Shown here: positions 1 to 64,000 of the stretch, piece after piece
Layout: every line of letters starts with the position of its first letter
Position numbering within the stretch: the stretch's first letter is position 1
From: an uncultured Actinomycetota bacterium
Lineage (GTDB): Bacteria > Actinomycetota > Actinomycetes > Propionibacteriales > Nocardioidaceae
DNA length: 64,000 bases
Direction: 5' to 3'
Assembly (NCBI GenBank): GCA_963769475.1
Contig: CAVYLX010000003.1
Location: forward strand, 7,097 to 71,096
Translations under genes and position numbers: made by a program
Notes under the pieces: model-generated
What the model was told of the DNA's origin: nothing
Database searches by the model: none
Seen by the model: only the letters and a program-made list of their open reading frames with translations

Positions 1-1268
1 GGGCCGAACTCGGTGGCCAGCTTCTCGAACGCGACGTGCGCGGGTGCGTCGTCAGGCAGCACGCGGTAGTCGACGCTGCCCCAGCGGACGCCCAGGAACG
101 GCGACGCGACGGCGGCGAGCACGACCACGGTCAGCACGATCACGGCGATCGGCCGACGCATCACGGCACGGGCGAGCGCGGCCCAGCGGCCCTGGCCCGG
201 CTCCAGCGCCTCGGCGCTCGCCTTGCCCTTGCGCCACGGCAGCCGGCCGGCGTCGACCCGGTGGCCGAGCAGGCGAAGCACGGCGGGCAGCACGGTGAGC
301 GCGGCGAGCATGGCGATGGCGACGGCGGCGATGCCGCCGTAGCCCATGCTGCGCAGGAACGCCTGCGGGAAGATCAGCAGGCTCGACATCGCGGCCGCGA
401 CGGTCAGGCCGGAGAACAGGACCGTGCGCCCGGCCGTCACCATCGTCTTCTGGATCGCGATCGCCGACGCGTCCGGCTGGTCCTTCGGCAGGTGCGCGAG
501 CTCCTCGCGGAACCTGCTGATCACGAACAGGGCGTAGTCGATCGCCAGGCCGATGCCGAGCAGCGAGATCACGTTGACCGAGAAGATCGACACCTCGGTG
601 AACTGCGCCAGCACCCGCACGACCGCCAGCGCGCCGACCATGGCGAGCAGGCCGACCAGCGCCGGCATCGATGCGGCCACGACGCTGCCGAAGATCAGCA
701 GCGCCAGCACGATCACGATCGGCATCGAGAGCAGCTCGGCGCGCTCGAGGTCCTCGGAGGTGATCTCGTTGACGTCGTTGTAGACCGCGAACGGCCCGGC
801 CAGGCCGACCTCGAGGCCGTCGGCGTGCAGGAGAGGCTCGAGCTCGTCGTAGTTGTCGAGGAACTCGTCCTGCGAGTCACCAGCCAGCGAGATCAGGATC
901 TGCGCTGCGTGGCCGTCCTCGCTGACCAGGCCCTGGTCGGGGGCCTCGAAGTAGGGGATGACCGACGACGTGGTGCCTTCGGGGAGACCGGCCACCACCT
1001 CTTCGACCGCGGACTGGAACTCCGGGGAGTCAGCGGTGAGCTCGTCGTCGGAGTAGATCGCGATGACATCCACCGAACGGTTGCCGAACGAGTCGCGCTC
1101 GGCCTGGAGCTCGGCGTACGACTCGGACCCTGAGTCGTCGAAGCCGCCGTTGGACAGCGAGCCGAAGACCCCGAAGCCGTAGACGGCGGCCACGATCGTG
1201 GTCACGATGCCCACGAGCAGCACTGCCTTGGCCCGGCGGGCCACGAAAGCGCCCCAGCGTTCGATCAT
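1..1268 (-). CDS. MMPL family (RND superfamily) membrane transporter, 5' portion only; continues past window start
   Basis: Manual translation of the minus strand from ATG 1268-1266: MIERWGAFVARRAKAVLLVGIVTTIVAAVYGFGVFGSLSNGGFDD...LLGIGLAIDYALFVISRFREEL. Absent from the ORF track because there is no stop in the window. The + ORF 36..1133 is its antisense shadow. A divergent TetR gene is adjacent. Confidence 0.8.
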   Translation of the reverse strand, partial: MIERWGAFVARRAKAVLLVGIVTTIVAAVYGFGVFGSLSNGGFDDSGSESYAELQAERDSFGNRSVDVIAIYSDDELTADSPEFQSAVEEVVAGLPEGTTSSVIPYFEAPDQGLVSEDGHAAQILISLAGDSQDEFLDNYDELEPLLHADGLEVGLAGPFAVYNDVNEITSEDLERAELLSMPIVIVLALLIFGSVVAASMPALVGLLAMVGALAVVRVLAQFTEVSIFSVNVISLLGIGLAIDYALFVISRFREELAHLPKDQPDASAIAIQKTMVTAGRTVLFSGLTVAAAMSSLLIFPQAFLRSMGYGGIAAVAIAMLAALTVLPAVLRLLGHRVDAGRLPWRKGKASAEALEPGQGRWAALARAVMRRPIAVIVLTVVVLAAVASPFLGVRWGSVDYRVLPDDAPAHVAFEKLATEFG

Positions 1269-1291
1269 CTCTGCCCCCACCTCGTTACTGG

Positions 1292-1339
1292 CTAGTGAAC
1301 GTGCGTCATGCTAGTGAACGGCGTTCACCGTAAACGGTG
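1292..1339. promoter_or_regulatory. Candidate TetR operator cluster in the MMPL/TetR divergent intergenic region
   Basis: Direct repeat CTAGTGAACG at 1292-1301 and 1311-1320. Palindromes GTGAACGGCGTTCAC (1314-1328) and CACCGTAAACGGTG (1326-1339). Confidence 0.45.
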
Positions 1340-1371
1340 TAAACTCCCCGCGTCAACAGGAAAGGACCGAT

Positions 1372-2134
1372 GTGACGCAGGTCAAGGACCAGTCCCCGAC
1401 CCGCCGCGAGCGGCAGCGCGAGGCGACGTACGACGAGATCGTGCGGGTCTCGCGCGAGCTGCTCAACGACGGCGCCGAGCTCTCGCTGCGAGCCGTCGCC
1501 AGCAAGATGGGACTGACCGCGCCGGCCCTCTACCGCTACGTCTCCAGCTATCAGGAGCTGGTCGACCTGGTGGCCTACGAGGTGGACCGCGCGGCCACCG
1601 AGCGCTTCGCCGCGGCCGCGGACACTCGACCGGCGGACGACTTGGCGGGACGGCTGCTGCTGGCCGTCGCGGAGTTCCGGACGTGGGCGTTGGCGAACCC
1701 GCACGAGTTCGCGCTCGTCTTCGCGAACCCGATCGCCGACACCGACGGCGTACGCAGCGAGATGCACACGACGTCCTGCTCCGGCCATCTGTTCACCGAC
1801 CAGATCTTCCAGCTCTGGCAGGCCACGGGCTTCCCGATCCCCGAGCTGGACGCAGCTGCCGCCGTCGATCCAGGAGTCGATCCGCGAGCCACTCATGCCG
1901 GCCAAGATCGAGCAGATCCCGGACGACCAGCGCGGCCTGGTCTGGGTCTACATGCAGGGCTGGACCCAGCTCTACGGCGTCGTTGCGCTCGAGGTGATGG
2001 GCCACATGGACCCGCGCGTGATCGAGAGCGGCGAGATGTTCGTCGACGTGCTCCGCAACTACGCGCCGCGGCTCGGCCTCGGCGACGACTGGCCCCGGCT
2101 CGAGGCGCTGGTGCGGGAGTGGCTAGCCAAGTAG
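1372..2134 (+). pseudogene. TetR/AcrR family transcriptional regulator, one frameshift near 1850 as sequenced
   Basis: N-terminal HTH in ORF 1372..2223 (ATYDEIVRVSRELLNDGAELSLRAVASKMGLTAPALYRYVSSYQELV). The C-terminal domain continues in ORF 1895..2134 frame (QLPPSIQESIREPLMPAKIEQIPDDQRGLVWVYMQGWTQLYGVVALEVMGHMD). Confidence 0.8.
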
Positions 2135-2824
2135 CTGGTCGACCCACTCGGGCACCAGCACGCTCGCGGGGCCGTGCCGAGCCTCGTGGAACCACAGCGT
2201 GCCCTCGCTCGGGTCGAGGTTGAGCTCGAGGGTGCGGGCGCCGCGGGCGGCGGCGTACTGCACGAAGCCGGCTGCCGGGTAGACCGCGCCCGAGGTGCCG
2301 ATCGAGACGAACAGGTCGGCCTCGTCGAGGGCGGCGAAGATCCGGTCCATCTCGTAGGGGATCTCGCCGAACCACACGACGTCCGGCCGCAGCTCGGCCG
2401 CGCCGCAGCTCGGGCAGGCGGGTCCCTCGGCGAGCGGACCGGTCCACGGCGTCCTGGTGCCGCAGCCGGCGCAGAGTGCCGAGCGGAGCTCGCCGTGCAT
2501 GTGCAGCACTCGGGTCGAGCCGGCCCGCTCGTGGAGGTCGTCGATGTTCTGGGTGACGATCAGCAGGTCGTCCCCGAGCGATTGCTCCAACCGGGCCAGC
2601 GCGGCATGGGCCGGGTTGGGCTCCACGGTCTCGAGCGAGGCCCGCCGGGCGTCGTAGAACGCGTGCACGATGTCGGGCCGGGCGTAGAAGGCGCGAGGAG
2701 TGGCTACCTCGTCGACCTCGTAGCCCTCCCACAGCCCGTTGGCATCACGGAACGTCGGCACCCCGCTCTCCGCCGAGATGCCCGCGCCGGTGAGCACGAC
2801 GATCTTCGTCAGCTGCCGGGTCAT
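2123..2824 (-). CDS. cobB: NAD-dependent protein deacylase, Sir2 family (CobB-like)
   Basis: C-terminal 233 aa of ORF 2123..3970: MTRQLTKIVVLTGAGISAESGVPTFRDANGLW...TQNIDDLHERAG...LHMHGEL...CAGCG...CPSCG...PDVVWFGE. The ATG at 2824-2822 overlaps the upstream stop (ATGA). Confidence 0.9.
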   Translation of the reverse strand: MTRQLTKIVVLTGAGISAESGVPTFRDANGLWEGYEVDEVATPRAFYARPDIVHAFYDARRASLETVEPNPAHAALARLEQSLGDDLLIVTQNIDDLHERAGSTRVLHMHGELRSALCAGCGTRTPWTGPLAEGPACPSCGAAELRPDVVWFGEIPYEMDRIFAALDEADLFVSIGTSGAVYPAAGFVQYAAARGARTLELNLDPSEGTLWFHEARHGPASVLVPEWVDQLLG

Positions 2825-3438
2825 CGGCCGGTCTGGAGCTGGTGCACGGTCACGACGTAGCCGGAGTCGTCGAACGGCTCGCGGTCCCAGCTCGACCACA
2901 GCCTCGACCTCGCGCAGCCCGGCCTTGGTCATCGCCCGGTTCACGTCGGCCAGCGGCGTGGGCGGGCAGGACTTGGGCAGGTGCGCCTCGTCGAGCCCGA
3001 AGCCGCAGATCAGCCACCCGGCGGGTTCCAGGTGGGCCGCGAGCCTGTGGCAGGCGGCCTCGAGCGTGTCCGGCTCGAGCAACGGGATCGTGTTGCCCGC
3101 GACCACCACGGCGTCGAAGGTGCTGCCGAGCGCGAGGGTCGACAGGTCCCCCAGCCGCCAGTCCAGGTCGGGCCAGTCCGCCTGCGCCTGCGCCAGCATG
3201 GCCGCGTCGACATCGACACCGACCACGTCGTAGCCGAGCTCCGAGAGGCGCGCGGCGACCCGGCCGGTGCCGCACCCCGCGTCGAGCACCGACTCCGGCG
3301 GCTCCACCAGACCGGTGACGAACGTGGCCTCGCCGTGGGTGTCCTCACCCTTGGCGGCCAGGGCGCGGAAGCGGGCGGCGTAGATCTCCGCGTAGTCGTC
3401 ACCCGCCATCGCGCGGGCGCTCTCCTCCCAGCGGGTCA
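2821..3438 (-). pseudogene. Class I SAM-dependent methyltransferase, frameshift near 2897
   Basis: MTRWEESARAMAGDDYAEIYAARF...VLDAGCGTGRVAARLSELGYDVVGVDVDAAML. The tail is only sensible after a 1-nt shift: WSSWDREPFDDSGYVVTVHQLQTGR-stop at 2823-2821. Confidence 0.8.
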
Positions 3439-4376
3439 TCAGTAGTACCAGGGGAACGGCGACCAGTCGGGCTCGCGCTTCTCGAGGAACTGGTCGCGGC
3501 CCTCGGCGGCCTCGTCGGTCATGTACGCCAGCCGGGTGGTCTCGCCGGCGAACAGCTGCTGGCCGACCAGGCCGTCGTCGATCAGGTTGAACGAGTACTT
3601 CAGCATCCGCTGCGCCGTGGGCGACTTGCCGTTGATCAGCCGCCCCCACTCCAGGGCCGTCGCCTCGAGCTCGGCGTGCGGGACCGCGCGGTTGACCGCA
3701 CCCATCCGGACGCCGTCGTCGGCGGAGTACTCCTGGCCGAGGAAGAAGATCTCGCGGGCGAACTTCTGGCCGACCTGACGGGCGAGGTACGCCGACCCGA
3801 AGCCGCCGTCGAAGGAGCCCACGTCGGCATCGGTCTGCTTGAACCTCGCCTCCTCGGCGCTGGCCAGGGTGAGGTCGCAGACGACGTGCAGGCTGTGGCC
3901 GCCGCCGGCCGTCCAGCCCGGCACCACGCAGAGCACGATCTTGGGCATGAAGCGGATCAGCCGCTGGCACTCCAGGATGTGCAGCCTGCCCGAGCTTGGC
4001 CTTGTCAACGACCGGACCGACCCCTGTGCCATCTTCAGACTGGGTTGCCCTCGTACTGATAGCCCGTGCGGCCGCGGATCCGCTGGTCGCCGCCGGTGCA
4101 GAACGCCCACTTGCCGTTCTTGGCGCTGGGGCCGTTGCCGGTGAGGATCACGCAGCCGACGTCCGAGCTGATCCGCGCGTGCTCGAGGGTGCGCAGCAGC
4201 TCGTCGACGGTGTGCGGCCGGAACGCGTTGAGCACGTCGGGCCGGTCGAACGCGATGCGGACGGTGCCGTGCGCCTTCGCCCGGTGGTAGGTCAGGTCGG
4301 TCAGGTCCTCGAAGCCGGGCACCACGTCCCAGGCGTCGGTGTCGAACGTCTCGGACACACCATCGATCGCGCTCAT
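3439..4376 (-). pseudogene. menB: 1,4-dihydroxy-2-naphthoyl-CoA synthase (crotonase family), two frameshifts near 4033 and 3985
   Basis: N-terminus in ORF 4035..4376 (VRIAFDRPDVLNAFRPHTVDELL...GNGPSAKNGKWAFCTGGDQRIRGRTGYQYEG). C-terminus in ORF 3439..4110 (RLHILECQRLIRFMPKIVLCVVPGWTAGGGHSLHVVCDLTLAS...FLEKREPDWSPFPWYY). The linker reads in the third frame. Confidence 0.85.
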
Positions 4377-4431
4377 GCTCGCGAGGCTATCGCCGGTGGA
4401 ATACCTGCCGACGGCGCGGGCTTCTGGAGGT

Positions 4432-4879
4432 ATGACTCTTGAAGGCGAGTACGAGCCGAGCCAGTGGCAATGGGTGCGCGACCAGGTCGACCTCTACGAG
4501 CGCACCGGCGGCCAGGAGGGCTACCTCCTCCAGGGCAAGCCCGAGTGGCCGATCGTGGTGATCACCTCGCGCGGCATCCGCTCCGGCAAGCTCCGCAAGA
4601 ACCCCGTGATGCGGGTCGAGAAGGACGGCGCCTACCTCGCGGTCGGCTCCAAGGGCGGCACGCCCGAGAACCCCGCCTGGGTCGCGAACTTCCGCGCCGA
4701 CCCCAAGGTCGACGCTCCAGGACGGGCCGGAGCCACACCTGTACGTCGCCCGCGAGCTCGAGGGTGACGAGCGAGACGCCTGGTGGGAGCGCGGGGTCGC
4801 GCAGTACGCGCCGTACGCCGACTACCAGGAGAAGACCGACCGCCTGATCCCGCTCTTCCTCCTCGAGCGCGCCGCCTAG
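4432..4879 (+). pseudogene. Deazaflavin (F420)-dependent nitroreductase family protein (DUF385-like), frameshift near 4712
   Basis: MTLEGEYEPSQWQWVRDQVDLYERTGGQEG...VITSRGIRSGKLRKNPVMRVEKDGAYLAVGSKGGTPENPAWVANFRADPKV, then shifted frame LQDGPEPHLYVARELEGDERDAWWERGVAQYAPYADYQEKTDRLIPLFLLERAA-stop (TAG 4877-4879). Confidence 0.7.
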
Positions 4880-5121
4880 CCAGCCGCGCGGAAGAGGGCG
4901 ACCAGCAGGGTCACCCACAGCACCAGCGCGACCACGTTGAGCACGCGCTGGCGGCCGTACGCCTCGTCGGCCAGCTCGCCGACCGCGGCCTTGCCGCCCC
5001 GGCGGCGGGCCTGGACGACCTCCCACTGGCCGGCCGGGTCGGAGATGCCCCAGCCGAGGAACGGCACGACCACGAACGACGCCGCGCCCATCGCGATCAC
5101 GAGGACGAAGGTCTCCTCCAC
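4876..5121 (-). CDS. Small hypothetical membrane protein (81 aa, two hydrophobic segments)
   Basis: ORF 4876..5121: MEETFVLVIAMGAASFVVVPFLGWG...VLNVVALVLWVTLLVALF. Good GC3 bias; no family recognised. Confidence 0.45.
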   Translation of the reverse strand: MEETFVLVIAMGAASFVVVPFLGWGISDPAGQWEVVQARRRGGKAAVGELADEAYGRQRVLNVVALVLWVTLLVALFRAAG

Positions 5122-5133
5122 GCGCGGTGCCTG

Positions 5134-5742
5134 CTACTTGCCGGCGATCGACATCGCCAGGCCGCTGAGGTGGCCCAGGCGCGCGATCTCGGAGTCGACG
5201 AACTCCGGCCCACCGCGACGGCCGATCACGATGATCTCGTTGCCGTCGAGACGGCAGGCGGCGAGGAGCGTGACGTCGTCATCCTCACTGTCGAGCCGAG
5301 TGGGCGACTCGAGCTCGACGAACTGGAACTCGTCCGGCGCGGCGTTGGTGCCGTAGACGATCCCGTTGGCGCGATGCACCCGGACGCCCCAGTCGACCTT
5401 GAAGGTGTCGGGCAGCAGATCGACGAGGCGGTCCAGAGCCTGTCCGGGTGCGGCGGTCAGCTCCTCGACGGCCTCGAGGTCGAGCACCAGGTTGCCGCCG
5501 GCGGCGTAGCGGCTGATCCAGACCACCTCGACGTTGTCGAGGGCGTTGCAGGCCGAGACGATCGAGTCGGGCATCGTGCCTGGCTCGACCTCGAGCAGCA
5601 CGTCGTCGAGCGCGGTGCCGTCGGGTCGCTTCTCGATGATCTCGATCGACTCGATGTCGCCGCCGGCCTCACCGATGGCCGTCGCCAGCCGACCCAGCGA
5701 ACCGGGGACGTCGGGCAGCTCGACGCGCAAGAGGAAGGGCAC
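5134..5742 (-). CDS. ACT domain-containing (amino-acid-binding) protein
   Basis: Intact ORF: MPFLLRVELPDVPGSLGRLATAIGEAGGDIESIEIIEKRPDGTALDDVLLEVEP. Confidence 0.65.
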   Translation of the reverse strand: MPFLLRVELPDVPGSLGRLATAIGEAGGDIESIEIIEKRPDGTALDDVLLEVEPGTMPDSIVSACNALDNVEVVWISRYAAGGNLVLDLEAVEELTAAPGQALDRLVDLLPDTFKVDWGVRVHRANGIVYGTNAAPDEFQFVELESPTRLDSEDDDVTLLAACRLDGNEIIVIGRRGGPEFVDSEIARLGHLSGLAMSIAGK

Positions 5743-5786
5743 GGTTCGACCCTAGCCCGCTCAGGTTGCGTACGGATTTCGCCGTG

Positions 5787-7576
5787 TCACGAGTCGGATC
5801 GCGACGATTGCAGGCGTTGCCGTAGTCCGGTCGCCCGCGTGGCCTGGGTGGCCACTGCGGCGCGGACCGCTGCCTCGGACCCGACGACCCGCACCTTCTG
5901 CCGCGCCCGGGTGACCGCGGTGTAGAACAGCTCGCGGGTGAGCAACCGCGAGTCGGCGTCGGGCAGCAGCACGGTGACCCGCTTCGCCTCGCTGCCCTGG
6001 CTCTTGTGGATGGTCATCGCGTGCATCGTCTCCACGGCGTCGAGCCGGCCCGGCGCGAACTCCTTGAGCCGCTCGGACCCGGCCACGAACGCCCGCTGCC
6101 GCAGGCCCTGTCGCACCACCACCCCGATCTCGCCGTTGTAGACGTCGAGGGCGTAGTCGTTGGTGGTCACCAGTAGTGGTCGGCCGACGTACCACTGGCC
6201 GTAGATCTCGACGTCCGGGGTCTCGGCGAGCCAGCGCTCGACCTGCGTGTTCCAGCGGCGTACGCCGTGTGGCCCCTCCCGATGGGCGCACAGGAGCCGG
6301 TGCTCGTCGAGGGCCGCGATCGCGCCCTCGGCGATCCTCGGCCAGGGCCGCTGCCCGGATCGCCAGGGCGGCTTCGAGGCAGTCGGATCTAAGCGCCTCC
6401 TCGACCTCGGCGAAGTCGGTGGCCTCGACGAACTCGACCTGCTCCGAGGGTGCCCGCAGCACCGCGAGCACCTCATCGGCGTCGCCTCCGCGCAGCGACT
6501 CGGCCAGCGCCTTGATGTCTTCCTGGGCGCGGAAGTTGTGGGTCAGCGCGGCGACCGGCGAGGCCGGGTCGCCGTCGTAGCCGGCGACCAGGTCGCTGAG
6601 CACCGCGCCGGCGCCGACCGAGGTCAGCTGCTTCGGGTCGCCGACCAGGATCAGCCGGGCCTGCGGCCGCACCGCCTCCAGCAGCCGGCCCATCATCGTG
6701 AGCTCGACCATCGAGCACTCGTCGACCACGACCACGTCGTACTTGAGCCGGTTGGTGCGGTCGTGGCGGAAGCGGGTGCTGTTGTCGGGCCGCCAGCCGA
6801 GCAGTCGGTGCAGCGTGAGCCCGTCGGGGCGCCCGACCCGGTCAGCCGCTTCCTTCGCGGCCGGCGAGGACTCGGCGATGGCCGCCAGCTCGGTGACCAC
6901 CGCCTCCTGCAGCCGGGTCGCGGCCTTGCCGGTCGGAGCCGCGAGCGCGATCGACAGCCGCTCGCCGCGGGTGGCGGCCTGGTCGGCGAGCAGCACCAGG
7001 ATCCGGGCGACCGTGGTGGTCTTGCCGGTGCCGGGCCCGCCGGTCAGCACCGTGGTCCAGCGGCCGGTCGTCGCGACTGCCGCTGCCCGTTGGTCGTCGC
7101 TGAAGTGGCCACCGCGGATCAGCTCGACCGCCCGCTCCAGGCGAGGCGTCGTCGACCGGCGGCGGCGGCTGGGCGGCCCGGGTCAGCAGGTCGTCGCAGA
7201 CCTGGGTCTCGAGCCGGTGGTAGCGGTCGAGGTAGAGGAGGTCGTGGTCGAAGCGGACCACTCCCGCCTCGACCAGCGGCGACGCGCGCACGGCCGCCAC
7301 CCACGCACCGACGTCCGGCCAGGCCAGCTCCGGCGCGGACTCGTGGATGGTGGCCAGGTCGACGGCGATCGAGCCGCGGCGTACGGCGCGCACCGTCAGC
7401 GCCACCGCGAGCAGCACCGTCTCGTCGGTCTCGTTGCCGAGGGCGCCGACCCGCGACGCGACGTGCACGTCGGACGAGGTGAGCAGGCCGGCGGCGTTGA
7501 ACACCCCGAGCAGCCCGCCGGCACTGGCGGAGAGCCTCCAGTCGTGGTCGCTGGTGGGTTCGAAGAGCTCGGTCAT
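5787..7576 (-). pseudogene. recD: Exodeoxyribonuclease V alpha subunit RecD, at least two frameshifts (about 7143 and about 6335)
   Basis: MTELFEPTSDHDW... then LERAVELIRGGHFSDDQRAAAVATTGRWTTVLTGGPGTGKTTTVARILV (Walker A), VVVDECSMV, then EHRLLCAHREGPHGVRRWN...MTIHKSQGSE...FYTAVTRAR. The ATG 7576-7574 overlaps the recB stop (ATGA). Confidence 0.85.
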
Positions 7577-10500
7577 GTCGATCCGTCCAGGAGGTCGGAG
7601 AGCGCATCGACCAGCGCGACCGGCGGCCGCCAGGCGAAGACCCCGCACGGCGCCCCCTCGATCAGGGGCGTCTCGGGCCCGCACATGCCACGCAGGTAGA
7701 GGTAGAGCACGCCGCCGAGGTGCACGACGGGGTCGTAGCCGGGCTGCCGCCAGCGCAGGAACCGGTGCAGCACGGCGGCGTAGAGCAGCGCCTGCAACGG
7801 GTAGTCGGAGTGGCCCATCGCGGCGTCGAGCGCCTCGGGCCGGTAGCTGCGCGCGGTCAGCGGCTCGTCGCGCGGACCGAGCCAGTTGGTCTTGTAGTCG
7901 ACGATCACGTAGCGGGGGCCTTCGGCCGAGGTCACCCGCAGCACGACGTCGACCGACCCCGTGAGGTAGCCGCGCAGCGGCTGGTCACCGAGATCGCCAC
8001 GCAGGGGTTCGGCGTAGGCGCGCACGGGATCGCCGTCGGGCAGATGTCGCTCGAGCAGCGGCGCGAGGTCGCCGAGGCGGACGTCGGGCTGCTCGCCGCG
8101 TACGTCGCCCCCGGACAGCGGCAGCTCGAACTCCATCTCCCGCAGCCGGTCGGTCAGCGGGATCTCGCGCAGCGTCGCCCCGACCAGCGGACCCAGCGGC
8201 GAGTCGCAGACGGCGACCAGGCTGTCGGCCAGCGCCTCGCGGTCGACGTCGACCGGCCACCAGCCCAGCTGCTCGTCGATGTGGCCGAGCAGCTCGGCCC
8301 GGAGGTCGGGCGCGTCGGGGTCGGTGTGCTCCAGCACGGCGTGGACCAGCGACCCGAACGTCGCACCGACCGGCAGCTCGGCCATCGGAGACGGGACATC
8401 GGGGCCGGCGTCGTCTGGCCCGGCGCCCAGCTCGGCGGCCGGATCGAGGGTCTCGTCGTCCTTGCCGGTGACCTCGGGCTCGCTGGCCACCGCCTGGTCG
8501 TTGGCGGCGGGACCGGCGACCACCTCGGTCTTGCTCAGCGAGGAGTAGGAGCTGCGCTTCCAGGTGGTGTCGACCTCGCGGGTGAAGGAGCGGGCCTCCA
8601 GCGCGGGCGTCTCGGGCCGCGGCGGGTCGGCACCGGGGTCGGCATGGATCGCCGCCTCTGGCTGCGGGCCGCCTCGGTCGCGCCACTGGGTGAAGAGGGC
8701 GACCACCTCGTCATCGGTCGGCACGGACGGGGAATCGGGTACGACGGCGTCGTCGGCCGCGCGCATCAGCATCCGGTGCAGCGGCGAGGCGACGGCGTTC
8801 TTGGTCGGCGACCACCAGCAGACGACCTGCGACTGGGCCCGGGTGATCGCGACGTAGAGCAGCCGCAGCCACTCGCCGGCCTCCTCGTCGGCCCAGCGGC
8901 GGCAGTGGTCGCCCCAGTCGGCGCCGCCACCCCCGACGTTGACGCACCGCTGGTCGGCGTCGTCGTGGAAGAGCGGGCGCGTCGGCTTGGGAACGAAGCG
9001 GTCGGCGACGGCGGGGAGGTAGACGACGGGGTACTCGAGCCCCTTGCTGGCGTGGATGGTCACCAGCTGCACCGCGGCGGCGTCGGAGTCGAGCCGGCGG
9101 GTGCGCTCGGTGCCGCGGCCGGCCCGGCCCTCGGCGACCTGCTCGCGCAGCCAGGTGAGCAGCGAGACCAGTCCGTGGCGCTCCTTGAGGGTCACCTCGT
9201 GGAGGGCCTCGCCGATGTGGCGCAGGTCGGTGAGCCGGCGTTCGCCGTTGACCTCGGCCAGCACGCGGGCGGGCAGCCCGCCGACGGTCGACGACTCCAG
9301 CACCGCCGCGATCCCCCGGGTGGCGAACAGCTCGACCCACCCACGCAGCGTCTCGGCCACGTCGTCGGTCAGGTCGTCACCACCCTCGTCGAGCTGGGCG
9401 GCCGTGTGCCCGAAGAAGCAGGTGAGCGCGGCCGACCGCACCCGGGTGCTGCGGTGCGGCTGCTCGAGCGCCTCGAGCAGGCTCAGCCACTCGACCGCGG
9501 CCGGCGTCGCGAAGACACTGCCGCCGCCGGCGATCACGGCCGGCACGCCGACCTCCTGCAGAGCCGCCCGGGCGTCGGCCAGGTCGGCGTGGCGGTAGCT
9601 GATCACGGCGACGTGGCGGGGCTTGATCGGCTCGCCCTCGAAGGTGGCACCGGACGCAAGGAGGCGGCGTACGTCGAGGGCCAGGTCGCGCGCGACGTGC
9701 GGGCGCACCTGGGCGACCGCGAGGGTGCCCGAGCCGCGGCGCCCGAACTGCTCGCGCCGGACCACGCGCACCCGGAACGGCGAGTCGGCCGGCGCCCCGC
9801 TCGAGCCGGCTGCCGGGGTGGTGGGCCTCGACGTCGTGGACCACGATCCGGTCGTCGCCGAGCGCGGCGCCGGCGAGCAGGCGCTGGAAGGAGGTCGAGC
9901 AGCGGGGCGTCGCTGCGCCAGTTGACGGCCAGGGTCTGCTTGGTCTGGGCCGTCTCGGCTGCCTGGAGGTACGTCGTCACGTCGCCACCCCGGAAGGCGT
10001 AGATCGCCTGCTTGGGGTCGCCGATCAGCACCATCGTCGCGTGGCCGGTGAAGGCCCGGTCGAGCACCTGCCACTGCACCGGGTCGGTGTCCTGGAACTC
10101 GTCGACGAGCACGATCTGCCAGCGCTGGCGCATCCGCTGGCGGGCGGCGGACTCGGGGTCCTCGAGCGCCTCGGCGAGCTGGCTGAGCAGGTCGTCGTAG
10201 GAGAGGATGCCGAGCCGCCGCTTGCGCCGCTCGATCTCCTCGCGCACCTTGAGCGCGAAGCTCACCCGGCGACCCGACCGGGGTGGAGCGGTCCTCGTCG
10301 GCCGGCTCGAGCCGGGCCTGCGGGTCGCCGATCGCGGTGCGGGCGATGGCCAGCGCCTCGTGCGTGGGCGAAGACCGGGCCGTCGGCGTCGCGAACGCGA
10401 ACGCCCGCAGGTAGAGGTCGTCGACGGTCTCCTTGATCAGGTCGTCGAGGTCCTCGACCAGGCGGGCGCGGGAGTCGGTGTCGCCGGCGACACCCAGCGA

Positions 10501-10917
10501 GCCGAGCACCATCGAGCAGAACTGGTGGGTGGTCGCGATCGTGGCGGCGTCGAATCCGGCGAGGGCCTCGGTGACCCGTCCATGGCGGAGCCGCCGCTCG
10601 GCGTCGTCGCAGTCGCGCAGCAGGTCGAGCAGGTCGGAAGGACAGCCGTCGTCGATGGCGGCCAGGGCGGCGGGGTCGTCGCTCAGCGCGCGCTCGGCCT
10701 CCACCAGCTGGGCGCGCACCCGCTCGCGCAGCTCCTGGCTGGCGGCGCGCCCGAAGGTGACCACCAGCATCTGCTCGAGCTTGGCGTGCCCCTCGGCCAC
10801 GAAGCGGGTGACCAGGGCGCCGATGGTCCAGGTCTTGCCGGTGCCGGCGCTGGCCTCGAGCAGGGTGGTGCCGGTCGGCAGCGGGCCGCGGATGTCGAAC
10901 GGCGTCAGGGCGCTCAC
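7573..10917 (-). pseudogene. recB: Exodeoxyribonuclease V beta subunit RecB (UvrD-type helicase plus PD-(D/E)XK nuclease), multiple frameshifts between about 9600 and 10300
   Basis: GTG 10917: VSALTPFDIRGPLPTGTTLLEASAGTGKTWTIGALV; VLVDEFQDTDPVQW and GDPKQAIYAFRGGD in ORF 9603..10265; TIHASKGLEYPVVYL; nuclease end YVIVDYKTNWLG...LLYAAVLHRFL in ORF 7573..11625. Confidence 0.85.
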
Positions 10918-13900
10918 AGCGGGCCCACCCGTTCGGCGCCGGTGAGCAGCGGCTCCCACACCTGCCAGGCGAGCTCGGGCAGCCCGGCGTCGACCAGTGC
11001 TTCCGGCGGCGTGAGGGGCCGAAGACCCGCTGGTGGTAGGCGTCGTCGTCCTCGTTGGTGATGCCGAAGGCGTTGTGGGGGTCGGTCTCCCAGTCTCGGC
11101 GGGCGGCATCGACCGGTGGCGCGTCGTGGCCGAACAGCTCCTTCGCGTGCGCCTCGGCCCAGGCCGCCGGCGGTGGCGACCGGCAGCGGGAGCGGCACCG
11201 TCAGCCCGAGGTCGCGGATCTCGACCAAGGTGCGCAGCCACTCGGCGGCGCGGTGGTCGAGCGGACCGGAGAGCGCCCGCTGCGGACCCGGCCCGCCCGC
11301 GGCCGACGGCGTGGCCGGTCCAGCTCTCGTCGGGGTGGCCGGCGCTGAGGGCGAGCAGGTCGATCCAGGTGAGCAGTCGCTGCCGGGGCTTGAGGCGGGA
11401 GTAGCCCAGCGACACGATCTTGTTGCCGTAGACGTTGGCGACGGTGCCGGTGAGCCGGCGCCCGCCGCCGAGGTCGACATCGACGTCGACCGAGCGGCGT
11501 CCGACCGTCGCGCAGCTCGGCGGTGCGAGCCCACAGCTTCTGGCACTCCTCGGTGACCTTGCGGAACGCCTGCTCGCCCAGCACGCACGGCGGCAGCGTG
11601 CCGCGCAGCTGCTCGGCAGCATCACCGCCTGCGGGTCCTGGCCGGCGAGGATCTCGGACAGCAGCCGGTCGCCGACCTGCCACAGCTCGAGCGTCGTTGA
11701 GGTCGACCGGGATCGCGTCGGCCAGCTCGTCGGGCTCGAACGGCGTCGACACGTCGAGCCGCCCCCGCAGGAACGACCGGACCGGGTGGGCGAAGAAGCC
11801 CTTCAGGTCGGCGAGCGAGACGTCGGTCAGTGGCCGCGCCGGCAACGGGCCGGGCACCAGTGGCGGGGGCACGTGGCGCGGACCCCAGGCCGCGCGGGCA
11901 CCTGCCAGCGCGGCCGTGTCGAAGCTGAACGGGCGCGTGCCGACCAGGCCGTCGGCGGTGAGGTTGCGGGCGTCGTAGGGCTGGAGCGGGTGGCGGGTGC
12001 GGATGCTGCTCGCGGACCGGCTCGGCCGTGGTGCGGTCGGCCGCGTCGAGGATCTCGCCGAGGGGTACGGCGGGAGGCCGGCGCGCGCCGGAGTGCTCGT
12101 TGGCGCCGGTGTAGGTGATCACGACGTGCTCGGTCGCAGCCAGCAGGGCGTCGAGCAGCAGCTGGCGGTCCTCGCTGCGGACGTCGCGCTCGCCGGTCAG
12201 CGGCCGCCGGGCCAGCACGTCGTCGCCGTCGACCGACGTGGTGCGCGGGTAGACGCCGTCGTCGAGCCCGACCAGGCAGACCACGCGGTGGGGCACCGAG
12301 CGCATCGGCACCATCGTGCAGACGGTGAGCGTGCCGGTGCGGAAGTTGGCCCGGGTCGGTCGCCCGGCCAGCCGCGACTGGAGCATCGCGCGGACGTCGG
12401 AGAGCCGGAGCTCCACACCGAGCTGGTCGGACGACGCGGACGCGCGGGCCAGCTCGCGCTCGAACTGAGGCAGCTGCCAGGCGTCGTCATCGGTCACGTC
12501 GGTGAGCTCGCGGACGCCGGCCCGCAGGTGGTCCATCCACTCACCGACGGTGGTGGCCGCGGTCAGCCCGGCCAGGCAGGTGCCGAGGCGGTCGAGCAGC
12601 TCGGCCAGCCGGCCGGCCAGGTCGATCTCGTTGCTACCGACGTCGTCGAGCGGCAGCCCGCGCCCGAGGTGGCGGTGGTCGTCGCCGCTCATCGCGACTC
12701 CGAGCAGGATCCGGTCGATACCGGCCCGCCAGGTGTTGTGCTCGAAGCGCTCCATCTCGAAGGCGCTGCGGGTCTCGGCGTCGACGCCCCACCGGATGCC
12801 GGCCTGGGCCACCCACCGGTTGACCCGGTCGAGCTCGTCGTCGCTGAAGCCGAACCGGCGCCGGCAGGCCTCGGTCGACGCCAGGTCGAGCACGTCGGAT
12901 GCGGTGACCCGCCCGCCGCTGAGCTCGAGCAGCGCGCCGGCGACGGCGAGGAGCGGGTTGGTGCTGGTCAGGGCGCGGTCGGCGAGCTTCACCCGGAGCT
13001 GGTGGGCCGGGTGACCGACCAGCGGCATCTGCGTGGTGGCGGTCGGCGCGAGACCGAAGCCGGCCGAGATCAGCGGCGCGAAGGTCTCGATGTCGGGACA
13101 CATCACGAGGATGTCGCGCGGCTCGAGGGTCGGGTCGTCCTGGAGGAGCCCGACCAGCACCTCGCGCAGCACGTCGATCTGGCGCGCGGCGCCGTGGCAG
13201 GCGTGCACCTGCAGGCTGCGGTCGTCGGGAGCGAGGTGGCGGGTGGCGCGCTCGTCGGCGGTCGGCGCGTGGTTGGTGCGCAGGTCGTGCTGGAGCCAGC
13301 CGAGCATCGTGGTCGGCTCGACGACCGGGACGCCGCCGCTCTCCACGGCGCTGGCGCCATGCAGCGTGCGGCGGAGCTCGCGCGAGTCGCGGCCGAGCGA
13401 CGCGAGCAGCGGGTGGTCGACCAGCTCCGCCGAGGTGTCCTCGTCACGGGCGACGACCCCGCCGAGACCGGCCAGCGAGTCCCAGAGCGCCGGGGAGGGC
13501 TGCGGCAGCCAGAGGTGTACGTCGCGGACCTCGCCGAGCGCGGCCAGCAGCTCGACCTCGGTGACCGGGATCCGGGTGTGGCCGAAGAGCGAGAGCCTTG
13601 CCGGCAGGTCGAGCTCGGCGGCGCCGGCGCGGAGCGCGGCGACCGTCGCCGCATGGCGTACGTCGGGGGCGTCGGCTTCGACGCGCGGGAGCAGCCGGCG
13701 CCACAGCTCCGCCTGCCAGACCAGGTCGTCGTCGAGCGGCGAGCCGGCGCCGTCGGTGTCGCGCCCCTCGCGCCAGTCGGTGACCAGCTGCGGGCGCTGG
13801 ACGGCGTACGACGCAAAGAGGTGAGCCAGCCGGATCGCCACGGAGTAGCGGCGGTTGCGGCGGAGGTCACCGTCGTCGGCTTCGTAGCCGTGGCCGAGGT

Positions 13901-14249
13901 GGCGCGCCAACGTGTGGCACCAGGGCTCGTGCAGGCTGTCGTCGATGGTGGACAGCAGCGGCCAGACCAGCCGCTCGGGGTCCCACGGGTCGTCGCGCTC
14001 GCGGCCGAGGAGCAGCGAGACCAGCGACCGGGGGTTGAGGAACCGGACTCCGGCGCACACCCCGTCGCCGCCGCGCGGCCCGACACCGAGGCGGTGGGAC
14101 AGCCGCTGGGTCAGCCACCGCTCCACCCCCTTCGCCGGCACCACCACGACCTCCTGCGCGAAGGGATCGTCGAGCGGTGACGACAACAGCTCGCCGAGGG
14201 TGTCGGCGAGCTGGTCGGTGCGCGGAGCGCGGTGGAGATGAAGGGTCAT
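10914..14249 (-). pseudogene. recC: Exodeoxyribonuclease V gamma subunit RecC, N-terminal about 750 codons in one frame, at least five frameshifts between about 10950 and 12000
   Basis: MTLHLHRAPRTDQLADTLGELLSSPLDDPFAQEVVVVPAKGVERWLTQRLSHRLG... (ORF 11622..14309). The tail is pieced from ORFs 11201..11872, 7573..11625 (N-terminal part) and 10914..11588 (...AWQVWEPLLTGAERVGPL-stop). The stop overlaps the recB GTG (GTGA). Confidence 0.85.
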
Positions 14250-14308
14250 CGGTGGCGACGATAGTTGCCGCCGCCGACGCGGCTCCTCAGCCGAGGTGAC
14301 GCAGCCCA

Positions 14309-14325
14309 CCTTGCCACTGGCAAGG
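14309..14325. promoter_or_regulatory. Perfect 8-1-8 palindrome CCTTGCCACTGGCAAGG, 14 nt upstream of the MMPL start; candidate operator for the downstream TetR
   Basis: Read directly; lies in the recC/MMPL divergent intergenic region. Confidence 0.45.
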
Positions 14326-14338
14326 CAGCGTCAATACC

Positions 14339-17300
14339 GTGGCCACCTCCCACGTCAGGACCACCATGGACCACACGTCCGGCCGCTTCCTCAGCTCTCT
14401 CGCCCGGCTCTCGACGGGGCGTGCCATCTGGGTGGTCGGCGCCTGGCTGGCGATCGTGGTCGGCCTCAACGTGGGCATCCCGCAGCTCGAGTCAGTGGTC
14501 GCGGGTGACTCCACCTCGGTGGTGCCGGAGGAGGCGCCGTCGGTCATCACGATCGACGCGATGGACGAGATCTTCGGCAACGGCGAGAGCGCCAGCTACG
14601 TGTACGTCGCGCTGGAGCGAGAAGGCGGCCTGACCCGAGCGGACCGGCGGTGGTTCAAGGAGCTGGTGCCGCAGCTGCGGGCGGACACCGACAACGTCAC
14701 GTTCGTGCAGGACGTGGCGGTCCGCCCGAGCTGCTCGACGCCCTGAGCAGCCACGACGGCGAGTCCGTCTACCTCCAGGTCGGCCTCCCCGGCTCGACCG
14801 GCGCTCCCGCAGCGATCGACCAGATCGCCGCGGTGCGCGAGACGGTGCGGGCCGATCCGCCCGACGGCCTGACCGTGCTGGTCACCGGTCCCGCCGCCAC
14901 CATCTCCGACCTGGCAGTGGAGGTCGAGCACAGCGTCGTCCGGATCACCATCGTGACGGTCTGCCTGATCGCCCTGATCCTCTTCCTCATCTACCGCTCG
15001 ATCGCCGTCACCGCGCTGGTGCTGTCGTTCGTCGGCATGAGCCTCGCCGCGTCGCGTGCGGTGACCTCCTTCGCGGGGATCCACGGTGTCTTCGACGTGT
15101 CGACGTTCACCGGCTCCTTCCTCACAGCCGTGGTGCTGGGGGCGGCGACCGACTACGCGATCTTCCTGGTCAGCCGCTACCACGAGCAGCGGCGGCTGGG
15201 GCTGCCGCCGAGGGAGGCCGCCGAGGTGGCCGCCACCCGCATCTCGAGCGTGATCGTCGGCTCAGCGCTCACCGTCGTCATCGCCAACGCCTGCATGGGC
15301 CTGGCCGATGTCGGCCTCTTCCGCACCACCGGACCGGCGATCGCCCTCAGCGTGACCATCACGCTGGCGATGTCGCTCACGCTGGTGCCGGCCCTGATGG
15401 TGCTGGCTGGCGAGCGCGGCATCCTCGAGCCGCGACCCCTTCGCCGCCCTGAGCGGGGCACGGGATGGGAGCGGCTCGCGGCTCTGGTCGCGGCCAAGCC
15501 CGGACGCGTGCTCCTCGCCGGGCTGGTGCCGCTGATCCTGCTGGCCGGCTTCTACCCGGCCGCGGAGGCCAGCCACGACCAGCGGGTCGTCCAGCCCGAC
15601 GACACCGAGAGCAACCGGGGCTACGACCTGCTCGCCCGCCACTACCCGCTCAACGAGATCCTTCCCGAGTACGTGCTCATCGAGGCCGACCACGACCTGC
15701 GCAACGCCAAGGACCTGGCCGCCCTGGAGCAGGCGGCCGCGTCGATCTCCCGCACCGAGGACGTCGTCTCGGTCCGCGGCGTGACCCGCCCGCTCGGTAC
15801 GCCGATCGCCCAGGCGTCGGTCGGCTACCAGGTCGCCCAGGTGGGCAAGCGGCTGGACCGGGCCGGGGACGAGGTGGAGGCCGGGTCGGACGACGCCCAG
15901 CGGCTCGTCGACGGCTCGAGTCGGCTCGAGACCGGCGCCGGGCAGCTCGCCGACGGCACCGGGCAGCTGGCCGGCGGCGCGGACCTCGCGGTCGACGGAG
16001 CCGGGCAGTTGTTGGACGGACTCGAGGAGCTGCACAGCGGCGTCGCCCGGCTGGCCGACGGTGCCGGCGACGCCGAGGACGGCGGCCGGCAGCTGCGCCA
16101 AGGAGCCGCTGCCCTCGCGAGCGGCCTCGAGACGGCGTACACCCAGACCAAGGTGGCGGTCGACGGCCTCGGTCTGGCCTCCAAGGCGCTGGACGCCAGC
16201 CTCACCTGCGGCCTGGACCCGATCTGCCGCCGCGCCCGCGCCGGGGTCCGCCAGGTGTACGCCGGCGAACGCGACCAGCTCCTGCCCGGGCTGCGCGAGG
16301 CGGCCGCCGCCGCGCGGCAGATCGCCTCGGGGACCACCGACCTCGCGACCGGGATGGCCCGGCTCGAGGCCGGACTCGACCGCGCGAGGTCGGGCGTCGC
16401 CCGGCTCGAGGCCGGGCAGCGGACGATGCGCACCAAGCTCGGCGAGCTGGCCGACGGAGCCGACCAGCTCTCCGGGGGCGCGGACGGCCGCGGTCGGCGC
16501 CGACAAGGTGCACGGCGGCACGTCGCAGATCGTCGGCTCGGTGACCGAGCTGCGAAACGGGCTGCAGCGTGCCGCGGCGTACATCGGCAAGACCGGGCAG
16601 GTGGCGGCCGACCCTGCGATCGGCGGCTTCTACCTCCCGCCGGCAGCGATGGACGACCCCGGTTCGCGGCCGCCAGCGGCCTGTTCCTGTCGGAAGACGG
16701 ACACACGGCGCGCCTGGCGGTGCTCGGTGGCACCGACGCGTTCGGGCACGAGGCCAGCGACCGATCGGTCGAGGTGCGCGACGCGGCTCTCGACGGCCTG
16801 CGCGGCACGCGGCTCGAGGACAGCGAGGTCGGCGTCACCGGTATGGCCAGCATCAAGCACGACCTCGAGGAGTACACGACCTCGGACTTCGGCCTGCTGG
16901 CGGTGATGGCGCTGCTAGCGGTGTTCCTGATCCTGCTCTGGCTGCTACGCAGCGTGGTGGCGGCGACCTTCCTGCTGGCGTCGGTCGTGCTGTCGTACGC
17001 CGCGGCGGTGGGGCTGGGCGTGCTGGTCTGGCAGGTGCTGCTGGACCGGCCGCTGGACTGGTCGGTGCCGACGATCGCGTTCATCCTGCTGGTCGCGGTC
17101 GGCGCGGACTACAACCTGCTGCTGATCAAACGTATGCACGAGGAGGCACCAGACGGTGCGCGCTCCGGCATCGCCCGAGCTCTGGTCTCCACCGGCGGAG
17201 TGATCACCGCGGCGGGCGTGATCTTCGCGGGCAGCATGTTCGCGCTGATGTCCGGCTCGGTGACCACGCTCGCGCAGACCGGGTTCACGATCGGGATGGG

Positions 17301-17415
17301 CCTGCTGCTCGACACCTTCGTCGTCCGCTCGCTCGTCGTGCCGGCCTTCGCCGCCCTGATGGGACCTCGGCTCTGGTGGCCGAGCAAACCGGCGACGACG
17401 GAGCCGGTCCGGTGA
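14339..17415 (+). pseudogene. MMPL family transporter with a large extracytoplasmic Leu/Gly heptad-repeat insert; three frameshifts (about 14715, 16490, 16665)
   Basis: ORFs 14339..14746, 14650..17415 and 16061..16906 join to give GAATDYAIFLVSRYHEQRR ... GAGQLADGTGQLAGGADLAVDGAGQLLDGLEEL ... VAVGADYNLLLIKRMHEE ... LVVPAFAALMGPRLWWPS. Confidence 0.8.
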
Positions 17416-18005
17416 GGTCGGCTCGCGACCTGCGCGACCGGCTGCTCCGCGCCGCCGAGCAGGAGATCGCCCTCAACGGCCTGGGCAAGGTGAGCCTGCG
17501 CGCGATCGCTCGCCGGTGCGGGGTGTCCCATCAGGCGACGGCCCACCACTTCGACGACCGGGCCGGGTTGTTCACGGTGCTGGCCGCCGAAGGCTTCGAG
17601 CGCCTGTACGCCGCGATCGAGGAGGCAACGGCCGCTGCTCCGCAGGAGAGTGGGGAACCCCTGGCTGCAGGTGGCACGACGTACGTCCGGTTCGCCGAGG
17701 AGAACCCGACTGTGTTCGACGTGATGTTCCAGCCGGAGCTGGTGCACACCGACGACGAACGGCTGGCCAACGCCAAGCTGGCGACCTGGGAGCAGCTGAA
17801 CCGCCTCGTCACCGAGGCGCAGTCCCGTGGCTGGGGTACGCACCTGCCGGTCGACGTGCTGGCCATGGCCTGTTGGTCGACCACCCACGGCCTGGCCGCG
17901 ATCCGGCGCGACAGCCAGCGCTCCGAGCTCTCGGCGCTCCCCGACATCGACGCGGCGACGCTGGTGAGCACGATGACCCGGGCGCTGGACCGGCCGCGCG
18001 GCTGA
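17412..18005 (+). CDS. TetR/AcrR family transcriptional regulator
   Basis: GTG 17412 overlaps the MMPL stop (GTGA). VRSARDLRDRLLRAAEQEIALNGLGKVSLRAIARRCGVSHQATAHHFDDRAGLF... Confidence 0.85.
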   Translation: MRSARDLRDRLLRAAEQEIALNGLGKVSLRAIARRCGVSHQATAHHFDDRAGLFTVLAAEGFERLYAAIEEATAAAPQESGEPLAAGGTTYVRFAEENPTVFDVMFQPELVHTDDERLANAKLATWEQLNRLVTEAQSRGWGTHLPVDVLAMACWSTTHGLAAIRRDSQRSELSALPDIDAATLVSTMTRALDRPRG

Positions 18006-18007
18006 GC

Positions 18008-18829
18008 TCAGGCGTCCCGACGGCGTACGACGACGAACGCGAGCGCCAGGAGCACGGCGACCTCGGCGGCGAAGACGCCGAAGCCGGTCCAGGGCTCCAG
18101 CAGGTTGGGGTTGAAGGAGACCGGGGTGGCCAGCGCGCCGCCGGCGTTGCCGGGCATCAGCTTCTCGAGCCAGTCGCCGAGCGTGCCGGGCACGAGCATC
18201 ACCATGTTGCCGAGCACCAGCATCAGCGCGAGCACCACCGAGACCGTGCCCGCGGTGTGGCGCAGCACGAAGCCGACGGCGACGGTGAAGAGACCGATGC
18301 CGGCGAGGTAGAGCCCGCTGCCGTACATCGCCCGCAGCACGTCACCCTCCAGGGCCATGCCGATGCCCTCGCGGTCGAGGAAGTAGTTGCCGCCGAAGTA
18401 GCCGACCAGGGCGGTGACGGTGCCGACCACGAAGAGGACACCCGCGACCAGGATCGCCTTCGCCGCCACGACCTTGCTGCGCGAGGGCACCGCCGCGAAG
18501 GAGCTGCGGATCATGCCGGTGCCGTACTCCGTGGTGACGGCCAGCGCGCCGAGGATCACCGCGCAGATCGGGGCGATCATCATGCCCCAGGTGATGAACG
18601 AGCCGGGTGACTCGTCGGCGCCCGGGCTGGCCAGCCAGTCGGCGTTGCCCCAGCACATCACGATGGTCAGGCCGGCGCCGAGGACGAAGATCGCGACGAC
18701 GGTCCACCAGGTCGAGCGGACGGTGCGGAGCTTGACCCACTCCGCCTTGAGCACGTGCCCGAAGCCCGGCCGTCGCTCGTCGGGGTGAGTCGCGGCGTCG
18801 GTCGCCGCGGACTCGGTCATGGTCGTCAT
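18008..18829 (-). CDS. ABC-2 type transporter permease
   Basis: Intact ORF with six hydrophobic segments; VLKAEWVKLRTVRSTWWTVVAIFVLGAG...; start overlaps the upstream ATPase stop. Confidence 0.8.
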   Translation of the reverse strand: MTTMTESAATDAATHPDERRPGFGHVLKAEWVKLRTVRSTWWTVVAIFVLGAGLTIVMCWGNADWLASPGADESPGSFITWGMMIAPICAVILGALAVTTEYGTGMIRSSFAAVPSRSKVVAAKAILVAGVLFVVGTVTALVGYFGGNYFLDREGIGMALEGDVLRAMYGSGLYLAGIGLFTVAVGFVLRHTAGTVSVVLALMLVLGNMVMLVPGTLGDWLEKLMPGNAGGALATPVSFNPNLLEPWTGFGVFAAEVAVLLALAFVVVRRRDA

Positions 18830-19743
18830 CGGGTGGCTCCTTCGAGCTGTGCGTGGTACTCGACGCTGTCGGCAGTGAGGGTCATGAAGGCGTCCTCGAG
18901 CGAGGACCGCACGAGGGTGAGCTCGTGCAGGGCGAGGCCGCGCGTGGCGACGGCCTCACCGATGGTGGCGGCGTCGAGGCCGGTGACCCGGAGCTCGCCG
19001 TCGACCTTGTCGACGTCGCCGCCGCGGGCCTCGACCACGTTGGCCACGTCGACCAGCGCGGGCGCCTTGACCCGCACGTACGACGCGGCGTGGTCGGTCA
19101 TGAAGTCCGCCATCGAGCAGTCGGCCAGGATCGAGCCGCGGCCGATCACGAGCAGGTGGTCGGCCATCAGCGCCATCTCCGACATCAGGTGGCTGGAGAT
19201 GAAGACGGTGCGGCCCTCGTCGGCGAGCTGGCGCGCGAACGTGCGCACCCAGCGGATGCCTTCGGGGTCGAGACCGTTGACCGGCTCGTCGAGTACGACG
19301 ACGGGCGGGTCGCCGAGCATCGCGCCCGCGATGCCGAGGCGCTGGCCCATGCCGAGCGAGAAGCGGCCCGCGCGCTGGTCGGCGACCGCGGTCAGCCCGA
19401 CCAGGTCGAGCACCTCGTCGATCCGACGGGCCCCGATGCCGTTGCTCGCGGCCATCCAGCGCAGGTGGTTGCGCGCGGAGCGGCCGGGGTGGATCGCGTG
19501 GGCGTCGAGCAGCGCGCCGATCTCTCGCAGCGGCGCCCAGGAGTCGGCGTACCGGTGACCGTTGACGCTGACCGTGCCGGACGTCGGGGCGTCGAGCCCG
19601 AGGATCATCCGCATGGTGGTGGACTTGCCGGCGCCGTTGGGGCCGAGGAAGCCGGTGACCCGGCCGGGCTCGACCACGAAGTCGATGCCGTCGACGGCGA
19701 CCCTCTCGCCGAACTTCTTGGTGAGTGCGTTGGCGCGGATCAT
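18826..19743 (-). CDS. ABC transporter ATP-binding protein
   Basis: MIRANALTKKFGERVAVDGIDFVVEPGRVTGFLGPNGAGKSTTMRMILGL (Walker A), FSLGMGQRLGIAGAML (signature), VVVLDEPVNGLD (Walker B). Confidence 0.9.
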   Translation of the reverse strand: MIRANALTKKFGERVAVDGIDFVVEPGRVTGFLGPNGAGKSTTMRMILGLDAPTSGTVSVNGHRYADSWAPLREIGALLDAHAIHPGRSARNHLRWMAASNGIGARRIDEVLDLVGLTAVADQRAGRFSLGMGQRLGIAGAMLGDPPVVVLDEPVNGLDPEGIRWVRTFARQLADEGRTVFISSHLMSEMALMADHLLVIGRGSILADCSMADFMTDHAASYVRVKAPALVDVANVVEARGGDVDKVDGELRVTGLDAATIGEAVATRGLALHELTLVRSSLEDAFMTLTADSVEYHAQLEGATR

Positions 19744-19851
19744 CGGAGCCCTCCGAGCCTCTGGGCAGTCGTGGTGGTCATAGCCAGCAGCCTGTCGCCG
19801 GAGGCCCCTTCGCCACATCGGGGAGCAGCCCTGACCGTCCCCCGGGTTAGA

Positions 19852-19902
19852 CCCTGACGAAATCGGGGTGAAATCGGCCGATCGACCCTGATTTCGTCAG
19901 GG
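19852..19902. other. Perfect 13-bp inverted repeat (CCCTGACGAAATC ... GATTTCGTCAGGG) with a 25-nt loop carrying internal repeats
   Basis: Read directly. The loop contains a second GAAATCGG copy, a second GACCCTGA copy and the palindrome ATCGGCCGAT. Lies between the stop of the PGPGW gene and the ABC ATPase start. Confidence 0.5.
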
Positions 19903-19924
19903 ACTATCGCGAAAGGGCAGGTAG

Positions 19925-20413
19925 TCAGTGGTGGTGCGGGCGTTCGGCGTCGGCCTCGATGATGTCCTGCTCGAGCTCGGCGACGGCGTCCGGGTTGTTG
20001 TGGAAGCGGCGGTAGGAGTAGACGATCAGGGCCAGGGCGATCAGGCCGGAGCCGATCTGGGTGATCGCCGTGGCGACGCCGCCGGGCAGCCACCAGCCGT
20101 CGGAGAGCGGCCACCAGTCGGGGGCCGGCGGGCTCCAGATCCACAGGAAACCGCACGCGATCAGCACCAGCGCGCCGAGCACCGACAGCGAGATCCGGAA
20201 CCAGGTCTCGACGCCCTCGGCGGCACCCTTCATCGCGCGGTACTTGATCGGGTCGAGGCGCCGCTCGGCCCACTCGTACTGCTGGGAGAGGATCGCGAGA
20301 CCGCCGAACAGCATCAGCAGGCCCGGGCCCGGCAGCACCAGCGCGGCGATCCCGCCGAGCACCAGCGTCCAGCCGGCGATCTCCAGCGCTATCCGCTTGG
20401 CCGCACCCTTCAT
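19925..20413 (-). CDS. PGPGW-motif transmembrane protein (TIGR02611-like)
   Basis: MKGAAKRIALEIAGWTLVLGGIAALVLPGPGLLMLFGGLAILSQQYEWAERRL... Confidence 0.7.
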   Translation of the reverse strand: MKGAAKRIALEIAGWTLVLGGIAALVLPGPGLLMLFGGLAILSQQYEWAERRLDPIKYRAMKGAAEGVETWFRISLSVLGALVLIACGFLWIWSPPAPDWWPLSDGWWLPGGVATAITQIGSGLIALALIVYSYRRFHNNPDAVAELEQDIIEADAERPHHH

Positions 20414-20447
20414 GCCCTGACTCTCCCAGACATTGGCAAACGACGCC

Positions 20448-20954
20448 TCAGAATCCGCCGAACTGCTCGACGTAGGCGCGGCCCTCGTCGCTCAGGTTGC
20501 CGTGGGCCTCGGCCACCTTCGCCCAGCGCAGCGACATCTTCATGAACCGCAGCGGGTTGTAGATGTCCTCCTCGCGGCTGAACAGCCCGTCGCCGGCGTA
20601 GGTCATGATCGTCAGGTTCGACTCCTCGTGCACCGAGCCGTCGCCCGGGTCGGGCATCAGGTTGCGCACCTCGCAGATCAGCCGCGAGGTGGCGGCGTCG
20701 ACGACCTGCCAGGCCAGCGGGAAGCCGGTCATCACGCCGCCCGGGAACGTCGTCATCGTCCTCACCGACCACTCGCGGATCTCGTCGCGACCCCGGAACG
20801 TGCCGAACGCGTGCTCGACGTACTCGGCGTCCTCGGTGAAGCTCAGCGCGAAGTCGTCCCAGTTGCCGCTGCGGGCGTGCTGCTCCACCCGCGCGTGCAT
20901 GGCGGCGTACGCCTCGGTGATCTCCTCGGCGCTGAAGGTCGGCTCGCTGGTCAC
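20448..20954 (-). CDS. Nuclear transport factor 2 (SnoaL-like) family protein
   Basis: ORF 20448..21101. The likely true start is GTG 20954 (VTSEPTFSAEEITEAYAAMHARVEQHARSGNWDDFALSFTEDAEYVEHAFG...). Confidence 0.6.
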   Translation of the reverse strand: MTSEPTFSAEEITEAYAAMHARVEQHARSGNWDDFALSFTEDAEYVEHAFGTFRGRDEIREWSVRTMTTFPGGVMTGFPLAWQVVDAATSRLICEVRNLMPDPGDGSVHEESNLTIMTYAGDGLFSREEDIYNPLRFMKMSLRWAKVAEAHGNLSDEGRAYVEQFGGF

Positions 20955-21361
20955 GTGCCCATCCAACCAGCGAACTGCAACACGTTCTAGTCCTCTCCTC
21001 CGTTCGGTCAAACCTGTCGCAAAAGGGGTCCCGAGACAGCCGCGCCGGGCTACATTCGTCCGGTCGGGTGCGATCGCGCCCGACTGGGGAGGGAGACCCA
21101 TCGTGATTCGTCATGCCATCACGGACCCGCTGGCGCCGGGTGGGACAGGTGCGCCCCCACCCCTCTGCAACCTCGTCGTCCCTTAGGGCGGCGACGGCAC
21201 GCCGCGCCGCCACCCCGTCCCTGGGTGGCGGCGCGGTGGTGTGCCCATTTGACCTATCGAAGCGCCTCACTCCATAATCTTTAGTTATTCAGTACATTAG
21301 TGCTAAACATCGACTATGTCGGCGCGTGGTGCGCGCCCCGAACTGCCGAAAGGTACTCGTC

Positions 21362-22260
21362 ATGCGCAAGCTGCTCGTGCTCGGGTTCGTGGGACTGCTG
21401 GCCCAGCTCATCGACGGCTCGCTGGGGATGGCGTACGGCGTCACCTCCTCGACCCTGCTGCTCGCGGCAGGGGTCGCCCCGGCCGCCGCGTCGGCCGCCG
21501 TCCACTTCTCCGAGATCGGCACCTCGCTGGTCTCCGGCTTCTCCCACCACAAGCTCGGCAACGTCGACTGGCGGACCGTGTCGATCCTGGCCGTGCCCGG
21601 CTTCGTCGGCGCCTTCGCCGGTGCGACCTTCCTGGCGAGCCTGCCCGCCGACACCGCGAAGCCCTGGGTGGCCGGGCTCCTGCTCGCCCTCGGCATCTAC
21701 GTCGTCTTCCGCTTCCTGGTGCTGGGGGGGCGCCGCCCCACGTTCAAGACCCGCCCCTCGGCGAAGTTCCTGATGCCGATGGGCCTGGTCGGCGGCACGC
21801 TCGACTCGATCGGCGGCGGCGGCTGGGGTCCGGTCGGCACCACCACCCTGCTCTCATCGGGTCGGCTCGAGCCGCGCAAGGTCGTCGGCTCGATCGACAC
21901 CTCGGAGTTCGTGGTCGCGGTCGGCGGCTCGCTCGGCTTCATCCTCGCGCTCGGGTCGCCGGGCATCGAGTGGTCCTACGCCATCGCCCTGCTGGCCGGC
22001 GGCGTCATCGCCGCACCGATCGCCGCCTGGCTGGTCAAGAAGCTCGCCGCGCGGGTGCTCGGCGTCGCGGCCGGTGGCCTGATCGTGCTCACCAACTCCA
22101 AGACCATCTCCGAGGCCCTCGGCGCCTCCGGCTCCGCCGTCGGCGCGATCGCCGCCGTGGTCGGCGCGCTCTGGATCTCCGGCATCGTCTGGGCGGTCAA
22201 GCAGGAGCGCAAGGCGGCCGCGCTCGACGAGTCAACGAGCCGGTCCCTGCCACCGTCTGA
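21362..22260 (+). CDS. TauE/SafE family sulfite/anion exporter; 3' end uncertain (no in-frame stop before the next gene as sequenced)
   Basis: MRKLLVLGFVGLLAQLIDGSLGMAYGVTSSTLLLAAG...GGGGWGPVGTTTLL... The frame reads straight into the sigma gene. A stop at 22258-22260 exists in the adjacent frame. Confidence 0.75.
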
Positions 22261-22273
22261 CCACAATGGCCGG

Positions 22274-23191
22274 GTGACGACCCCCGACTTCGACACCCTC
22301 GTCGCCGAGCACCGGAGTGAGCTGTTCGCCCACTGCTACCGGATGCTCGGCTCACCCCAGGATGCCGAGGACGCGCTGCAGGAGGCGTTGCTCGGCGCCT
22401 GGAAGGGCTACGCCGGCTTCGAGGGTCGCGCTCGGTGCGGACGTGGCTCTACACGATCGCCACCAACGCCTGCCTCAAGCACGTCAAGAAGCGGGTGACC
22501 ACACCCGACGTGGGCCCGGCGTACACCCAGGTCGACGACCTCGGCGAGCCGGACCTCGAGCGCCACTTCCTGGAGCCGTGGGCCACCGACCCGGAGGCGA
22601 GCTACCTCGAGCGCGAGAGCGTCGAGCTCGCGTACGTCGCGGCGCTGCAGCACCTGCCCGCGACCCAGCGCGCGGTGCTGATCCTGCGTGAGGTGCTGCA
22701 GCTCTCGGCGGCCGAGGTAGCCGGCCTGCTGGACACCACGCCCGCCTCGGTCAACAGCGCGCTGCAGCGGGCCCGGGCCACGATCGGTGCCCGCACGCCG
22801 GCGCCTCGCAGCAGGCGGAGCTCGCGGCGCTCGGTGACGACGGCGTACGCCGCCTGGTCGAGGAGTTCATGCGGGCGTGGGAGAGCGCCGACGTCGGCCG
22901 GATCGGCGCCGTGCTCGCCGACGACGTGCGGTTCACCATGCCGCCGCTGCCGGCCTGGTTCGACGGCCGCGAGATGGTGCTGCGGTTCTGGGCCGAGCGG
23001 GTGTTCGCGGCGCCGTGGCGGCTGCGCCCGGTGACCGTCAACGGCCAGCCCGGCTTCGCCTGCGAACAGCAGGTCGAGGGGGTCTGGGGGCCAGGCTCGG
23101 TCACCGTGCTGGGTCTTCGCGACGGTCGGATCGCGACATCTCCGGCTTCGTCGATCCGGTCCTCGTCGAGGAGTTTCTGCGCGACCGATGA
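22274..23191 (+). pseudogene. ECF-type sigma-70 family factor with SnoaL-like C-terminal extension (ECF41/SigJ-like), three frameshifts (about 22428, 22800, 23130)
   Basis: VTTPDFDTLVAEHRSELFAHCYRMLGSPQDAEDALQEALLGAWKGYAGFEGR, then RTWLYTIATNACLKHVKKR...LPATQRAVLILREVLQLSAAEVAGLLDTTPASVNSALQRARATI, then LVEEFMRAWESADVGRIGAVLADDVRFTMPP..., then DISGFVDPVLVEEFLRDR-stop. Confidence 0.75.
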
Positions 23192-23249
23192 ATCGGCGAC
23201 CGGGCCTGCCTCTCAAGGGGTGACAGCACCACTCCGAGAAGAGGATCCC

Positions 23250-23833
23250 ATGCGCAAGCTGATCGTCACCAACATCGTCTCCCTCGACGGCTACGTCGCC
23301 GGCCCCGGCAACGACGTGATGGCCATGCCGATGGACCACGCGTTCAACGAGTCCAACGTCGAGCGCATGCGCGCCGCCGACACGATGCTGCTCGGCGCCA
23401 CCACCTACCGCGGGTTCGTCGGCTTCTGGCCGGAGGCCCTGTCGATGCCGGGCCTGGACCAGGGCAGCACCGAGATCGCCACCATCTGGCGCGACGGCAT
23501 CGAGACCGTGGTGGTCTCCGACTCGATCACCGAGCAGGACACCGGCCCGTGGCGGGAGTCGACCACGATCGTGCCCCGCGCCCACGGCCAGGCCGCAGTC
23601 GCCGAGCTCAAGCACACCGAGGGTCGGGACATCCTGGTCTTCGGCAGCCCCACGCTCTGGAACCACCTGCTCGCCGGCGGCCTGGTCGACGAGCTGCACC
23701 TGCTGGTCGGTCCGGTCGTGCTCGGCGGCGGCCTCCCGGCGTTCGGTCCGGGCGTGACCGCGAACGGCCTCCGCCTGACCGACGTACGCCGCTGGGAAGG
23801 CTCGGAGAACGTCCTGCTCAGCTACAGGTCTGA
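23250..23833 (+). pseudogene. Dihydrofolate reductase family protein (RibD C-terminal domain); probable 1-nt deletion in the last codons
   Basis: MRKLIVTNIVSLDGYVAGPGNDVMAMPMDHAFNES...ILVFGSPTLWNHLLAGGLVDELHLLVGPVVLGGG. As sequenced the frame runs on to 23963, across the convergent gene. Restoring one G in AGGTC gives ...LLSYRV-stop at 23831-23833. Confidence 0.7.
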
Positions 23834-23839
23834 CCAGCG

Positions 23840-24832
23840 TCAGCAGAAGATCGGCAGGCTGCAGGGCGGCGGGTTCGCCGGATCCACCGGGTTGCCGCCA
23901 CCGCCGTTGCCGGGTGGGTTGGCGACCATGCCCGGCACCACGTCGGCCACCGCAGGCGCGTAGTAGCGCCAGAGCAGCCGCGCCATCGAGGCGGTGATGT
24001 GGGAGTTGTCGTGGTAGGTCCAGGCGCCGTCGATCTTGGCGTAGCAGGTGCTGCCGCCGCACAGGAAGTCGTTGACGTCGATCATCCGCTTCGGGTGGGC
24101 CGGACGGGCCAGGTTGTTGAGCCACCGCTTGGTGGAGGCCTCGTTGCGGAACGCCTGGCGCCGAGGGAAGTCACAGGCGTACGGCTCCATCCGCTTGCAC
24201 GGAGCAGGCTTCGCAGGCGCCCGGGCGACCTGGTAGACGAAGTCGACGTCGACGTCCCACTGGCCGAGCTGCTTGAACAGGCGCGGTCCGCCCTGCTTGA
24301 AGATCTTCGTCTGGGCGTAGGGGTACTCCTTGCCGGGGCCGGGCTGCCTGCCCTTGTTGACCAGCACCATGAGCCGCTCGTACATGTCCCAGTTGCCGGC
24401 CAGCACCAGCTTGAAGTCCTGGTTGCCGTGGGCCAGCTCCTCGACGGTGCGCAGGGCCAGCACGTTCGACGCGGCACAGCGGCCGATCTGGTAGCGGTTC
24501 TCCCACGACAGGTTCGGGTCCATCGGAGGGCAGCTGCCCATCAGCGAGGTGATCACGTTGACGTTGCGTCCCTTGGCAGCCCGCAGGAAGCCGGGGATCT
24601 GCATCCAGATGTGCGAGTCGCCCCACAGCATCAGGGTCGGCCGGTTCTCCCGGTACGGCGTCAGCCGGCAGATCAGGGCGTCGGCGGGCACCTCCTCAGC
24701 CGGCGTCGCGCACGAGCGCGGAAGCCGGGTGTGGTCCTTGTCGGGGTCGGTCGCTGAAGCCGGCTGGACCGACAGCAGAGACAAGCCCAGGAAGGCGGCG
24801 AGCAGGAGACCGAGGAGACGTGTGGCGCGCAT
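23840..24832 (-). CDS. Secreted stand-alone SGNH hydrolase domain protein (paralog 1; domain type found at the C-terminus of AT3 acyltransferases)
   Basis: Signal peptide MRATRLLGLLLAAFLGLSLLSVQPASA. Catalytic blocks LMLWGDSHIWMQIP and YHDNSHIT. ORF 23840..25312 upstream of this Met is Arg/Pro-rich read-through. Confidence 0.75.
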   Translation of the reverse strand: MRATRLLGLLLAAFLGLSLLSVQPASATDPDKDHTRLPRSCATPAEEVPADALICRLTPYRENRPTLMLWGDSHIWMQIPGFLRAAKGRNVNVITSLMGSCPPMDPNLSWENRYQIGRCAASNVLALRTVEELAHGNQDFKLVLAGNWDMYERLMVLVNKGRQPGPGKEYPYAQTKIFKQGGPRLFKQLGQWDVDVDFVYQVARAPAKPAPCKRMEPYACDFPRRQAFRNEASTKRWLNNLARPAHPKRMIDVNDFLCGGSTCYAKIDGAWTYHDNSHITASMARLLWRYYAPAVADVVPGMVANPPGNGGGGNPVDPANPPPCSLPIFC

Positions 24833-24890
24833 GATGCGGCAATGCTGCCATGCGATTCCGAGTCGCGTGGCGGGGTTCCCGAAACCGTGA

Positions 24891-25628
24891 CTAACGTCTC
24901 GTGCGCTCCGCGTAAGCAGTGGCCGCGGCGTGCACGGCGGCGACGTACGTCGAGGAGTGGTTGTAGGAGAAGACGCTGCCGGACCAGCCGATGGACGACG
25001 CCAGGTCGTTGCCGTCGGCACACAGATACCGGGCCGCGGCGTACGCCGCATCGTCGATGTCGTTGGGGTCGGCCGTGCCGTCGCCGTCACCGTCGGCGCC
25101 CCACTGCTCCCACGTGGACGGGATGAACTGCATCTGGCCGACCGCGTGGTCCCACGACGGGGTCGCCGTGCCAGGCGGTGCTCTCGGCGGTGGCCGCGAT
25201 GGCGGCGAAGTCGCCGCTGCCGTCGAGCGCCGGACCGAGGATCGGCGATGACGAGTGGCCGTCGGCGCCCAGCGTGCGGCCGCCGATGGTGCCGTGCTGC
25301 GACTCGACCCACCCGATCCCGGCCAGTGTGGTCCAGCCGACGTCGCAGCCGTCGGGCGACCGCAGCATCGCCCGGGCGTAGGCGCGCAGCGCCGCCTCCG
25401 GCAGGCCGGACCGCCGCGCCGTCCGGGCCAGCCAGGCGGGATCGATCTGCGGCCCCCTGCCCGCGGCGCGGGCCGGCGCCGTGAGCCGCCGGGGGCTGCT
25501 GCGCAGCCGGCGCGGCCAGGCCGGTCGGCGTCAGGTCGGCGACCGGTGGCCGCTGTAAGCTGGAAGAGGAAATGGACGCCCATGGACAGCGCGACCATCG
25601 CGACGAGCCAGAGAAGGACTCGTCGCAT
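24891..25628 (-). pseudogene. Lytic murein transglycosylase (SLT_2-like), at least two frameshifts
   Basis: MRRVLLWLVAMVALSMGVHFL (signal/anchor). GWTTLAGIGWVESQHGTIGGRTLGADG... in ORF 25087..25368. GQMQFIPSTWEQWGADGDGDGTADPNDIDDAAYAAARYLC in ORF 24891..25628. Confidence 0.75.
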
Positions 25629-25655
25629 CAGTCGCGCGACAGCGCCTCCGCATCG

Positions 25656-27736
25656 TCAGCGGCCTCCTGGAGCGTCGGGCACGAAGTAGTCGCCGAGCGT
25701 GCTGGCGAAGCTCGCGCTCAGGTGGTTGTTGTCGAAGTAGGTGAGCTGGTCGCCGACGCGCGCCCGGCAGACCCCGTCGTCGCAGAAGGCGTCGTTGACG
25801 TCGATGAAGCTGGGGATGGCCGGCGAGCTTCCGCATCTGCTCCTGCAGCCAGGTGCGGGCGACCTTGTCGACCGCCTCCGACTCCGCGGCCGCGATGTCG
25901 CAGGAGTAGAAGTGGGCGAGCTGTGCCTCGCAGAGCGGTGCGCTGCGCGGCACCTCGGCGACCGGTGCGATCACGTCGACGCCGACCCCGAGCTCGCCGA
26001 GCTTGTCGAACAGCGCCGTCGTTGCCGTCGCGGAACAGCTCCGAGATGGCGTTCACGTACTTCTCGTGCTCGGGGTTGCCCCCGCGCTCGATCATCAGGT
26101 TGATCCGGGGTCCGCCGAAGTAGATCTCCCAGCTCGCGCCGAGGAGCACGCGCAGCGGCCGATCTCGCTCGGCCTGGTCCTCGATGAAGTCGAGGGCCAG
26201 CTGGTTGCCCTTCACGCAGTTGTTCAGCGGCATGCCGGTGGCATCGAAAGGCGGGCAGCTGCCCTGGCTGAAGAGCACCAGGTTGACGTCGACCTCCTCC
26301 GCGGCCGCCTCGATCGCCGGCACGTACATCCAGGCATGGGAGTCGCCCCAGAGCATCACCGTGCCGCGGCTGTTCTCCTGGCCGTTGAGGCGACACAGCA
26401 TCGGCCGCTGCGGGATCTTCTCCTCCTCGGTCGCGCACTCGTCGGGCAGGTCGGGGAAGTCGTTGAGCTGCTGGTTGACCGCCTCCCAGCGCGGGGAGTC
26501 GGCCTGGTCGTCGGCCACCACGAGCGTGCCCGCGGCCAGCACGGCCACCGTGGTCATGGAGAAGACGCCGGCCATCACCACGCGCCGTGGCCCCCAGGTG
26601 TAGCCGCTGGGGCGGCCGCCGGAGCGGTTGTAGAAGATGCCCTCGATGTAGCGCCAGCTCAGGTAGGAGATGCCGAGCGCGACCATCACCAGGGCCACCC
26701 TCATCCACAGCGGGGGCGGAGCCAGGTTGACGGCCTGGCCGATGACCAGCAGCGGCCAGTGCCAGAGATACCAGCCGTAGGAGAGGAGCCCGAGACCGAC
26801 GAAGAGCCGGAAGGACAGGAACTTGGTGATCAGGGTCGAGGTGCCGCAGCCCGCCCAGGTCATGAAGAAGGCGCCCATGCAGGGGATCAGCGCCCAGTAC
26901 GTCGGGTAGCCCTCCGTCGGCAGCGGGTCGATGAGCGCGTAGACCACCAGGCCGCCACCGACCAGCCCCATGATCTGGCGCGCGACGAACGGCGCCGTGA
27001 CCCTGGAGACGATCAGCGAGAGCGCGACCCCCAGGAGGAACTCGAAGGCCCGGGAGAACGGCAGGTAGTAGGCCGACTTGGGGTCCGACGTGGCCCAGGT
27101 GATGGCCAGCCACAGGCTGGCCATGAACAGCGCGAGACAGACGATCAGCAGGGTCGCGCGGACGTTGCTACGGATCAGCTTCGACAGCAGCCAGGCCAGC
27201 AGGATCAGGAACGGCATCGCGATGTAGAACTGCTCCTCCACCGACAGCGACCAGGTGTGGAGCAGGACGCCGGTGCCCGGCGCGTGGCCGAAGTAGCTGA
27301 CCTCGGTGTTCTGCCAGAAGAAGATGTTGGACACGAACCCCGCGGCGGCGGCCGCGGACTTGGCGGTCTCCTGCTGGGAGCCGGTCGGGGTGAGCAGGAA
27401 CAGGCTGACGATCAGGACGCCGAGGAGCATCGTCGCCTTGGCCGGGATCAGCCGCCGGGCGCGCCGCGCGTAGAACGCCGACCACTTGATGCGACCGGTC
27501 TTGTTGAACTCACCGAGCAGCAGGTTGGAGATCACGAAGCCGGAGACCACGAAGAACAGGTCGAGGCCGATGTAGGAGCCCTCGAAACCGGGTACGCCGG
27601 CGTGGAACCCCATCACCATGATCGCCGCGGTGCCGCGGATGCCGTCGATGTCGGGGCGGTAGTTCAGCCGGGTGGGCTTCGCCGGGGACTCGTCGGGACG
27701 GGTCAGGGGAGCATCGGGAGCCGTTAGCAGACTCAT
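25656..27736 (-). pseudogene. Acyltransferase family 3 (10-TM) fused to a C-terminal SGNH domain (OafA/OatA architecture); two frameshifts in the SGNH part (about 26011, about 25812)
   Basis: RPDIDGIRGTAAIMVMGFHAG...LLHTWSLSVEEQFY...SYGWYLWHWPLL. SGNH block VMLWGDSHAWMYVP. The tail is recovered in other frames: FDKLGELGVGVDVIAPVAEV..., then FIDVNDAFCDDGVCRARVGDQLTYFDNNHLSASFASTLGDYFVPDAPGGR-stop at 25658-25656. Confidence 0.85.
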
Positions 27737-27837
27737 GCCGGTTCCCTCCCCATGTCGTTGTAGTGCCGAAATTCCCTGTCAAGTATGCGACCAGCGACCC
27801 ACCTCAGTGGTGCATTGGTGGCAAACCTGGACGCCTC

Positions 27838-28901
27838 TTATTGCTTCTTTTCGTAGCGCTCGGCCCGGCGCCGCAGCCGGGTCCACGACCCCGCGAGGCC
27901 CATCGCCTTGCGCACCTCGCGCAGGGTCAGCTCCGCCTCGTGGCGGGTGCGCTCGGTGCCGTCGACGATCAGCTTCTCGACGTAGCCGGGGCGCGCTTCG
28001 TACTCGGTGCGCCGAGCGCGGATCGGGGTCAGGAACGCGCTCGAGGGCCTCGAAGAGGGCATCTTTGACCTCTACGTCGCCCACCGTCCCGGCCTGGTAG
28101 CGAGCGGTCAGCTCGGCCACCTCGTCGGGACGGTCGTTGAAGATTCGGTGGTAGACGAAGACCGGATTGGTCTCGGTCTCGCCGGGGATGTCCGCGCTGA
28201 GCCGCTTGGGGTCGGTGAACATGCCCTTGACCTTGCGGCGCACCGTGGCCGTGTCGTCGGTCAGCAGGATCGCGTTGCCGATGCTCTTGCTCATCTTTCC
28301 CTGGCCGTCGGTGCCGACCAGGGTCGGCACCTCGCCGACCAGGGCCTCGGGGACGGGCAGGGTCTCGCCGTACTCGTGGTTGAAGCGGCGCGCGATCTCG
28401 CGGGTGATCTCCACGTGGGCGAGGTTGTCCTTGCCGACCGGCACCATCTGCGCGCGCACGCACAGGATGTCGGCAGCCTGGAGGATCGGGTAGCCGAGCA
28501 GCGCGAAGGGCATCTCGTTCTTGCCGGAGTCGCGGACCATGTCCTTCAGGCTCGGCAGCCGCTGCAGGTGCGGCACGGAGATCAGGCTCTGGAAGAGCGT
28601 GTAGAGCTCGTGGATGCTGCCGCCGAGCCCCGACTGCAGGTAGAAGGTCGCCTTCTCGGGGTCGATGCCGGCGCTGATCATGTCGAGCACGGCGTCGCGC
28701 GCGTTGCCGCCGATGGCGTCGATCGCCTCCCGCGAGGACTTGGTGGTCAGCATGTGCAGGTCGGCGATGATGAAGAAGCATTCGTAGTCGTTCTGCAGGC
28801 GCACGCGGTTGTCGATGCGACCCGACGTAGTGGCCGAGGTGGAGCTTGCCGGTGGGACGGTCGCCGGTCAGCATCCGCTTCCCGGGCACTTCCTCCGTCA
28901 T
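27838..28901 (-). pseudogene. trpS: Tryptophan--tRNA ligase, two single-base insertions (28817 and about 28039)
   Basis: MTEEVPGKRMLTGDRPTGKLHLGHYVGS / IDNRVRLQNDYECFFIIADLHMLTT...GKMSKSIGNAILL...VKDALFEALE / AFLTPIRARRTEYEARPGYVEKLIVDGTERTRHEA. The ATG 28901-28899 overlaps the stop of the upstream SGNH gene (ATGA). Confidence 0.85.
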
Positions 28902-29872
28902 CGAACGCCCTTGAGCAGCTTGTCGACGGTCGGCACGAAGTACGACGCCAGCCGCGCCGACATCTTCGCGCCGATGTGGCCGTGGTCGTAGAACGTGTTG
29001 ATGCCGTCGACGGTGCCGTGACAGATGTTCGGCGTGCACATGTAGTCGCTCTGCGAGGTGATCTTGGGGTTGCCGAGCACTCCGCGCATCCAGCGCTTGA
29101 TCTGGGACCGGTTGAACGCTTCGTTCTCGATCACGACCGAGCGCGCGAGCGAGCAGCGGTAGGGCTCCATGCCGGCCGAGCACGGCCGCGGGTGGGCCGG
29201 CACGAACGGCGACTGACCGATGGCATCGGCGGGGATGCCGAGGGCGGTGAGGGTGCGGAACAGGCGGGGAATGCCGGTCTTCGCCAGGTCGGCGACCCGC
29301 TGGTAGCCCTGGATGTTGTGGCCCTCGAAGGGCACCTGGTCGCCGTTGCGCCACACGTGCTCGTAGATCGCCCAGGCAGCGCCGACCACGACGCGGACGC
29401 GGTGGTGGTGCCGGCTGGCGTTTGCCAGGTAGCGCATCGCCTTCATGCCGGTCTTCTGGCAGTTGTTGGCCGCGCGTCGCTGCTCGGGGGTGACCAGGGC
29501 GGGGTCCATGGGCGGGCAGGCACCGAAGATGAAGCCGACGAAGTTGACCTTGCGGTTGCCGATCGCCTTGCGGATCGCCGGGATCATCTGCCACGCGTGC
29601 GAGTCGCCCATCAGCACGATGGTGGGCGCGTTCTTGATCTTGGGGTTGAGCTGGCACTTCATCGGCGTGCGCGGGATCAGGTCCGCCACGCTGGCGCACT
29701 GCGGCGGCAGCACCGGGGTGTCCGGGTGCGCGGCGGTCGTGACGGCGCGCGGCGCGAGGGGATCAGGGTGCGCGGAGGCAGCGGACGCGACGGCACCCGG
29801 CGCGACGGAAAACGTCAGCGCAAGGGCAAGGACGGCGAGGAGCGGGCGTGCTCCAGACAGGGAACGAGCCAT
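28898..29872 (-). CDS. Secreted stand-alone SGNH hydrolase domain protein (paralog 2)
   Basis: Signal peptide MARSLSGARPLLAVLALALTFSVAPGAVASAASA; IVLMGDSHAWQMIP; FYDHGHIGAKMSARLASYFVP. Intact ORF. Confidence 0.75.
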   Translation of the reverse strand: MARSLSGARPLLAVLALALTFSVAPGAVASAASAHPDPLAPRAVTTAAHPDTPVLPPQCASVADLIPRTPMKCQLNPKIKNAPTIVLMGDSHAWQMIPAIRKAIGNRKVNFVGFIFGACPPMDPALVTPEQRRAANNCQKTGMKAMRYLANASRHHHRVRVVVGAAWAIYEHVWRNGDQVPFEGHNIQGYQRVADLAKTGIPRLFRTLTALGIPADAIGQSPFVPAHPRPCSAGMEPYRCSLARSVVIENEAFNRSQIKRWMRGVLGNPKITSQSDYMCTPNICHGTVDGINTFYDHGHIGAKMSARLASYFVPTVDKLLKGVR

Positions 29873-29929
29873 GGTGGCGTCATGCTCTCATCCGGGGACA
29901 ACTCCGCAGAAAACGCCGCCGAGTGTCGG

Positions 29930-30868
29930 TCATGACAGCAGCCGCTGGACGGTGCCGGCGAAATAGCCGCCCAGCAGCCCGGACAGCGCGATGCTGATGT
30001 GGGTGTCGTCGTACCAAGCACTCTGGCTGCGTACGCGGCCGGCGCATCCGGAGCTGGTGCAGAAGAACTTGCTCGGCTCGATCAGCTGGGCCGGCCGCCG
30101 CAGCTGGGAGACCAGGCGCTTCAGCGCCTGACGGTTGGCGGCGGCCTCCGGCAGGGCTGCCTCGCGAGGCAGGTCGCACTCGTAGGGATCCTCCGACTTG
30201 AGGCACTCCGGTGCGTTCTCCGGAACCGTGGGCATCTGGCCGACGACGTCGACCCGCGCGCGAGCGGCCCCGAGCACCTGGAACAGCTTGGGAAGCCCTA
30301 CGGCGGCCAGCTCGGCCGCGCCGGCGATGCTCTCGCTGGTGTGCTCGCGCCAGCCGGGCTCGTCGACGCCGAGCGGGTCGAGGGCGTAGCGGTACAGCTC
30401 CCAGCCCCCGGCCAGCACGACCCGGATGTCCTTCTTCTTCTCGGTCGCGTTGAGCACGTAGGTCAGCGCCTTGTGAGCGGTCTGCCGGCAGGGGCCGGCC
30501 GCGCGCACCTCGGCCGGCGTCTCCAGGCCCGGATCCATCGGCGGGCAGCCGCCGAACAGGAAGGCGACCAGGTTGATCTTGCGGTGGCCGATCGCCGACT
30601 TGAGCGCCGGGATCAGCTGCCAGGCGTGCGAGTCGCCCCAGAGCACCAGCGTCGGCGCGCCGGGGATGTCGGGGCTGAGCCGGCACTTCATCGGCCGCGC
30701 GAGACACGCGTCGGGCACGCCCGGCACCTCGTCGGTGCGGGCGGACACGGTGGGTGCCGCCGGTGCGAGCTGGGCCTGGGCCGGCGGGGTGGTCACGAAC
30801 AGGGTCGACAGCAGCGCGCAGGCGAGCGCCGCGATCAAGCCGCGAAGGGAACCGAGAGGGAGAGACAT
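29930..30868 (-). CDS. Secreted stand-alone SGNH hydrolase domain protein (paralog 3)
   Basis: Signal peptide MSLPLGSLRGLIAALACALLSTLFVTTPPAQA; LVLWGDSHAWQLIP; WYDDTHISIALSGLLGGYFAG. Intact ORF. Confidence 0.75.
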   Translation of the reverse strand: MSLPLGSLRGLIAALACALLSTLFVTTPPAQAQLAPAAPTVSARTDEVPGVPDACLARPMKCRLSPDIPGAPTLVLWGDSHAWQLIPALKSAIGHRKINLVAFLFGGCPPMDPGLETPAEVRAAGPCRQTAHKALTYVLNATEKKKDIRVVLAGGWELYRYALDPLGVDEPGWREHTSESIAGAAELAAVGLPKLFQVLGAARARVDVVGQMPTVPENAPECLKSEDPYECDLPREAALPEAAANRQALKRLVSQLRRPAQLIEPSKFFCTSSGCAGRVRSQSAWYDDTHISIALSGLLGGYFAGTVQRLLS

Positions 30869-30925
30869 GGTGCCGGGATTTTCTCACCTCCCGCCCGGCT
30901 GCGTGGGCGTAATAGGTTTCCTCGG

Positions 30926-31459
30926 GTGCATCTCTTCGAGTTCGAGGGCAAAAGCCCCACGGTCCACCCCGAGGCTTTCGTGGCCCCGACCGCCACGCTG
31001 ATCGGAGATGTGACCGTCGAGAAGGGCGCCAGCGTCTGGTACGGCGCGGTGCTCCGGGCCGACATCTGCACGATCGTGGTCCGCGAGGGCGCCAACGTGC
31101 AGGACAACTCGGTGATCCACGCGGGGCCGGACAACCTGGTCGAGATCGGCCCGGGCGCGACGGTCGCGCACGGATGCGTCGTACACGGCGCCGTGCTCGA
31201 GCGCCACGCGCTCCTGGGCAACAGCAGCACGATGCTCGACGGCTCCCGGCTCGGCGAGGGCTCGATGGTCGCGGCGGGTTCGCTGGTCAGCCCCGAGACG
31301 CAGATCCCCGCCGGGGTGCTCGCCGCGGGCACGCCCGCGGTGGTCAAGAAGGAGATCGCCGGCACCGGTGCGGAGTTCTGGGTGCAGGCCAACCCGTCGT
31401 ACTACGCCGACCTCGCGCAGCGGCACCGCGTCGGCGCGCGCCCGGTCGAGTCGACGTGA
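30926..31459 (+). CDS. Gamma carbonic anhydrase family protein (left-handed beta-helix, hexapeptide repeats)
   Basis: GTG 30926: VHLFEFEGKSPTVHPEAFVAPTATLIGDVTVEKGASVWYGAVLRADICTIVVREGANVQDNSVIH... Confidence 0.85.
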   Translation: MHLFEFEGKSPTVHPEAFVAPTATLIGDVTVEKGASVWYGAVLRADICTIVVREGANVQDNSVIHAGPDNLVEIGPGATVAHGCVVHGAVLERHALLGNSSTMLDGSRLGEGSMVAAGSLVSPETQIPAGVLAAGTPAVVKKEIAGTGAEFWVQANPSYYADLAQRHRVGARPVEST

Positions 31460-33010
31460 CCACGTCGCGACGACGGAGCCGGCTGGCGCCCTTCGGTGCC
31501 CGGATCCTGGGTCCGAGCGACCAGACCGCCCGGGCGCTCCGGATCCGGGTGCAGCTGCTGCTGACCGCCATGCTCGTTTCGACCAACGTGATCGGCGCGG
31601 GCCTGGTCTTCGTCATCTCCTACTTCGCGATCCCCGCTCCGAAACCGACGACCGAGACCGTGGTCTCGTTGGCGATCGCCGTGCCGTCGTACGTCGCCTT
31701 CGCGGTGGCCGTCGGCGCTCTGTTCGGCACCCAGCAGACCCTGCGGGCGCTGCGCTGGGCAACGAGCGGCCGCGAACCCGACGAGAAGGAGCGGCAGCAG
31801 GCCCTCCGGGTGCCCTTCCGGCTGACCCAGATGCAGGCGCTGCTGTGGGTGGGCGGCACCGTCGTGTTCACCCTGCTCTCCGTCCTCATCCAACCCGAGC
31901 GGGCAGCCACGACCGGGCTGACGGTCGGCATCGCTGGGATGGTGGTTTCCGGGATCGCGTTCATGCTGACCGAGTTCGTACTGCGACCGATCTCGGCTCG
32001 GGCGCTGGCCGGGGCGCCGGTCACCGAGCGGCCGCGGGGAGCGGGCGTGGCCGACCGGATGGTGATCTTCTGGTGCCTCGGGACGGCTGCACCGATCGTC
32101 GGCCTGGTGATCGCGGCGATCCTCTCCCTCACCACGGGCGACACCTCCCGCACCCGGCTGGCTGTGATCTGCCTGGTGATCGGCGGCGTCGTCCTCGTCT
32201 TCGGGCTCTTCACCTCGGTGCTCAACGCGCGCGCCGTGGTCGCTCCGGTCCTGTCCGTGCACGACGCCCTCCTCGACGTCGAGCGTGGTGAGCTGGACCG
32301 TGAGGTCGTCGTCTACGACGGCACCGAGCTCGGCCTGCTCCAGTCGGGGTTCAACCGGATGGTGGCACGGGCTTCGCGAGCGCGAGCACCTGCGGGACCT
32401 CTTCGGACGACACGTCGGCAAGGACGTCGCGGAGGCGGCGTCGGCCGGGGAGATCGAGCTCGGCGGCGAGGCGCGCGTGGTCTCCGTGCTGTTCGTCGAC
32501 CTGGTCGGCTCCACCACGTTCGCAGCCGAGCGGTCACCGACCGAGGTCGTGGAGATGCTCAACCGGTTCTTCGCGATCGTGGTCGACGAGGTCGACCGCC
32601 GGCACGGACTGGTCAACAAGTTCATCGGCGACGCGGTGCTGGCGATCTTCGGTGCTCCGGTCGAGCTGCCCGACCACGCCGACGCGGCGCTCTCCGCGGC
32701 CCGGGTGATGGCGCAGCGCCTCGCAGAGGAGGTGCCCGACATCGCCGCCGGCATCGGGGTGGCCACCGGTGAGGTCGTCGCCGGCAACGTCGGCCATGCC
32801 AGCCGGTTCGAGTACACGGTGATCGGCGACGCGGTGAACGCCGCCGCCCGCCTGACCGAGCTCGCCAAGGACGTGCCCGGCCGGGTGCTCGTCGCCTGGG
32901 CCTCGGTCGAGGCGGCGTCTGATGACGAGGCGCAGCACTGGGACCGCCACGAGACCATCACCCTGCGCGGCCGAAGCGAGGAGACCGCGACCGCCGTGCC
33001 GGCCGGCTGA
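31456..33010 (+). pseudogene. Membrane-bound class III adenylate/guanylate cyclase (multi-TM, HAMP, cyclase domain), one frameshift near 32370
   Basis: GTG 31456 overlaps the gamma-CA stop (GTGA). TM/HAMP part in ORF 31174..32772 (...GELDREVVVYDGTELGLLQSGFNRMV). Catalytic part in ORF 32285..33010 (VSVLFVDLVGSTTFAAE...LVNKFIGDAVLAIFGAP...GNVGHASRFEYTVIGDAVNAAARL). Confidence 0.85.
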
Positions 33011-33114
33011 GGCGGGTCGTGCATCCCTGAGTGCGTCCGGGGCACCGGGTGCCGATGCAACTCGATGGCGCCTGCATAATTGCCTGCGTCAGTCAAGTAA
33101 ATTAGGCTGGTCGG

Positions 33115-33642
33115 ATGGCGCGACTCGAGAACCTGCTGGGAGCCTGGTCGCTGACGGTGACCGACCGGATGGCCGCCGTCGGCAGCGGCGGCCGGGCTCT
33201 CGGGCACCGACCAAGCCGCCCTGGTCACCCTGCACGCGCACCCTGACCGTCAGGTGTCCTGGCTGGGCGAGGTGCTCGGCCTGACGAGCTCCGGCGCGAC
33301 CCGGCTCGTCGACAGACTGGTGTCGTCGGGCTGGGTCGCCCGTTCGGCCGGCACCGACACTCGCCAGCGGCGGCTCCGGCTCACGCGTTCGGGCTCGGCC
33401 CTGGCGAGGAAGCTGGTGGAGGCCGCGCGGCTCGGTGCTCACCGATAGCCTCGCCGGTCTCGAGGCCGGCGACCGCCGCCGGCTGGAGCAGCTCCTGGAA
33501 CGCCTGGTCGGCGCATCGACCCCCGAGCACCTCCCCGCCATGCGCACCTGTCGACTCTGCGACCGGACCGCCTGCCGGTCAGCAGCGGCCGCCGTGCCCT
33601 CTCGACCACACCGTCCCGGAGGAGTCAGAGCGCCATGTCTGA
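33115..33642 (+). pseudogene. MarR family transcriptional regulator, about three frameshifts
   Basis: MARLENLLGAWSLTVTDRMAA..., ALVTLHAHPDRQVSWLGEVLGLTSSGATRLVDRLVSSGWVARSAGTDTRQRRLRLTRSGSALARKLVEAA, then VLTDSLAGLEAGDRRRLEQLLERLV...CRLCDRTAC...CPLDHTVPEESERHV-stop. Confidence 0.6.
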
Positions 33643-33650
33643 GGTCAGCC

Positions 33651-34849
33651 ATGCGTCCCTCGACCGCTGGCGTGCTGGTGCCCGGCACGGCGATGATCGC
33701 ACTCACCTTCGGCCTGGCCCGTTACGGCTACGGTCTCCTGCTGCCGGAGATGCGGGCCGATCTCGGCATGAGCGCCAGCGCCGCCGGCCTGGTCTCCTCG
33801 GCCACCTACGCCTCCTACATGGTCGCCAACGTGCTCGTCGTGCAGGTCGTCATCGCGATGGGGGTCGCGGGTCGCGGTCGGCGGTGCTGCCGGCTTCTTG
33901 CGACGGTCGGCATGGCGTACGATCGCCGTCGCCGACAGCGTGGTCGGTGCTCGCTGCCGGCGTGCTCGTGGCTGGCGCTGCCGCCGGACTTCGCCCTCCC
34001 GCCGTACGCCGACATCGTCGACCGGCAGGTCGAGGCGTCGCGGCGTGACTGGTGTGGTCGACGATCAGCTCCGGCACCGGGTGGGGGGTCGCGCTCGCCG
34101 GACCGATCGCGATCGTGGCCGGCGATCAGTGGCGGCTCGCGTGGGCCGGCTTCGTCGTCATCGCGGTGGTGACCGGCATCGTCGCGACCCGGCTCGCGCC
34201 CGCCACGCAGCGACGACTCGTTGCGTCGGCCGCAGCTGAGCCTGAGCTGGTTCTTCTGCCCGCAGGTCGCGGCCGCTGCTGATCTCGGCCGTGCTGGTCG
34301 GTGCCGGCAGTGCGGTCTGGTGGGCGTTCAGCGTCGACGCGATGCAGACGGCCGGGCTCGGCACCACACAGGCCCGCGTGGTCTATGCGGTCTGCGGCGC
34401 GGCGATGCTCCTCGGCTCGGCCAGCGGCCTCGCCTTCGCCCGCCTCGGGCTGCGGCGCGGCTACCTCGGCACGATCGTGCTCCTCGCTGCGTCGCTCGGC
34501 GCTGCTGGCCGTCGGCCACCGCCGACCTCGCCTGGGCGCTGGTGGCCGCGGTGCTGTTCGGGGCGTTCTACGCCTCGTCATCGCCGCCCACGGCATCTGG
34601 TCGGCCCGCGTCTTCGCCGGCCATCCCGCGGCCGGCCTCGCGGCGGTCAGCGCCGCGCTGACGATCGGCACCCTGGTCGGGCCGCCCCTCGCCGGTCTGG
34701 CGATCCAGCTCGACGGCCACGGGCTCGCCCTGGTCGGCGCGGCGGTCGCGACCGCGCGGCGCCTGCCGTTCTGCCCGCCCTCGGAGCGCCGCCGCCAGGT
34801 GCTGGCCGAGCACGCCGAGCACTGCGATGCGGCGCCGGTGCGGGCGTAA
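33651..34849 (+). pseudogene. MFS-type transporter (YbfB/YjiJ-like), many frameshifts
   Basis: MRPSTAGVLVPGTAMIALTFGLARYGYGLLLPEMRADLGMSASAAGLVSSATYASYMVANVLVV... Fragments continue in all three + frames (GTGWGVALAGPIAIVAGDQWRLAWAGFVVIAVV; LVGAGSAVWWAFSVDAMQTAGLG...; AALTIGTLVGPPLAGLAIQLDGHGLALVGAAV). Confidence 0.55.
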
Positions 34850-34950
34850 GACAACGGTCATCAGTCGTCCTTGTGGTCAAGGCCGCGGGCTGGAGGAACC
34901 TCGATCGCAGAGACTCGTTCGAGTCGTCCGGCCGAGACAGAGGAAACCCC

Positions 34951-35302
34951 ATGTCCGACAAGCAGAACATCGAATCCCCGCACGAGACCCGCCCGTTCCA
35001 GGACCACGGCCACATGGACGTGGTCACCCTCGGCGACTTCACTCTCGGCCGTGGCATGTTCGAGCCGGGCTGGCGCTGGTCCAACGACGTCAAGCCGATC
35101 GCCGGCACCGACTCCTGCCAGGTGCATCACACCGGCTTCTGCGTCTCCGGGCAGATGACCGTCCGGTTCGACAGCGGCGAGGAGATGCCATCGGCCCCGG
35201 CGACGTGGTGGTCATCGACCCCGGCCACGACGCCTGGACGAGGGCGACGAGGCGTGCGTGCTGCTGGACACCGGCGTGGCGGCGTACGCGAAGCCCAGCT
35301 GA
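34951..35302 (+). pseudogene. Cupin domain protein, two frameshifts
   Basis: MSDKQNIESPHETRPFQDHGHMDVVTLGDFTLGRGMFEPGWRWSNDVKPIAGTDSCQVHHTGFCVSGQMTVRFDSGEEM / IGPGDVVVIDPGHDAW / GDEACVLLDTGVAAYAKPS-stop (TGA 35300-35302). Confidence 0.6.
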
Positions 35303-35402
35303 GGGCCCGTCGCGCAGGCCCCATGCAACACGCTGTTGATGCCTCCACCACGCCGTTGCAGCGGCTGGATAGAGGGGTGGACGGCGTGTTACATGCGCGA
35401 GG

Positions 35403-36394
35403 TCAGCCCCGGCGGCGGCGCAGCTCGTCGTTGATCGCCGGCACGACCTCGTGCAGGTCGCCGATCACGGCGTAGTGCGCCTTGGTCACCATCGGCGCGT
35501 CGGCGTCGGTGTTGATCGCCAGGATCGTCTTCGCGCTCGAGCAGCCGGCCCAGTGCTGGATCGCGCCGCTGATGCCGCAGGGGATGTAGAGGTCGGGCGA
35601 GATCCGGCTGCCGGTCTGGCCGACCTGCTCGTGGTGCGGCCGCCAGCCGAGGCTGGTGACCACGCGGCGAGACGCCGAGCGAGCCGTCGAGCAGCTCGGT
35701 GAGCTCGAGCAGGTCGGCGAAGCCGTCGGCGCTGCCGGCGCCGCGGCCGGCGCCGACCACGACGCGGGCCGACTTGAGGCTGCCGGACAGGTCGGGCTCG
35801 GGCGGCTCGGCGGACACGACCCGGGCGACCAGGTCGGCCGCGGCGACCTCGGGCTGGGTCTCGACCAGCGTGGCCGGGCCGGGCGTCTCGGCCGGCGCGG
35901 CCTCGACGGCGTGGCCGGCGACGGTGAACACCGCCGGGCGCTCGTCGAGCACCATCTCCTCGAGCGCCGACGCCGCCGACGACCTGGCGGGTGACCGCGA
36001 ACGGCGACAGGCCCGTCGAACGACACGACGTTGGCGGCCATCGCGACGCCGGCGCGGGCGGCGAGGTGGGCCAGCACCTCGTTGCCGCGGGGCGTGCCGG
36101 CCGCGGTCACCACGACCGAGCCCGTCGGCTCGCGCACCGACTGCGACGGCGCTGGCCCAGGCCGCGCCGCCGTAGGCGTCGAAGCCGTCGCCGGTGGCGT
36201 GGTGCACCTCGCGGACGCCGTACGCCGCGAGCTGCTCGACCAGCGGTCGACCGCGCCGGCACGTCGCCGACGACGACGGCGTCGACGGGCACGCCGCCGC
36301 CGGCGGCCGACAGGCCGCGGGCGAACGTGAGCGTCTCGCGCGAGACCTCGACCGCGCCGCCGTCGGCGTCGGTCTCGACCAGCACCAGGATCAT
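35403..36394 (-). pseudogene. etfA: Electron transfer flavoprotein alpha subunit (FixB family), many frameshifts
   Basis: MILVLVETDADGGAVEVSRETLTFARGLSAAGGGVPVDAVVVG (ORF 36107..36472). C-terminus QVGQTGSRISPDLYIPCGISGAIQHWAGCSSAKTILAINTDADAPMVTKAHYAVIGDLHEVVPAINDELRRRRG (ORF 35403..37163). Confidence 0.8.
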
Positions 36395-37163
36395 CGGGCC
36401 AGCACCCCCAGCTTCTCGAAGAGGTCGACGACGGCGCGGCGCGGCCTCGGCGCCCTCGCCGAGGATCTGCACCTCGCTCGGCTGCGGCGGCGGCAGCGAG
36501 CAGCCGGACCCGCCTGGGCCCGGCCGGCTCCGCGGCCGGCGTGCGCTGCTCGATCTCGACCTTCTTGGCCTTCATCCGGCCGGGGATCGTCGGGTAGCGC
36601 GGCTCGACGCCGCCCTCGAGCACGGTGACGACCGCGGGCAGCGGCACCTCGTAGGTCTCGTGGCCGTCGGGGCCGTCGCCGCCGGCGACCACCGCGCCGT
36701 CCTCGACCGACGACCTGGCGACGCCGTTGACGACCGGCCGGCCGAGCTCGTAGGCCAGCCGGATGCCGACCTGGAAGTCGCCGGTGTCGGCGGCGTCGTT
36801 GCCGAGCAGCACCAGGTCGTGCGTCGCCGCGCCTCGTGGTCGCGGACCACGCGGCGATCTCGCGCGCGACGTCGGCCGGGCCGAAGCGCGACGGCGTCGG
36901 CCTCGACGTGGGTCGCCGCGGTGCAGCCGAGGGCCAGCGCGGTGCGCAGCTGCTCGACGGCGTCGGCGTCGCCCAGCGGTCAGCACGGTCGCCGTGCCCT
37001 CGGTCGCCGTGGCGACCTGCACGGCCAGCTCGACCGCGCACTCCTCGTGCGGGCTGACGGTGAAGCCGGCGAAGCGGCCGTCGACGGCCTGCCGTCGTCG
37101 GTCAGCACGACCTCGCCCGCCGAGTCCGGCGACCCGCTTGACGCAGACCAGCACGTTGGTCAT
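36391..37163 (-). pseudogene. etfB: Electron transfer flavoprotein beta subunit (FixA family), many frameshifts
   Basis: MTNVLVCVKRV...AVDGRFAGFTVSPHEECAVELAVQVATATEGTATVLT; LVLLGNDAADTGDFQVGIRLAYELGRPVVNGV; ends VDLFEKLGVLAR-stop, overlapping the etfA ATG (ATGA). Confidence 0.8.
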
Positions 37164-39685
37164 CGCGATCCGCTCGTTGGCCGGGTCGAACAGCGGCGGT
37201 CGCGTCGACCGAGCCGACGGTGACCGGGTAGAGCTCCTCCATGTAGGAGACGGCGAGCTCGTTGCCGATCACGGCCTGCTCGGGCGGCAGGTAGGCCAGC
37301 AGCACGTGCTTGCCCAGCGACGGCGCCGAGCCGGCGGTCGTGACGTAGGGGTGGTGGCCGTGCCCGTCGGTGAGGGTGCCGCCGTCGCGGGTCAGGATCG
37401 GCTCGCCGCCGAGCATGTAGCGCTTCACGCCGGACGCCGAGGTGTGGTCGTCGACGGTCAGCGTGCAGAGCACGGCCGTCGGGCGCCGCCTCGCGCTGCG
37501 CGAGGTAGGCCTCCTTGCCGACGAAGTCGGCGGCCTTCACCTTGGGCCGCTGCATGCCGGCCTCGACGATGGTGCGCTCGGCGTCGAGCTCGTAGCCGAA
37601 GGCGCGGTAGCCCTTCTCGATCCGGCCGGTCGTGCCGTAGACGCCGATGCCGACCGGGCACCGCGCCGTGCGGCGCGCCGGCGTCGAGCAGCGGCGTCCC
37701 AGACGCCGGCGGCGTCGGCCAACGGGACGTAGAGCTCCCAGCCGAGCTCGCCGACGTAGGAGATCCGCGAGGCGAGCACCGGTGAGTCGCCGCCGACCGG
37801 TGATCTCGCGGCAGGTGAGGAAGCCGAAGCCCTCGTCGGAGACGTCGTCGGCGGTGAGCGAGGCCAGGATGTCGCGGGCCCGCGGGCCCCACAGCCCGAT
37901 CGTGCGACACGTCGTCGGTGAGGTCGGTCAGCGTGGTCGCCGTCGTCCGGGCAGCTGGTCGGTGAACCACTTGCGGTCGGCCATGCCGTGCGCGCCGCCG
38001 GTGACCACGCGGAAGTGGTCGTCGCCGAGCCGCATCACGGTCAGGTCGGAGCGGAAGCCGCCGCTTGGCGTCGAGCACCGGCGTGTAGATGACCTTGCCG
38101 ACCGCGACGTCGCACTGCGCGACGCAGGTGCGCTGCACGGCGTCGAGGGCGCCCGGGCCGACGATGTCGAAGATCGCGAACGCCGTCAGGTCGATGACGC
38201 CGGCCGCCTCGCGCATCCGCAGGTGCTCGGCGTTGATGATCGGGCTCCACCAGCGCGAGTCCCACTCGTGCTCGCGCGGCATCACGGCGTCGCCGTACTC
38301 CTCGAGCAGGCCGGCGTTGGACTCGTACCACTGCGGCCGCTCCCAGCCGGCGGTCTCGAAGAAGACCGCGCCGAGCTTCTTCTGCGAGTCGTGCATCGGC
38401 GAGAGCCGCTGGTCGCGGTCGGACTCGTACTGCTCGGCCGGGTGGACGATGCCGTAGGTCTTGATGAACGACTCGGTGGTGCGCAGCCGGGTGTGCTCGC
38501 GGCGCATCTGGTGCGGGTGGAAGCGCGCGATGTCGCTGTGGTGGACGTCGATCTCGGGGTGGCCGTGGGTCATCCACTCGGCGACCGCGCGGCCGACGCC
38601 GGGGCCCTCCTTGATCCAGACCGCGGCCGCGGTCCAGAGGCCCTTGACCTGGCTCTCGCCGAGGATCGGGGCGCCGTCGCAGGTCAGCGACAGCAGGCCG
38701 TTGATGGCGTAGCGGATCTCCGCGCCCTCGGCGCCGAGCAGCTCGGGCATCAGCTCGTAGGCCTGCTCGAGCTGCGGGTCGAAGTCGTCGGAGGTGAACG
38801 GCATCTCGGTCGGCGACAGCTTGGCCTGCTCGATCGAGGGGATCTCCTCGGGCTCGTGCAGGATCGCGCGGTGGGCGTAGGAGCCGACCTCCATGTCGGC
38901 GCCGTGCTGGCGCTCGTAGCAGAACGTGTCCATGTCGCGGACGATCGGGAAGCGAGATCTCGCCCTCGCGCTCGGCCAGCTGCGGGCACGGGCCGACGCT
39001 GATCATCTGGTGCACGGCGGGGGTCAGCGGGATGCTGCACGCCGGCCATGTCGCCGATCTTCGGGCTCCACACGCCGCAGGCGATGACGACGTGCTCGGC
39101 CTCGATGTCGCCGCCGTCGGTGCGCACCCGGCGTGATGCCGGCCCGTCCTCGACGTCGAGGCCGATGACCTCGACGGTCGGCACGACGGTCAGCGCGCCG
39201 GTCTCCAGCGCGCGCTCGCGCATGATCGTGCCGGCGCGCAGCGAGTCGACGACGCCGACGCCGGGCGTCCAGAACGCGCCGATGATCTGGTCGGGGTCGA
39301 GGAACGGCACCTTCTCCTGCACGAACTCCGGGGTGACCAGCTCGGCCTCGATGCCCCAGGCCTTGGCCGCTGGACATCCGGCGGCGCAGCTCCTCCATCC
39401 GCTCCTCGGTGCGGGCGACCTCGAAGCCGCCGGACTCGGTGAAGACGCCCATCTCCTTGTACTGCCGACCGAGTCGAGCGTCAGGTCGGTGATCTCGCGG
39501 GAGTGGTCGACCGGGAAGATGAAGTTCGAGGCGTGGCCGGTCGAGCCGCCCGGGTTGGGCAGCGCGCCCTTGTCGATCTGCACGATGTCGCGCCAGCCCA
39601 GCCGGGCCAGGTGGTGGACGAGGCTGTTGCCGACGATGCCGGCGCCGATGACGACGACGCGGGCGGTGGCGGGGACCGTGGCCAT
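37160..39685 (-). pseudogene. Dimethylglycine/sarcosine oxidase-dehydrogenase-like enzyme (FAD-dependent oxidoreductase fused to a GcvT aminomethyltransferase/folate-binding domain), many frameshifts; 3' end approximate
   Basis: MATVPATARVVVIGAGIVGNSLVHHLARLGWRDIVQIDKGALPNPGGSTGHASNFIFP (ORF 38750..39757). Central part in ORF 37458..38933 (GLWTAAAVWIKEGPGVGRAVAEWMTHGHPEIDVHHSDIARF...RMREAAGVIDLTAFAIFDIVGPGA). Tail LAYLPPEQAVIGNELAVSYMEELYPVTVGSVDAT. AGGAG precedes the ATG. Confidence 0.8.
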
Positions 39686-39699
39686 GGGCGGCTCCTCCG

Positions 39700-39755
39700 G
39701 TTGCGTATGACGCAACGTGTTGCGTAATGCGCAACAGAGTCGCGTCATGCGAGAC
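39700..39755. promoter_or_regulatory. Three tandem palindromic operator-like sites about 19-20 bp apart, immediately upstream of the DMG-oxidase-like gene
   Basis: GTTGCGTATGACGCAAC (39700-39716, perfect 7-3-7), GTTGCGTAATGCGCAAC (39719-39735, perfect 6-5-6), GTCGCGTCATGCGAGAC (39739-39755, one arm mismatch). Confidence 0.65.
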
Positions 39756-39791
39756 AACTCTCAGCATCGACGCCGCGCCCGACCGGGTCTG

Positions 39792-40833
39792 TCAACCCAC
39801 GGCCGGGCGCGCGGCGAGTGAGTCGTCGAGCTCGCGCGGATCGCTGGACGAGCTCAGCTCGAGCCAGGCCTCGACCTTGTCGGGGTTGGCCTCGATCCAC
39901 TTCTTCGCGGCGTCGTCGGGGTCCATCCCGTCCTCGGCGATGTACTGCGAGACGAGGTTCTGGTCCTCGTTGGTCCACGTTGAAGTTCTTCACCAGGTCC
40001 ACCGCCGGCGAGCCGGAGTCGGCGAACTTCGTCGAGATCAGCTTGTTCAGCGTGGTACGGCGGGTAGTCGCACGCGACCTTGGCGGCGTCGGCGTCGCAG
40101 CCCTCGTCGGTGTACTTGCGGCAGGATCGACCTCTGACCAGCGTCGATCTCTGATGAAGAACCACTGCGGCTCGTAGAAGTAGGCCAGCAGCGGCGTCTT
40201 GTTCTTCTCCGCCCTGCGGAAGCTCTGGATGCAGCGCCGCCTCGCTGCCGCCGGCGACGACCTGGTAGTCGAGCTTGAGGTTCTTCACCAGGGCCTCGTC
40301 GTTGGTGACGTAGGACGGGTCGCCGTCGAGCAGCTGGCCCTTGCCGCCGGACTCGGAGGTCTTGAACATGTCGGCGTACTTGTTGAGGTTCTTCCAGTCG
40401 GTGATGTCCGGGTACTTCTCGGCCATCCACGGCGGGACGAACCAGCCGATGATGCCGTCACCGCCGGTCGGGCCGGCGTCCTCGACCGTCCCCTGCTCGT
40501 CGATGTACTTCTTCACGAGGTCGTCGTGGCCCCAGTTCTCGACGATGGTGTCGATGGTGCCGTTGGCCATGCCCTGCCAGCCGACCTCCTCCTTGACTCC
40601 GGGTAGGTCACGTTGCAGCCGAGCTCGGTCTTGGCGACGTAGCCGATGACGTGGGCGTTGGCGACGTAGCCCGTCCACGGGTTGACCGCGATGTTCAGGT
40701 CGCCGCAGTCCTCGCCGCCCGCCGGCTGCGGCTCGTCCTTGATGTCCTCGATGCCGCCGCCGCAGGCGGCCAGCACGAGCGCGCCACCGACGGCGGCGAC
40801 GCCGAGCCAGCCGCGAGTGCGTGTCGTCGTCAT
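39792..40833 (-). pseudogene. Glycine betaine/choline ABC transporter substrate-binding lipoprotein (OpuAC/ProX-like), several frameshifts; 3' end uncertain
   Basis: MTTTRTRGWLGVAAVGGALVLAACGGG (lipobox). NIAVNPWTGYVANAHVIGYVAKTELGCNV; WQGMANGTIDTIVENWGHDDLVKKYIDEQG...GIIGWFVPPWMAEKYPDITDW; tail AAKKWIEANPDKVEAWLEL. Confidence 0.75.
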
Positions 40834-41907
40834 CTCGTGCCATGCCTCTTCGCTGTTCGTCGCTCCGCGTCTCGATCGCGCGAGTCGTGCTTGGGCTCGT
40901 CAGGTCGCCGGCCGTAGCGCGCGGCGGCGTACCGCGCGATCCGGTCGAGCATGACCCCGAGCGCCGTGATGGCGATGCCGGCGGCGAGTCCCTTGCCGAA
41001 CAGCTGGTCTGCGAGAAGCCCGAGACGACGACGTAGCCGAGGCTGCCCGCGCCGACCAGGCCGCCGATGACGACCATCGACAGCACGTAGAGCAGGCCCT
41101 GGTTGGTCGCGAGCACCAGCGCCTCGCGCGACATCGGCAGCTGCACCTTGCGTGATCATCTGCCAGCGGGTGCTGCCGCTGGAGCGGGCGGCCTCGACGG
41201 TCGTCGGCGAGACCCCGCGGATCCGTCGGCGACCAGCTTGGTCGCGATCGGTACGGCGTAGGCGATCGCCGCGACGATCGCGGTGAACCGGGTGGCACCG
41301 AACAGCGCGAGCGCCGGCACCAGGTAGACGAAGGGCGGGATCGTCTGGAAGGTGTCCAGCACCGGCCGGATCGACCGTGTCGGCCCTTCGGCTGCGGCCC
41401 ATGCTGACGCCCAGGACGACGGCGATGACCATCACCATCACGGTCGCGACCAGCGTCATCGTCAGCGTGACCATCGTGTCGTGCCAGAGGCCGGTGCCGA
41501 AGATCACCGCCTCGCAGACCGCGGATCACGGCCGGACGCCAGCCGCCGAGCACGAAGGCGATCGCCGAGCAGCACCAGCGCCATCAGCCAGCACGGGTGA
41601 CTCGTCGAGCAGGGACTGAAGCGGGTTGAGGAGCCGTAGGTGACGACGTCCTTGACCCGTTGGTGAAGGTGTCGACGGCGTCCACGAACCACTCGGTGAA
41701 GTCGTTGACCGCCTTGGCCAGGTCAGGGCCGATGTTCGCGCCGTCCGGGAACTCGCCAGGCCCAGGTGCTGCGTGACAGGTAGACGCGACGGCACCGGGA
41801 CACCAGCGGTCACCGGAGCAGCAACCGCCGGCGGTCGCCGGCGGACGCTGGCCCCTCCGGCTGTCCTCGCTGGCCCACCGCGGCAGCTGCTCGAGCATCA
41901 TGGTCAT
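40830..41907 (-). pseudogene. Betaine-type ABC transporter permease (second of two), heavily frameshifted; 5' boundary approximate
   Basis: Fragments FPDGANIGPDLAKAVNDFTEWFVDAVDTFTNG, LLNPLQSLLDESP, MIFGTGLWHDTMVTLTMTLVATVMVMVIAVVLGVSMGRSRRADTV, LAAGIAITALGVMLDRIARYAA. The stop overlaps the SBP ATG (ATGA at 40830-40833). Confidence 0.6.
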
Positions 41908-42998
41908 CAGCACCACACCGGGGCCGCCGACCGACGCGACGCCGATTGTTCCGCGCTCCGCCCGCTCGCTGGCCGCCGTCGTCGTGCGGTCCAGCATGAT
42001 CGCGATGAGCACGATCGCGAGGCCGGCACCGTCGCGCGCGCCGACGTCGAGGCTCTGCAGGGCCCGACGACCGGCTTGCCGAGGCCGGGGCTGTTGACAA
42101 CGCCGCGATGGTGGCCATCGACAGCGCCGCCATCGTGCACTGGTTGATGCCGACGACGATGGTGCGCCGGGCCATCGGGAGCTGCACCTGGCGGAGCAGC
42201 TGGCCGCCTCGTGACGCCCAGCGAGCCGGCGGCCTCGATCGTGGCCGCGACCGACCGGATGCCGTGCTCGGTGATCCGCACCAGCGGTGGCAGCGAGTAG
42301 ATCAGCGTGCAGCACGGCCGCGGCGGCGGCGCCGATGCCGAACACCAGGGCGAGCGGGGCGAGGTAGGCGAACGGCGGGCATCGTCTGCATCAGGTCGAG
42401 CACCGGGGTGACCACGTTGGACACCGCCTTGCGGCGGGCCATCGCGATCCCGACCGGGAGCCCGATCACGACGGAGAACACCACCGGCGATGATGGTGAT
42501 GATCAGCGGTGTCGATGGAGTCATCCCAGAGCCCGAGGACGCCGAAGGCAGCAACGTGCGATGACCAGGAGGCGCGACCGGAGCCCGGCCACCGCGTAGG
42601 TGATCCAGGCGGAGAAGCGCGACCACGCCGAGCCAGCCGATCTCGGGCACCGGACGGGGGAAGCGCCGGGATGCGATCAGCTGTTGGAGCTGGTCCACGA
42701 CCCAGTTGAGGAAGTCGCGGAACCTGGCCGATCAAGCCGTCGAAGAACCAGTTGCCCTGGACTGTCGACCTGACGTCGTCGCGGAGGTCGTTGAGCCACT
42801 CGTGGAGGTCGGTCTGGTCCTGGAGGCCGAGCGCGAGCGTGTCCTTACCCTTGAGCGAAGCCCAGCCGACGACCCAGACCGACCACGACGCCCAGGAGCG
42901 GGCCGGTGTGCCGCTTCTTGGCCGGCTCGACGTGGGGCTGCTCCTCCTTGTGCGGCGGCGCGCTGCCGGGCGGGCGGACGACGGCAAGGTCGGGTCGG

Positions 42999-43002
<4 letters not shown>
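41904..43002 (-). pseudogene. Betaine-type ABC transporter permease (first of two, long N-terminal extension), heavily frameshifted; 3' boundary approximate
   Basis: GTG 43002 overlaps the ATPase stop (GTGA). [13 protein letters not shown]..., [116 protein letters not shown]. Confidence 0.6.
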
Positions 43003-44068
<1,066 letters not shown>

Positions 44069-44072
<4 letters not shown>

Positions 44073-45793
44073 GCTGGATCTCCTCGGCTGGCGTGTTGCG
44101 GCGTGGTCGCCGGGTGGGTAGAGCGGCATGCCGTCGCGGTAGCGGTAGTACGGCACGTCGGCGGCGGGGAGCGGGGTGTTGCCGAGGATCAGGTCGGCGG
44201 CCTTCTCGGCGACCATCATCACCGGGGCGTAGATGTTGCCGTTGGTGACGTACGGGAAGACCGAGGCGTCGACGACGCGCAGGCCCTCGATGCCGTGCAC
44301 CCGCATCGTGGGCGGGTCGACGACCGACATCTCGTCGATGCCCATCTTGGCCGTGCACGACGGGTGCAGCGCGGTCTCGGCGTCGGCGCGCACCCAGTCG
44401 AGGATCTCCTCGTCGGTCTCGACGCGGGCCCGGGCGAGAGCTCGCCGTCGTTGTACGGCGCGAACGCCGGCTGGTTGAGGATGTCGCGGGCGACCCGGAT
44501 CGCCTCGACCCACTCCTTGCGGTCGTTGGCGGTCGAGAGGTAGTTGAACAGCAGCGCCGGGTGCTCGCTGCGGGTCGGTCGACGGATCTTCACGTGGCCG
44601 CGGGTGTCGGCGTACATCGGGCCGATGTGCACCTGGTAGCCGTGGCCCTCGGTCGGCGCGCGAGCCGTCGTACCGGATCGCGACCGGCAGGAAGTGGAAC
44701 ATCAGGTTGGGGTAGTCGACGTCCTCGTTGCTGCGGGCGAAGCCGCCGCCCTCGAAGTGGTTGGTGGCGCCGAGGCCGCTGGCGGAGGAACAGCCACTCG
44801 GAGCCGATCTTCGGCCGGTTGCGCCAGCTTCAGGCCGGGCGCGATCGAGACCGGCTGCTTGGAGGCGTACTGGATGTAGACCTCGAGGTGGTCCTGGAGG
44901 TTCTCGCCGACGCCGGGCAGGTCGTGCACGACGTCGATGCCGAGCTGCGCCGAGCAGCGCCTCGTTGCCGACGCCGGAGAGCTGGAGCAGCTGCGGGGTG
45001 TTGATCGCGCCGCCGCAGAGGATCACCTCGCCGGCGCTCGACCGAGCGCGCGCCGCCGGCCGCCGCGCAGGTAGTCGACGCCGACCGCGCGCTTGCCCTC
45101 GAAGCGGACGTTGGTGGCGAGCGCGAGCGTCTCGACGGTGAGGTTCTTGCCGGTTCCGCACCGGGTGCAGGTAGGCGCGCGCGGCGCGAGAGCCGGCGGC
45201 CGCGGTGGACGTTGCGGTCGAACCGCGCGAAGCCCTCCTGGCGGTAGCCGTTGACGTCGTCGGTGAGCGGGTAGCCGGCCTCGCTGCGCGGCCTCGAAGA
45301 ACGCGCCGAACAGCGGGTTGGTCGGCCGGGCCGCGCTCGAGCACGAGCGGCCCGTCGCCGCCGCGCCACTCGTCGGCGCCGGCGAGGCAGGTCTCCATCC
45401 GCTTGAAGTACGGCAGGCAGTGGGGGTAGTCCCAGTCCTCCATGCCGGGCTCGGCCGCCCAGCGCTCGTAGTCGAGCGGGTTGCCGCGCTGGAAGATCAT
45501 CCCGTTGATGCTGCTGGAGCCGCCGAGCACCTTGCCGCGGGCGTGGTAGACCCGGCGGTCGTTCATGTGCGGCTCGGGCTCGGACTCGTACTTCCAGTCG
45601 TAGAGCCGGTTGCCGATCGGGAACGGCAGCGCCGCCGGCATGTGGATGAACGGGTCGATCTTGTAGTCGGAGCGGCCGGCCTCGAGCACGAGCACCTGCG
45701 TGCCCGGGTCGGCGCTGAGCCGGTTGGCGAGCGCGCAGCCCGGCCGAGCCGCCGCCGACGATCGACGAAGTCGTAGTCCTGGTCCGCGCTCAT
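44069..45793 (-). pseudogene. betA: Choline dehydrogenase (GMC oxidoreductase), many frameshifts; 3' end inferred
   Basis: [10 protein letters not shown]...[91 protein letters not shown]...; [10 protein letters not shown]...[41 protein letters not shown]. Confidence 0.8.
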
Positions 45794-47286
45794 CGCTGCT
45801 CGCTCCTATCCCCGAACCAGCGTTGCTCGGCGGGCCGGACGTTGTGCCAGACGTGCTTGGTCTCGCGGTACTCCTCGAGCCCGGCCGGCCGAGCTCGCGG
45901 CCGACGCCGGACTGCTTGTAGCCGCCCCACTCGGCCTGCGGCACGTACGGGTGGTAGTCGTTGATCCAGACCGTGCCCATCCGCAGCCGGGCCGCGACCC
46001 GCTCGGCCCTTGCCGGCGTCCTGGGTCCAGACCGCGCCGGCCAGGCCGTAGATGCTGTCGTTGGCGATCGCGACCGCCTCGTCCTCGTCGGTGAAGGTCT
46101 CGACGGTCAGCACCGGGCCGAACGACTCGTCCTGGGTCACCGACATGCCGCTGGTGCAGCCGTCGAGGACCGTCGGCAGGTAGTAGAAGCCGTCGGCCAG
46201 CGCCGGGTCGTCGGGGCGGGCGCCGCCGCAGCGGAGTACGGCGCCCTCGGCGATCCCGGCGGCGACGTACGCCTCGACCTTGTCGCGGTGGGCGGCGCTG
46301 ATCAGCGGGCCGGTCTCGGCCTTCTCGTCGAACGGGCCCGCCGAGCCGGATCCGCTCGGCCCGCTCGACCAGCTCGTCGACGAACTCGTCGTGGATCGAC
46401 TCCTCGACCACCAGCCGGGCGCCGGCCGAGCAGACCTGGCCGGAGTGCAGGAAGACCGCGGTGAGCGCGATAGTCGAGCGCGACCTCGCGGTCGGCGTCG
46501 GCGAACACGATGTTGGGGTTCTTGCCGCCGAGCTCGAGGGCGATCTTCTTCACGGTGCCGGCCGCGGCGGCCATGATCGCGCTTGCCGGTCTGCGAGGCC
46601 GCCGGTGAACGAGACCAGGTCGACGCGCGGGTCCGTCGGCGAGCGGCGCGCCGGCGTCCGGCCCGGCGCCGAGCACCAGGTTGCCGACGCCGGCCGGGCA
46701 GCCCGGCCTCGTCGAGCAGCCGCATCAGCTGGATCGCGGTGTGCGGGGTGAGCTCGCTCGGCTTGAGGACGAAGGTGTTGCCGGCGGCCAGGCAGGGCGC
46801 GACCTTCCAGGACGGTCTGCAGCAGCGGGTAGTTCCAGGGCGTGATCAGCGCGCAGACGCCGACCGGCTCGTGCACGATCCGGCTGACCGACGTCGGCGT
46901 GGCCGGTGTCGACCATCGCGCCCGGCGTCCTCGGCGGCGACCCGGCCGTAGTGGCGGAAGACGCGCGACGACGTCGTCGACGTCGTACTCGCTCTCGACC
47001 AGGCGCTTGCCGGTGTCGAGCGACTCCGCCCGGGCGACGTCGGCCTTGTCGCGCTCCAGCAGGTCGGCGACCCGGAGCAGCAGGTCACCGCGCTCGCGGG
47101 CCGGACGTGCCGGCCAGGGGCCGTCGTCGAACGCGCGCGTGCGCCGCGGCGATCGCGGCCTCGGTGTCCTCCGGCCCGGCCTCGTCGACCTCGGCGACCA
47201 GGCTGCCGTCGGCCGGGCAGCGGATCTCCCGGCGGCCTCCGGCCCGAGGCGCCCACCCACTCGCCGTCCACGTAGAGCTCAGCCAC
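45790..47286 (-). pseudogene. betB: Betaine-aldehyde dehydrogenase (ALDH family), many frameshifts
   Basis: GTG 47286: MAELYVDGEWVGA...; IVHEPVGVCALITPWNYPLLQ; KKIALELGGKNPNIVFADAD; [27 protein letters not shown]; [30 protein letters not shown]. The stop overlaps the betA ATG (ATGA). Confidence 0.8.
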
Positions 47287-47315
47287 GGCGGCTCACTTCG
47301 CTCCGCAACCCCGAT

Positions 47316-47332
47316 GTTGCGCATGTCGCAAC
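47316..47332. promoter_or_regulatory. Perfect 6-5-6 palindrome GTTGCGCATGTCGCAAC upstream of betB
   Basis: Read directly, 30 nt upstream of the betB GTG. Extra CGCAAC half-sites at 47304-47309 and 47346-47351. Confidence 0.6.
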
Positions 47333-47410
47333 CGAGTGCTCTACGCGCAACCGGTCGTGTGACCTGAGAATGCAGTCGGCCGGCCGTCCGCGTCAAGGAC
47401 CCCAGATCTG

Positions 47411-49076
47411 TCACTGAGCCGCAACGCATGCGCAGGCTGCGCGCCTAGGGCCCGTCCGGGATAGCTGATCCGCGTGCTCGACCGCGCGCCGTACCGCGGC
47501 CGGCAGCGTCGACTCGAAGGTCTCCTTGCGCAGCTCCATCATCAGCGAGACGCACATGCCGATCAGCACCAGCATGAACGGCGCGGCGACCAGGATCACC
47601 AACGTCTGCAGGCGGAGAGACCACCGGCCCAGAGCAGCACCGCGGCGACCGCTCCGGTGGCGACACCCCAGAAGATGATCAGGGCGCGGAGCGGCTCCTC
47701 GGTGCCGCGCTGGCTCAGCATGCCCATCACGATCGAGGCGGCATCGGCCCCGGTGACGAAGAAGATCGCCACCAGGAAGACCGCCAGCGCGACCGTGATC
47801 GAGGCCAGCGGGAACTCGCGCAGGGTCTCGAAGAACGACGCCTCGAGCGCGATGCCGCCCTTCTCGGTCGTCGGTGGCGACCAGCCTTGGTTGAGCTGCA
47901 GGTCGATCGCCGTGCCGCCCAGGATCGCGAACCACACGAAGGACACGACGCTCGGGACCAGGATCACGTAGATCACGAACTGCCGGATCGTCCGGCCCTT
48001 GGAGATCCGGGCGATGAACATGCCGACGAAGGGGGTCCAGGAGATCCACCAGGCCCAGTAGAAGATCGTCCAGCCGCCGATCCACGAGCTCGCCTCGGCG
48101 TCGTAGACACCGGTGTTGAAGGACATCGACGGCAGCTGGCGTGAGGTAGTCGCCCATGGTCGGTGGTGAAGGTGCCGAGGATGAAGACCGTCGGCCCGAC
48201 CACGAACAGGAAGAACACCAGCAGCGCCGGCGGCGATGGCGTTCGCGTTGGAGAGGTACTTGATGCCGCGCTCGACGCCGGACACCGCCGACAGCACGAA
48301 GCACGCGGTCAGCACGGCGATCACCACGACGGCGAGCGTCTTGCTGCCGCCGCCCTCGCCGAACACGTCGTCGATGCCGCCGGTGATCTGCAGCGCGCCC
48401 AGGCCGAGCGAGGTGGCCGACCCGAACAGGGTCGCGAAGATCGCGAGCACGTCGATCGCCTTGCCCGGGCCCTCGGACGACCGGCGGCCGAGGAGCGGCC
48501 GGAAGGTCGCGGAGATCGGTGTTGCCGTAGCCCTTGCGATAGGCGAAGTAGCCGATCGCCAGGCCGATCACGGCGTACATCGCCCAGGGGTGGAAGCCCC
48601 AGTGGAAGAAGGAGTACTGCATCGACTTCTCGGCGGTCTCCGGTGACCCGCGCTCGCCCTCGCCGAGCGGCGGGGCGTTGAGGTGGGTGAGCGGCTCGGC
48701 GACGCCCCAGAACATCAGGCCGATGCCCATGCCGGTCGCGAACATCATCGAGACCCAGGAGAACGTCGAGAACTCCGGCTCGCTGTCGTCCGGGCCGAGC
48801 TTGATGTTGCCGTAGCGGCTGATCGCGAGGTAGGCGGAGAAGAGCACGAACGCCGGCGCTGGTCAGCACGAACAGCCAGCCGAAGTTCCTGGTCACCCAG
48901 CCGAGCGCCTCGGTCGTCTCTCGGCCATCTCCCTCGGGCCAGACCGCGCCGAGCGACGACGAACGCCGACCGACAGGACCGCGGCGATGCCGAACACGAC
49001 GTTGTCGATCGGGCGGGCTCGCGGTCGGCGGGCGACCGTCCGTCGGGTCCGGCGCAGGGTCCTTGATGTCGGTCAT
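47411..49076 (-). pseudogene. BCCT family betaine/choline/carnitine transporter, many frameshifts
   Basis: MTDIKDPAPDPTDG...; LFSAYLAISRYGNIKLGPDDSEPEFSTFSWVSMMFATGMGIGLMFWGVAEPLTHL...; WTIFYWAWWISWTPFVGMFIARISKGRTIRQFVIYVILVPSVVSFVWFAILGGTAI (ORFs 47411..48847, 47596..48450, 48321..49076). Confidence 0.8.
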
Positions 49077-49119
49077 CCGTCTGCTCCGTTCTCGGCCGCC
49101 CGATGTGGCCGTTGAGGCT

Positions 49120-49136
49120 ATTGCGTATGACGCTGA
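49120..49136. promoter_or_regulatory. Imperfect copy of the same operator-like motif (ATTGCGTATGACGCTGA), 44 nt upstream of the BCCT start
   Basis: 14 of 17 positions identical to GTTGCGTATGACGCAAC at 39700. Confidence 0.45.
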
Positions 49137-49231
49137 CGCTGTGCATCACACACAACACGTCTAGTCCACGTGGTTGTGCGATGCCGGTCACCTCGTCAAG
49201 GCGCAGGCGTCCCCACCCGGGTTCCGTGCGC

Positions 49232-50032
49232 TCAGCGGTGACCCCAGCCGAGCCGGTGCGAGACCTCCGCCGCGGCCTCCACGAGCAGCGGCGACGACCT
49301 CGTCGACGCCGCTCCTCGGTGAGCCGGAAGGTCGGCCCGGAGACGCTCATCGAGGCGATCACGTCGCCGTGCGCATTGCGGATCGGCGCGGCCGACCGCG
49401 GTGAGGCCGACCTCGAGCTCGTCGACGGCCAGGGCGTAGCCCTGCTCGCGGACCTGGGCGAGCTCCTCGCGCAGCTTCGACTTCTTGGTGATGGTCAGCG
49501 TGCGTGTACGCCGGCAGCGAGCCCAGCAGGTCGTCGAGCTGCGTCGTCGGTCGAGGCCGCTGAGCAGCACCTTGCCGTTGGCTGGTGGCGTGCAGCGGGA
49601 TGTGCTGGCCGACCCAGTTGTGCGGCTGCAGCGCGGAGGAGCCGGCGATCTGGTCGAGGTAGAGCGCCGACGGTCTCCGAGAGCACCGCGATGTTGACGG
49701 TCTCGCCGGTGTCGGCGGCGAGCTTGCGGCAGATCGGCCGGGCCTCCTGCACCACGTCGAGCCGGGCGCGTCGTGGCACCGGCCAGCCGGAGCAGGCCCA
49801 CGCCCAGGCGGTACTTGCCGCGGTCCTCGGTCTGCTCGACGAGCCGCGTGCGCTCGAGGGTCGCGACCAGCCGGAACGCGGTGCTCTTGTGGACGCCGAG
49901 CTCGGCGGCGATCTCGGTGACCCCGGCCTCGCCGGTGCGGGCCAGCATCTCCATGATCGTCACCGCCCGGTCGACCGACTGGACCCGGTCGCCGCGCCAG
50001 CGTCCCCGTCGGGCCTGCGGGCTGTTGCGCAT
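49232..50032 (-). pseudogene. IclR family transcriptional regulator, several frameshifts
   Basis: MRNSPQARRGRWRGDRVQSVDRAVTIMEMLARTGEAGVTEIAAELGVHKSTAFRLVATLERTRLVEQTEDRGKYRLGVGLLRLAG...; C-terminal QVREQGYALAVDELEVGLTAV. Confidence 0.75.
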
Positions 50033-50091
50033 GGACGCGACACTAGCGCAGGACGTGTTGCGTATCGCAGACTGAGTTTCGTCAGCGCAAC
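50024..50091. promoter_or_regulatory. Degenerate copies of the GTTGCG/CGCAAC motif in the IclR-purU divergent region
   Basis: GTTGCGCATGGACGCGAC (50024-50041, spans the IclR ATG), GTTGCGTATCGCAGAC (50057-50072), GTTTCGTCAGCGCAAC (50076-50091). Spacing differs from the 6-5-6 form. Confidence 0.4.
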
Positions 50092-50169
50092 AGTTCGCGC
50101 ACCAGATCCGAGGCCTCAGGTGCTGCCCACCTCGCCAGTCGAACAGCGCGACGCACCGGCCGGAGATTC

Positions 50170-51015
50170 GTGCTCATCCTCTCCTGCGCGGACCGGCCCG
50201 GCATCGTGCACGCGGTGTCGCGGGTTCCTGGTCCAGCACGGCGGCAACATCCTCGAGAGCCAGCAGTTCGGCGACCAGCTGACCGACCGGTTCTTCATGC
50301 GGATCGACTTCGCGACCGTGCCGCGGACGCCGGCGACGCCGACGAGCTGCGCGACGGCTTCGCGCCGGTCGCCGCGCGAGTTCGGGATGGACGTGCGAGC
50401 TGTGGGACGCGGGGGCGCCGTACCGGACGCTGATCATGGTCTCCAAGCACCTGCACTGCCTCAACGACCTGCTGTTCCGGGCGAGCACGGCTCGCTGCAG
50501 ATCGAGATCCCGGCGATCGTGTCGAACCACCCCGACGCCGAGCCGCTGGTGCGGCTCGTACGGCATCGAGTTCCACCACATCCCGGTGACGCCGGACACC
50601 AAGCCGGAGGCCGAGGCAGCAGCTGCTGGAGCTGGTCGACGACCTCGGCATCGACCTGGTCGTGCTGGCCCGCTACATGCAGGTGCTCTCCGACGACCTG
50701 TGCCAAGCGGCTCGTAGGGCCGCGCGATCAACATCCACCACTCGTTCCTGCCGAGCTTCAAGGGCGCCAAGCCCTACCACCAGGCCTTCGACCGCGGGGT
50801 GAAGCTGGTCGGCGCGACCGCCCACTACGTCACCGGCGACCTCGACGAGGGCCCGATCATCGAGCAGGACGTGATGCGCGTCGACCACTCCTACGACCAG
50901 GACCAGCTGGTCTCCGCCGGCCGCGACGTCGAGGCGCAGGTGCTGTCCCGCGCCGTGCGCTGGCACTCGAGTCCCGCGTCCTGCTCAACGGCACCGGACC
51001 GTCGTCTTCCGCTGA
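50170..51015 (+). pseudogene. purU: Formyltetrahydrofolate deformylase, many frameshifts
   Basis: VLILSCADRPGIVHAVS.. / GFLVQHGGNILESQQFGDQLTDRFFMRIDF (ACT domain); MVSKHLHCLNDLLFR; LQIEIPAIVSNHPD; [56 protein letters not shown]; tail RTVVFR-stop at 51013-51015. Confidence 0.75.
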
Positions 51016-51048
51016 TCAAGCGAGCAGCGGTGAGGCCAGCAAAGGCCC

Positions 51049-52280
51049 TCAGACTTTCAGCATGTCCCGTCGCCGTTTGATCACTCGCTGGAGCTTGTTG
51101 AGTCTGCCCGTGTCGTAAGGCAAGTCGTCCAGCCCCGGCAGCCATAGGTCCACGCTGTCAGCGATCGCCGTGACGACCCGGCGCGCGGCTCTCTCCGGGA
51201 GGCCGAGATCGACGCCGAGATCCACGAACTTGGCACCCGAGATGTTCCCGTCCCGCTTGCCAGCCACCGATAGGGCGAGGGTGTTGTCCCCATAGGGCTG
51301 CGAGCTCGGGAGATCGTATGCAGGCGAAGGCGCCCAGCGACCGTGCTCGTCTTGAAGGATCGAAAGGTTCTTGGCGTGCATGTCTCCGTTGCCGGTGACA
51401 TACGCGAATGCAACTTGCGCCACGAAGGCACGCGCGGCCGGAAGGGGCGCGTCGCAGAGTGCGCACAAGCGGGCTAGGAGGTCCTCCGTTCGAACGCGGT
51501 ACTTCGCCTCGGGATGTAGGCCCAGCACCTGACATCCGTCCTCGACGGCCAAGGCGCGCACTGGTTGGCTGCCGGTCCGGTCGAAACGGCGCACCACCAG
51601 TCCGGGCGTGCCGGTGGCATCCCGCACCAGATCAGCATGGACTGCGTTGAGACCCGCAGTTTTCGCAGCACCGAGAAAGAAGTATTCGTTCTCTACGAGG
51701 TAGGGAAACTCCGGTGGATTGAGCTTCAGCAGGAATCCTTCCCCTGCTGCCGTCACGGGGAGGTTCAACATGGTCAGGCTGACCTTGTCCTGCACTCCTG
51801 GAATGCCAACCCGATCGACGTGGATGTTGAGGTCTGCCAGCAGCTCCTGAAAGTCGACACTGTTGAAGTTCGAGACAGTCAGCAGAGTCTGCACACTCTG
51901 TGGCTTGGTCCGTGCGGAACCACCGAGACGTCGCCTATTGCGTCTGCACCGACAGCGAGCACCATGCTCAGCTCATCGTCGGTTGAAGTCTTGATGCTTC
52001 GACGTAGGGCACTCAGGCGACGGCCCTCGGGGAGAAGCCCAGCAAAGAATGCCGGGACAGCTCCCCCTGTCGTTCTGAGCGGCACGGAGGTGACCGGGAG
52101 ACTCGTGGCCACCGGAGGTCGTCGCTCCGATATCCACCCGGGCGTGTACGTGAAGTCGATGCCCGCCGCCGTCCGCTCTAGATGCGCGGCAAGTTCTCCC
52201 TTCTTGTACACATCTGCTCGATCGATGGTCGTGTAGTCCGAAAGCTCCACGACGCCTGTGCCGATCGGTTCTTGAGTCAT
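51049..52280 (-). pseudogene. hipA: Type II toxin-antitoxin system HipA family kinase toxin, split by one frameshift near 51908
   Basis: N-terminal coupling domain ORF 51879..52280 (GELAAHLERTAAGIDFTYTPGW...LPVTSVPLRTTGGAVPAFFAGLLPEGRRLSALRR...LAVGADAIGDVSVVPHG). Kinase ORF 51049..51894 (IPGVQDKVSL...LKLNPPEFPYLVENEYFFLGAAKTAGL...VTGNGDMHAKNLSIL...PAYDL). The third frame across the junction reads TKPQSVQTLL. Confidence 0.85.
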
Positions 52281-52606
52281 GCGGTCTTCTCCGGTTCGGA
52301 GCCGGCCGACAGCTCGTAGATGGTGGAGAGTCGCGGCCCAGCTACGACTCCTGCCTCCGCCTGCCCATGCTCGACTTCGAGACGCAGCCCGAGGACGTCC
52401 AGCACAGCCAGGACCTTGTCCAGACGCACGCTCTCTTTGCCCGCCTCCAGCTCGTTGAGGAAGCGTGGCCCGACGCCAGCGAGCTCCGCGAGTTCGGTTT
52501 GGCGAAGTGAGAGCTCTTCCCTCCGAGCGGCCACCATGGCGGCGAGTATCCCCCGTTGAGCAACCCGAACGGGTAGTGGAGTTCTCGATTTCCTGCGTCC
52601 AGCCAT
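52277..52606 (-). CDS. hipB: XRE-family HTH antitoxin (HipB-like)
   Basis: MAGRRKSRTPLPVRVAQRGILAAMVAARREELSLRQTELAELAGVGPRFLNELEAGKESVRLDKVLAVLDVLGLRLEV. AGGGAGG precedes the ATG at 52606. The stop overlaps the hipA ATG (ATGA). Confidence 0.75.
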   Translation of the reverse strand: MAGRRKSRTPLPVRVAQRGILAAMVAARREELSLRQTELAELAGVGPRFLNELEAGKESVRLDKVLAVLDVLGLRLEVEHGQAEAGVVAGPRLSTIYELSAGSEPEKTA

Positions 52607-52616
52607 GTCTGCCTCC

Positions 52617-52642
52617 CTAAATTTCCCAATAGGGAAGTTTAG
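52617..52642. promoter_or_regulatory. 11-bp inverted repeat CTAAATTTCCC-AATA-GGGAAGTTTAG, 11 nt upstream of the hipB start; candidate HipB operator
   Basis: Read directly; one arm mismatch. Confidence 0.5.
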
Positions 52643-52752
52643 CGCATTTGCAGGGTCCGACACTCGCTTCGCGGCCGCTATACCTCCCGAACGGGTTGTC
52701 GAAGCTCTCGCCGCGAGCGACGATGAGGCGAGGACGCCTCGCCAACGGATGC

Positions 52753-52793
52753 CGTTTAGTCACTAAACGTCGGGTGACGTTTCGTCACGAAAC
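52753..52793. promoter_or_regulatory. Two related palindromes, CGTTTAGTCACTAAACG (52753-52769) and GTTTCGTCACGAAAC (52779-52793)
   Basis: Read directly. Shared form GTTTnGT-C-ACnAAAC with centres 25 bp apart. Located upstream of the hipBA promoter region, at or overlapping the 3' end of the saccharopine-dehydrogenase-like gene. Confidence 0.4.
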
Positions 52794-53860
52794 ATCAACG
52801 AGCGGGCGCCGAAAGGCCGGACGAGAAAATTGCACCGTCGTGTTCCGCTGAGAGGTACGGCGCCGAGGGCGCGGAGGAAGTCGGCCGCGTCGAACATGGC
52901 ACCGGCCGAGGCCAACGCCCGTCGTCCGCGTACGGCCGGTCAGGATCCGCTCGACGGCTTCAACCGCCAGCGGTGCGGTGATGGCGTAGATGTCCTGACC
53001 GCTAGCGGTCGCTCGCCGCTCGACCCCGTCGGCCGTGACCACGACCTCGACCACGAACGTCTGGTCGGAGCGGCCCGACGAGTCGACCGCCTCCGGTGCC
53101 GGCGTCTCGGCACGGCTGAGGTCGCTGGCCGCCTCGACGGCCATGCAGGTGCGGACCTCCGGCACCGCCAGGTGGCTCGGCACCGTGACGACGTCGGCCA
53201 TCGTGAAGTCGGCGACCATCCGGCGGTGACCGAAGGGTGCCGGGAACTGCCAGTCCAGCTCGGTGATCGGGCCCTCGTAGTAGTCGAGGGCGCCGTGGGT
53301 GAAGCGCACCCGCTCCCGGCGCGCCGATCGTGGGACACCTTGCCGGCCACGCGGGTGCCGGCCGTGGGACGCCAGCTGCTCAGGCCGTAGGCGACGTGCA
53401 CGGAGTCGGCGGAGGCCCACTCGCCCATGGCTGCGGTCGCCAGCAGATCGCCCAGCCCGCCGAAGAACGCCATCGCCGGCACCACTGCGATCCCCGCTTC
53501 GCGAGCCAGTCGGCGTAGGTCTCGAACATCGCGGCGTTGGCCTCGATCTCGGCCGCCACGTCGACGTAGGGGATCCGCGCGCGCAGCGCGGCCTCGACCA
53601 CCGGACCACCTGTCACCGCGAACGGGCCGGCGGCGTTGATCACCGCGGCTGATCCGGCCAGCGCTCGGTCGAGCGAGGCCGGGTCGTCCACGGTGGCCGG
53701 CCGCACGATCGCGCCGGGCCAGCTCACGGCCAGCTCGTCGAGCCGCGCCTGGTCGCGTCCGGAGACGATCGGGGTGAAACCGCGCGCGACCAGCTCGGCG
53801 ACGATGAAGCGGCCGGTGTGCCCGGTCGCGCCGTACACGGCAACTGCTGGGGTGGCTCAT
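52763..53860 (-). pseudogene. Saccharopine dehydrogenase-like NAD(P)-binding protein, tandem paralog 1, several frameshifts; 3' end inferred
   Basis: ATG 53860, then a 1-nt deletion relative to paralog 2 (CCCCAGCAGTT versus CCCCAGGCAGTT). VYGATGHTGRFIVAELVARGFTPIVSGRD...AVINAAGPFAVTGGPVVEAALRARIPYVDVAAEIEAN...GIAVVPAMAFFGGLGDLLATAAMGEW...DYYEGPITELDWQFPAPFG... Confidence 0.6.
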
Positions 53861-53863
53861 GGG

Positions 53864-54961
53864 TCAACTCTGGCCGAAGCCACCGACAGGCCACAGGCGA
53901 GCGGATAGCTCGGTCGACGAGCTCGGCACGGCGGCGGATAGGGCGCGGAGGAAGTCGGCCGCGTCGAACATGGCGCCGGCCGAGGCCAGGCCCGTCGTCC
54001 GCGTGTGCCCGGCCAGGATCCGCTCGGACGGCCTCCACCGCCAGTGGCGCGGTGACCGCGTAGATGTCCTGGCCGCGGGCCGTGGCCGTCGCTCGACGCC
54101 ATCCGCGCGTGACCACGACGTCGACCACGAACATCTGGTCCGAACGCCCGAGCGCGTCGACCGCCTCCGGTGCCGGCGTGTCCGCCCGCTGCCAGGTCGC
54201 TGCGCCGCCTCGACGGTCATGTAGGTGCGGACCTCGGGCACCGGACAGGTGGCTGGGCACGGTGACGACGTCGGCCATGGTGAACTCCGCGATCATCCGG
54301 TCGGCGACCGAGCGGCTGCCGGGAAGTGCCAGTCCTGCTCGGTGGCCTTGTCGTCGTGGTACTCGAGCGCGCCGCCGGTGAACCGCACCCGGCGGCCCGC
54401 GCGGCGCTCGTGCGACACCTGGCCCGCCACGCGGGTGCCGGCCGTGGGATGCCAGCTGCTCAGCCCGTAGGCGATGTGCGCGGACGTCCGCGGTGGTCCA
54501 CTCGCCCATCGCTGCGGTCACCAGCAGGTCGCCCAGCCCGCCGAAGAAGGCCATCGCCGGCACCACGGCCGTGCCCGCCTCGCGGGCCGCCTCGGCGTAG
54601 GTCGGCGAACATCGAGGCGTTCGCCTCGATCTCCGCCGCGACGTCGACGTACGGGATCCGCCGCGCGCAGGGCCGCCTCGACCACGGGCCCGCCCGTCAC
54701 CGCGAACGGCCCGGCGGCAGTTGATGACGGCCGCCGCTCCGGCGAGGGCCCGGTCGAGCGAGTCCGGGTCGTCCACGGTGGCCGGCCGCACCGATCACGC
54801 TCTCGGCCAGCTCCACGGCCAGCGCCTCCAGCCGCGGCCGCGTCGCGGCCGGAGACGACAGGGGCGAAGCCGCGCTCGATCAGTTCGGCGACGATGAAGC
54901 GACCGGTGTGCCCGGTCGCGCCGTAGACGGCAACTGCCTGGGGTGAGCTCGATGGCTCCAC
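53864..54961 (-). pseudogene. Saccharopine dehydrogenase-like NAD(P)-binding protein, tandem paralog 2, several frameshifts
   Basis: GTG 54961: VEPSSSPQAVAVYGATGHTGRFIVAELIERGFAPVVSGRD...GPFAVTGGPVVEAALRA...; tail TTGLASAGAMFDAADFLRALSAAVPSS... ending at 53864. Same 1098-nt span as paralog 1. Confidence 0.6.
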
Positions 54962-54992
54962 TCTTGCCGTCGCCACCGACACCCTCAGCGGG

Positions 54993-55151
54993 CTAGGCGC
55001 ACCAGCGGATGCCTTCGGTGGCGAGGTCAGCGGCAGGGTGTACGCCGGCGAGGTCCGGGCGCCGGCCCAGCAGGTCCGCGAGCGCTCGGGTGCGCTCGGC
55101 CTCACGGCGCTCCCTCACCAGGGCCGTCTCGTCACGCGATGTCGACGTCAT
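54993..55151 (-). CDS. Hypothetical small protein (52 aa), not in the ORF track (below size cutoff)
   Basis: Manual translation: MTSTSRDETALVRERREAERTRALADLLGRRPDLAGVHPAADLATEGIRWCA. High GC3. Overlaps the end of the upstream small ORF. The two may be one frameshifted gene. Confidence 0.3.
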   Translation of the reverse strand: MTSTSRDETALVRERREAERTRALADLLGRRPDLAGVHPAADLATEGIRWCA

Positions 55152-55287
55152 CTCTGCTCCCCATCCGGATGATCCACCAGGCTGCGGTGTACGCCGCAGC
55201 GACCGCCGGCAGCTCCCGGAAGCCCTCGGTGAACACGAGCGCGCCCAGATGTAGTCCCGCGATGGTGACGAGGGCGACGCGCTCCAT
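55132..55287 (-). CDS. Hypothetical small membrane protein (51 aa), apparently leaderless
   Basis: Manual translation: MERVALVTIAGLHLGALVFTEGFRELPAVAAAYTAAWWIIRMGSRDDVDIA. The ATG lies 9 nt downstream of a TATAAT box. Confidence 0.3.
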   Translation of the reverse strand: MERVALVTIAGLHLGALVFTEGFRELPAVAAAYTAAWWIIRMGSRDDVDIA

Positions 55288-55325
55288 AGTGACTTAATTA
55301 TAGCGAGTCACTCCAGTATTGCGAA
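55288..55325 (-). promoter_or_regulatory. Near-consensus sigma-70-type promoter (TTCGCA-17 nt-TATAAT) with a 7-bp inverted repeat flanking the -10 box
   Basis: On the minus strand: -35 TTCGCA (55325-55320), 17-nt spacer, -10 TATAAT (55302-55297). Inverted repeat AGTGACT (55288-55294) / AGTCACT (55306-55312). A local AT-rich patch in an otherwise 70% GC sequence. Confidence 0.5.
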
Positions 55326-55340
55326 GACTACCCCGACCGA

Positions 55341-56783
55341 TCAGTCGCCGAGCTCGGCGCGGCGGCGGATGACGTACTCCTGCAGCTCCTGGCGTGACGG
55401 CGTCGTCGAGGGTCGGCTCGACGTACTCCTCGAGCTTCTTCTGGTAGATCTCGGTCGGCTCGGTCGTTGGCGTCCTTGCCGCCGTTGCGCATCCAGCGCT
55501 CGTAGTTCTCCGACGAGGAGAGCAGCGGGCGGTAGAAGCAGGTGCGGAACCGCTCCATGGTGTGCGCGGCACCGAGGAAGTGGCCGCCGTGGCCGACCTC
55601 CTCGTGCGCGCCGAAGGCCATCGACTCCTCGTCGATCTCCAGCGGCGTGAACTCCGCCTGCATCATCTGCAGCAGCTCGATGTCGACGATGAACTTCTCG
55701 TAGCCCGCGACCAGGCCGCCCTCGAGCCAGCCGGCCGAGTGCATCACCCAGTTCGCGCCGGCCAGGAACGTCGGCATCATCGTCATCAGCGCTTCGTAGC
55801 CGGCCTGGGCGTCGGCCACCTGCGACGAGGTCAGCCCGCCGCCGGTGCGGAACGGCAGCCCGAAGTGGCGGGCGATCTGGCCGGTGCAGAGCAGGCCGAT
55901 GCCGGACTCCGGGCGTGCCGAACGTCGGCGAGCCCGACTGCATGTCGATGTTGGAGAGGAACGACCCGAAGATCACCGGCGTGCCCGGGCGGATCAGCTG
56001 CGACAGCGTGATGCCCGACAGCGCCTCGACGATCTGCTGCACGAGCGCGGCCGGGATGGTCACCGGCGACATCGCGCCCATCAGGATGAAGGGGGTGAGT
56101 ACGACGGGCTGGCCGGCCGCGGAGTACTCGAACTGCGCCTCGAGCATCCGGTCGTCCCAGCGCAGCGGCGAGTTGCAGTTGATCAGCGAGATCGTCGCCG
56201 GCGTCTCCTCGATCGCCTCCCGCGAGCCGAAGAGGATCGAGGTCATGGCCAGGGTGTCGGCGGCGTTGACGCCCGAGACCACGTTGCCCATGTAGATCTT
56301 GTCGGTCAGCGTCTGCAGCGCGTAGGTCATGTCGAGGTGGCGGCTGTCGAGCGGAGTGTCGTTGGGCTCGCAGATGATGCCGCCGGCGGAGTCGAGCACC
56401 GGGAACGTCTGGGCGAGCTTCGTGAAGTTGGTGAAGTCGTCCATGGTGGCGTCGCGGCGTACCTCGCCCTGGCGCACGAACGGCGGACCGTAGACGGCGC
56501 CGAACGCCATCGCGTCGCCGCCGATGTGGATGTTGTGCTCGGGGTTGCGGGCCTGCACGTCGAACTCACGCGGCGCCTTCGCCACCTGCTCCAGCACGAA
56601 GTCGGGATCGAGGAAGACCGTGTTGTCCTCCACGCGCTGGCCGGCCTTGCGGAACAGTTCGAGCGCGCGCTCGTCCATGAACTCGACGCCGATCTCGGTC
56701 ATCAGCTTGCGCCAGCCCCGGTCGAGGGTCGCCATCGCCTCGGCGGACAGCACCTCGTAGCGCGGCATCGTGTTGCGGAACAT
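55341..56783 (-). pseudogene. MttB-superfamily (trimethylamine methyltransferase family, non-pyrrolysine type) quaternary-amine:corrinoid methyltransferase, three frameshifts in the C-terminal third (about 55880, 55470, 55395)
   Basis: MFRNTMPRYEVLSAEAMATLDRGWRKLMTEIGVEFMDERALELFRKAGQRVEDNTVFLDPDFV...ISLINCNSPLRWDDRMLEAQFEYSAAGQPVVLTPFILMGAMSPVT...SNIDMQSGSPTFGTP. Continues in ORF 55328..55819 (ADAQAGYEALMTMMPTFLAGANWVMHSAGWLEGGLVAGYEKFIVDIELLQMM...EVGHGGHFLGAAHTMERF). Then EIYQKKLEEYVEPTLDDAV, then QELQEYVIRRRAELGD-stop. AGGAGG SD. Confidence 0.85.
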
Positions 56784-56791
56784 CGAACCTC

Positions 56792-56864
56792 CTGTGCTTG
56801 ACGCTGTGCTTGACCAGGCCCTCGCGGCATCCTAGCCTCATCATGTGGGACCACCGTTCCACAT
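56792..56864. promoter_or_regulatory. Divergent promoter/operator region between the MttB-family gene and the IclR-corrinoid operon
   Basis: Tandem direct repeat CTGTGCTTGAC (56792-56802, 56804-56814). On + strand: TTGACC (56810-56815), 17 nt, TAGCCT (56833-56838), then GTG 56845 six nt later, which implies a leaderless IclR mRNA. Inverted repeat ATGTGGGA-N6-TTCCACAT at 56843-56864 spans the start. Confidence 0.45.
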
Positions 56865-57672
56865 CATGGAACCAATGACCAGAGGTAGATCCGTGCCGAA
56901 CGGGACGAGCACCGCCGCCAGCGGGACGCAGGCGGTCGACCGCGCTGCGCTGCTGGTGTCGACGGTCGTCCACGCCGACGTACCGCTCACCTTCGCGGAC
57001 CTCCAGGAGACCTCGGGCCTGGCCAAGTCGACGACCTCGCGGATGCTCACCGCGCTGGAGCGCACCGAGCTGCTCGAGCGCAACGAGGCCGGCTCCTACG
57101 TCGCCGGTCCCCTCTTCTGGCTCTACGCCACTCGGCACGACCCGTGGGACGAGCTGGTGCGCCTGGCGCAGCCGACCCTCGAGTACGTCGGCGCCTCGAC
57201 CGGCGAGACCGTGAACCTCTCGGTGGCCCGGGGAGACCGCGTGGTCCAGGTGGCCCAGGTCGACTCGACGTACCTGCTCGGCACCCGCGACTGGACCGAG
57301 GTCGACGTGCCCACGCACTGCTCGGCGCTCGGCAAGGTGCTGCTCGCCTACGGCGTGATCGACCTCCCGGTCGGCGAGCTCGAGCAGCTGACCCCCCACA
57401 CCGTCACCGATCGCGACCAGCTGGCCCAGCAGTTCACGCAGGTCGCGCGCCGCGGCTACGCCAGCACCGTCGACGAGCTGGAGATCGGGCTCACCGGTCT
57501 CGGGGTGCCCGTGCGCGGCAGCCAGGGCGAGGTGATCGCGGCCCTGGGCGTCTCGGGTCCCAGCCCGCGACTGGAAGACCGGCACGACGAGCTCGGCCGG
57601 CTGTTGACCGAACGAGCGGAGCAGCTGTCCGGGCTGCTCCGTCGCCGAACCCGTAAGGAAGGCGTGGCATGA
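56845..57672 (+). CDS. IclR family transcriptional regulator
   Basis: Intact ORF: ...GTQAVDRAALLVSTVVHADVPLTFADLQETSGLAKSTTSRMLTALERTELLERNEAGSYVAGPLF...GYASTVDELEIGLTGLGVPV. Alternative starts at 56866, 56875 and 56893. The stop overlaps the next ATG (ATGA). Confidence 0.8.
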   Translation: MGPPFHIMEPMTRGRSVPNGTSTAASGTQAVDRAALLVSTVVHADVPLTFADLQETSGLAKSTTSRMLTALERTELLERNEAGSYVAGPLFWLYATRHDPWDELVRLAQPTLEYVGASTGETVNLSVARGDRVVQVAQVDSTYLLGTRDWTEVDVPTHCSALGKVLLAYGVIDLPVGELEQLTPHTVTDRDQLAQQFTQVARRGYASTVDELEIGLTGLGVPVRGSQGEVIAALGVSGPSPRLEDRHDELGRLLTERAEQLSGLLRRRTRKEGVA

Positions 57673-58334
57673 CACCCGAGGAAATCCTGACCGGCCTCTA
57701 CGACGAGACCCTGGTGGGCAACGCGCCGCGAGTGCTCGAGCTGACCAACGAGGGGCTCGGCATCGGCATGGAGCCCCAGACCATGCTCTTCGACGCCCTG
57801 ATCCCGTCGCTGGAGGAGGTCGGTGCGCGGTTCGAGCGCGGCGACTTCTTCGTGCCCGAGATGCTGATCGCGGGTCGCGCGATGGCCGGGGCGATGGAGG
57901 TGCTACGGCCGCTGCTCGCGGAGACCGGGGTCGAGACCATCGGCAAGTTCCTGATGGGCACGGTCAAGGGCGATGTGCACGACATCGGCAAGAACCTCGT
58001 CAACATCATGCTCGAGGGAGCCGGCTTCGAGGTGATCGACCTCGGCGTGCAGGTGGCGCCCGAGAAGTTCGTGTCGGCCATCGAGGAGCACCAGCCCGAC
58101 ATCGTCGGCTTCTCCGCGTTCCTGACCACCACGATGCCGATGTTCAAGGCCAACATGAACGCCCTCGAGAAGGCCGGCATCCGCAACACCGTGATCGTCA
58201 TGGTCGGCGGCGCCCCCGTCACCCAGGAGTACGCCGACGCGGTCGGTGCCGATGGCTACGCCGCCGACGCCTCCCAGACCGTCAAGCGGGCCAAGGCCCT
58301 GCTCCACGAGAAGCGCGCGAAGGTGCCGGCGTAA
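57669..58334 (+). CDS. Cobalamin (B12)-binding corrinoid protein (MtgC/MttC-like: helical cap plus Rossmann B12-binding domain)
   Basis: Intact ORF with the DxHxxG base-off/His-on motif: GTVKGDVHDIGKNLVNIMLEGAGFEVIDLGVQV...IVGFSAFLTTTMP...VMVGGAPV. Confidence 0.9.
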   Translation: MTPEEILTGLYDETLVGNAPRVLELTNEGLGIGMEPQTMLFDALIPSLEEVGARFERGDFFVPEMLIAGRAMAGAMEVLRPLLAETGVETIGKFLMGTVKGDVHDIGKNLVNIMLEGAGFEVIDLGVQVAPEKFVSAIEEHQPDIVGFSAFLTTTMPMFKANMNALEKAGIRNTVIVMVGGAPVTQEYADAVGADGYAADASQTVKRAKALLHEKRAKVPA

Positions 58335-59218
58335 TGGCGGCTCCGCGTCTCGAGACCAAGCTGCGCTCGGCCACCCAGGAGGTGGTGATCGGCCACGACA
58401 CCCGCTTCTGCCTGATCGGCGAGCGGATCAACCCGACCGGCCGCCGGATCTTCCAGGAGCAGCTCCGGGCCGGCGACCTCTCGGCCATCGAGCGCGACGT
58501 GAAGGCCCAGGTCGAGGGTGGAGCCGACGTACTCGACATCAACATGGGTGTGCCGCTGACCGACGAGGCCGAGCTGCTCGCCAAGGCGATCACCATGGTC
58601 CAGGAGCTGAGCGACAAGCCGATCTGCATCGACTCCTCCGTCGTGGAGGCGCTCGAGGCGGGGCTGTCGGTCTACCAGGGCCGGGCGCTGGTCAACTCCA
58701 TCACCGCCGAGGACGAGCGGATGGAGCAGATCCTCCCGCTGGTGAAGAAGTACGACGCCGCGATCATCGCGCTGCCCAACGACTCCGACGAGATCCCGAT
58801 GGAGGTCGAGAAGCGGATCGTGCTGACCCGCAAGATCATCGAGGTCGCCACGAAGGAGTACGGCATCGCCGCCGCCGACATCGTGATCGACCCGCTGGCC
58901 ATGCCGATCGGCGCCGACCAGGAGGTCGTCAACACCACACTCGAGACGATGCGCCGGATCCGCGAGGAGTTCGGCGTCAACATGACCTGCGGTGCCTCCA
59001 ACGTCTCGTTCGGCATGCCGTCGCGGCACGCTCTCGGCGCGGCGTTCCTGCCGATGGCGATGACCGCCGGGCTGACCTCCGCGATCATGGACACGCGCAC
59101 GCCCGAGATCGTCGAGGCGGTCAAGGCGGCCGACCTGCTGCTCGGGCACGACGAGTGGGGCGGCTCCTGGATCGCCGCGCACCGGGCCCGGCTGGCCCGG
59201 GAAGCCGCCACCGCGTGA
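58334..59218 (+). CDS. Pterin-binding methyltransferase (methylcorrinoid:tetrahydrofolate methyltransferase, MtgA/MtrH/AcsE-like)
   Basis: Intact ORF: FCLIGERINPTGRRIFQEQLRAGDLSAIERDVKAQVEGGADVLDINMGVP...ICIDSS...ALVNSIT...VIDPLAMPIGADQ...MTCGASNVSFGMPSR. The ATG overlaps the upstream TAA (TAATG). Confidence 0.85.
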   Translation: MAAPRLETKLRSATQEVVIGHDTRFCLIGERINPTGRRIFQEQLRAGDLSAIERDVKAQVEGGADVLDINMGVPLTDEAELLAKAITMVQELSDKPICIDSSVVEALEAGLSVYQGRALVNSITAEDERMEQILPLVKKYDAAIIALPNDSDEIPMEVEKRIVLTRKIIEVATKEYGIAAADIVIDPLAMPIGADQEVVNTTLETMRRIREEFGVNMTCGASNVSFGMPSRHALGAAFLPMAMTAGLTSAIMDTRTPEIVEAVKAADLLLGHDEWGGSWIAAHRARLAREAATA

Positions 59219-59228
59219 CGGGAACCCG

Positions 59229-61238
59229 ATGACCGGCGACGGGACCGACGGCCCGGAGATCACTCTCGCCGACCTGCCCGACATGGGCCGCGAGGGTCTG
59301 CTCGCGCCGTCCGGCACCGAGCAGGCAGCGCACGACGGCACCGGCCGGGTCGACCTCGCGTTCACCGTGCATGCCACCCCCGACGCGACCTCGGGCGCGG
59401 CGGTGCCGCCGACCCAGCGCGGCGTCCGCGTGCCGCCGGGGGTGACGGTCTTCGACTCCGCGTCGTGGAACGGCATCGCGATCGACTCCACCTGCGGCGG
59501 TCACGGCACCTGCCACAAGTGCAAGGTGAAGGTCGAGGGAGCCAGAGAAGGATTCAGCGTGCCGGTCACCCGGCACGACGTCCGCACCTTCAGCCCCGAT
59601 CAGCTCACCGAGGGCTGGCGGCTCGCCTGCCTGGTGCAGGCGACCCGCGACCTCAAGGTCGAGGTGCCGCCGCTGACGACCCGGCCCAAGGCGGCCACGG
59701 TCGGGGTCGGCCGACAGGTGATCCTGCGCCCGGCCCTGCAGAAGCGCTACGTCGAGCTCGCCGAAGCGACCCTGGCCGACCAGCGCACCGACCTGGTGCG
59801 GCTGACCGACGCGATCGACGACCTCGAGCTGACCGCCGACCTCCATGTCCTACGTCGGCTCGCGACCGTCCTCCGGGAGTCGGACTTCAAGGTCACCGCG
59901 GTGATCGTCGACGAGGCCCTGATCGACGTCGAGCCCGGTGACACGACCGATGCCCGGTTCGCCATCGCCTTCGACCTCGGCACCACCACGGTGGTCGCGA
60001 CCCTGCTCGACGTCGGCACCGGCACCCCTCTCGCGGTCACCTCGATGCTCAACAAGCAGCAGCCGTTCGGCGGCGACGTGATCACCCGGATCAGCGCCAC
60101 GATGATGGACAAGGACACCCTCGGCCGGCTGCAGGAAGCGGCCGGCGCGACCCTGGCCGAGCTCGCGGGCCAGGTCTGCCGGGAGGCCGGGGTCGACCCG
60201 GCGACGGTCTACGAGGTCGCGATCGCCGGCAACGCCACGATGACCGCGCTGGCCCTGGGCATCGACCCCGAACCCCTCGGTGTCGCGCCGTTCGTGATGT
60301 CGTCGGCCCAGCCGCCGTCCGTGCTGGCGACCGACGTCGGGCTGACGCTGCACCCCCGCGCGCGTGCCTTCTTCTTCCCCGCCCTCGGTGCGTACGTCGG
60401 CGGCGACATCGTCGCGGGCATGCTCGCGACCGGCATGGACCGCGACAAGCGCACCCGTCTCTTCATCGACGTGGGCACCAACTGCGAGATCGTGCTCAGC
60501 GACGGCGACACCATCCTGTCCACCGCGGCGCCGGCGGGGCCGGCGTTCGAGGGTGGCGCGATCCGCTGTGGGATGCGTGCCGCTGACGGTGCGATCGAGG
60601 TGATCAAGCTCGACGCCAACGCGACCGGCGACGACCCCGCGGTCACCCTCGGTGTGATCGGCGACGTCGAGCCGCGCGGCCTGTGCGGCTCCGGACTGGT
60701 CGACGCCGTGGCCGAGCTGGTGAAGGTCGGCCTGCTCGACGCCAGCGGTCGGCTGATCCCCGACGAGGACGCCAAGACGACCGCACCGGCGCTGGCCGAC
60801 CGGATGGCGAAGATCGGCGAGGAGAGGGTCTTCATCCTGCACCGGCCGACGCCCGACACCGAGCCTGCCGAGTGCGTCTACCTCTCGCAGCGCGACGTCC
60901 GCGAGCTGCAGTTCGCCAAGGCCGCGATCTCGACGGGCTGGACGCTGCTGCTCGAGCAGCTGAACCTCGAGCACCGCGACGTTCAGCAGGTGCTGCTCGC
61001 GGGTTCCTTCGGCAGCTACCTCTCCCCTGCGTCCGCTGTCCGGATCGGCCTGGTGCCGCAGCTGCCGGTGATGCGGATCGTCGCCGCCGGCAACGTGGCC
61101 GGCGAGGGCGCGAAGATGGCGCTGCTGTCGGTGCGGGAGCGTGCTGGCGCGACCACGCTGCTGGAGGAGGTGGCCTATGTCGAGCTCTCCGACCGCCCCG
61201 ACTTCAACGACAAGTTCGTCGAGCAGCTCAGCTTCTGA
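59229..61238 (+). CDS. Corrinoid reductive activase (RACo/RamA-like: N-terminal 2Fe-2S ferredoxin domain plus ASKHA ATPase domain)
   Basis: Intact 669-aa ORF. Ferredoxin Cys cluster DSTCGGHGTCHKCKV...WRLACLVQA. ASKHA blocks FAIAFDLGTTTVVATLLD, IAGNATMT, FIDVGTNCEIVL, PAFEGGAIRCGMRA, LLAGSFGSYL. Confidence 0.85.
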   Translation: MTGDGTDGPEITLADLPDMGREGLLAPSGTEQAAHDGTGRVDLAFTVHATPDATSGAAVPPTQRGVRVPPGVTVFDSASWNGIAIDSTCGGHGTCHKCKVKVEGAREGFSVPVTRHDVRTFSPDQLTEGWRLACLVQATRDLKVEVPPLTTRPKAATVGVGRQVILRPALQKRYVELAEATLADQRTDLVRLTDAIDDLELTADLHVLRRLATVLRESDFKVTAVIVDEALIDVEPGDTTDARFAIAFDLGTTTVVATLLDVGTGTPLAVTSMLNKQQPFGGDVITRISATMMDKDTLGRLQEAAGATLAELAGQVCREAGVDPATVYEVAIAGNATMTALALGIDPEPLGVAPFVMSSAQPPSVLATDVGLTLHPRARAFFFPALGAYVGGDIVAGMLATGMDRDKRTRLFIDVGTNCEIVLSDGDTILSTAAPAGPAFEGGAIRCGMRAADGAIEVIKLDANATGDDPAVTLGVIGDVEPRGLCGSGLVDAVAELVKVGLLDASGRLIPDEDAKTTAPALADRMAKIGEERVFILHRPTPDTEPAECVYLSQRDVRELQFAKAAISTGWTLLLEQLNLEHRDVQQVLLAGSFGSYLSPASAVRIGLVPQLPVMRIVAAGNVAGEGAKMALLSVRERAGATTLLEEVAYVELSDRPDFNDKFVEQLSF

Positions 61239-61248
61239 CCGGATCTCA

Positions 61249-61818
61249 TTGATCGCCTGCGGCGCCTGGTCGCAGCCGGCTGCCGAGATCGCCGCCCGCC
61301 GCGGCTGGCCCGTCGACGTACACCCCCTGCCGCCGTTGCTGCACAACCAGCCGCAGCTCATCGCCGGCGAGGTCCGGGCCCTGGCCGAGCGGTTGCTCGC
61401 CGATGGCCACCGCGTCGCGGTCGGCTATGCCGACTGCGGCACCTACGGCGCCCTCGACGAGGTCTGCGACGACCTCGGGATCGAGCGCGTGCCCGGCCTG
61501 CACTGCTACGACGTGTACGCCGGCCCGGAGCGGCTGGCCACCTTCTTCGAGGAGCAACCCGGCACCTACGTGCTCACCGACTTCCTGGCGCGCTCGTTCG
61601 CGCGGACCGTGATCCGCGAGCTCGGCCTCGACCGTTGGCCCGAGCTCCGCGAGGACTACTTCCGTTCCTACACGCGCGTGGTGTGGCTGGCCCAGAAGCC
61701 GGACGACGAGCTCCGCGCGCTCGCCCAGCAGGCAGCCGACGCGATCGGCCTCCCCCTGACCGTGGTCGACACCGGCAATGCCGGCCTCGAGAGCGCGCTG
61801 GAGTCTCTCGTCGGCTAG
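61249..61818 (+). CDS. DUF1638 domain protein (recurrent partner of corrinoid methyltransferase clusters, function unknown); start codon uncertain (TTG 61249 proposed)
   Basis: ORF 61141..61818. Its upstream part overlaps the activase gene, so I chose the first start after stop 61238. LIACGAWSQPAAEIAARRGWPVDVHPLPPLLHNQPQLIAGEVRALAERLLADGHRVAVGYADCGTYGALDEVC...LTDFLARSF... Confidence 0.7.
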   Translation: MIACGAWSQPAAEIAARRGWPVDVHPLPPLLHNQPQLIAGEVRALAERLLADGHRVAVGYADCGTYGALDEVCDDLGIERVPGLHCYDVYAGPERLATFFEEQPGTYVLTDFLARSFARTVIRELGLDRWPELREDYFRSYTRVVWLAQKPDDELRALAQQAADAIGLPLTVVDTGNAGLESALESLVG

Positions 61819-62657
61819 ACCTGGAGCCGATGCAGCCAGTCCTGTCGCCACGCCTCGGTCTCGGCGACCTGGTTGAACGTGTAGACGTGCAGGCCCGGCA
61901 CGTTGGCCTCGGGGTCTCCGAGGGTCGGCGCGCACCTGGTCAGGAACGACTCGCCGGTGAACCCGCCCGGCGCGACCAGCCGCGTCATCAGGCCCTTCTG
62001 CTTGGACAAGAACCGCGTCGAGTCGCCGACGCCGATCTTGGTGGCCATGCCCAGCAGCTTGGTCCGGTCGACCGGCCCCGGCAGGCCCACAAGCAACGGC
62101 AGCGTGATGCCGCGCAGCCGCATCCGGTGCAGCCAGTCCTTGACCACTGCGGGGTCGAAGGTCAGGTTGCTGACGACGTACGTCGCGTGCTTGCGCTTGT
62201 CCCACATGGACTGGACCGTCAGGTCGTCGTGGATCGTCGGGTGGCTCTCCGGGTAGCCGGCGACGCCGACATCGGTGAACGGACTGCCCAGCTCGGTCAG
62301 GTCCTCGAGCATCGACAGCGCGTCCTTGTAGTCCCCCACCGGGTCCGCGTCACCGCCCGGCACGAACACGCTCGTGATGCCGGCACCCTTCAGCCGGTCG
62401 ACCAGCTCGGCGAGCTCGGACCGGCCGCTGACCATCCGCGCGGCCAGGTGCGGCACGACGCTGTAGCCCTGCGCGGTCAGGCTCTCGGCCATCACGATGG
62501 TGCGCTCGAGACCCATCGACGGCGAGGCGGTCACGGTCAGCTGCACGGTGGTCGGCACCGACTCGAGCACCTTCGCCTCGATGCTCGGCGTGGGCAGGAT
62601 CTCGTAGCGGGCATGGGTGAGCAGCCGACTGACGGTGGCGCGGTCTTTGTTGCGCAT
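61815..62657 (-). CDS. Methylenetetrahydrofolate reductase (MetF-like)
   Basis: Intact ORF: MRNKDRATVSRLLTHARYEILPTPSIEAKV...TVTASPSMGLERT...SVFVPGGDADPVGDYKDALSMLEDL...VAGYPESHP...YVVSNLTFD...LPLLVGLPGPV. Confidence 0.8.
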   Translation of the reverse strand: MRNKDRATVSRLLTHARYEILPTPSIEAKVLESVPTTVQLTVTASPSMGLERTIVMAESLTAQGYSVVPHLAARMVSGRSELAELVDRLKGAGITSVFVPGGDADPVGDYKDALSMLEDLTELGSPFTDVGVAGYPESHPTIHDDLTVQSMWDKRKHATYVVSNLTFDPAVVKDWLHRMRLRGITLPLLVGLPGPVDRTKLLGMATKIGVGDSTRFLSKQKGLMTRLVAPGGFTGESFLTRCAPTLGDPEANVPGLHVYTFNQVAETEAWRQDWLHRLQV

Positions 62658-62665
62658 AGAGCAAC
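62649..62665. promoter_or_regulatory. Copy of the GTTGCG-N5-CGCAAC motif (GTTGCGCATAGAGCAAC, one mismatch) spanning the MetF-like start codon
   Basis: Read directly. It partly coincides with the codons Met-Arg-Asn, so it is weaker evidence than the intergenic copies. Confidence 0.35.
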
Positions 62666-62752
62666 CCGATTCGTGATACGCGACGAGTAGGTTTACTCTA
62701 CTGCGACAAACGGCCCCGCGACAGGGCTGCGACCAGGTGAAAGACTGGGCTC

Positions 62753-63088
62753 ATGACCGAAGCGGAAGAGAGCGTGCCGCCAGCCGTGCTGCGCATGGTC
62801 GAGGCCACCAACGCCGGCGACAGCGCCGGCTTCGTCGCGGCGTTCGCCGACGACGCGTACCTCGAGGACTGGGGTCGTGGCTTCCACGGGCGCGATGGCA
62901 TCGCCAGCTGGGACCAGTCCGACAACATCGGCCGCCAGTCGCACTTCGAGGTCCGGTCGGTGCGCGCCGAGGGCGCCGGCTACGTCGTCACGCTCGCGGT
63001 CAGCGGGGGCGGGTTCAACGGCGTGAGCGACTTCTACTTCGAGGTCGACGGCGACGTGATCCGCCAGATGATCATCCGGGCCGACTGA
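62753..63088 (+). CDS. Nuclear transport factor 2 (SnoaL-like) family protein
   Basis: Intact ORF: MTEAEESVPPAVLRMVEATNAGDSAGFVAAFADDAYLEDWGRGFHGRDGIASW... Confidence 0.65.
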   Translation: MTEAEESVPPAVLRMVEATNAGDSAGFVAAFADDAYLEDWGRGFHGRDGIASWDQSDNIGRQSHFEVRSVRAEGAGYVVTLAVSGGGFNGVSDFYFEVDGDVIRQMIIRAD

Positions 63089-63863
63089 CGGGCGAGGGCT
63101 CGGTGTCGGCGTCGGTGAACGCCGCCCCGCCTCCGAAACCGTCGCGCACCCGCGCATCACCGAGGACACGGTAGGGCGCCGCCGACGTCGACGCGCGGGC
63201 GGCCAAGGCCTCGTGCGGTACGCCGGTCCGCGACGCCACCACCAACAGGTTGCCCGCCCGTCGGCCGCGCAAGGTGGCCGGCTCGGCACTCAGCATCAGC
63301 GTGCCGAAGACGTCGCGCAGGCCGGCCACGACCCGGCGGGTCCACGCGAACGGCGCCCGGTCCGTGAGGTTCAGCAGCACCAGCCCGTCCGGGTCGAGCA
63401 CCCGCGCCACGTCGGTGAGGAACTCGAGGGTCACCAGGTCCGCCGGCACGCGGGCGTCGGCGTACGCGTCGACGACGACCAGCTGGGCCTGGCCGTCCCG
63501 CAGGTCGGCCATCCCCGTCCGGCCGTCGGTGGGCCGCACCTTGATCCCGCTGCGCCGGGGCAGTGGCAGCTCGAGCCGCACCTGCTCCGTCAGTGCCTCG
63601 TCGGGCTCGAGCACGACCTGCCACGAACCAGGACGCGTGGCGGCGACGTACCTCGGCAGGGTCATCCCGGCGCCGCCGACGTGCACGATCCGCACGGGAC
63701 CAGGTGCCGTATAGACGTCGACCACGTCGGCCATCCGGCGTACGTAGTCGAAGGCGATCCGGGTCGGGTCGGTCAGGTCGACGTGCGACTGGTCCATGCC
63801 AGCGAGCCGCACGACGAAGCTGTCGGTCCCGTCGGCCGGGAGGATCTCCACATCGGACATCAT
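63072..63863 (-). CDS. Spermidine synthase-like SAM-dependent methyltransferase-fold protein
   Basis: Intact ORF: ...IAFDYVRRMADVVDVYTAPGPVRIVHVGGAGMTLPRYVAATRPGSWQVVLEPDEAL...LVVVDAYADARVPADLVTLEFLTDVARVLDPDGLVLLNL. Its 3' end overlaps the convergent NTF2 gene by 17 nt. Confidence 0.65.
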   Translation of the reverse strand: MMSDVEILPADGTDSFVVRLAGMDQSHVDLTDPTRIAFDYVRRMADVVDVYTAPGPVRIVHVGGAGMTLPRYVAATRPGSWQVVLEPDEALTEQVRLELPLPRRSGIKVRPTDGRTGMADLRDGQAQLVVVDAYADARVPADLVTLEFLTDVARVLDPDGLVLLNLTDRAPFAWTRRVVAGLRDVFGTLMLSAEPATLRGRRAGNLLVVASRTGVPHEALAARASTSAAPYRVLGDARVRDGFGGGAAFTDADTEPSPVSRPG

Positions 63864-63869
63864 GGAGGA

Positions 63870-64000
63870 GTGGGCACGGAGATCGCGGACTTCCTCGACC
63901 TGGTCTCACAGCTGCCCGACGTGACCCGCACTGATCACGACCGCTACTCCAAGTTCGAGGTCGGGTCCCGGACCTTCGGCTACCTCTGGGAGCCGACCTG
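63870..64000 (+). CDS. Partial ORF running off the window end (possibly MmcQ/YjbR-like); weak call
   Basis: GTG 63870: VGTEIADFLDLVSQLPDVTRTDHDRYSKFEVGSRTFGYLWEPT... Good GC3 bias; no stop before the window end. Confidence 0.3.
   Translation, partial: MGTEIADFLDLVSQLPDVTRTDHDRYSKFEVGSRTFGYLWEPT

Follow-up and report, generated by a model that had tools for sequence, protein, structure and literature searches.

The locus raises the question of whether the genes at positions 55341-62657 of the 64,000-nucleotide stretch of DNA analyzed here (the window) form a cobalamin-dependent pathway that removes a methyl group from a quaternary amine, and from which one. The window derives from a Nocardioides-like actinobacterium, an aerobe with a GC content of ~70%. 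Judged from the sequence, we assign a probability of roughly 0.7 to the region being a self-contained cobalamin-dependent quaternary-amine:tetrahydrofolate (THF) methyltransferase system of the MtgBCD kind whose frameshifts are artefactual. The original prediction took such systems to be known from strict anaerobes only, a premise that is now outdated. Betaine demethylation in aerobic Ruegeria pomeroyi was shown by genetics and proteomics to involve MtgB/MtgC/MtgD together with MetF2, RamA, and DUF1638, all of which are induced on betaine, choline, and carnitine, with mtgC and mtgD needed for growth on betaine; S. meliloti (Sinorhizobium meliloti) and Actinomycetota reads are also pointed to in that study (PMC12478193). 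Because the system was demonstrated in 2025 in aerobic marine bacteria, the Nocardioides-type module adds an uncharacterised member to a known kind, apparently a soil Nocardioides-type copy of a B12-dependent system moving methyl groups from glycine betaine or a similar amine to folate. No experiments on any actinobacterial MttB/MtgBCD-type member were found in the searchable literature.

All of the genes that had been predicted between 55341 and 62657 were found in place, and every one received a Pfam assignment:

55341..56783, minus strand: non-Pyl MttB-superfamily, MtgB-like substrate:corrinoid methyltransferase (Pfam MTTB PF06253, E 4e-107)
56836..56872, no strand: palindromic operator-like element (near-invariance across 15 Nocardioidaceae intergenic regions)
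56845..57672, plus strand: IclR-family regulator, operon gene 1 (Pfam HTH_IclR and IclR_C)
57669..58334, plus strand: corrinoid (cobalamin-binding) protein, MtgC-like (Pfam B12-binding_2 and B12-binding)
58334..59218, plus strand: pterin-binding methyl-corrinoid:tetrahydrofolate methyltransferase, MtgD-like (Pfam Pterin_bind, E 1e-30)
59229..61238, plus strand: RACo-type ATP-dependent reductive activase (Pfam Fer2, RACo_linker, Raco_middle, RACo_C_ter)
61177..61818, plus strand: DUF1638 protein (Pfam PF07796, E 4e-20)
61815..62657, minus strand: divergent MTHFR-like protein, presumed MetF2 analogue (Pfam MTHFR, weak, E 1.3e-9)

The MttB-family gene is divergent from the IclR-corrinoid-pterin-RACo-DUF1638 operon, and the MTHFR-like gene is convergent to it. 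Both start/stop overlaps claimed for the operon can be read in the sequence, as ATGA at 57669-57672 and as TAATG at 58332-58336.

The proposed three-component architecture with an activase was upheld by the Pfam, NCBIfam, and PDB identities of all components. The corrinoid protein carries the DxHxxG His-on motif as GDVHDIG, matches PDB entries 1y80 (6e-54) and MttC 7xcn (2e-40), and is 43% identical to S. meliloti MtgC. The pterin-binding methyltransferase exceeds the 259-bit cutoff of NCBIfam PRK07535 with 321.8 bits, matches MeTr 2yck (1e-42), MT2DH 4o0q, and MetH folate domains in the PDB, and shares 48% identity with the S. meliloti methyl-THF:cobalamin methyltransferase; it has no match at E 0.001 to D. 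hafniense (Desulfitobacterium hafniense) MtgA (6SJ8, 6SK4). By sequence it belongs to the Pterin_bind/MetH-folate type, like aerobic MtgD, and not to the MtgA type. The activase combines an N-terminal 2Fe-2S ferredoxin domain (Cys motif CGGHGTCHKC) with an ASKHA ATPase (DLGTTT/DVGTNCE). Counting against our main reading, the best NCBIfam model of the corrinoid protein, MtgC_2, scores 199.8 bits, under its 370-bit cutoff, and the closest model of the activase, AcsV, scores 411 bits, under its 800-bit cutoff. The DUF1638 protein, which shares 37% identity with its S. meliloti counterpart adjoining MtgC, likely starts at ATG 61177, giving a 62-nt overlap with the RACo gene that is the same in the related locus L002; DUF1638 is the activase partner in split-MetH/MtgBCD systems (PMC12478193).

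The S. meliloti cluster encodes an MttB-family protein, a cobalamin-binding protein, DUF1638, a methyl-THF:cobalamin methyltransferase, and an ASKHA activase, at 30-48% identity to the window proteins (43-48% for the MtgB/C/D-like proteins). With S. meliloti and with R. pomeroyi DSS-3 MtgBCD, the latter compared by its published description, the window shares a separate PF06253 methyltransferase, a small corrinoid protein, a pterin-binding methyl-THF methyltransferase, an adjacent MTHFR paralogue, an ASKHA activase with DUF1638, co-located betaine catabolic and transport genes, and an aerobic host. It differs in its actinobacterial host, in having its parts in one compact, IclR-controlled divergent unit, and in having no MtgE (homocysteine) subunit nearby. 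The anaerobic glycine betaine:THF methyl transfer system of D. hafniense (MtgB/MtgC/MtgA) follows the same three-component logic, and the best model of the window corrinoid protein is likewise an MtgC, whereas the window host is an aerobe in which the methyl group would be routed to oxidation.

Three 1-nt insertions, which read on the gene strand as G at 55910, G at 55457, and A at 55397, interrupt the MttB-family gene and limit the MTTB profile match in the raw ORF to aa 3-292; the remainder runs on in other frames in a six-frame reading. Deleting the three insertions gives a 479-aa product with no internal stops that is 91-95% identical over 100% of its length to intact 479-aa Nocardioides orthologs. 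The insertions sit at the edge of a stretch, ~33-56 kb of the window, that is riddled with 1-bp indels and includes a choline/betaine island. The island is real, and frameshifts interrupt all of its genes (coordinates in 35168..42918 are approximate, being those of frameshifted fragments):

50153..50966, plus strand: PurU, formyl-THF deformylase, frameshifted (tblastn with L002 PurU, matches over two frames)
49235-49993, minus strand: second IclR, frameshifted (tblastn with L002 proteins, Pfam on chained fragments)
47414-49072, minus strand: BCCT transporter, frameshifted (tblastn with L002 proteins, Pfam on chained fragments)
45814-47285, minus strand: betB-type aldehyde dehydrogenase (Aldedh), frameshifted (tblastn with L002, Pfam)
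44106-45740, minus strand: betA-type GMC oxidoreductase, frameshifted (tblastn with L002, Pfam)
43008-44072, minus strand: ABC ATPase, frameshifted (tblastn with L002, Pfam)
~39700-42918, minus strand: OpuAC/permease components, frameshifted (Pfam on chained fragments)
~36950-39685, minus strand: dimethylglycine-dehydrogenase-type enzyme (DAO, FAO_M, GCV_T, GCV_T_C), frameshifted (Pfam on chained fragments)
~35170-37000, minus strand: ETF beta/alpha, frameshifted (Pfam on chained fragments)

Such damage could mean that the MttB-family gene and the whole choline/betaine island have truly been inactivated in this strain, as a decaying pseudogene cluster. Three frameshifts in the MttB-family gene and dozens at 33-56 kb, next to a clean operon at 56.8-62.7 kb, are what that explanation would predict, and the patchy distribution could mark a single island undergoing loss. 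However, 10-25 non-3n indels per kb relative to the closest relative (L001) at 43-51 kb, compared with 0-2 per kb at 57.3-63 kb, are combined with dN/dS of 0.14-0.37 in the broken neighbouring genes, which is unlike neutral decay, and the MttB part downstream of the first frameshift is still at dN/dS 0.08-0.16. The indels at 43-51 kb are mostly 1 bp, with insertions ~2x as frequent as deletions, and this excess counts against decay because bacterial pseudogenes show a deletion bias. PurU, betB, ABC ATPase, and BCCT genes are each split across frames by tblastn with L002 proteins. Outside the island, trpS (~27.8-28.9 kb) is also broken, aligning with solved TrpRS structures only after a change of frame, and so are RecB/MMPL fragments; L001 itself is a contig with similar random breaks at other positions. 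We therefore regard inactivation as very unlikely. The indel-rich stretch most likely reflects poor consensus quality rather than gene decay, and the MttB-family gene is thus probably intact in the organism.

The repaired MttB-family protein is closest in the PDB to 4yyc (8e-131) and D. hafniense MtgB (2qne/9yce, ~1e-116), the latter at 40% identity over its full length. From the pyrrolysine-containing trimethylamine (TMA) methyltransferase of methanogens it is set apart: the protein shares the superfamily fold and a cognate corrinoid protein type with methanogen MttB/MttC, whereas it reaches 277 bits with the NCBIfam Pyl TMA-methyltransferase equivalog, whose cutoff is 525 bits, its repaired gene has no in-frame UAG, and the match to Pyl-MttB 7xcl is just 2e-35.

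Glycine betaine is most probably the substrate, as gene neighbourhood and binding residues suggest. The proposed link between the module and the choline/betaine island is sustained by conserved synteny in ~60 of 65 related genomes: across Nocardioidaceae, the six partner genes are kept in 62-64 of 65 loci (IclR in 64, DUF1638 in 63, the MTHFR-like gene in 62), 60 have betA and betB no more than 10 kb away, and 56 have purU; positions 43008..49993 are syntenic with both L001 and L002. Cultured strains that carry this module include Nocardioides InS609-2 and Pimelobacter simplex 3E. Glycine betaine is bound in D. hafniense MtgB by Y97, R312, F356, and H348 (PMC13080624), and three of these four residues, Y97, R312, and H348, are kept in the window protein and in 74/74 orthologs. 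The fourth, F356, is Gly in the window protein, which counts against betaine; a Trp is present at position 352, and S. meliloti shows this pattern as well.

The same machinery might instead act on a quaternary amine other than glycine betaine (proline betaine, carnitine, gamma-butyrobetaine, or a choline derivative), leaving betaine demethylation to an enzyme encoded at another place in the genome, such as a Rieske GbcAB/BmoAB-type oxygenase. Besides the F356 replacement, this would agree with the occurrence of the module without bet genes in loci L003 and L004, and with the retention of R312, and less so H348, in enzymes for other acidic quaternary amines (PMC13080624). The Eubacterium limosum enzymes MtpB/MtcB/MtyB/MthB, which resemble the window enzyme as non-Pyl MttB-superfamily proteins acting on acidic quaternary amines through a shared corrinoid protein (with MtqC, MtqA), have R312 conserved. 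The original caution that sequence cannot reveal the substrate was justified. MttB-family specificity shifts at ~50% identity or more, MtyB and MtcB being named for different substrates at 53% identity, and the 40-45% identity of the window enzyme to MtgB-type enzymes does not fix its specificity. Against another substrate stand the proximity of betA and betB and the retention of Y97, the Y97/F356 aromatic pair being reported as not conserved in MtcB, MtpB, MthB, and MtyB (compared by published description; PMC13080624). The S. meliloti MttB-family protein, which has the GWLEGG and Y/R/H pocket pattern in common with the window protein, has as neighbours MtgC, DUF1638, bmt, and a gene for a betaine ABC transporter. 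Pfam detected neither a Rieske-type nor a homocysteine-methyltransferase domain over most of the window (24-33 kb partly by Pfam, the rest by eye), and the claim that the module is the sole candidate for converting betaine to dimethylglycine stands for the window and is limited to it. On balance, we consider another substrate unlikely.

It is also conceivable that the corrinoid protein and pterin methyltransferase serve mainly as a split methionine synthase core, as in Phaeobacter and Ruegeria, so that the MttB-family enzyme would feed methyl groups to methionine synthesis and not to catabolism. Mutants of R. pomeroyi in mtgC and in mtgD are auxotrophic for methionine, and the split MetH of this species uses the same RamA/DUF1638 pair (PMC12478193). 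However, with S. meliloti bmt/MtgE as the query, neither the window nor any of 84 related loci yielded a homocysteine-binding subunit homolog within 10 kb of the module. The module also comes with an IclR regulator and operator of its own, and its partners are an MTHFR-like gene, PurU, and catabolic bet/DMG genes. A methionine synthase role is, in our estimation, very improbable.

In the catabolic reading, the enzyme downstream of THF is a divergent MTHFR-like protein. Its best PDB match is by far 7xg9 (S6MTHFR, methyl-THF oxidising; 2.4e-32), compared with ~1e-6 for ordinary MetF, and it scores 45 bits against the 294-bit cutoff of the NCBIfam MetF equivalog; it has no BLAST match to the two-part S. 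meliloti MTHFR. Only P49 and F269 of the seven type-4 signature residues checked are kept (L48 is replaced by S, R78 by M, F215 by M, C219 by I, and P268 by T), and its direction is therefore inferred from context alone. We presume it to be a MetF2 analogue oxidising methyl-THF to methylene-THF, and with that direction the predicted route through the MTHFR-like protein to PurU holds up; FolD was not found in the window. An earlier aerobic precedent is provided by the CmuAB/MetF2/FolD/PurU pathway for chloromethane. In Methylorubrum extorquens CM4 it likewise passes methyl groups by aerobic, corrinoid-dependent transfer to THF and then oxidises them through a MetF paralogue and PurU, differing in the methyl donor and methyltransferase I. 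CmuAB and its MTHFR are mentioned together with the type-4 MTHFRs (PMC11868366).

Gene content, domain identities, conservation, synteny, and substitution pattern are directly established, and from homology and context they suggest each step of the following mechanism. Glycine betaine, synthesised by the neighbouring BetA/BetB or taken up through BCCT/Opu transporters, would be the most probable carboxylate-bearing quaternary amine to lose one N-methyl to the MttB-family enzyme, which would place it on Co(I) of the small corrinoid protein. The pterin-binding methyltransferase would move the methyl group to THF, the MTHFR-like protein would convert methyl-THF to methylene-THF, and C1 units would leave as formate through PurU, with dimethylglycine passing to the nearby DMG-dehydrogenase/ETF. 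The RACo-type activase with DUF1638 would use ATP to re-reduce inactive Co(II), as an aerobe should need often.

The IclR regulator probably governs both divergent promoters through the palindrome in the MttB/IclR control region, which reads GTTCCATGATGTGGAAC..GTCCCACATGATGAGG on the MttB strand, is near-invariant in the alignment of 15 Nocardioidaceae intergenic regions, and is a probable IclR binding site. Because this element overlaps GTG 56845, the true IclR start may be ATG 56866 or 56875.

The genes that the original prediction had grouped as a module at 55341-62657 of the window, where G+C is about 70%, were recovered by Pfam where it had placed them, and the start/stop overlaps it described are both present (ATGA at 57669 and TAATG at 58332-58336), so its reading of the gene identities and of their tight packing is confirmed.

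Genes of the module (window position, strand, product and source)
55341-56783, minus strand: MttB-family gene (Pfam)
56845-57672, plus strand: IclR regulator (Pfam)
57669-58334, plus strand: two-domain B12-binding corrinoid protein (Pfam; His-on motif GDVHDIG in the sequence)
58334-59218, plus strand: Pterin_bind methyltransferase (Pfam)
59229-61238, plus strand: RACo-type activase with four domains, 2Fe-2S ferredoxin, linker, middle and ASKHA (Pfam)
61177-61818, plus strand: DUF1638 gene (Pfam)
61815-62657, minus strand: MTHFR-like gene, convergent to the operon (weak Pfam match)

The B12-binding_2 cap and the Rossmann B12-binding domain with its DxHxxG motif are all present in the corrinoid protein by Pfam, and the motif, read as GDVHDIG, is intact as claimed; the protein scores below the NCBIfam cutoffs of TIGR02370 (174.9 against 215.3) and MtgC_2 (199.8 against 370) and is therefore not placed in those named families by NCBI's cutoffs. 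The pterin methyltransferase exceeds the NCBIfam PRK07535 cutoff. All four RACo/ASKHA-type Pfam domains of the activase are above their cutoffs, and the protein falls short of the AcsV (411 against 800) and RamA (98 against 500) models. The DUF1638 gene starts, in a different frame, before the RACo gene has ended, giving a 62-nt overlap (61177-61238); the same 62-nt overlap is found in the related locus L002, which suggests conserved translational coupling. No cobalamin riboswitch or other RNA family was detected in the window with Rfam.

The MTTB profile (PF06253) matches the unbroken N-terminal 292 aa of the MttB-family protein with an E value of 4e-107 (Pfam) and covers only residues 3-292 of the raw 480-codon ORF, because one inserted base at each of three sites (55910, G; 55457, G; 55397, A; all on the gene strand) shifts the frame; the remainder lies in the other two frames. 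Once the insertions are removed, the repaired protein of 479 aa has exactly the length of Nocardioides orthologs, is 91-95% identical to them over 100% of its length, and aligns with solved MttB-family structures over residues 2-479 (2qne) and 6-479 (9yce). The repaired ORF contains no internal stop, and hence no in-frame amber (pyrrolysine) codon, and its score of 277.2 bits does not reach the 525-bit cutoff of the Pyl-type MttB equivalog TIGR02369, all of which bears out the predicted placement in the non-Pyl MttB superfamily.

The frameshifts could reflect either true decay of the gene or errors in the consensus sequence. The MttB insertions fall at one end of a ~23-kb stretch (window ~33100-55950) in which coding-like fragments seldom exceed 150 codons; there, each of PurU, betB, BCCT and the ABC ATPase is split over several frames. 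Compared with L001, the closest relative contig, indels of length other than a multiple of three number 10-25 per kb at 43-51 kb and 0-2 per kb at 57.3-63 kb; those at 43-51 kb are nearly all of 1 bp, with about twice as many insertions as deletions and about a quarter in homopolymers. These counts relied on L001 (88-92% identity) together with protein-level tblastn; blastn gap counts against L002 and another related locus, L003 (80-85% identity), were discarded as too noisy, since alignments at such identity create compensating gap pairs. The part of the MttB gene downstream of the first frameshift has a dN/dS of 0.08-0.16 against three relatives, and the broken genes keep values of 0.14-0.37. 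Breaks also occur elsewhere: trpS (27779-28867, minus strand) changes frame near 28040-28056, its conserved C-terminal ~60 residues lying in another frame, and the joined product aligns end to end with a solved TrpRS (6ncr, E 1.6e-90). L001 itself, a "contig_N"-style metagenome assembly, carries a different C-terminal MttB frameshift and broken IclR and GMC genes. The low dN/dS, the indel-dense stretch, the breaks in other genes and the differing breaks in L001 argue against real decay, and the frameshifts are very probably consensus errors. The ~33100-55950 stretch has the look of long-read assembly sequence with poor polishing or low coverage. A programmed frameshift in the MttB gene was also considered and rejected: the three independent +1 insertions have no common context, all orthologs lack them, and every gene in the stretch is broken. 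Indels are far sparser in the flanks (1-33 kb and 56-64 kb), where further frameshifts beyond the noisy stretch occur in a RecD-RecB-RecC cluster (4700-14315, minus strand), in which RecB is spread over several frames.

The original prediction took strict anaerobes to be the only known hosts of this architecture, a view now outdated, the system having been described in aerobic R. pomeroyi (PMC12478193). There, cells on betaine, choline and carnitine show induction of MtgB (PF06253), MtgC, the pterin-binding MtgD, MetF2, RamA and DUF1638; growth on betaine requires mtgC and mtgD, as does methionine synthesis; co-located clusters occur in S. meliloti and other bacteria; and Actinomycetota account for 5% of ocean mtgC reads (PMC12478193). 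Like the window module, the aerobic MtgBCD type of R. pomeroyi and S. meliloti has a separate PF06253 MtgB, corrinoid MtgC and pterin-binding MtgD, accompanied by DUF1638 and an ASKHA reductive activase. Identity to the counterparts in S. meliloti is 45% for the MttB-family protein, 43% for the corrinoid protein, 48% for the pterin methyltransferase, 30% for the ASKHA protein and 37% for DUF1638. That cluster comprises MttB-family/MtgC/DUF1638/MtgD/ASKHA/bmt genes; its record (L085, CP090106.1) is labelled plasmid pSymB yet is 3.72 Mb long and may be a mislabelled chromosome.

In contrast to the proteobacterial systems, the window module is a compact IclR-regulated unit, and no MtgE-like gene (a bmt/MtgE homocysteine-binding homolog) was detected within 10 kb of the Nocardioidaceae-type module in the window or in any of the 84 loci examined; in the aerobic MtgBCD type, MtgC and MtgD are shared with MtgE and have a dual role as a methionine synthase (PMC12478193). 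The methyl-corrinoid:THF enzyme of the window is of the MeTr/MetH-folate type and also differs from MtgA of D. hafniense: neither MtgA structure (6SJ8, 6SK4) was matched in the PDB at E 0.001, the matches returned being MeTr, MT2DH and MetH domains. A literature search for studies of actinobacterial or Nocardioides MttB/MtgB found nothing relevant. There is a strong case for a cobalamin-dependent quaternary-amine:THF methyltransferase system; the module is real, conserved and probably functional, an actinobacterial member of the MtgBCD kind.

D. hafniense MtgB, with which the window MttB-family protein shares 40% identity, and the S. meliloti protein served as references for a comparison at residue level. 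The betaine-binding residues of MtgB are Y97, R312, H348 and F356 (PMC13080624). The window protein, 74 orthologs and the S. meliloti protein all keep Y97, R312 and H348; in all of these, the position of F356 is occupied by Gly and a Trp is found four residues earlier, at 352, in the motif GWLEGG. Trp352 may stand in for F356. From genomic context and three of the four pocket residues, glycine betaine is predicted to be the likely substrate (probability roughly 0.6-0.65).

At least 583 related stretches were found in species-representative genomes, and the best 80 of these stretches were examined. All 80 come from Nocardioides, Pimelobacter, Marmoricola, other Nocardioidaceae or unnamed Actinomycetota metagenome-assembled genomes, with 84-98% identity, the top match reaching 98% at the protein level and 91% at the DNA level. 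Complete Nocardioides genomes with the module include CP060034.1 and NZ_CP087968.1. Synteny was counted in those 65 loci that span 19 kb or more. The partner genes are nearly always present: IclR and the corrinoid protein in 64 each, DUF1638 in 63, and the pterin methyltransferase, the activase and the MTHFR-like gene in 62 each. Within 10 kb are found betB-type and betA-type genes (60 loci each), PurU and the ABC ATPase (56 each), formate-THF ligase (19) and BCCT (6). Shared ancestry accounts for part of this synteny, as the genomes are all from a single family; in two related loci, L003 and L004, the module lies away from the bet genes.

Genes of the flanking island were identified by running Pfam on frame-chained fragments.

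Genes of the flanking island (Pfam)
MarR regulator and MFS transporter
ETF
DAO/FAO_M/GCV_T/GCV_T_C enzyme of the dimethylglycine-dehydrogenase type
OpuAC-permease and ABC ATPase
GMC oxidoreductase and aldehyde dehydrogenase
BCCT, second IclR and PurU

Neither a Rieske oxygenase nor a homocysteine methyltransferase was seen within the 64-kb window, in agreement with the predicted absence of GbcAB and BHMT from it.

The best solved relative of the MTHFR-like protein is the methyl-THF-oxidising S6MTHFR (7xg9, 2.4e-32), and the window protein scores far under the MetF equivalog cutoff. The signature residues of type 4 (S6MTHFR-type) are L48-P49, R78, F215, C219 and P268-F269 (PMC11868366). At these sites in the 7xg9 alignment the window protein has S-P, M, M, I and T-F, so that two of seven residues are kept (P49 and F269) and, unlike in the proteobacterial systems, the partner is nearest S6MTHFR yet mostly lacks the type-4 signature. 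On the strength of its context, the protein is predicted to act oxidatively, and this divergent partner may represent another class of enzymes that oxidise methyl-THF.

Homology and context together suggest the following route. Glycine betaine would be formed from choline by BetA and BetB or imported by the transporters, and the MttB-family enzyme would methylate Co(I) of the corrinoid protein, from which the pterin-binding enzyme would pass the methyl group to THF. The MTHFR-like protein would then oxidise methyl-THF, with formate released by PurU, while dimethylglycine would be oxidised by the DMGDH/ETF pair and Co(II) reactivated by RACo and DUF1638.

In an alignment of 15 Nocardioidaceae intergenic regions (alignment A1), a palindromic element, GTTCCATGATGTGGAAC..GTCCCACATCATGAGG, is near-invariant between the divergent MttB and IclR genes. 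In the window it lies at 56836-56872 and runs across the GTG annotated as the start of IclR, which points to a true start elsewhere, probably the ATG at 56866 or 56875. The palindrome is plausibly an IclR operator. Just upstream of the MttB ribosome-binding site, at 56793-56815, is a tandem direct repeat, CTGTGCTTGAC-G-CTGTGCTTGAC, at which relatives have one copy only, containing GGTCAAG.

Should the module work as proposed, the betaine demethylation route described in 2025 for marine Proteobacteria also operates in a large aerobic family of soil actinobacteria, the turnover of choline and betaine carbon and nitrogen in soil is tied to cobalamin availability, and cultured, genetically approachable hosts are at hand for testing. 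The central idea was already published in 2025; what is still new is the phylum of the host, an organisation for catabolism only and the unusual nature of the MTHFR-like partner. A bolder proposal, which we regard as rather unlikely, is that Nocardioidaceae, and perhaps many soil Actinomycetota, have a separate version of the cobalamin-dependent betaine demethylase that serves catabolism alone: MtgE-independent, under IclR control through the conserved palindromic operator, with Trp352 (GWLEGG) for Phe356 in an "aerobe-type" pocket, and with an MTHFR of a new kind, oxidising methyl-THF but devoid of the type-4 signature. Were that so, choline and betaine turnover in aerobic soil would be cobalamin-dependent.

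Two further gene pairs lie between PurU and the module or directly beside it.

Gene pairs next to the module (window position, strand, product)
51052-52663, minus strand: hipBA-like toxin-antitoxin pair, a HipA_C fragment and an HTH_3/HTH_31 protein (Pfam)
52899-53856 and ~54296-55290, minus strand: two tandem paralogous saccharopine-dehydrogenase/NmrA-like genes, both frameshifted

The hipBA-like pair, between PurU and the MttB gene, is shared with L001; in its place, L002 encodes an alpha/beta hydrolase and formate-THF ligase. The saccharopine-dehydrogenase/NmrA-like pair adjoins the MttB gene and is absent at that position from L001 and L002. Elsewhere the window encodes MMPL, TetR, crotonase, SIR2, RecBCD, ABC-2, TauE, an ECF sigma factor, RibD_C, an SGNH/acyltransferase, TrpRS, a hexapeptide protein and an adenylate cyclase.
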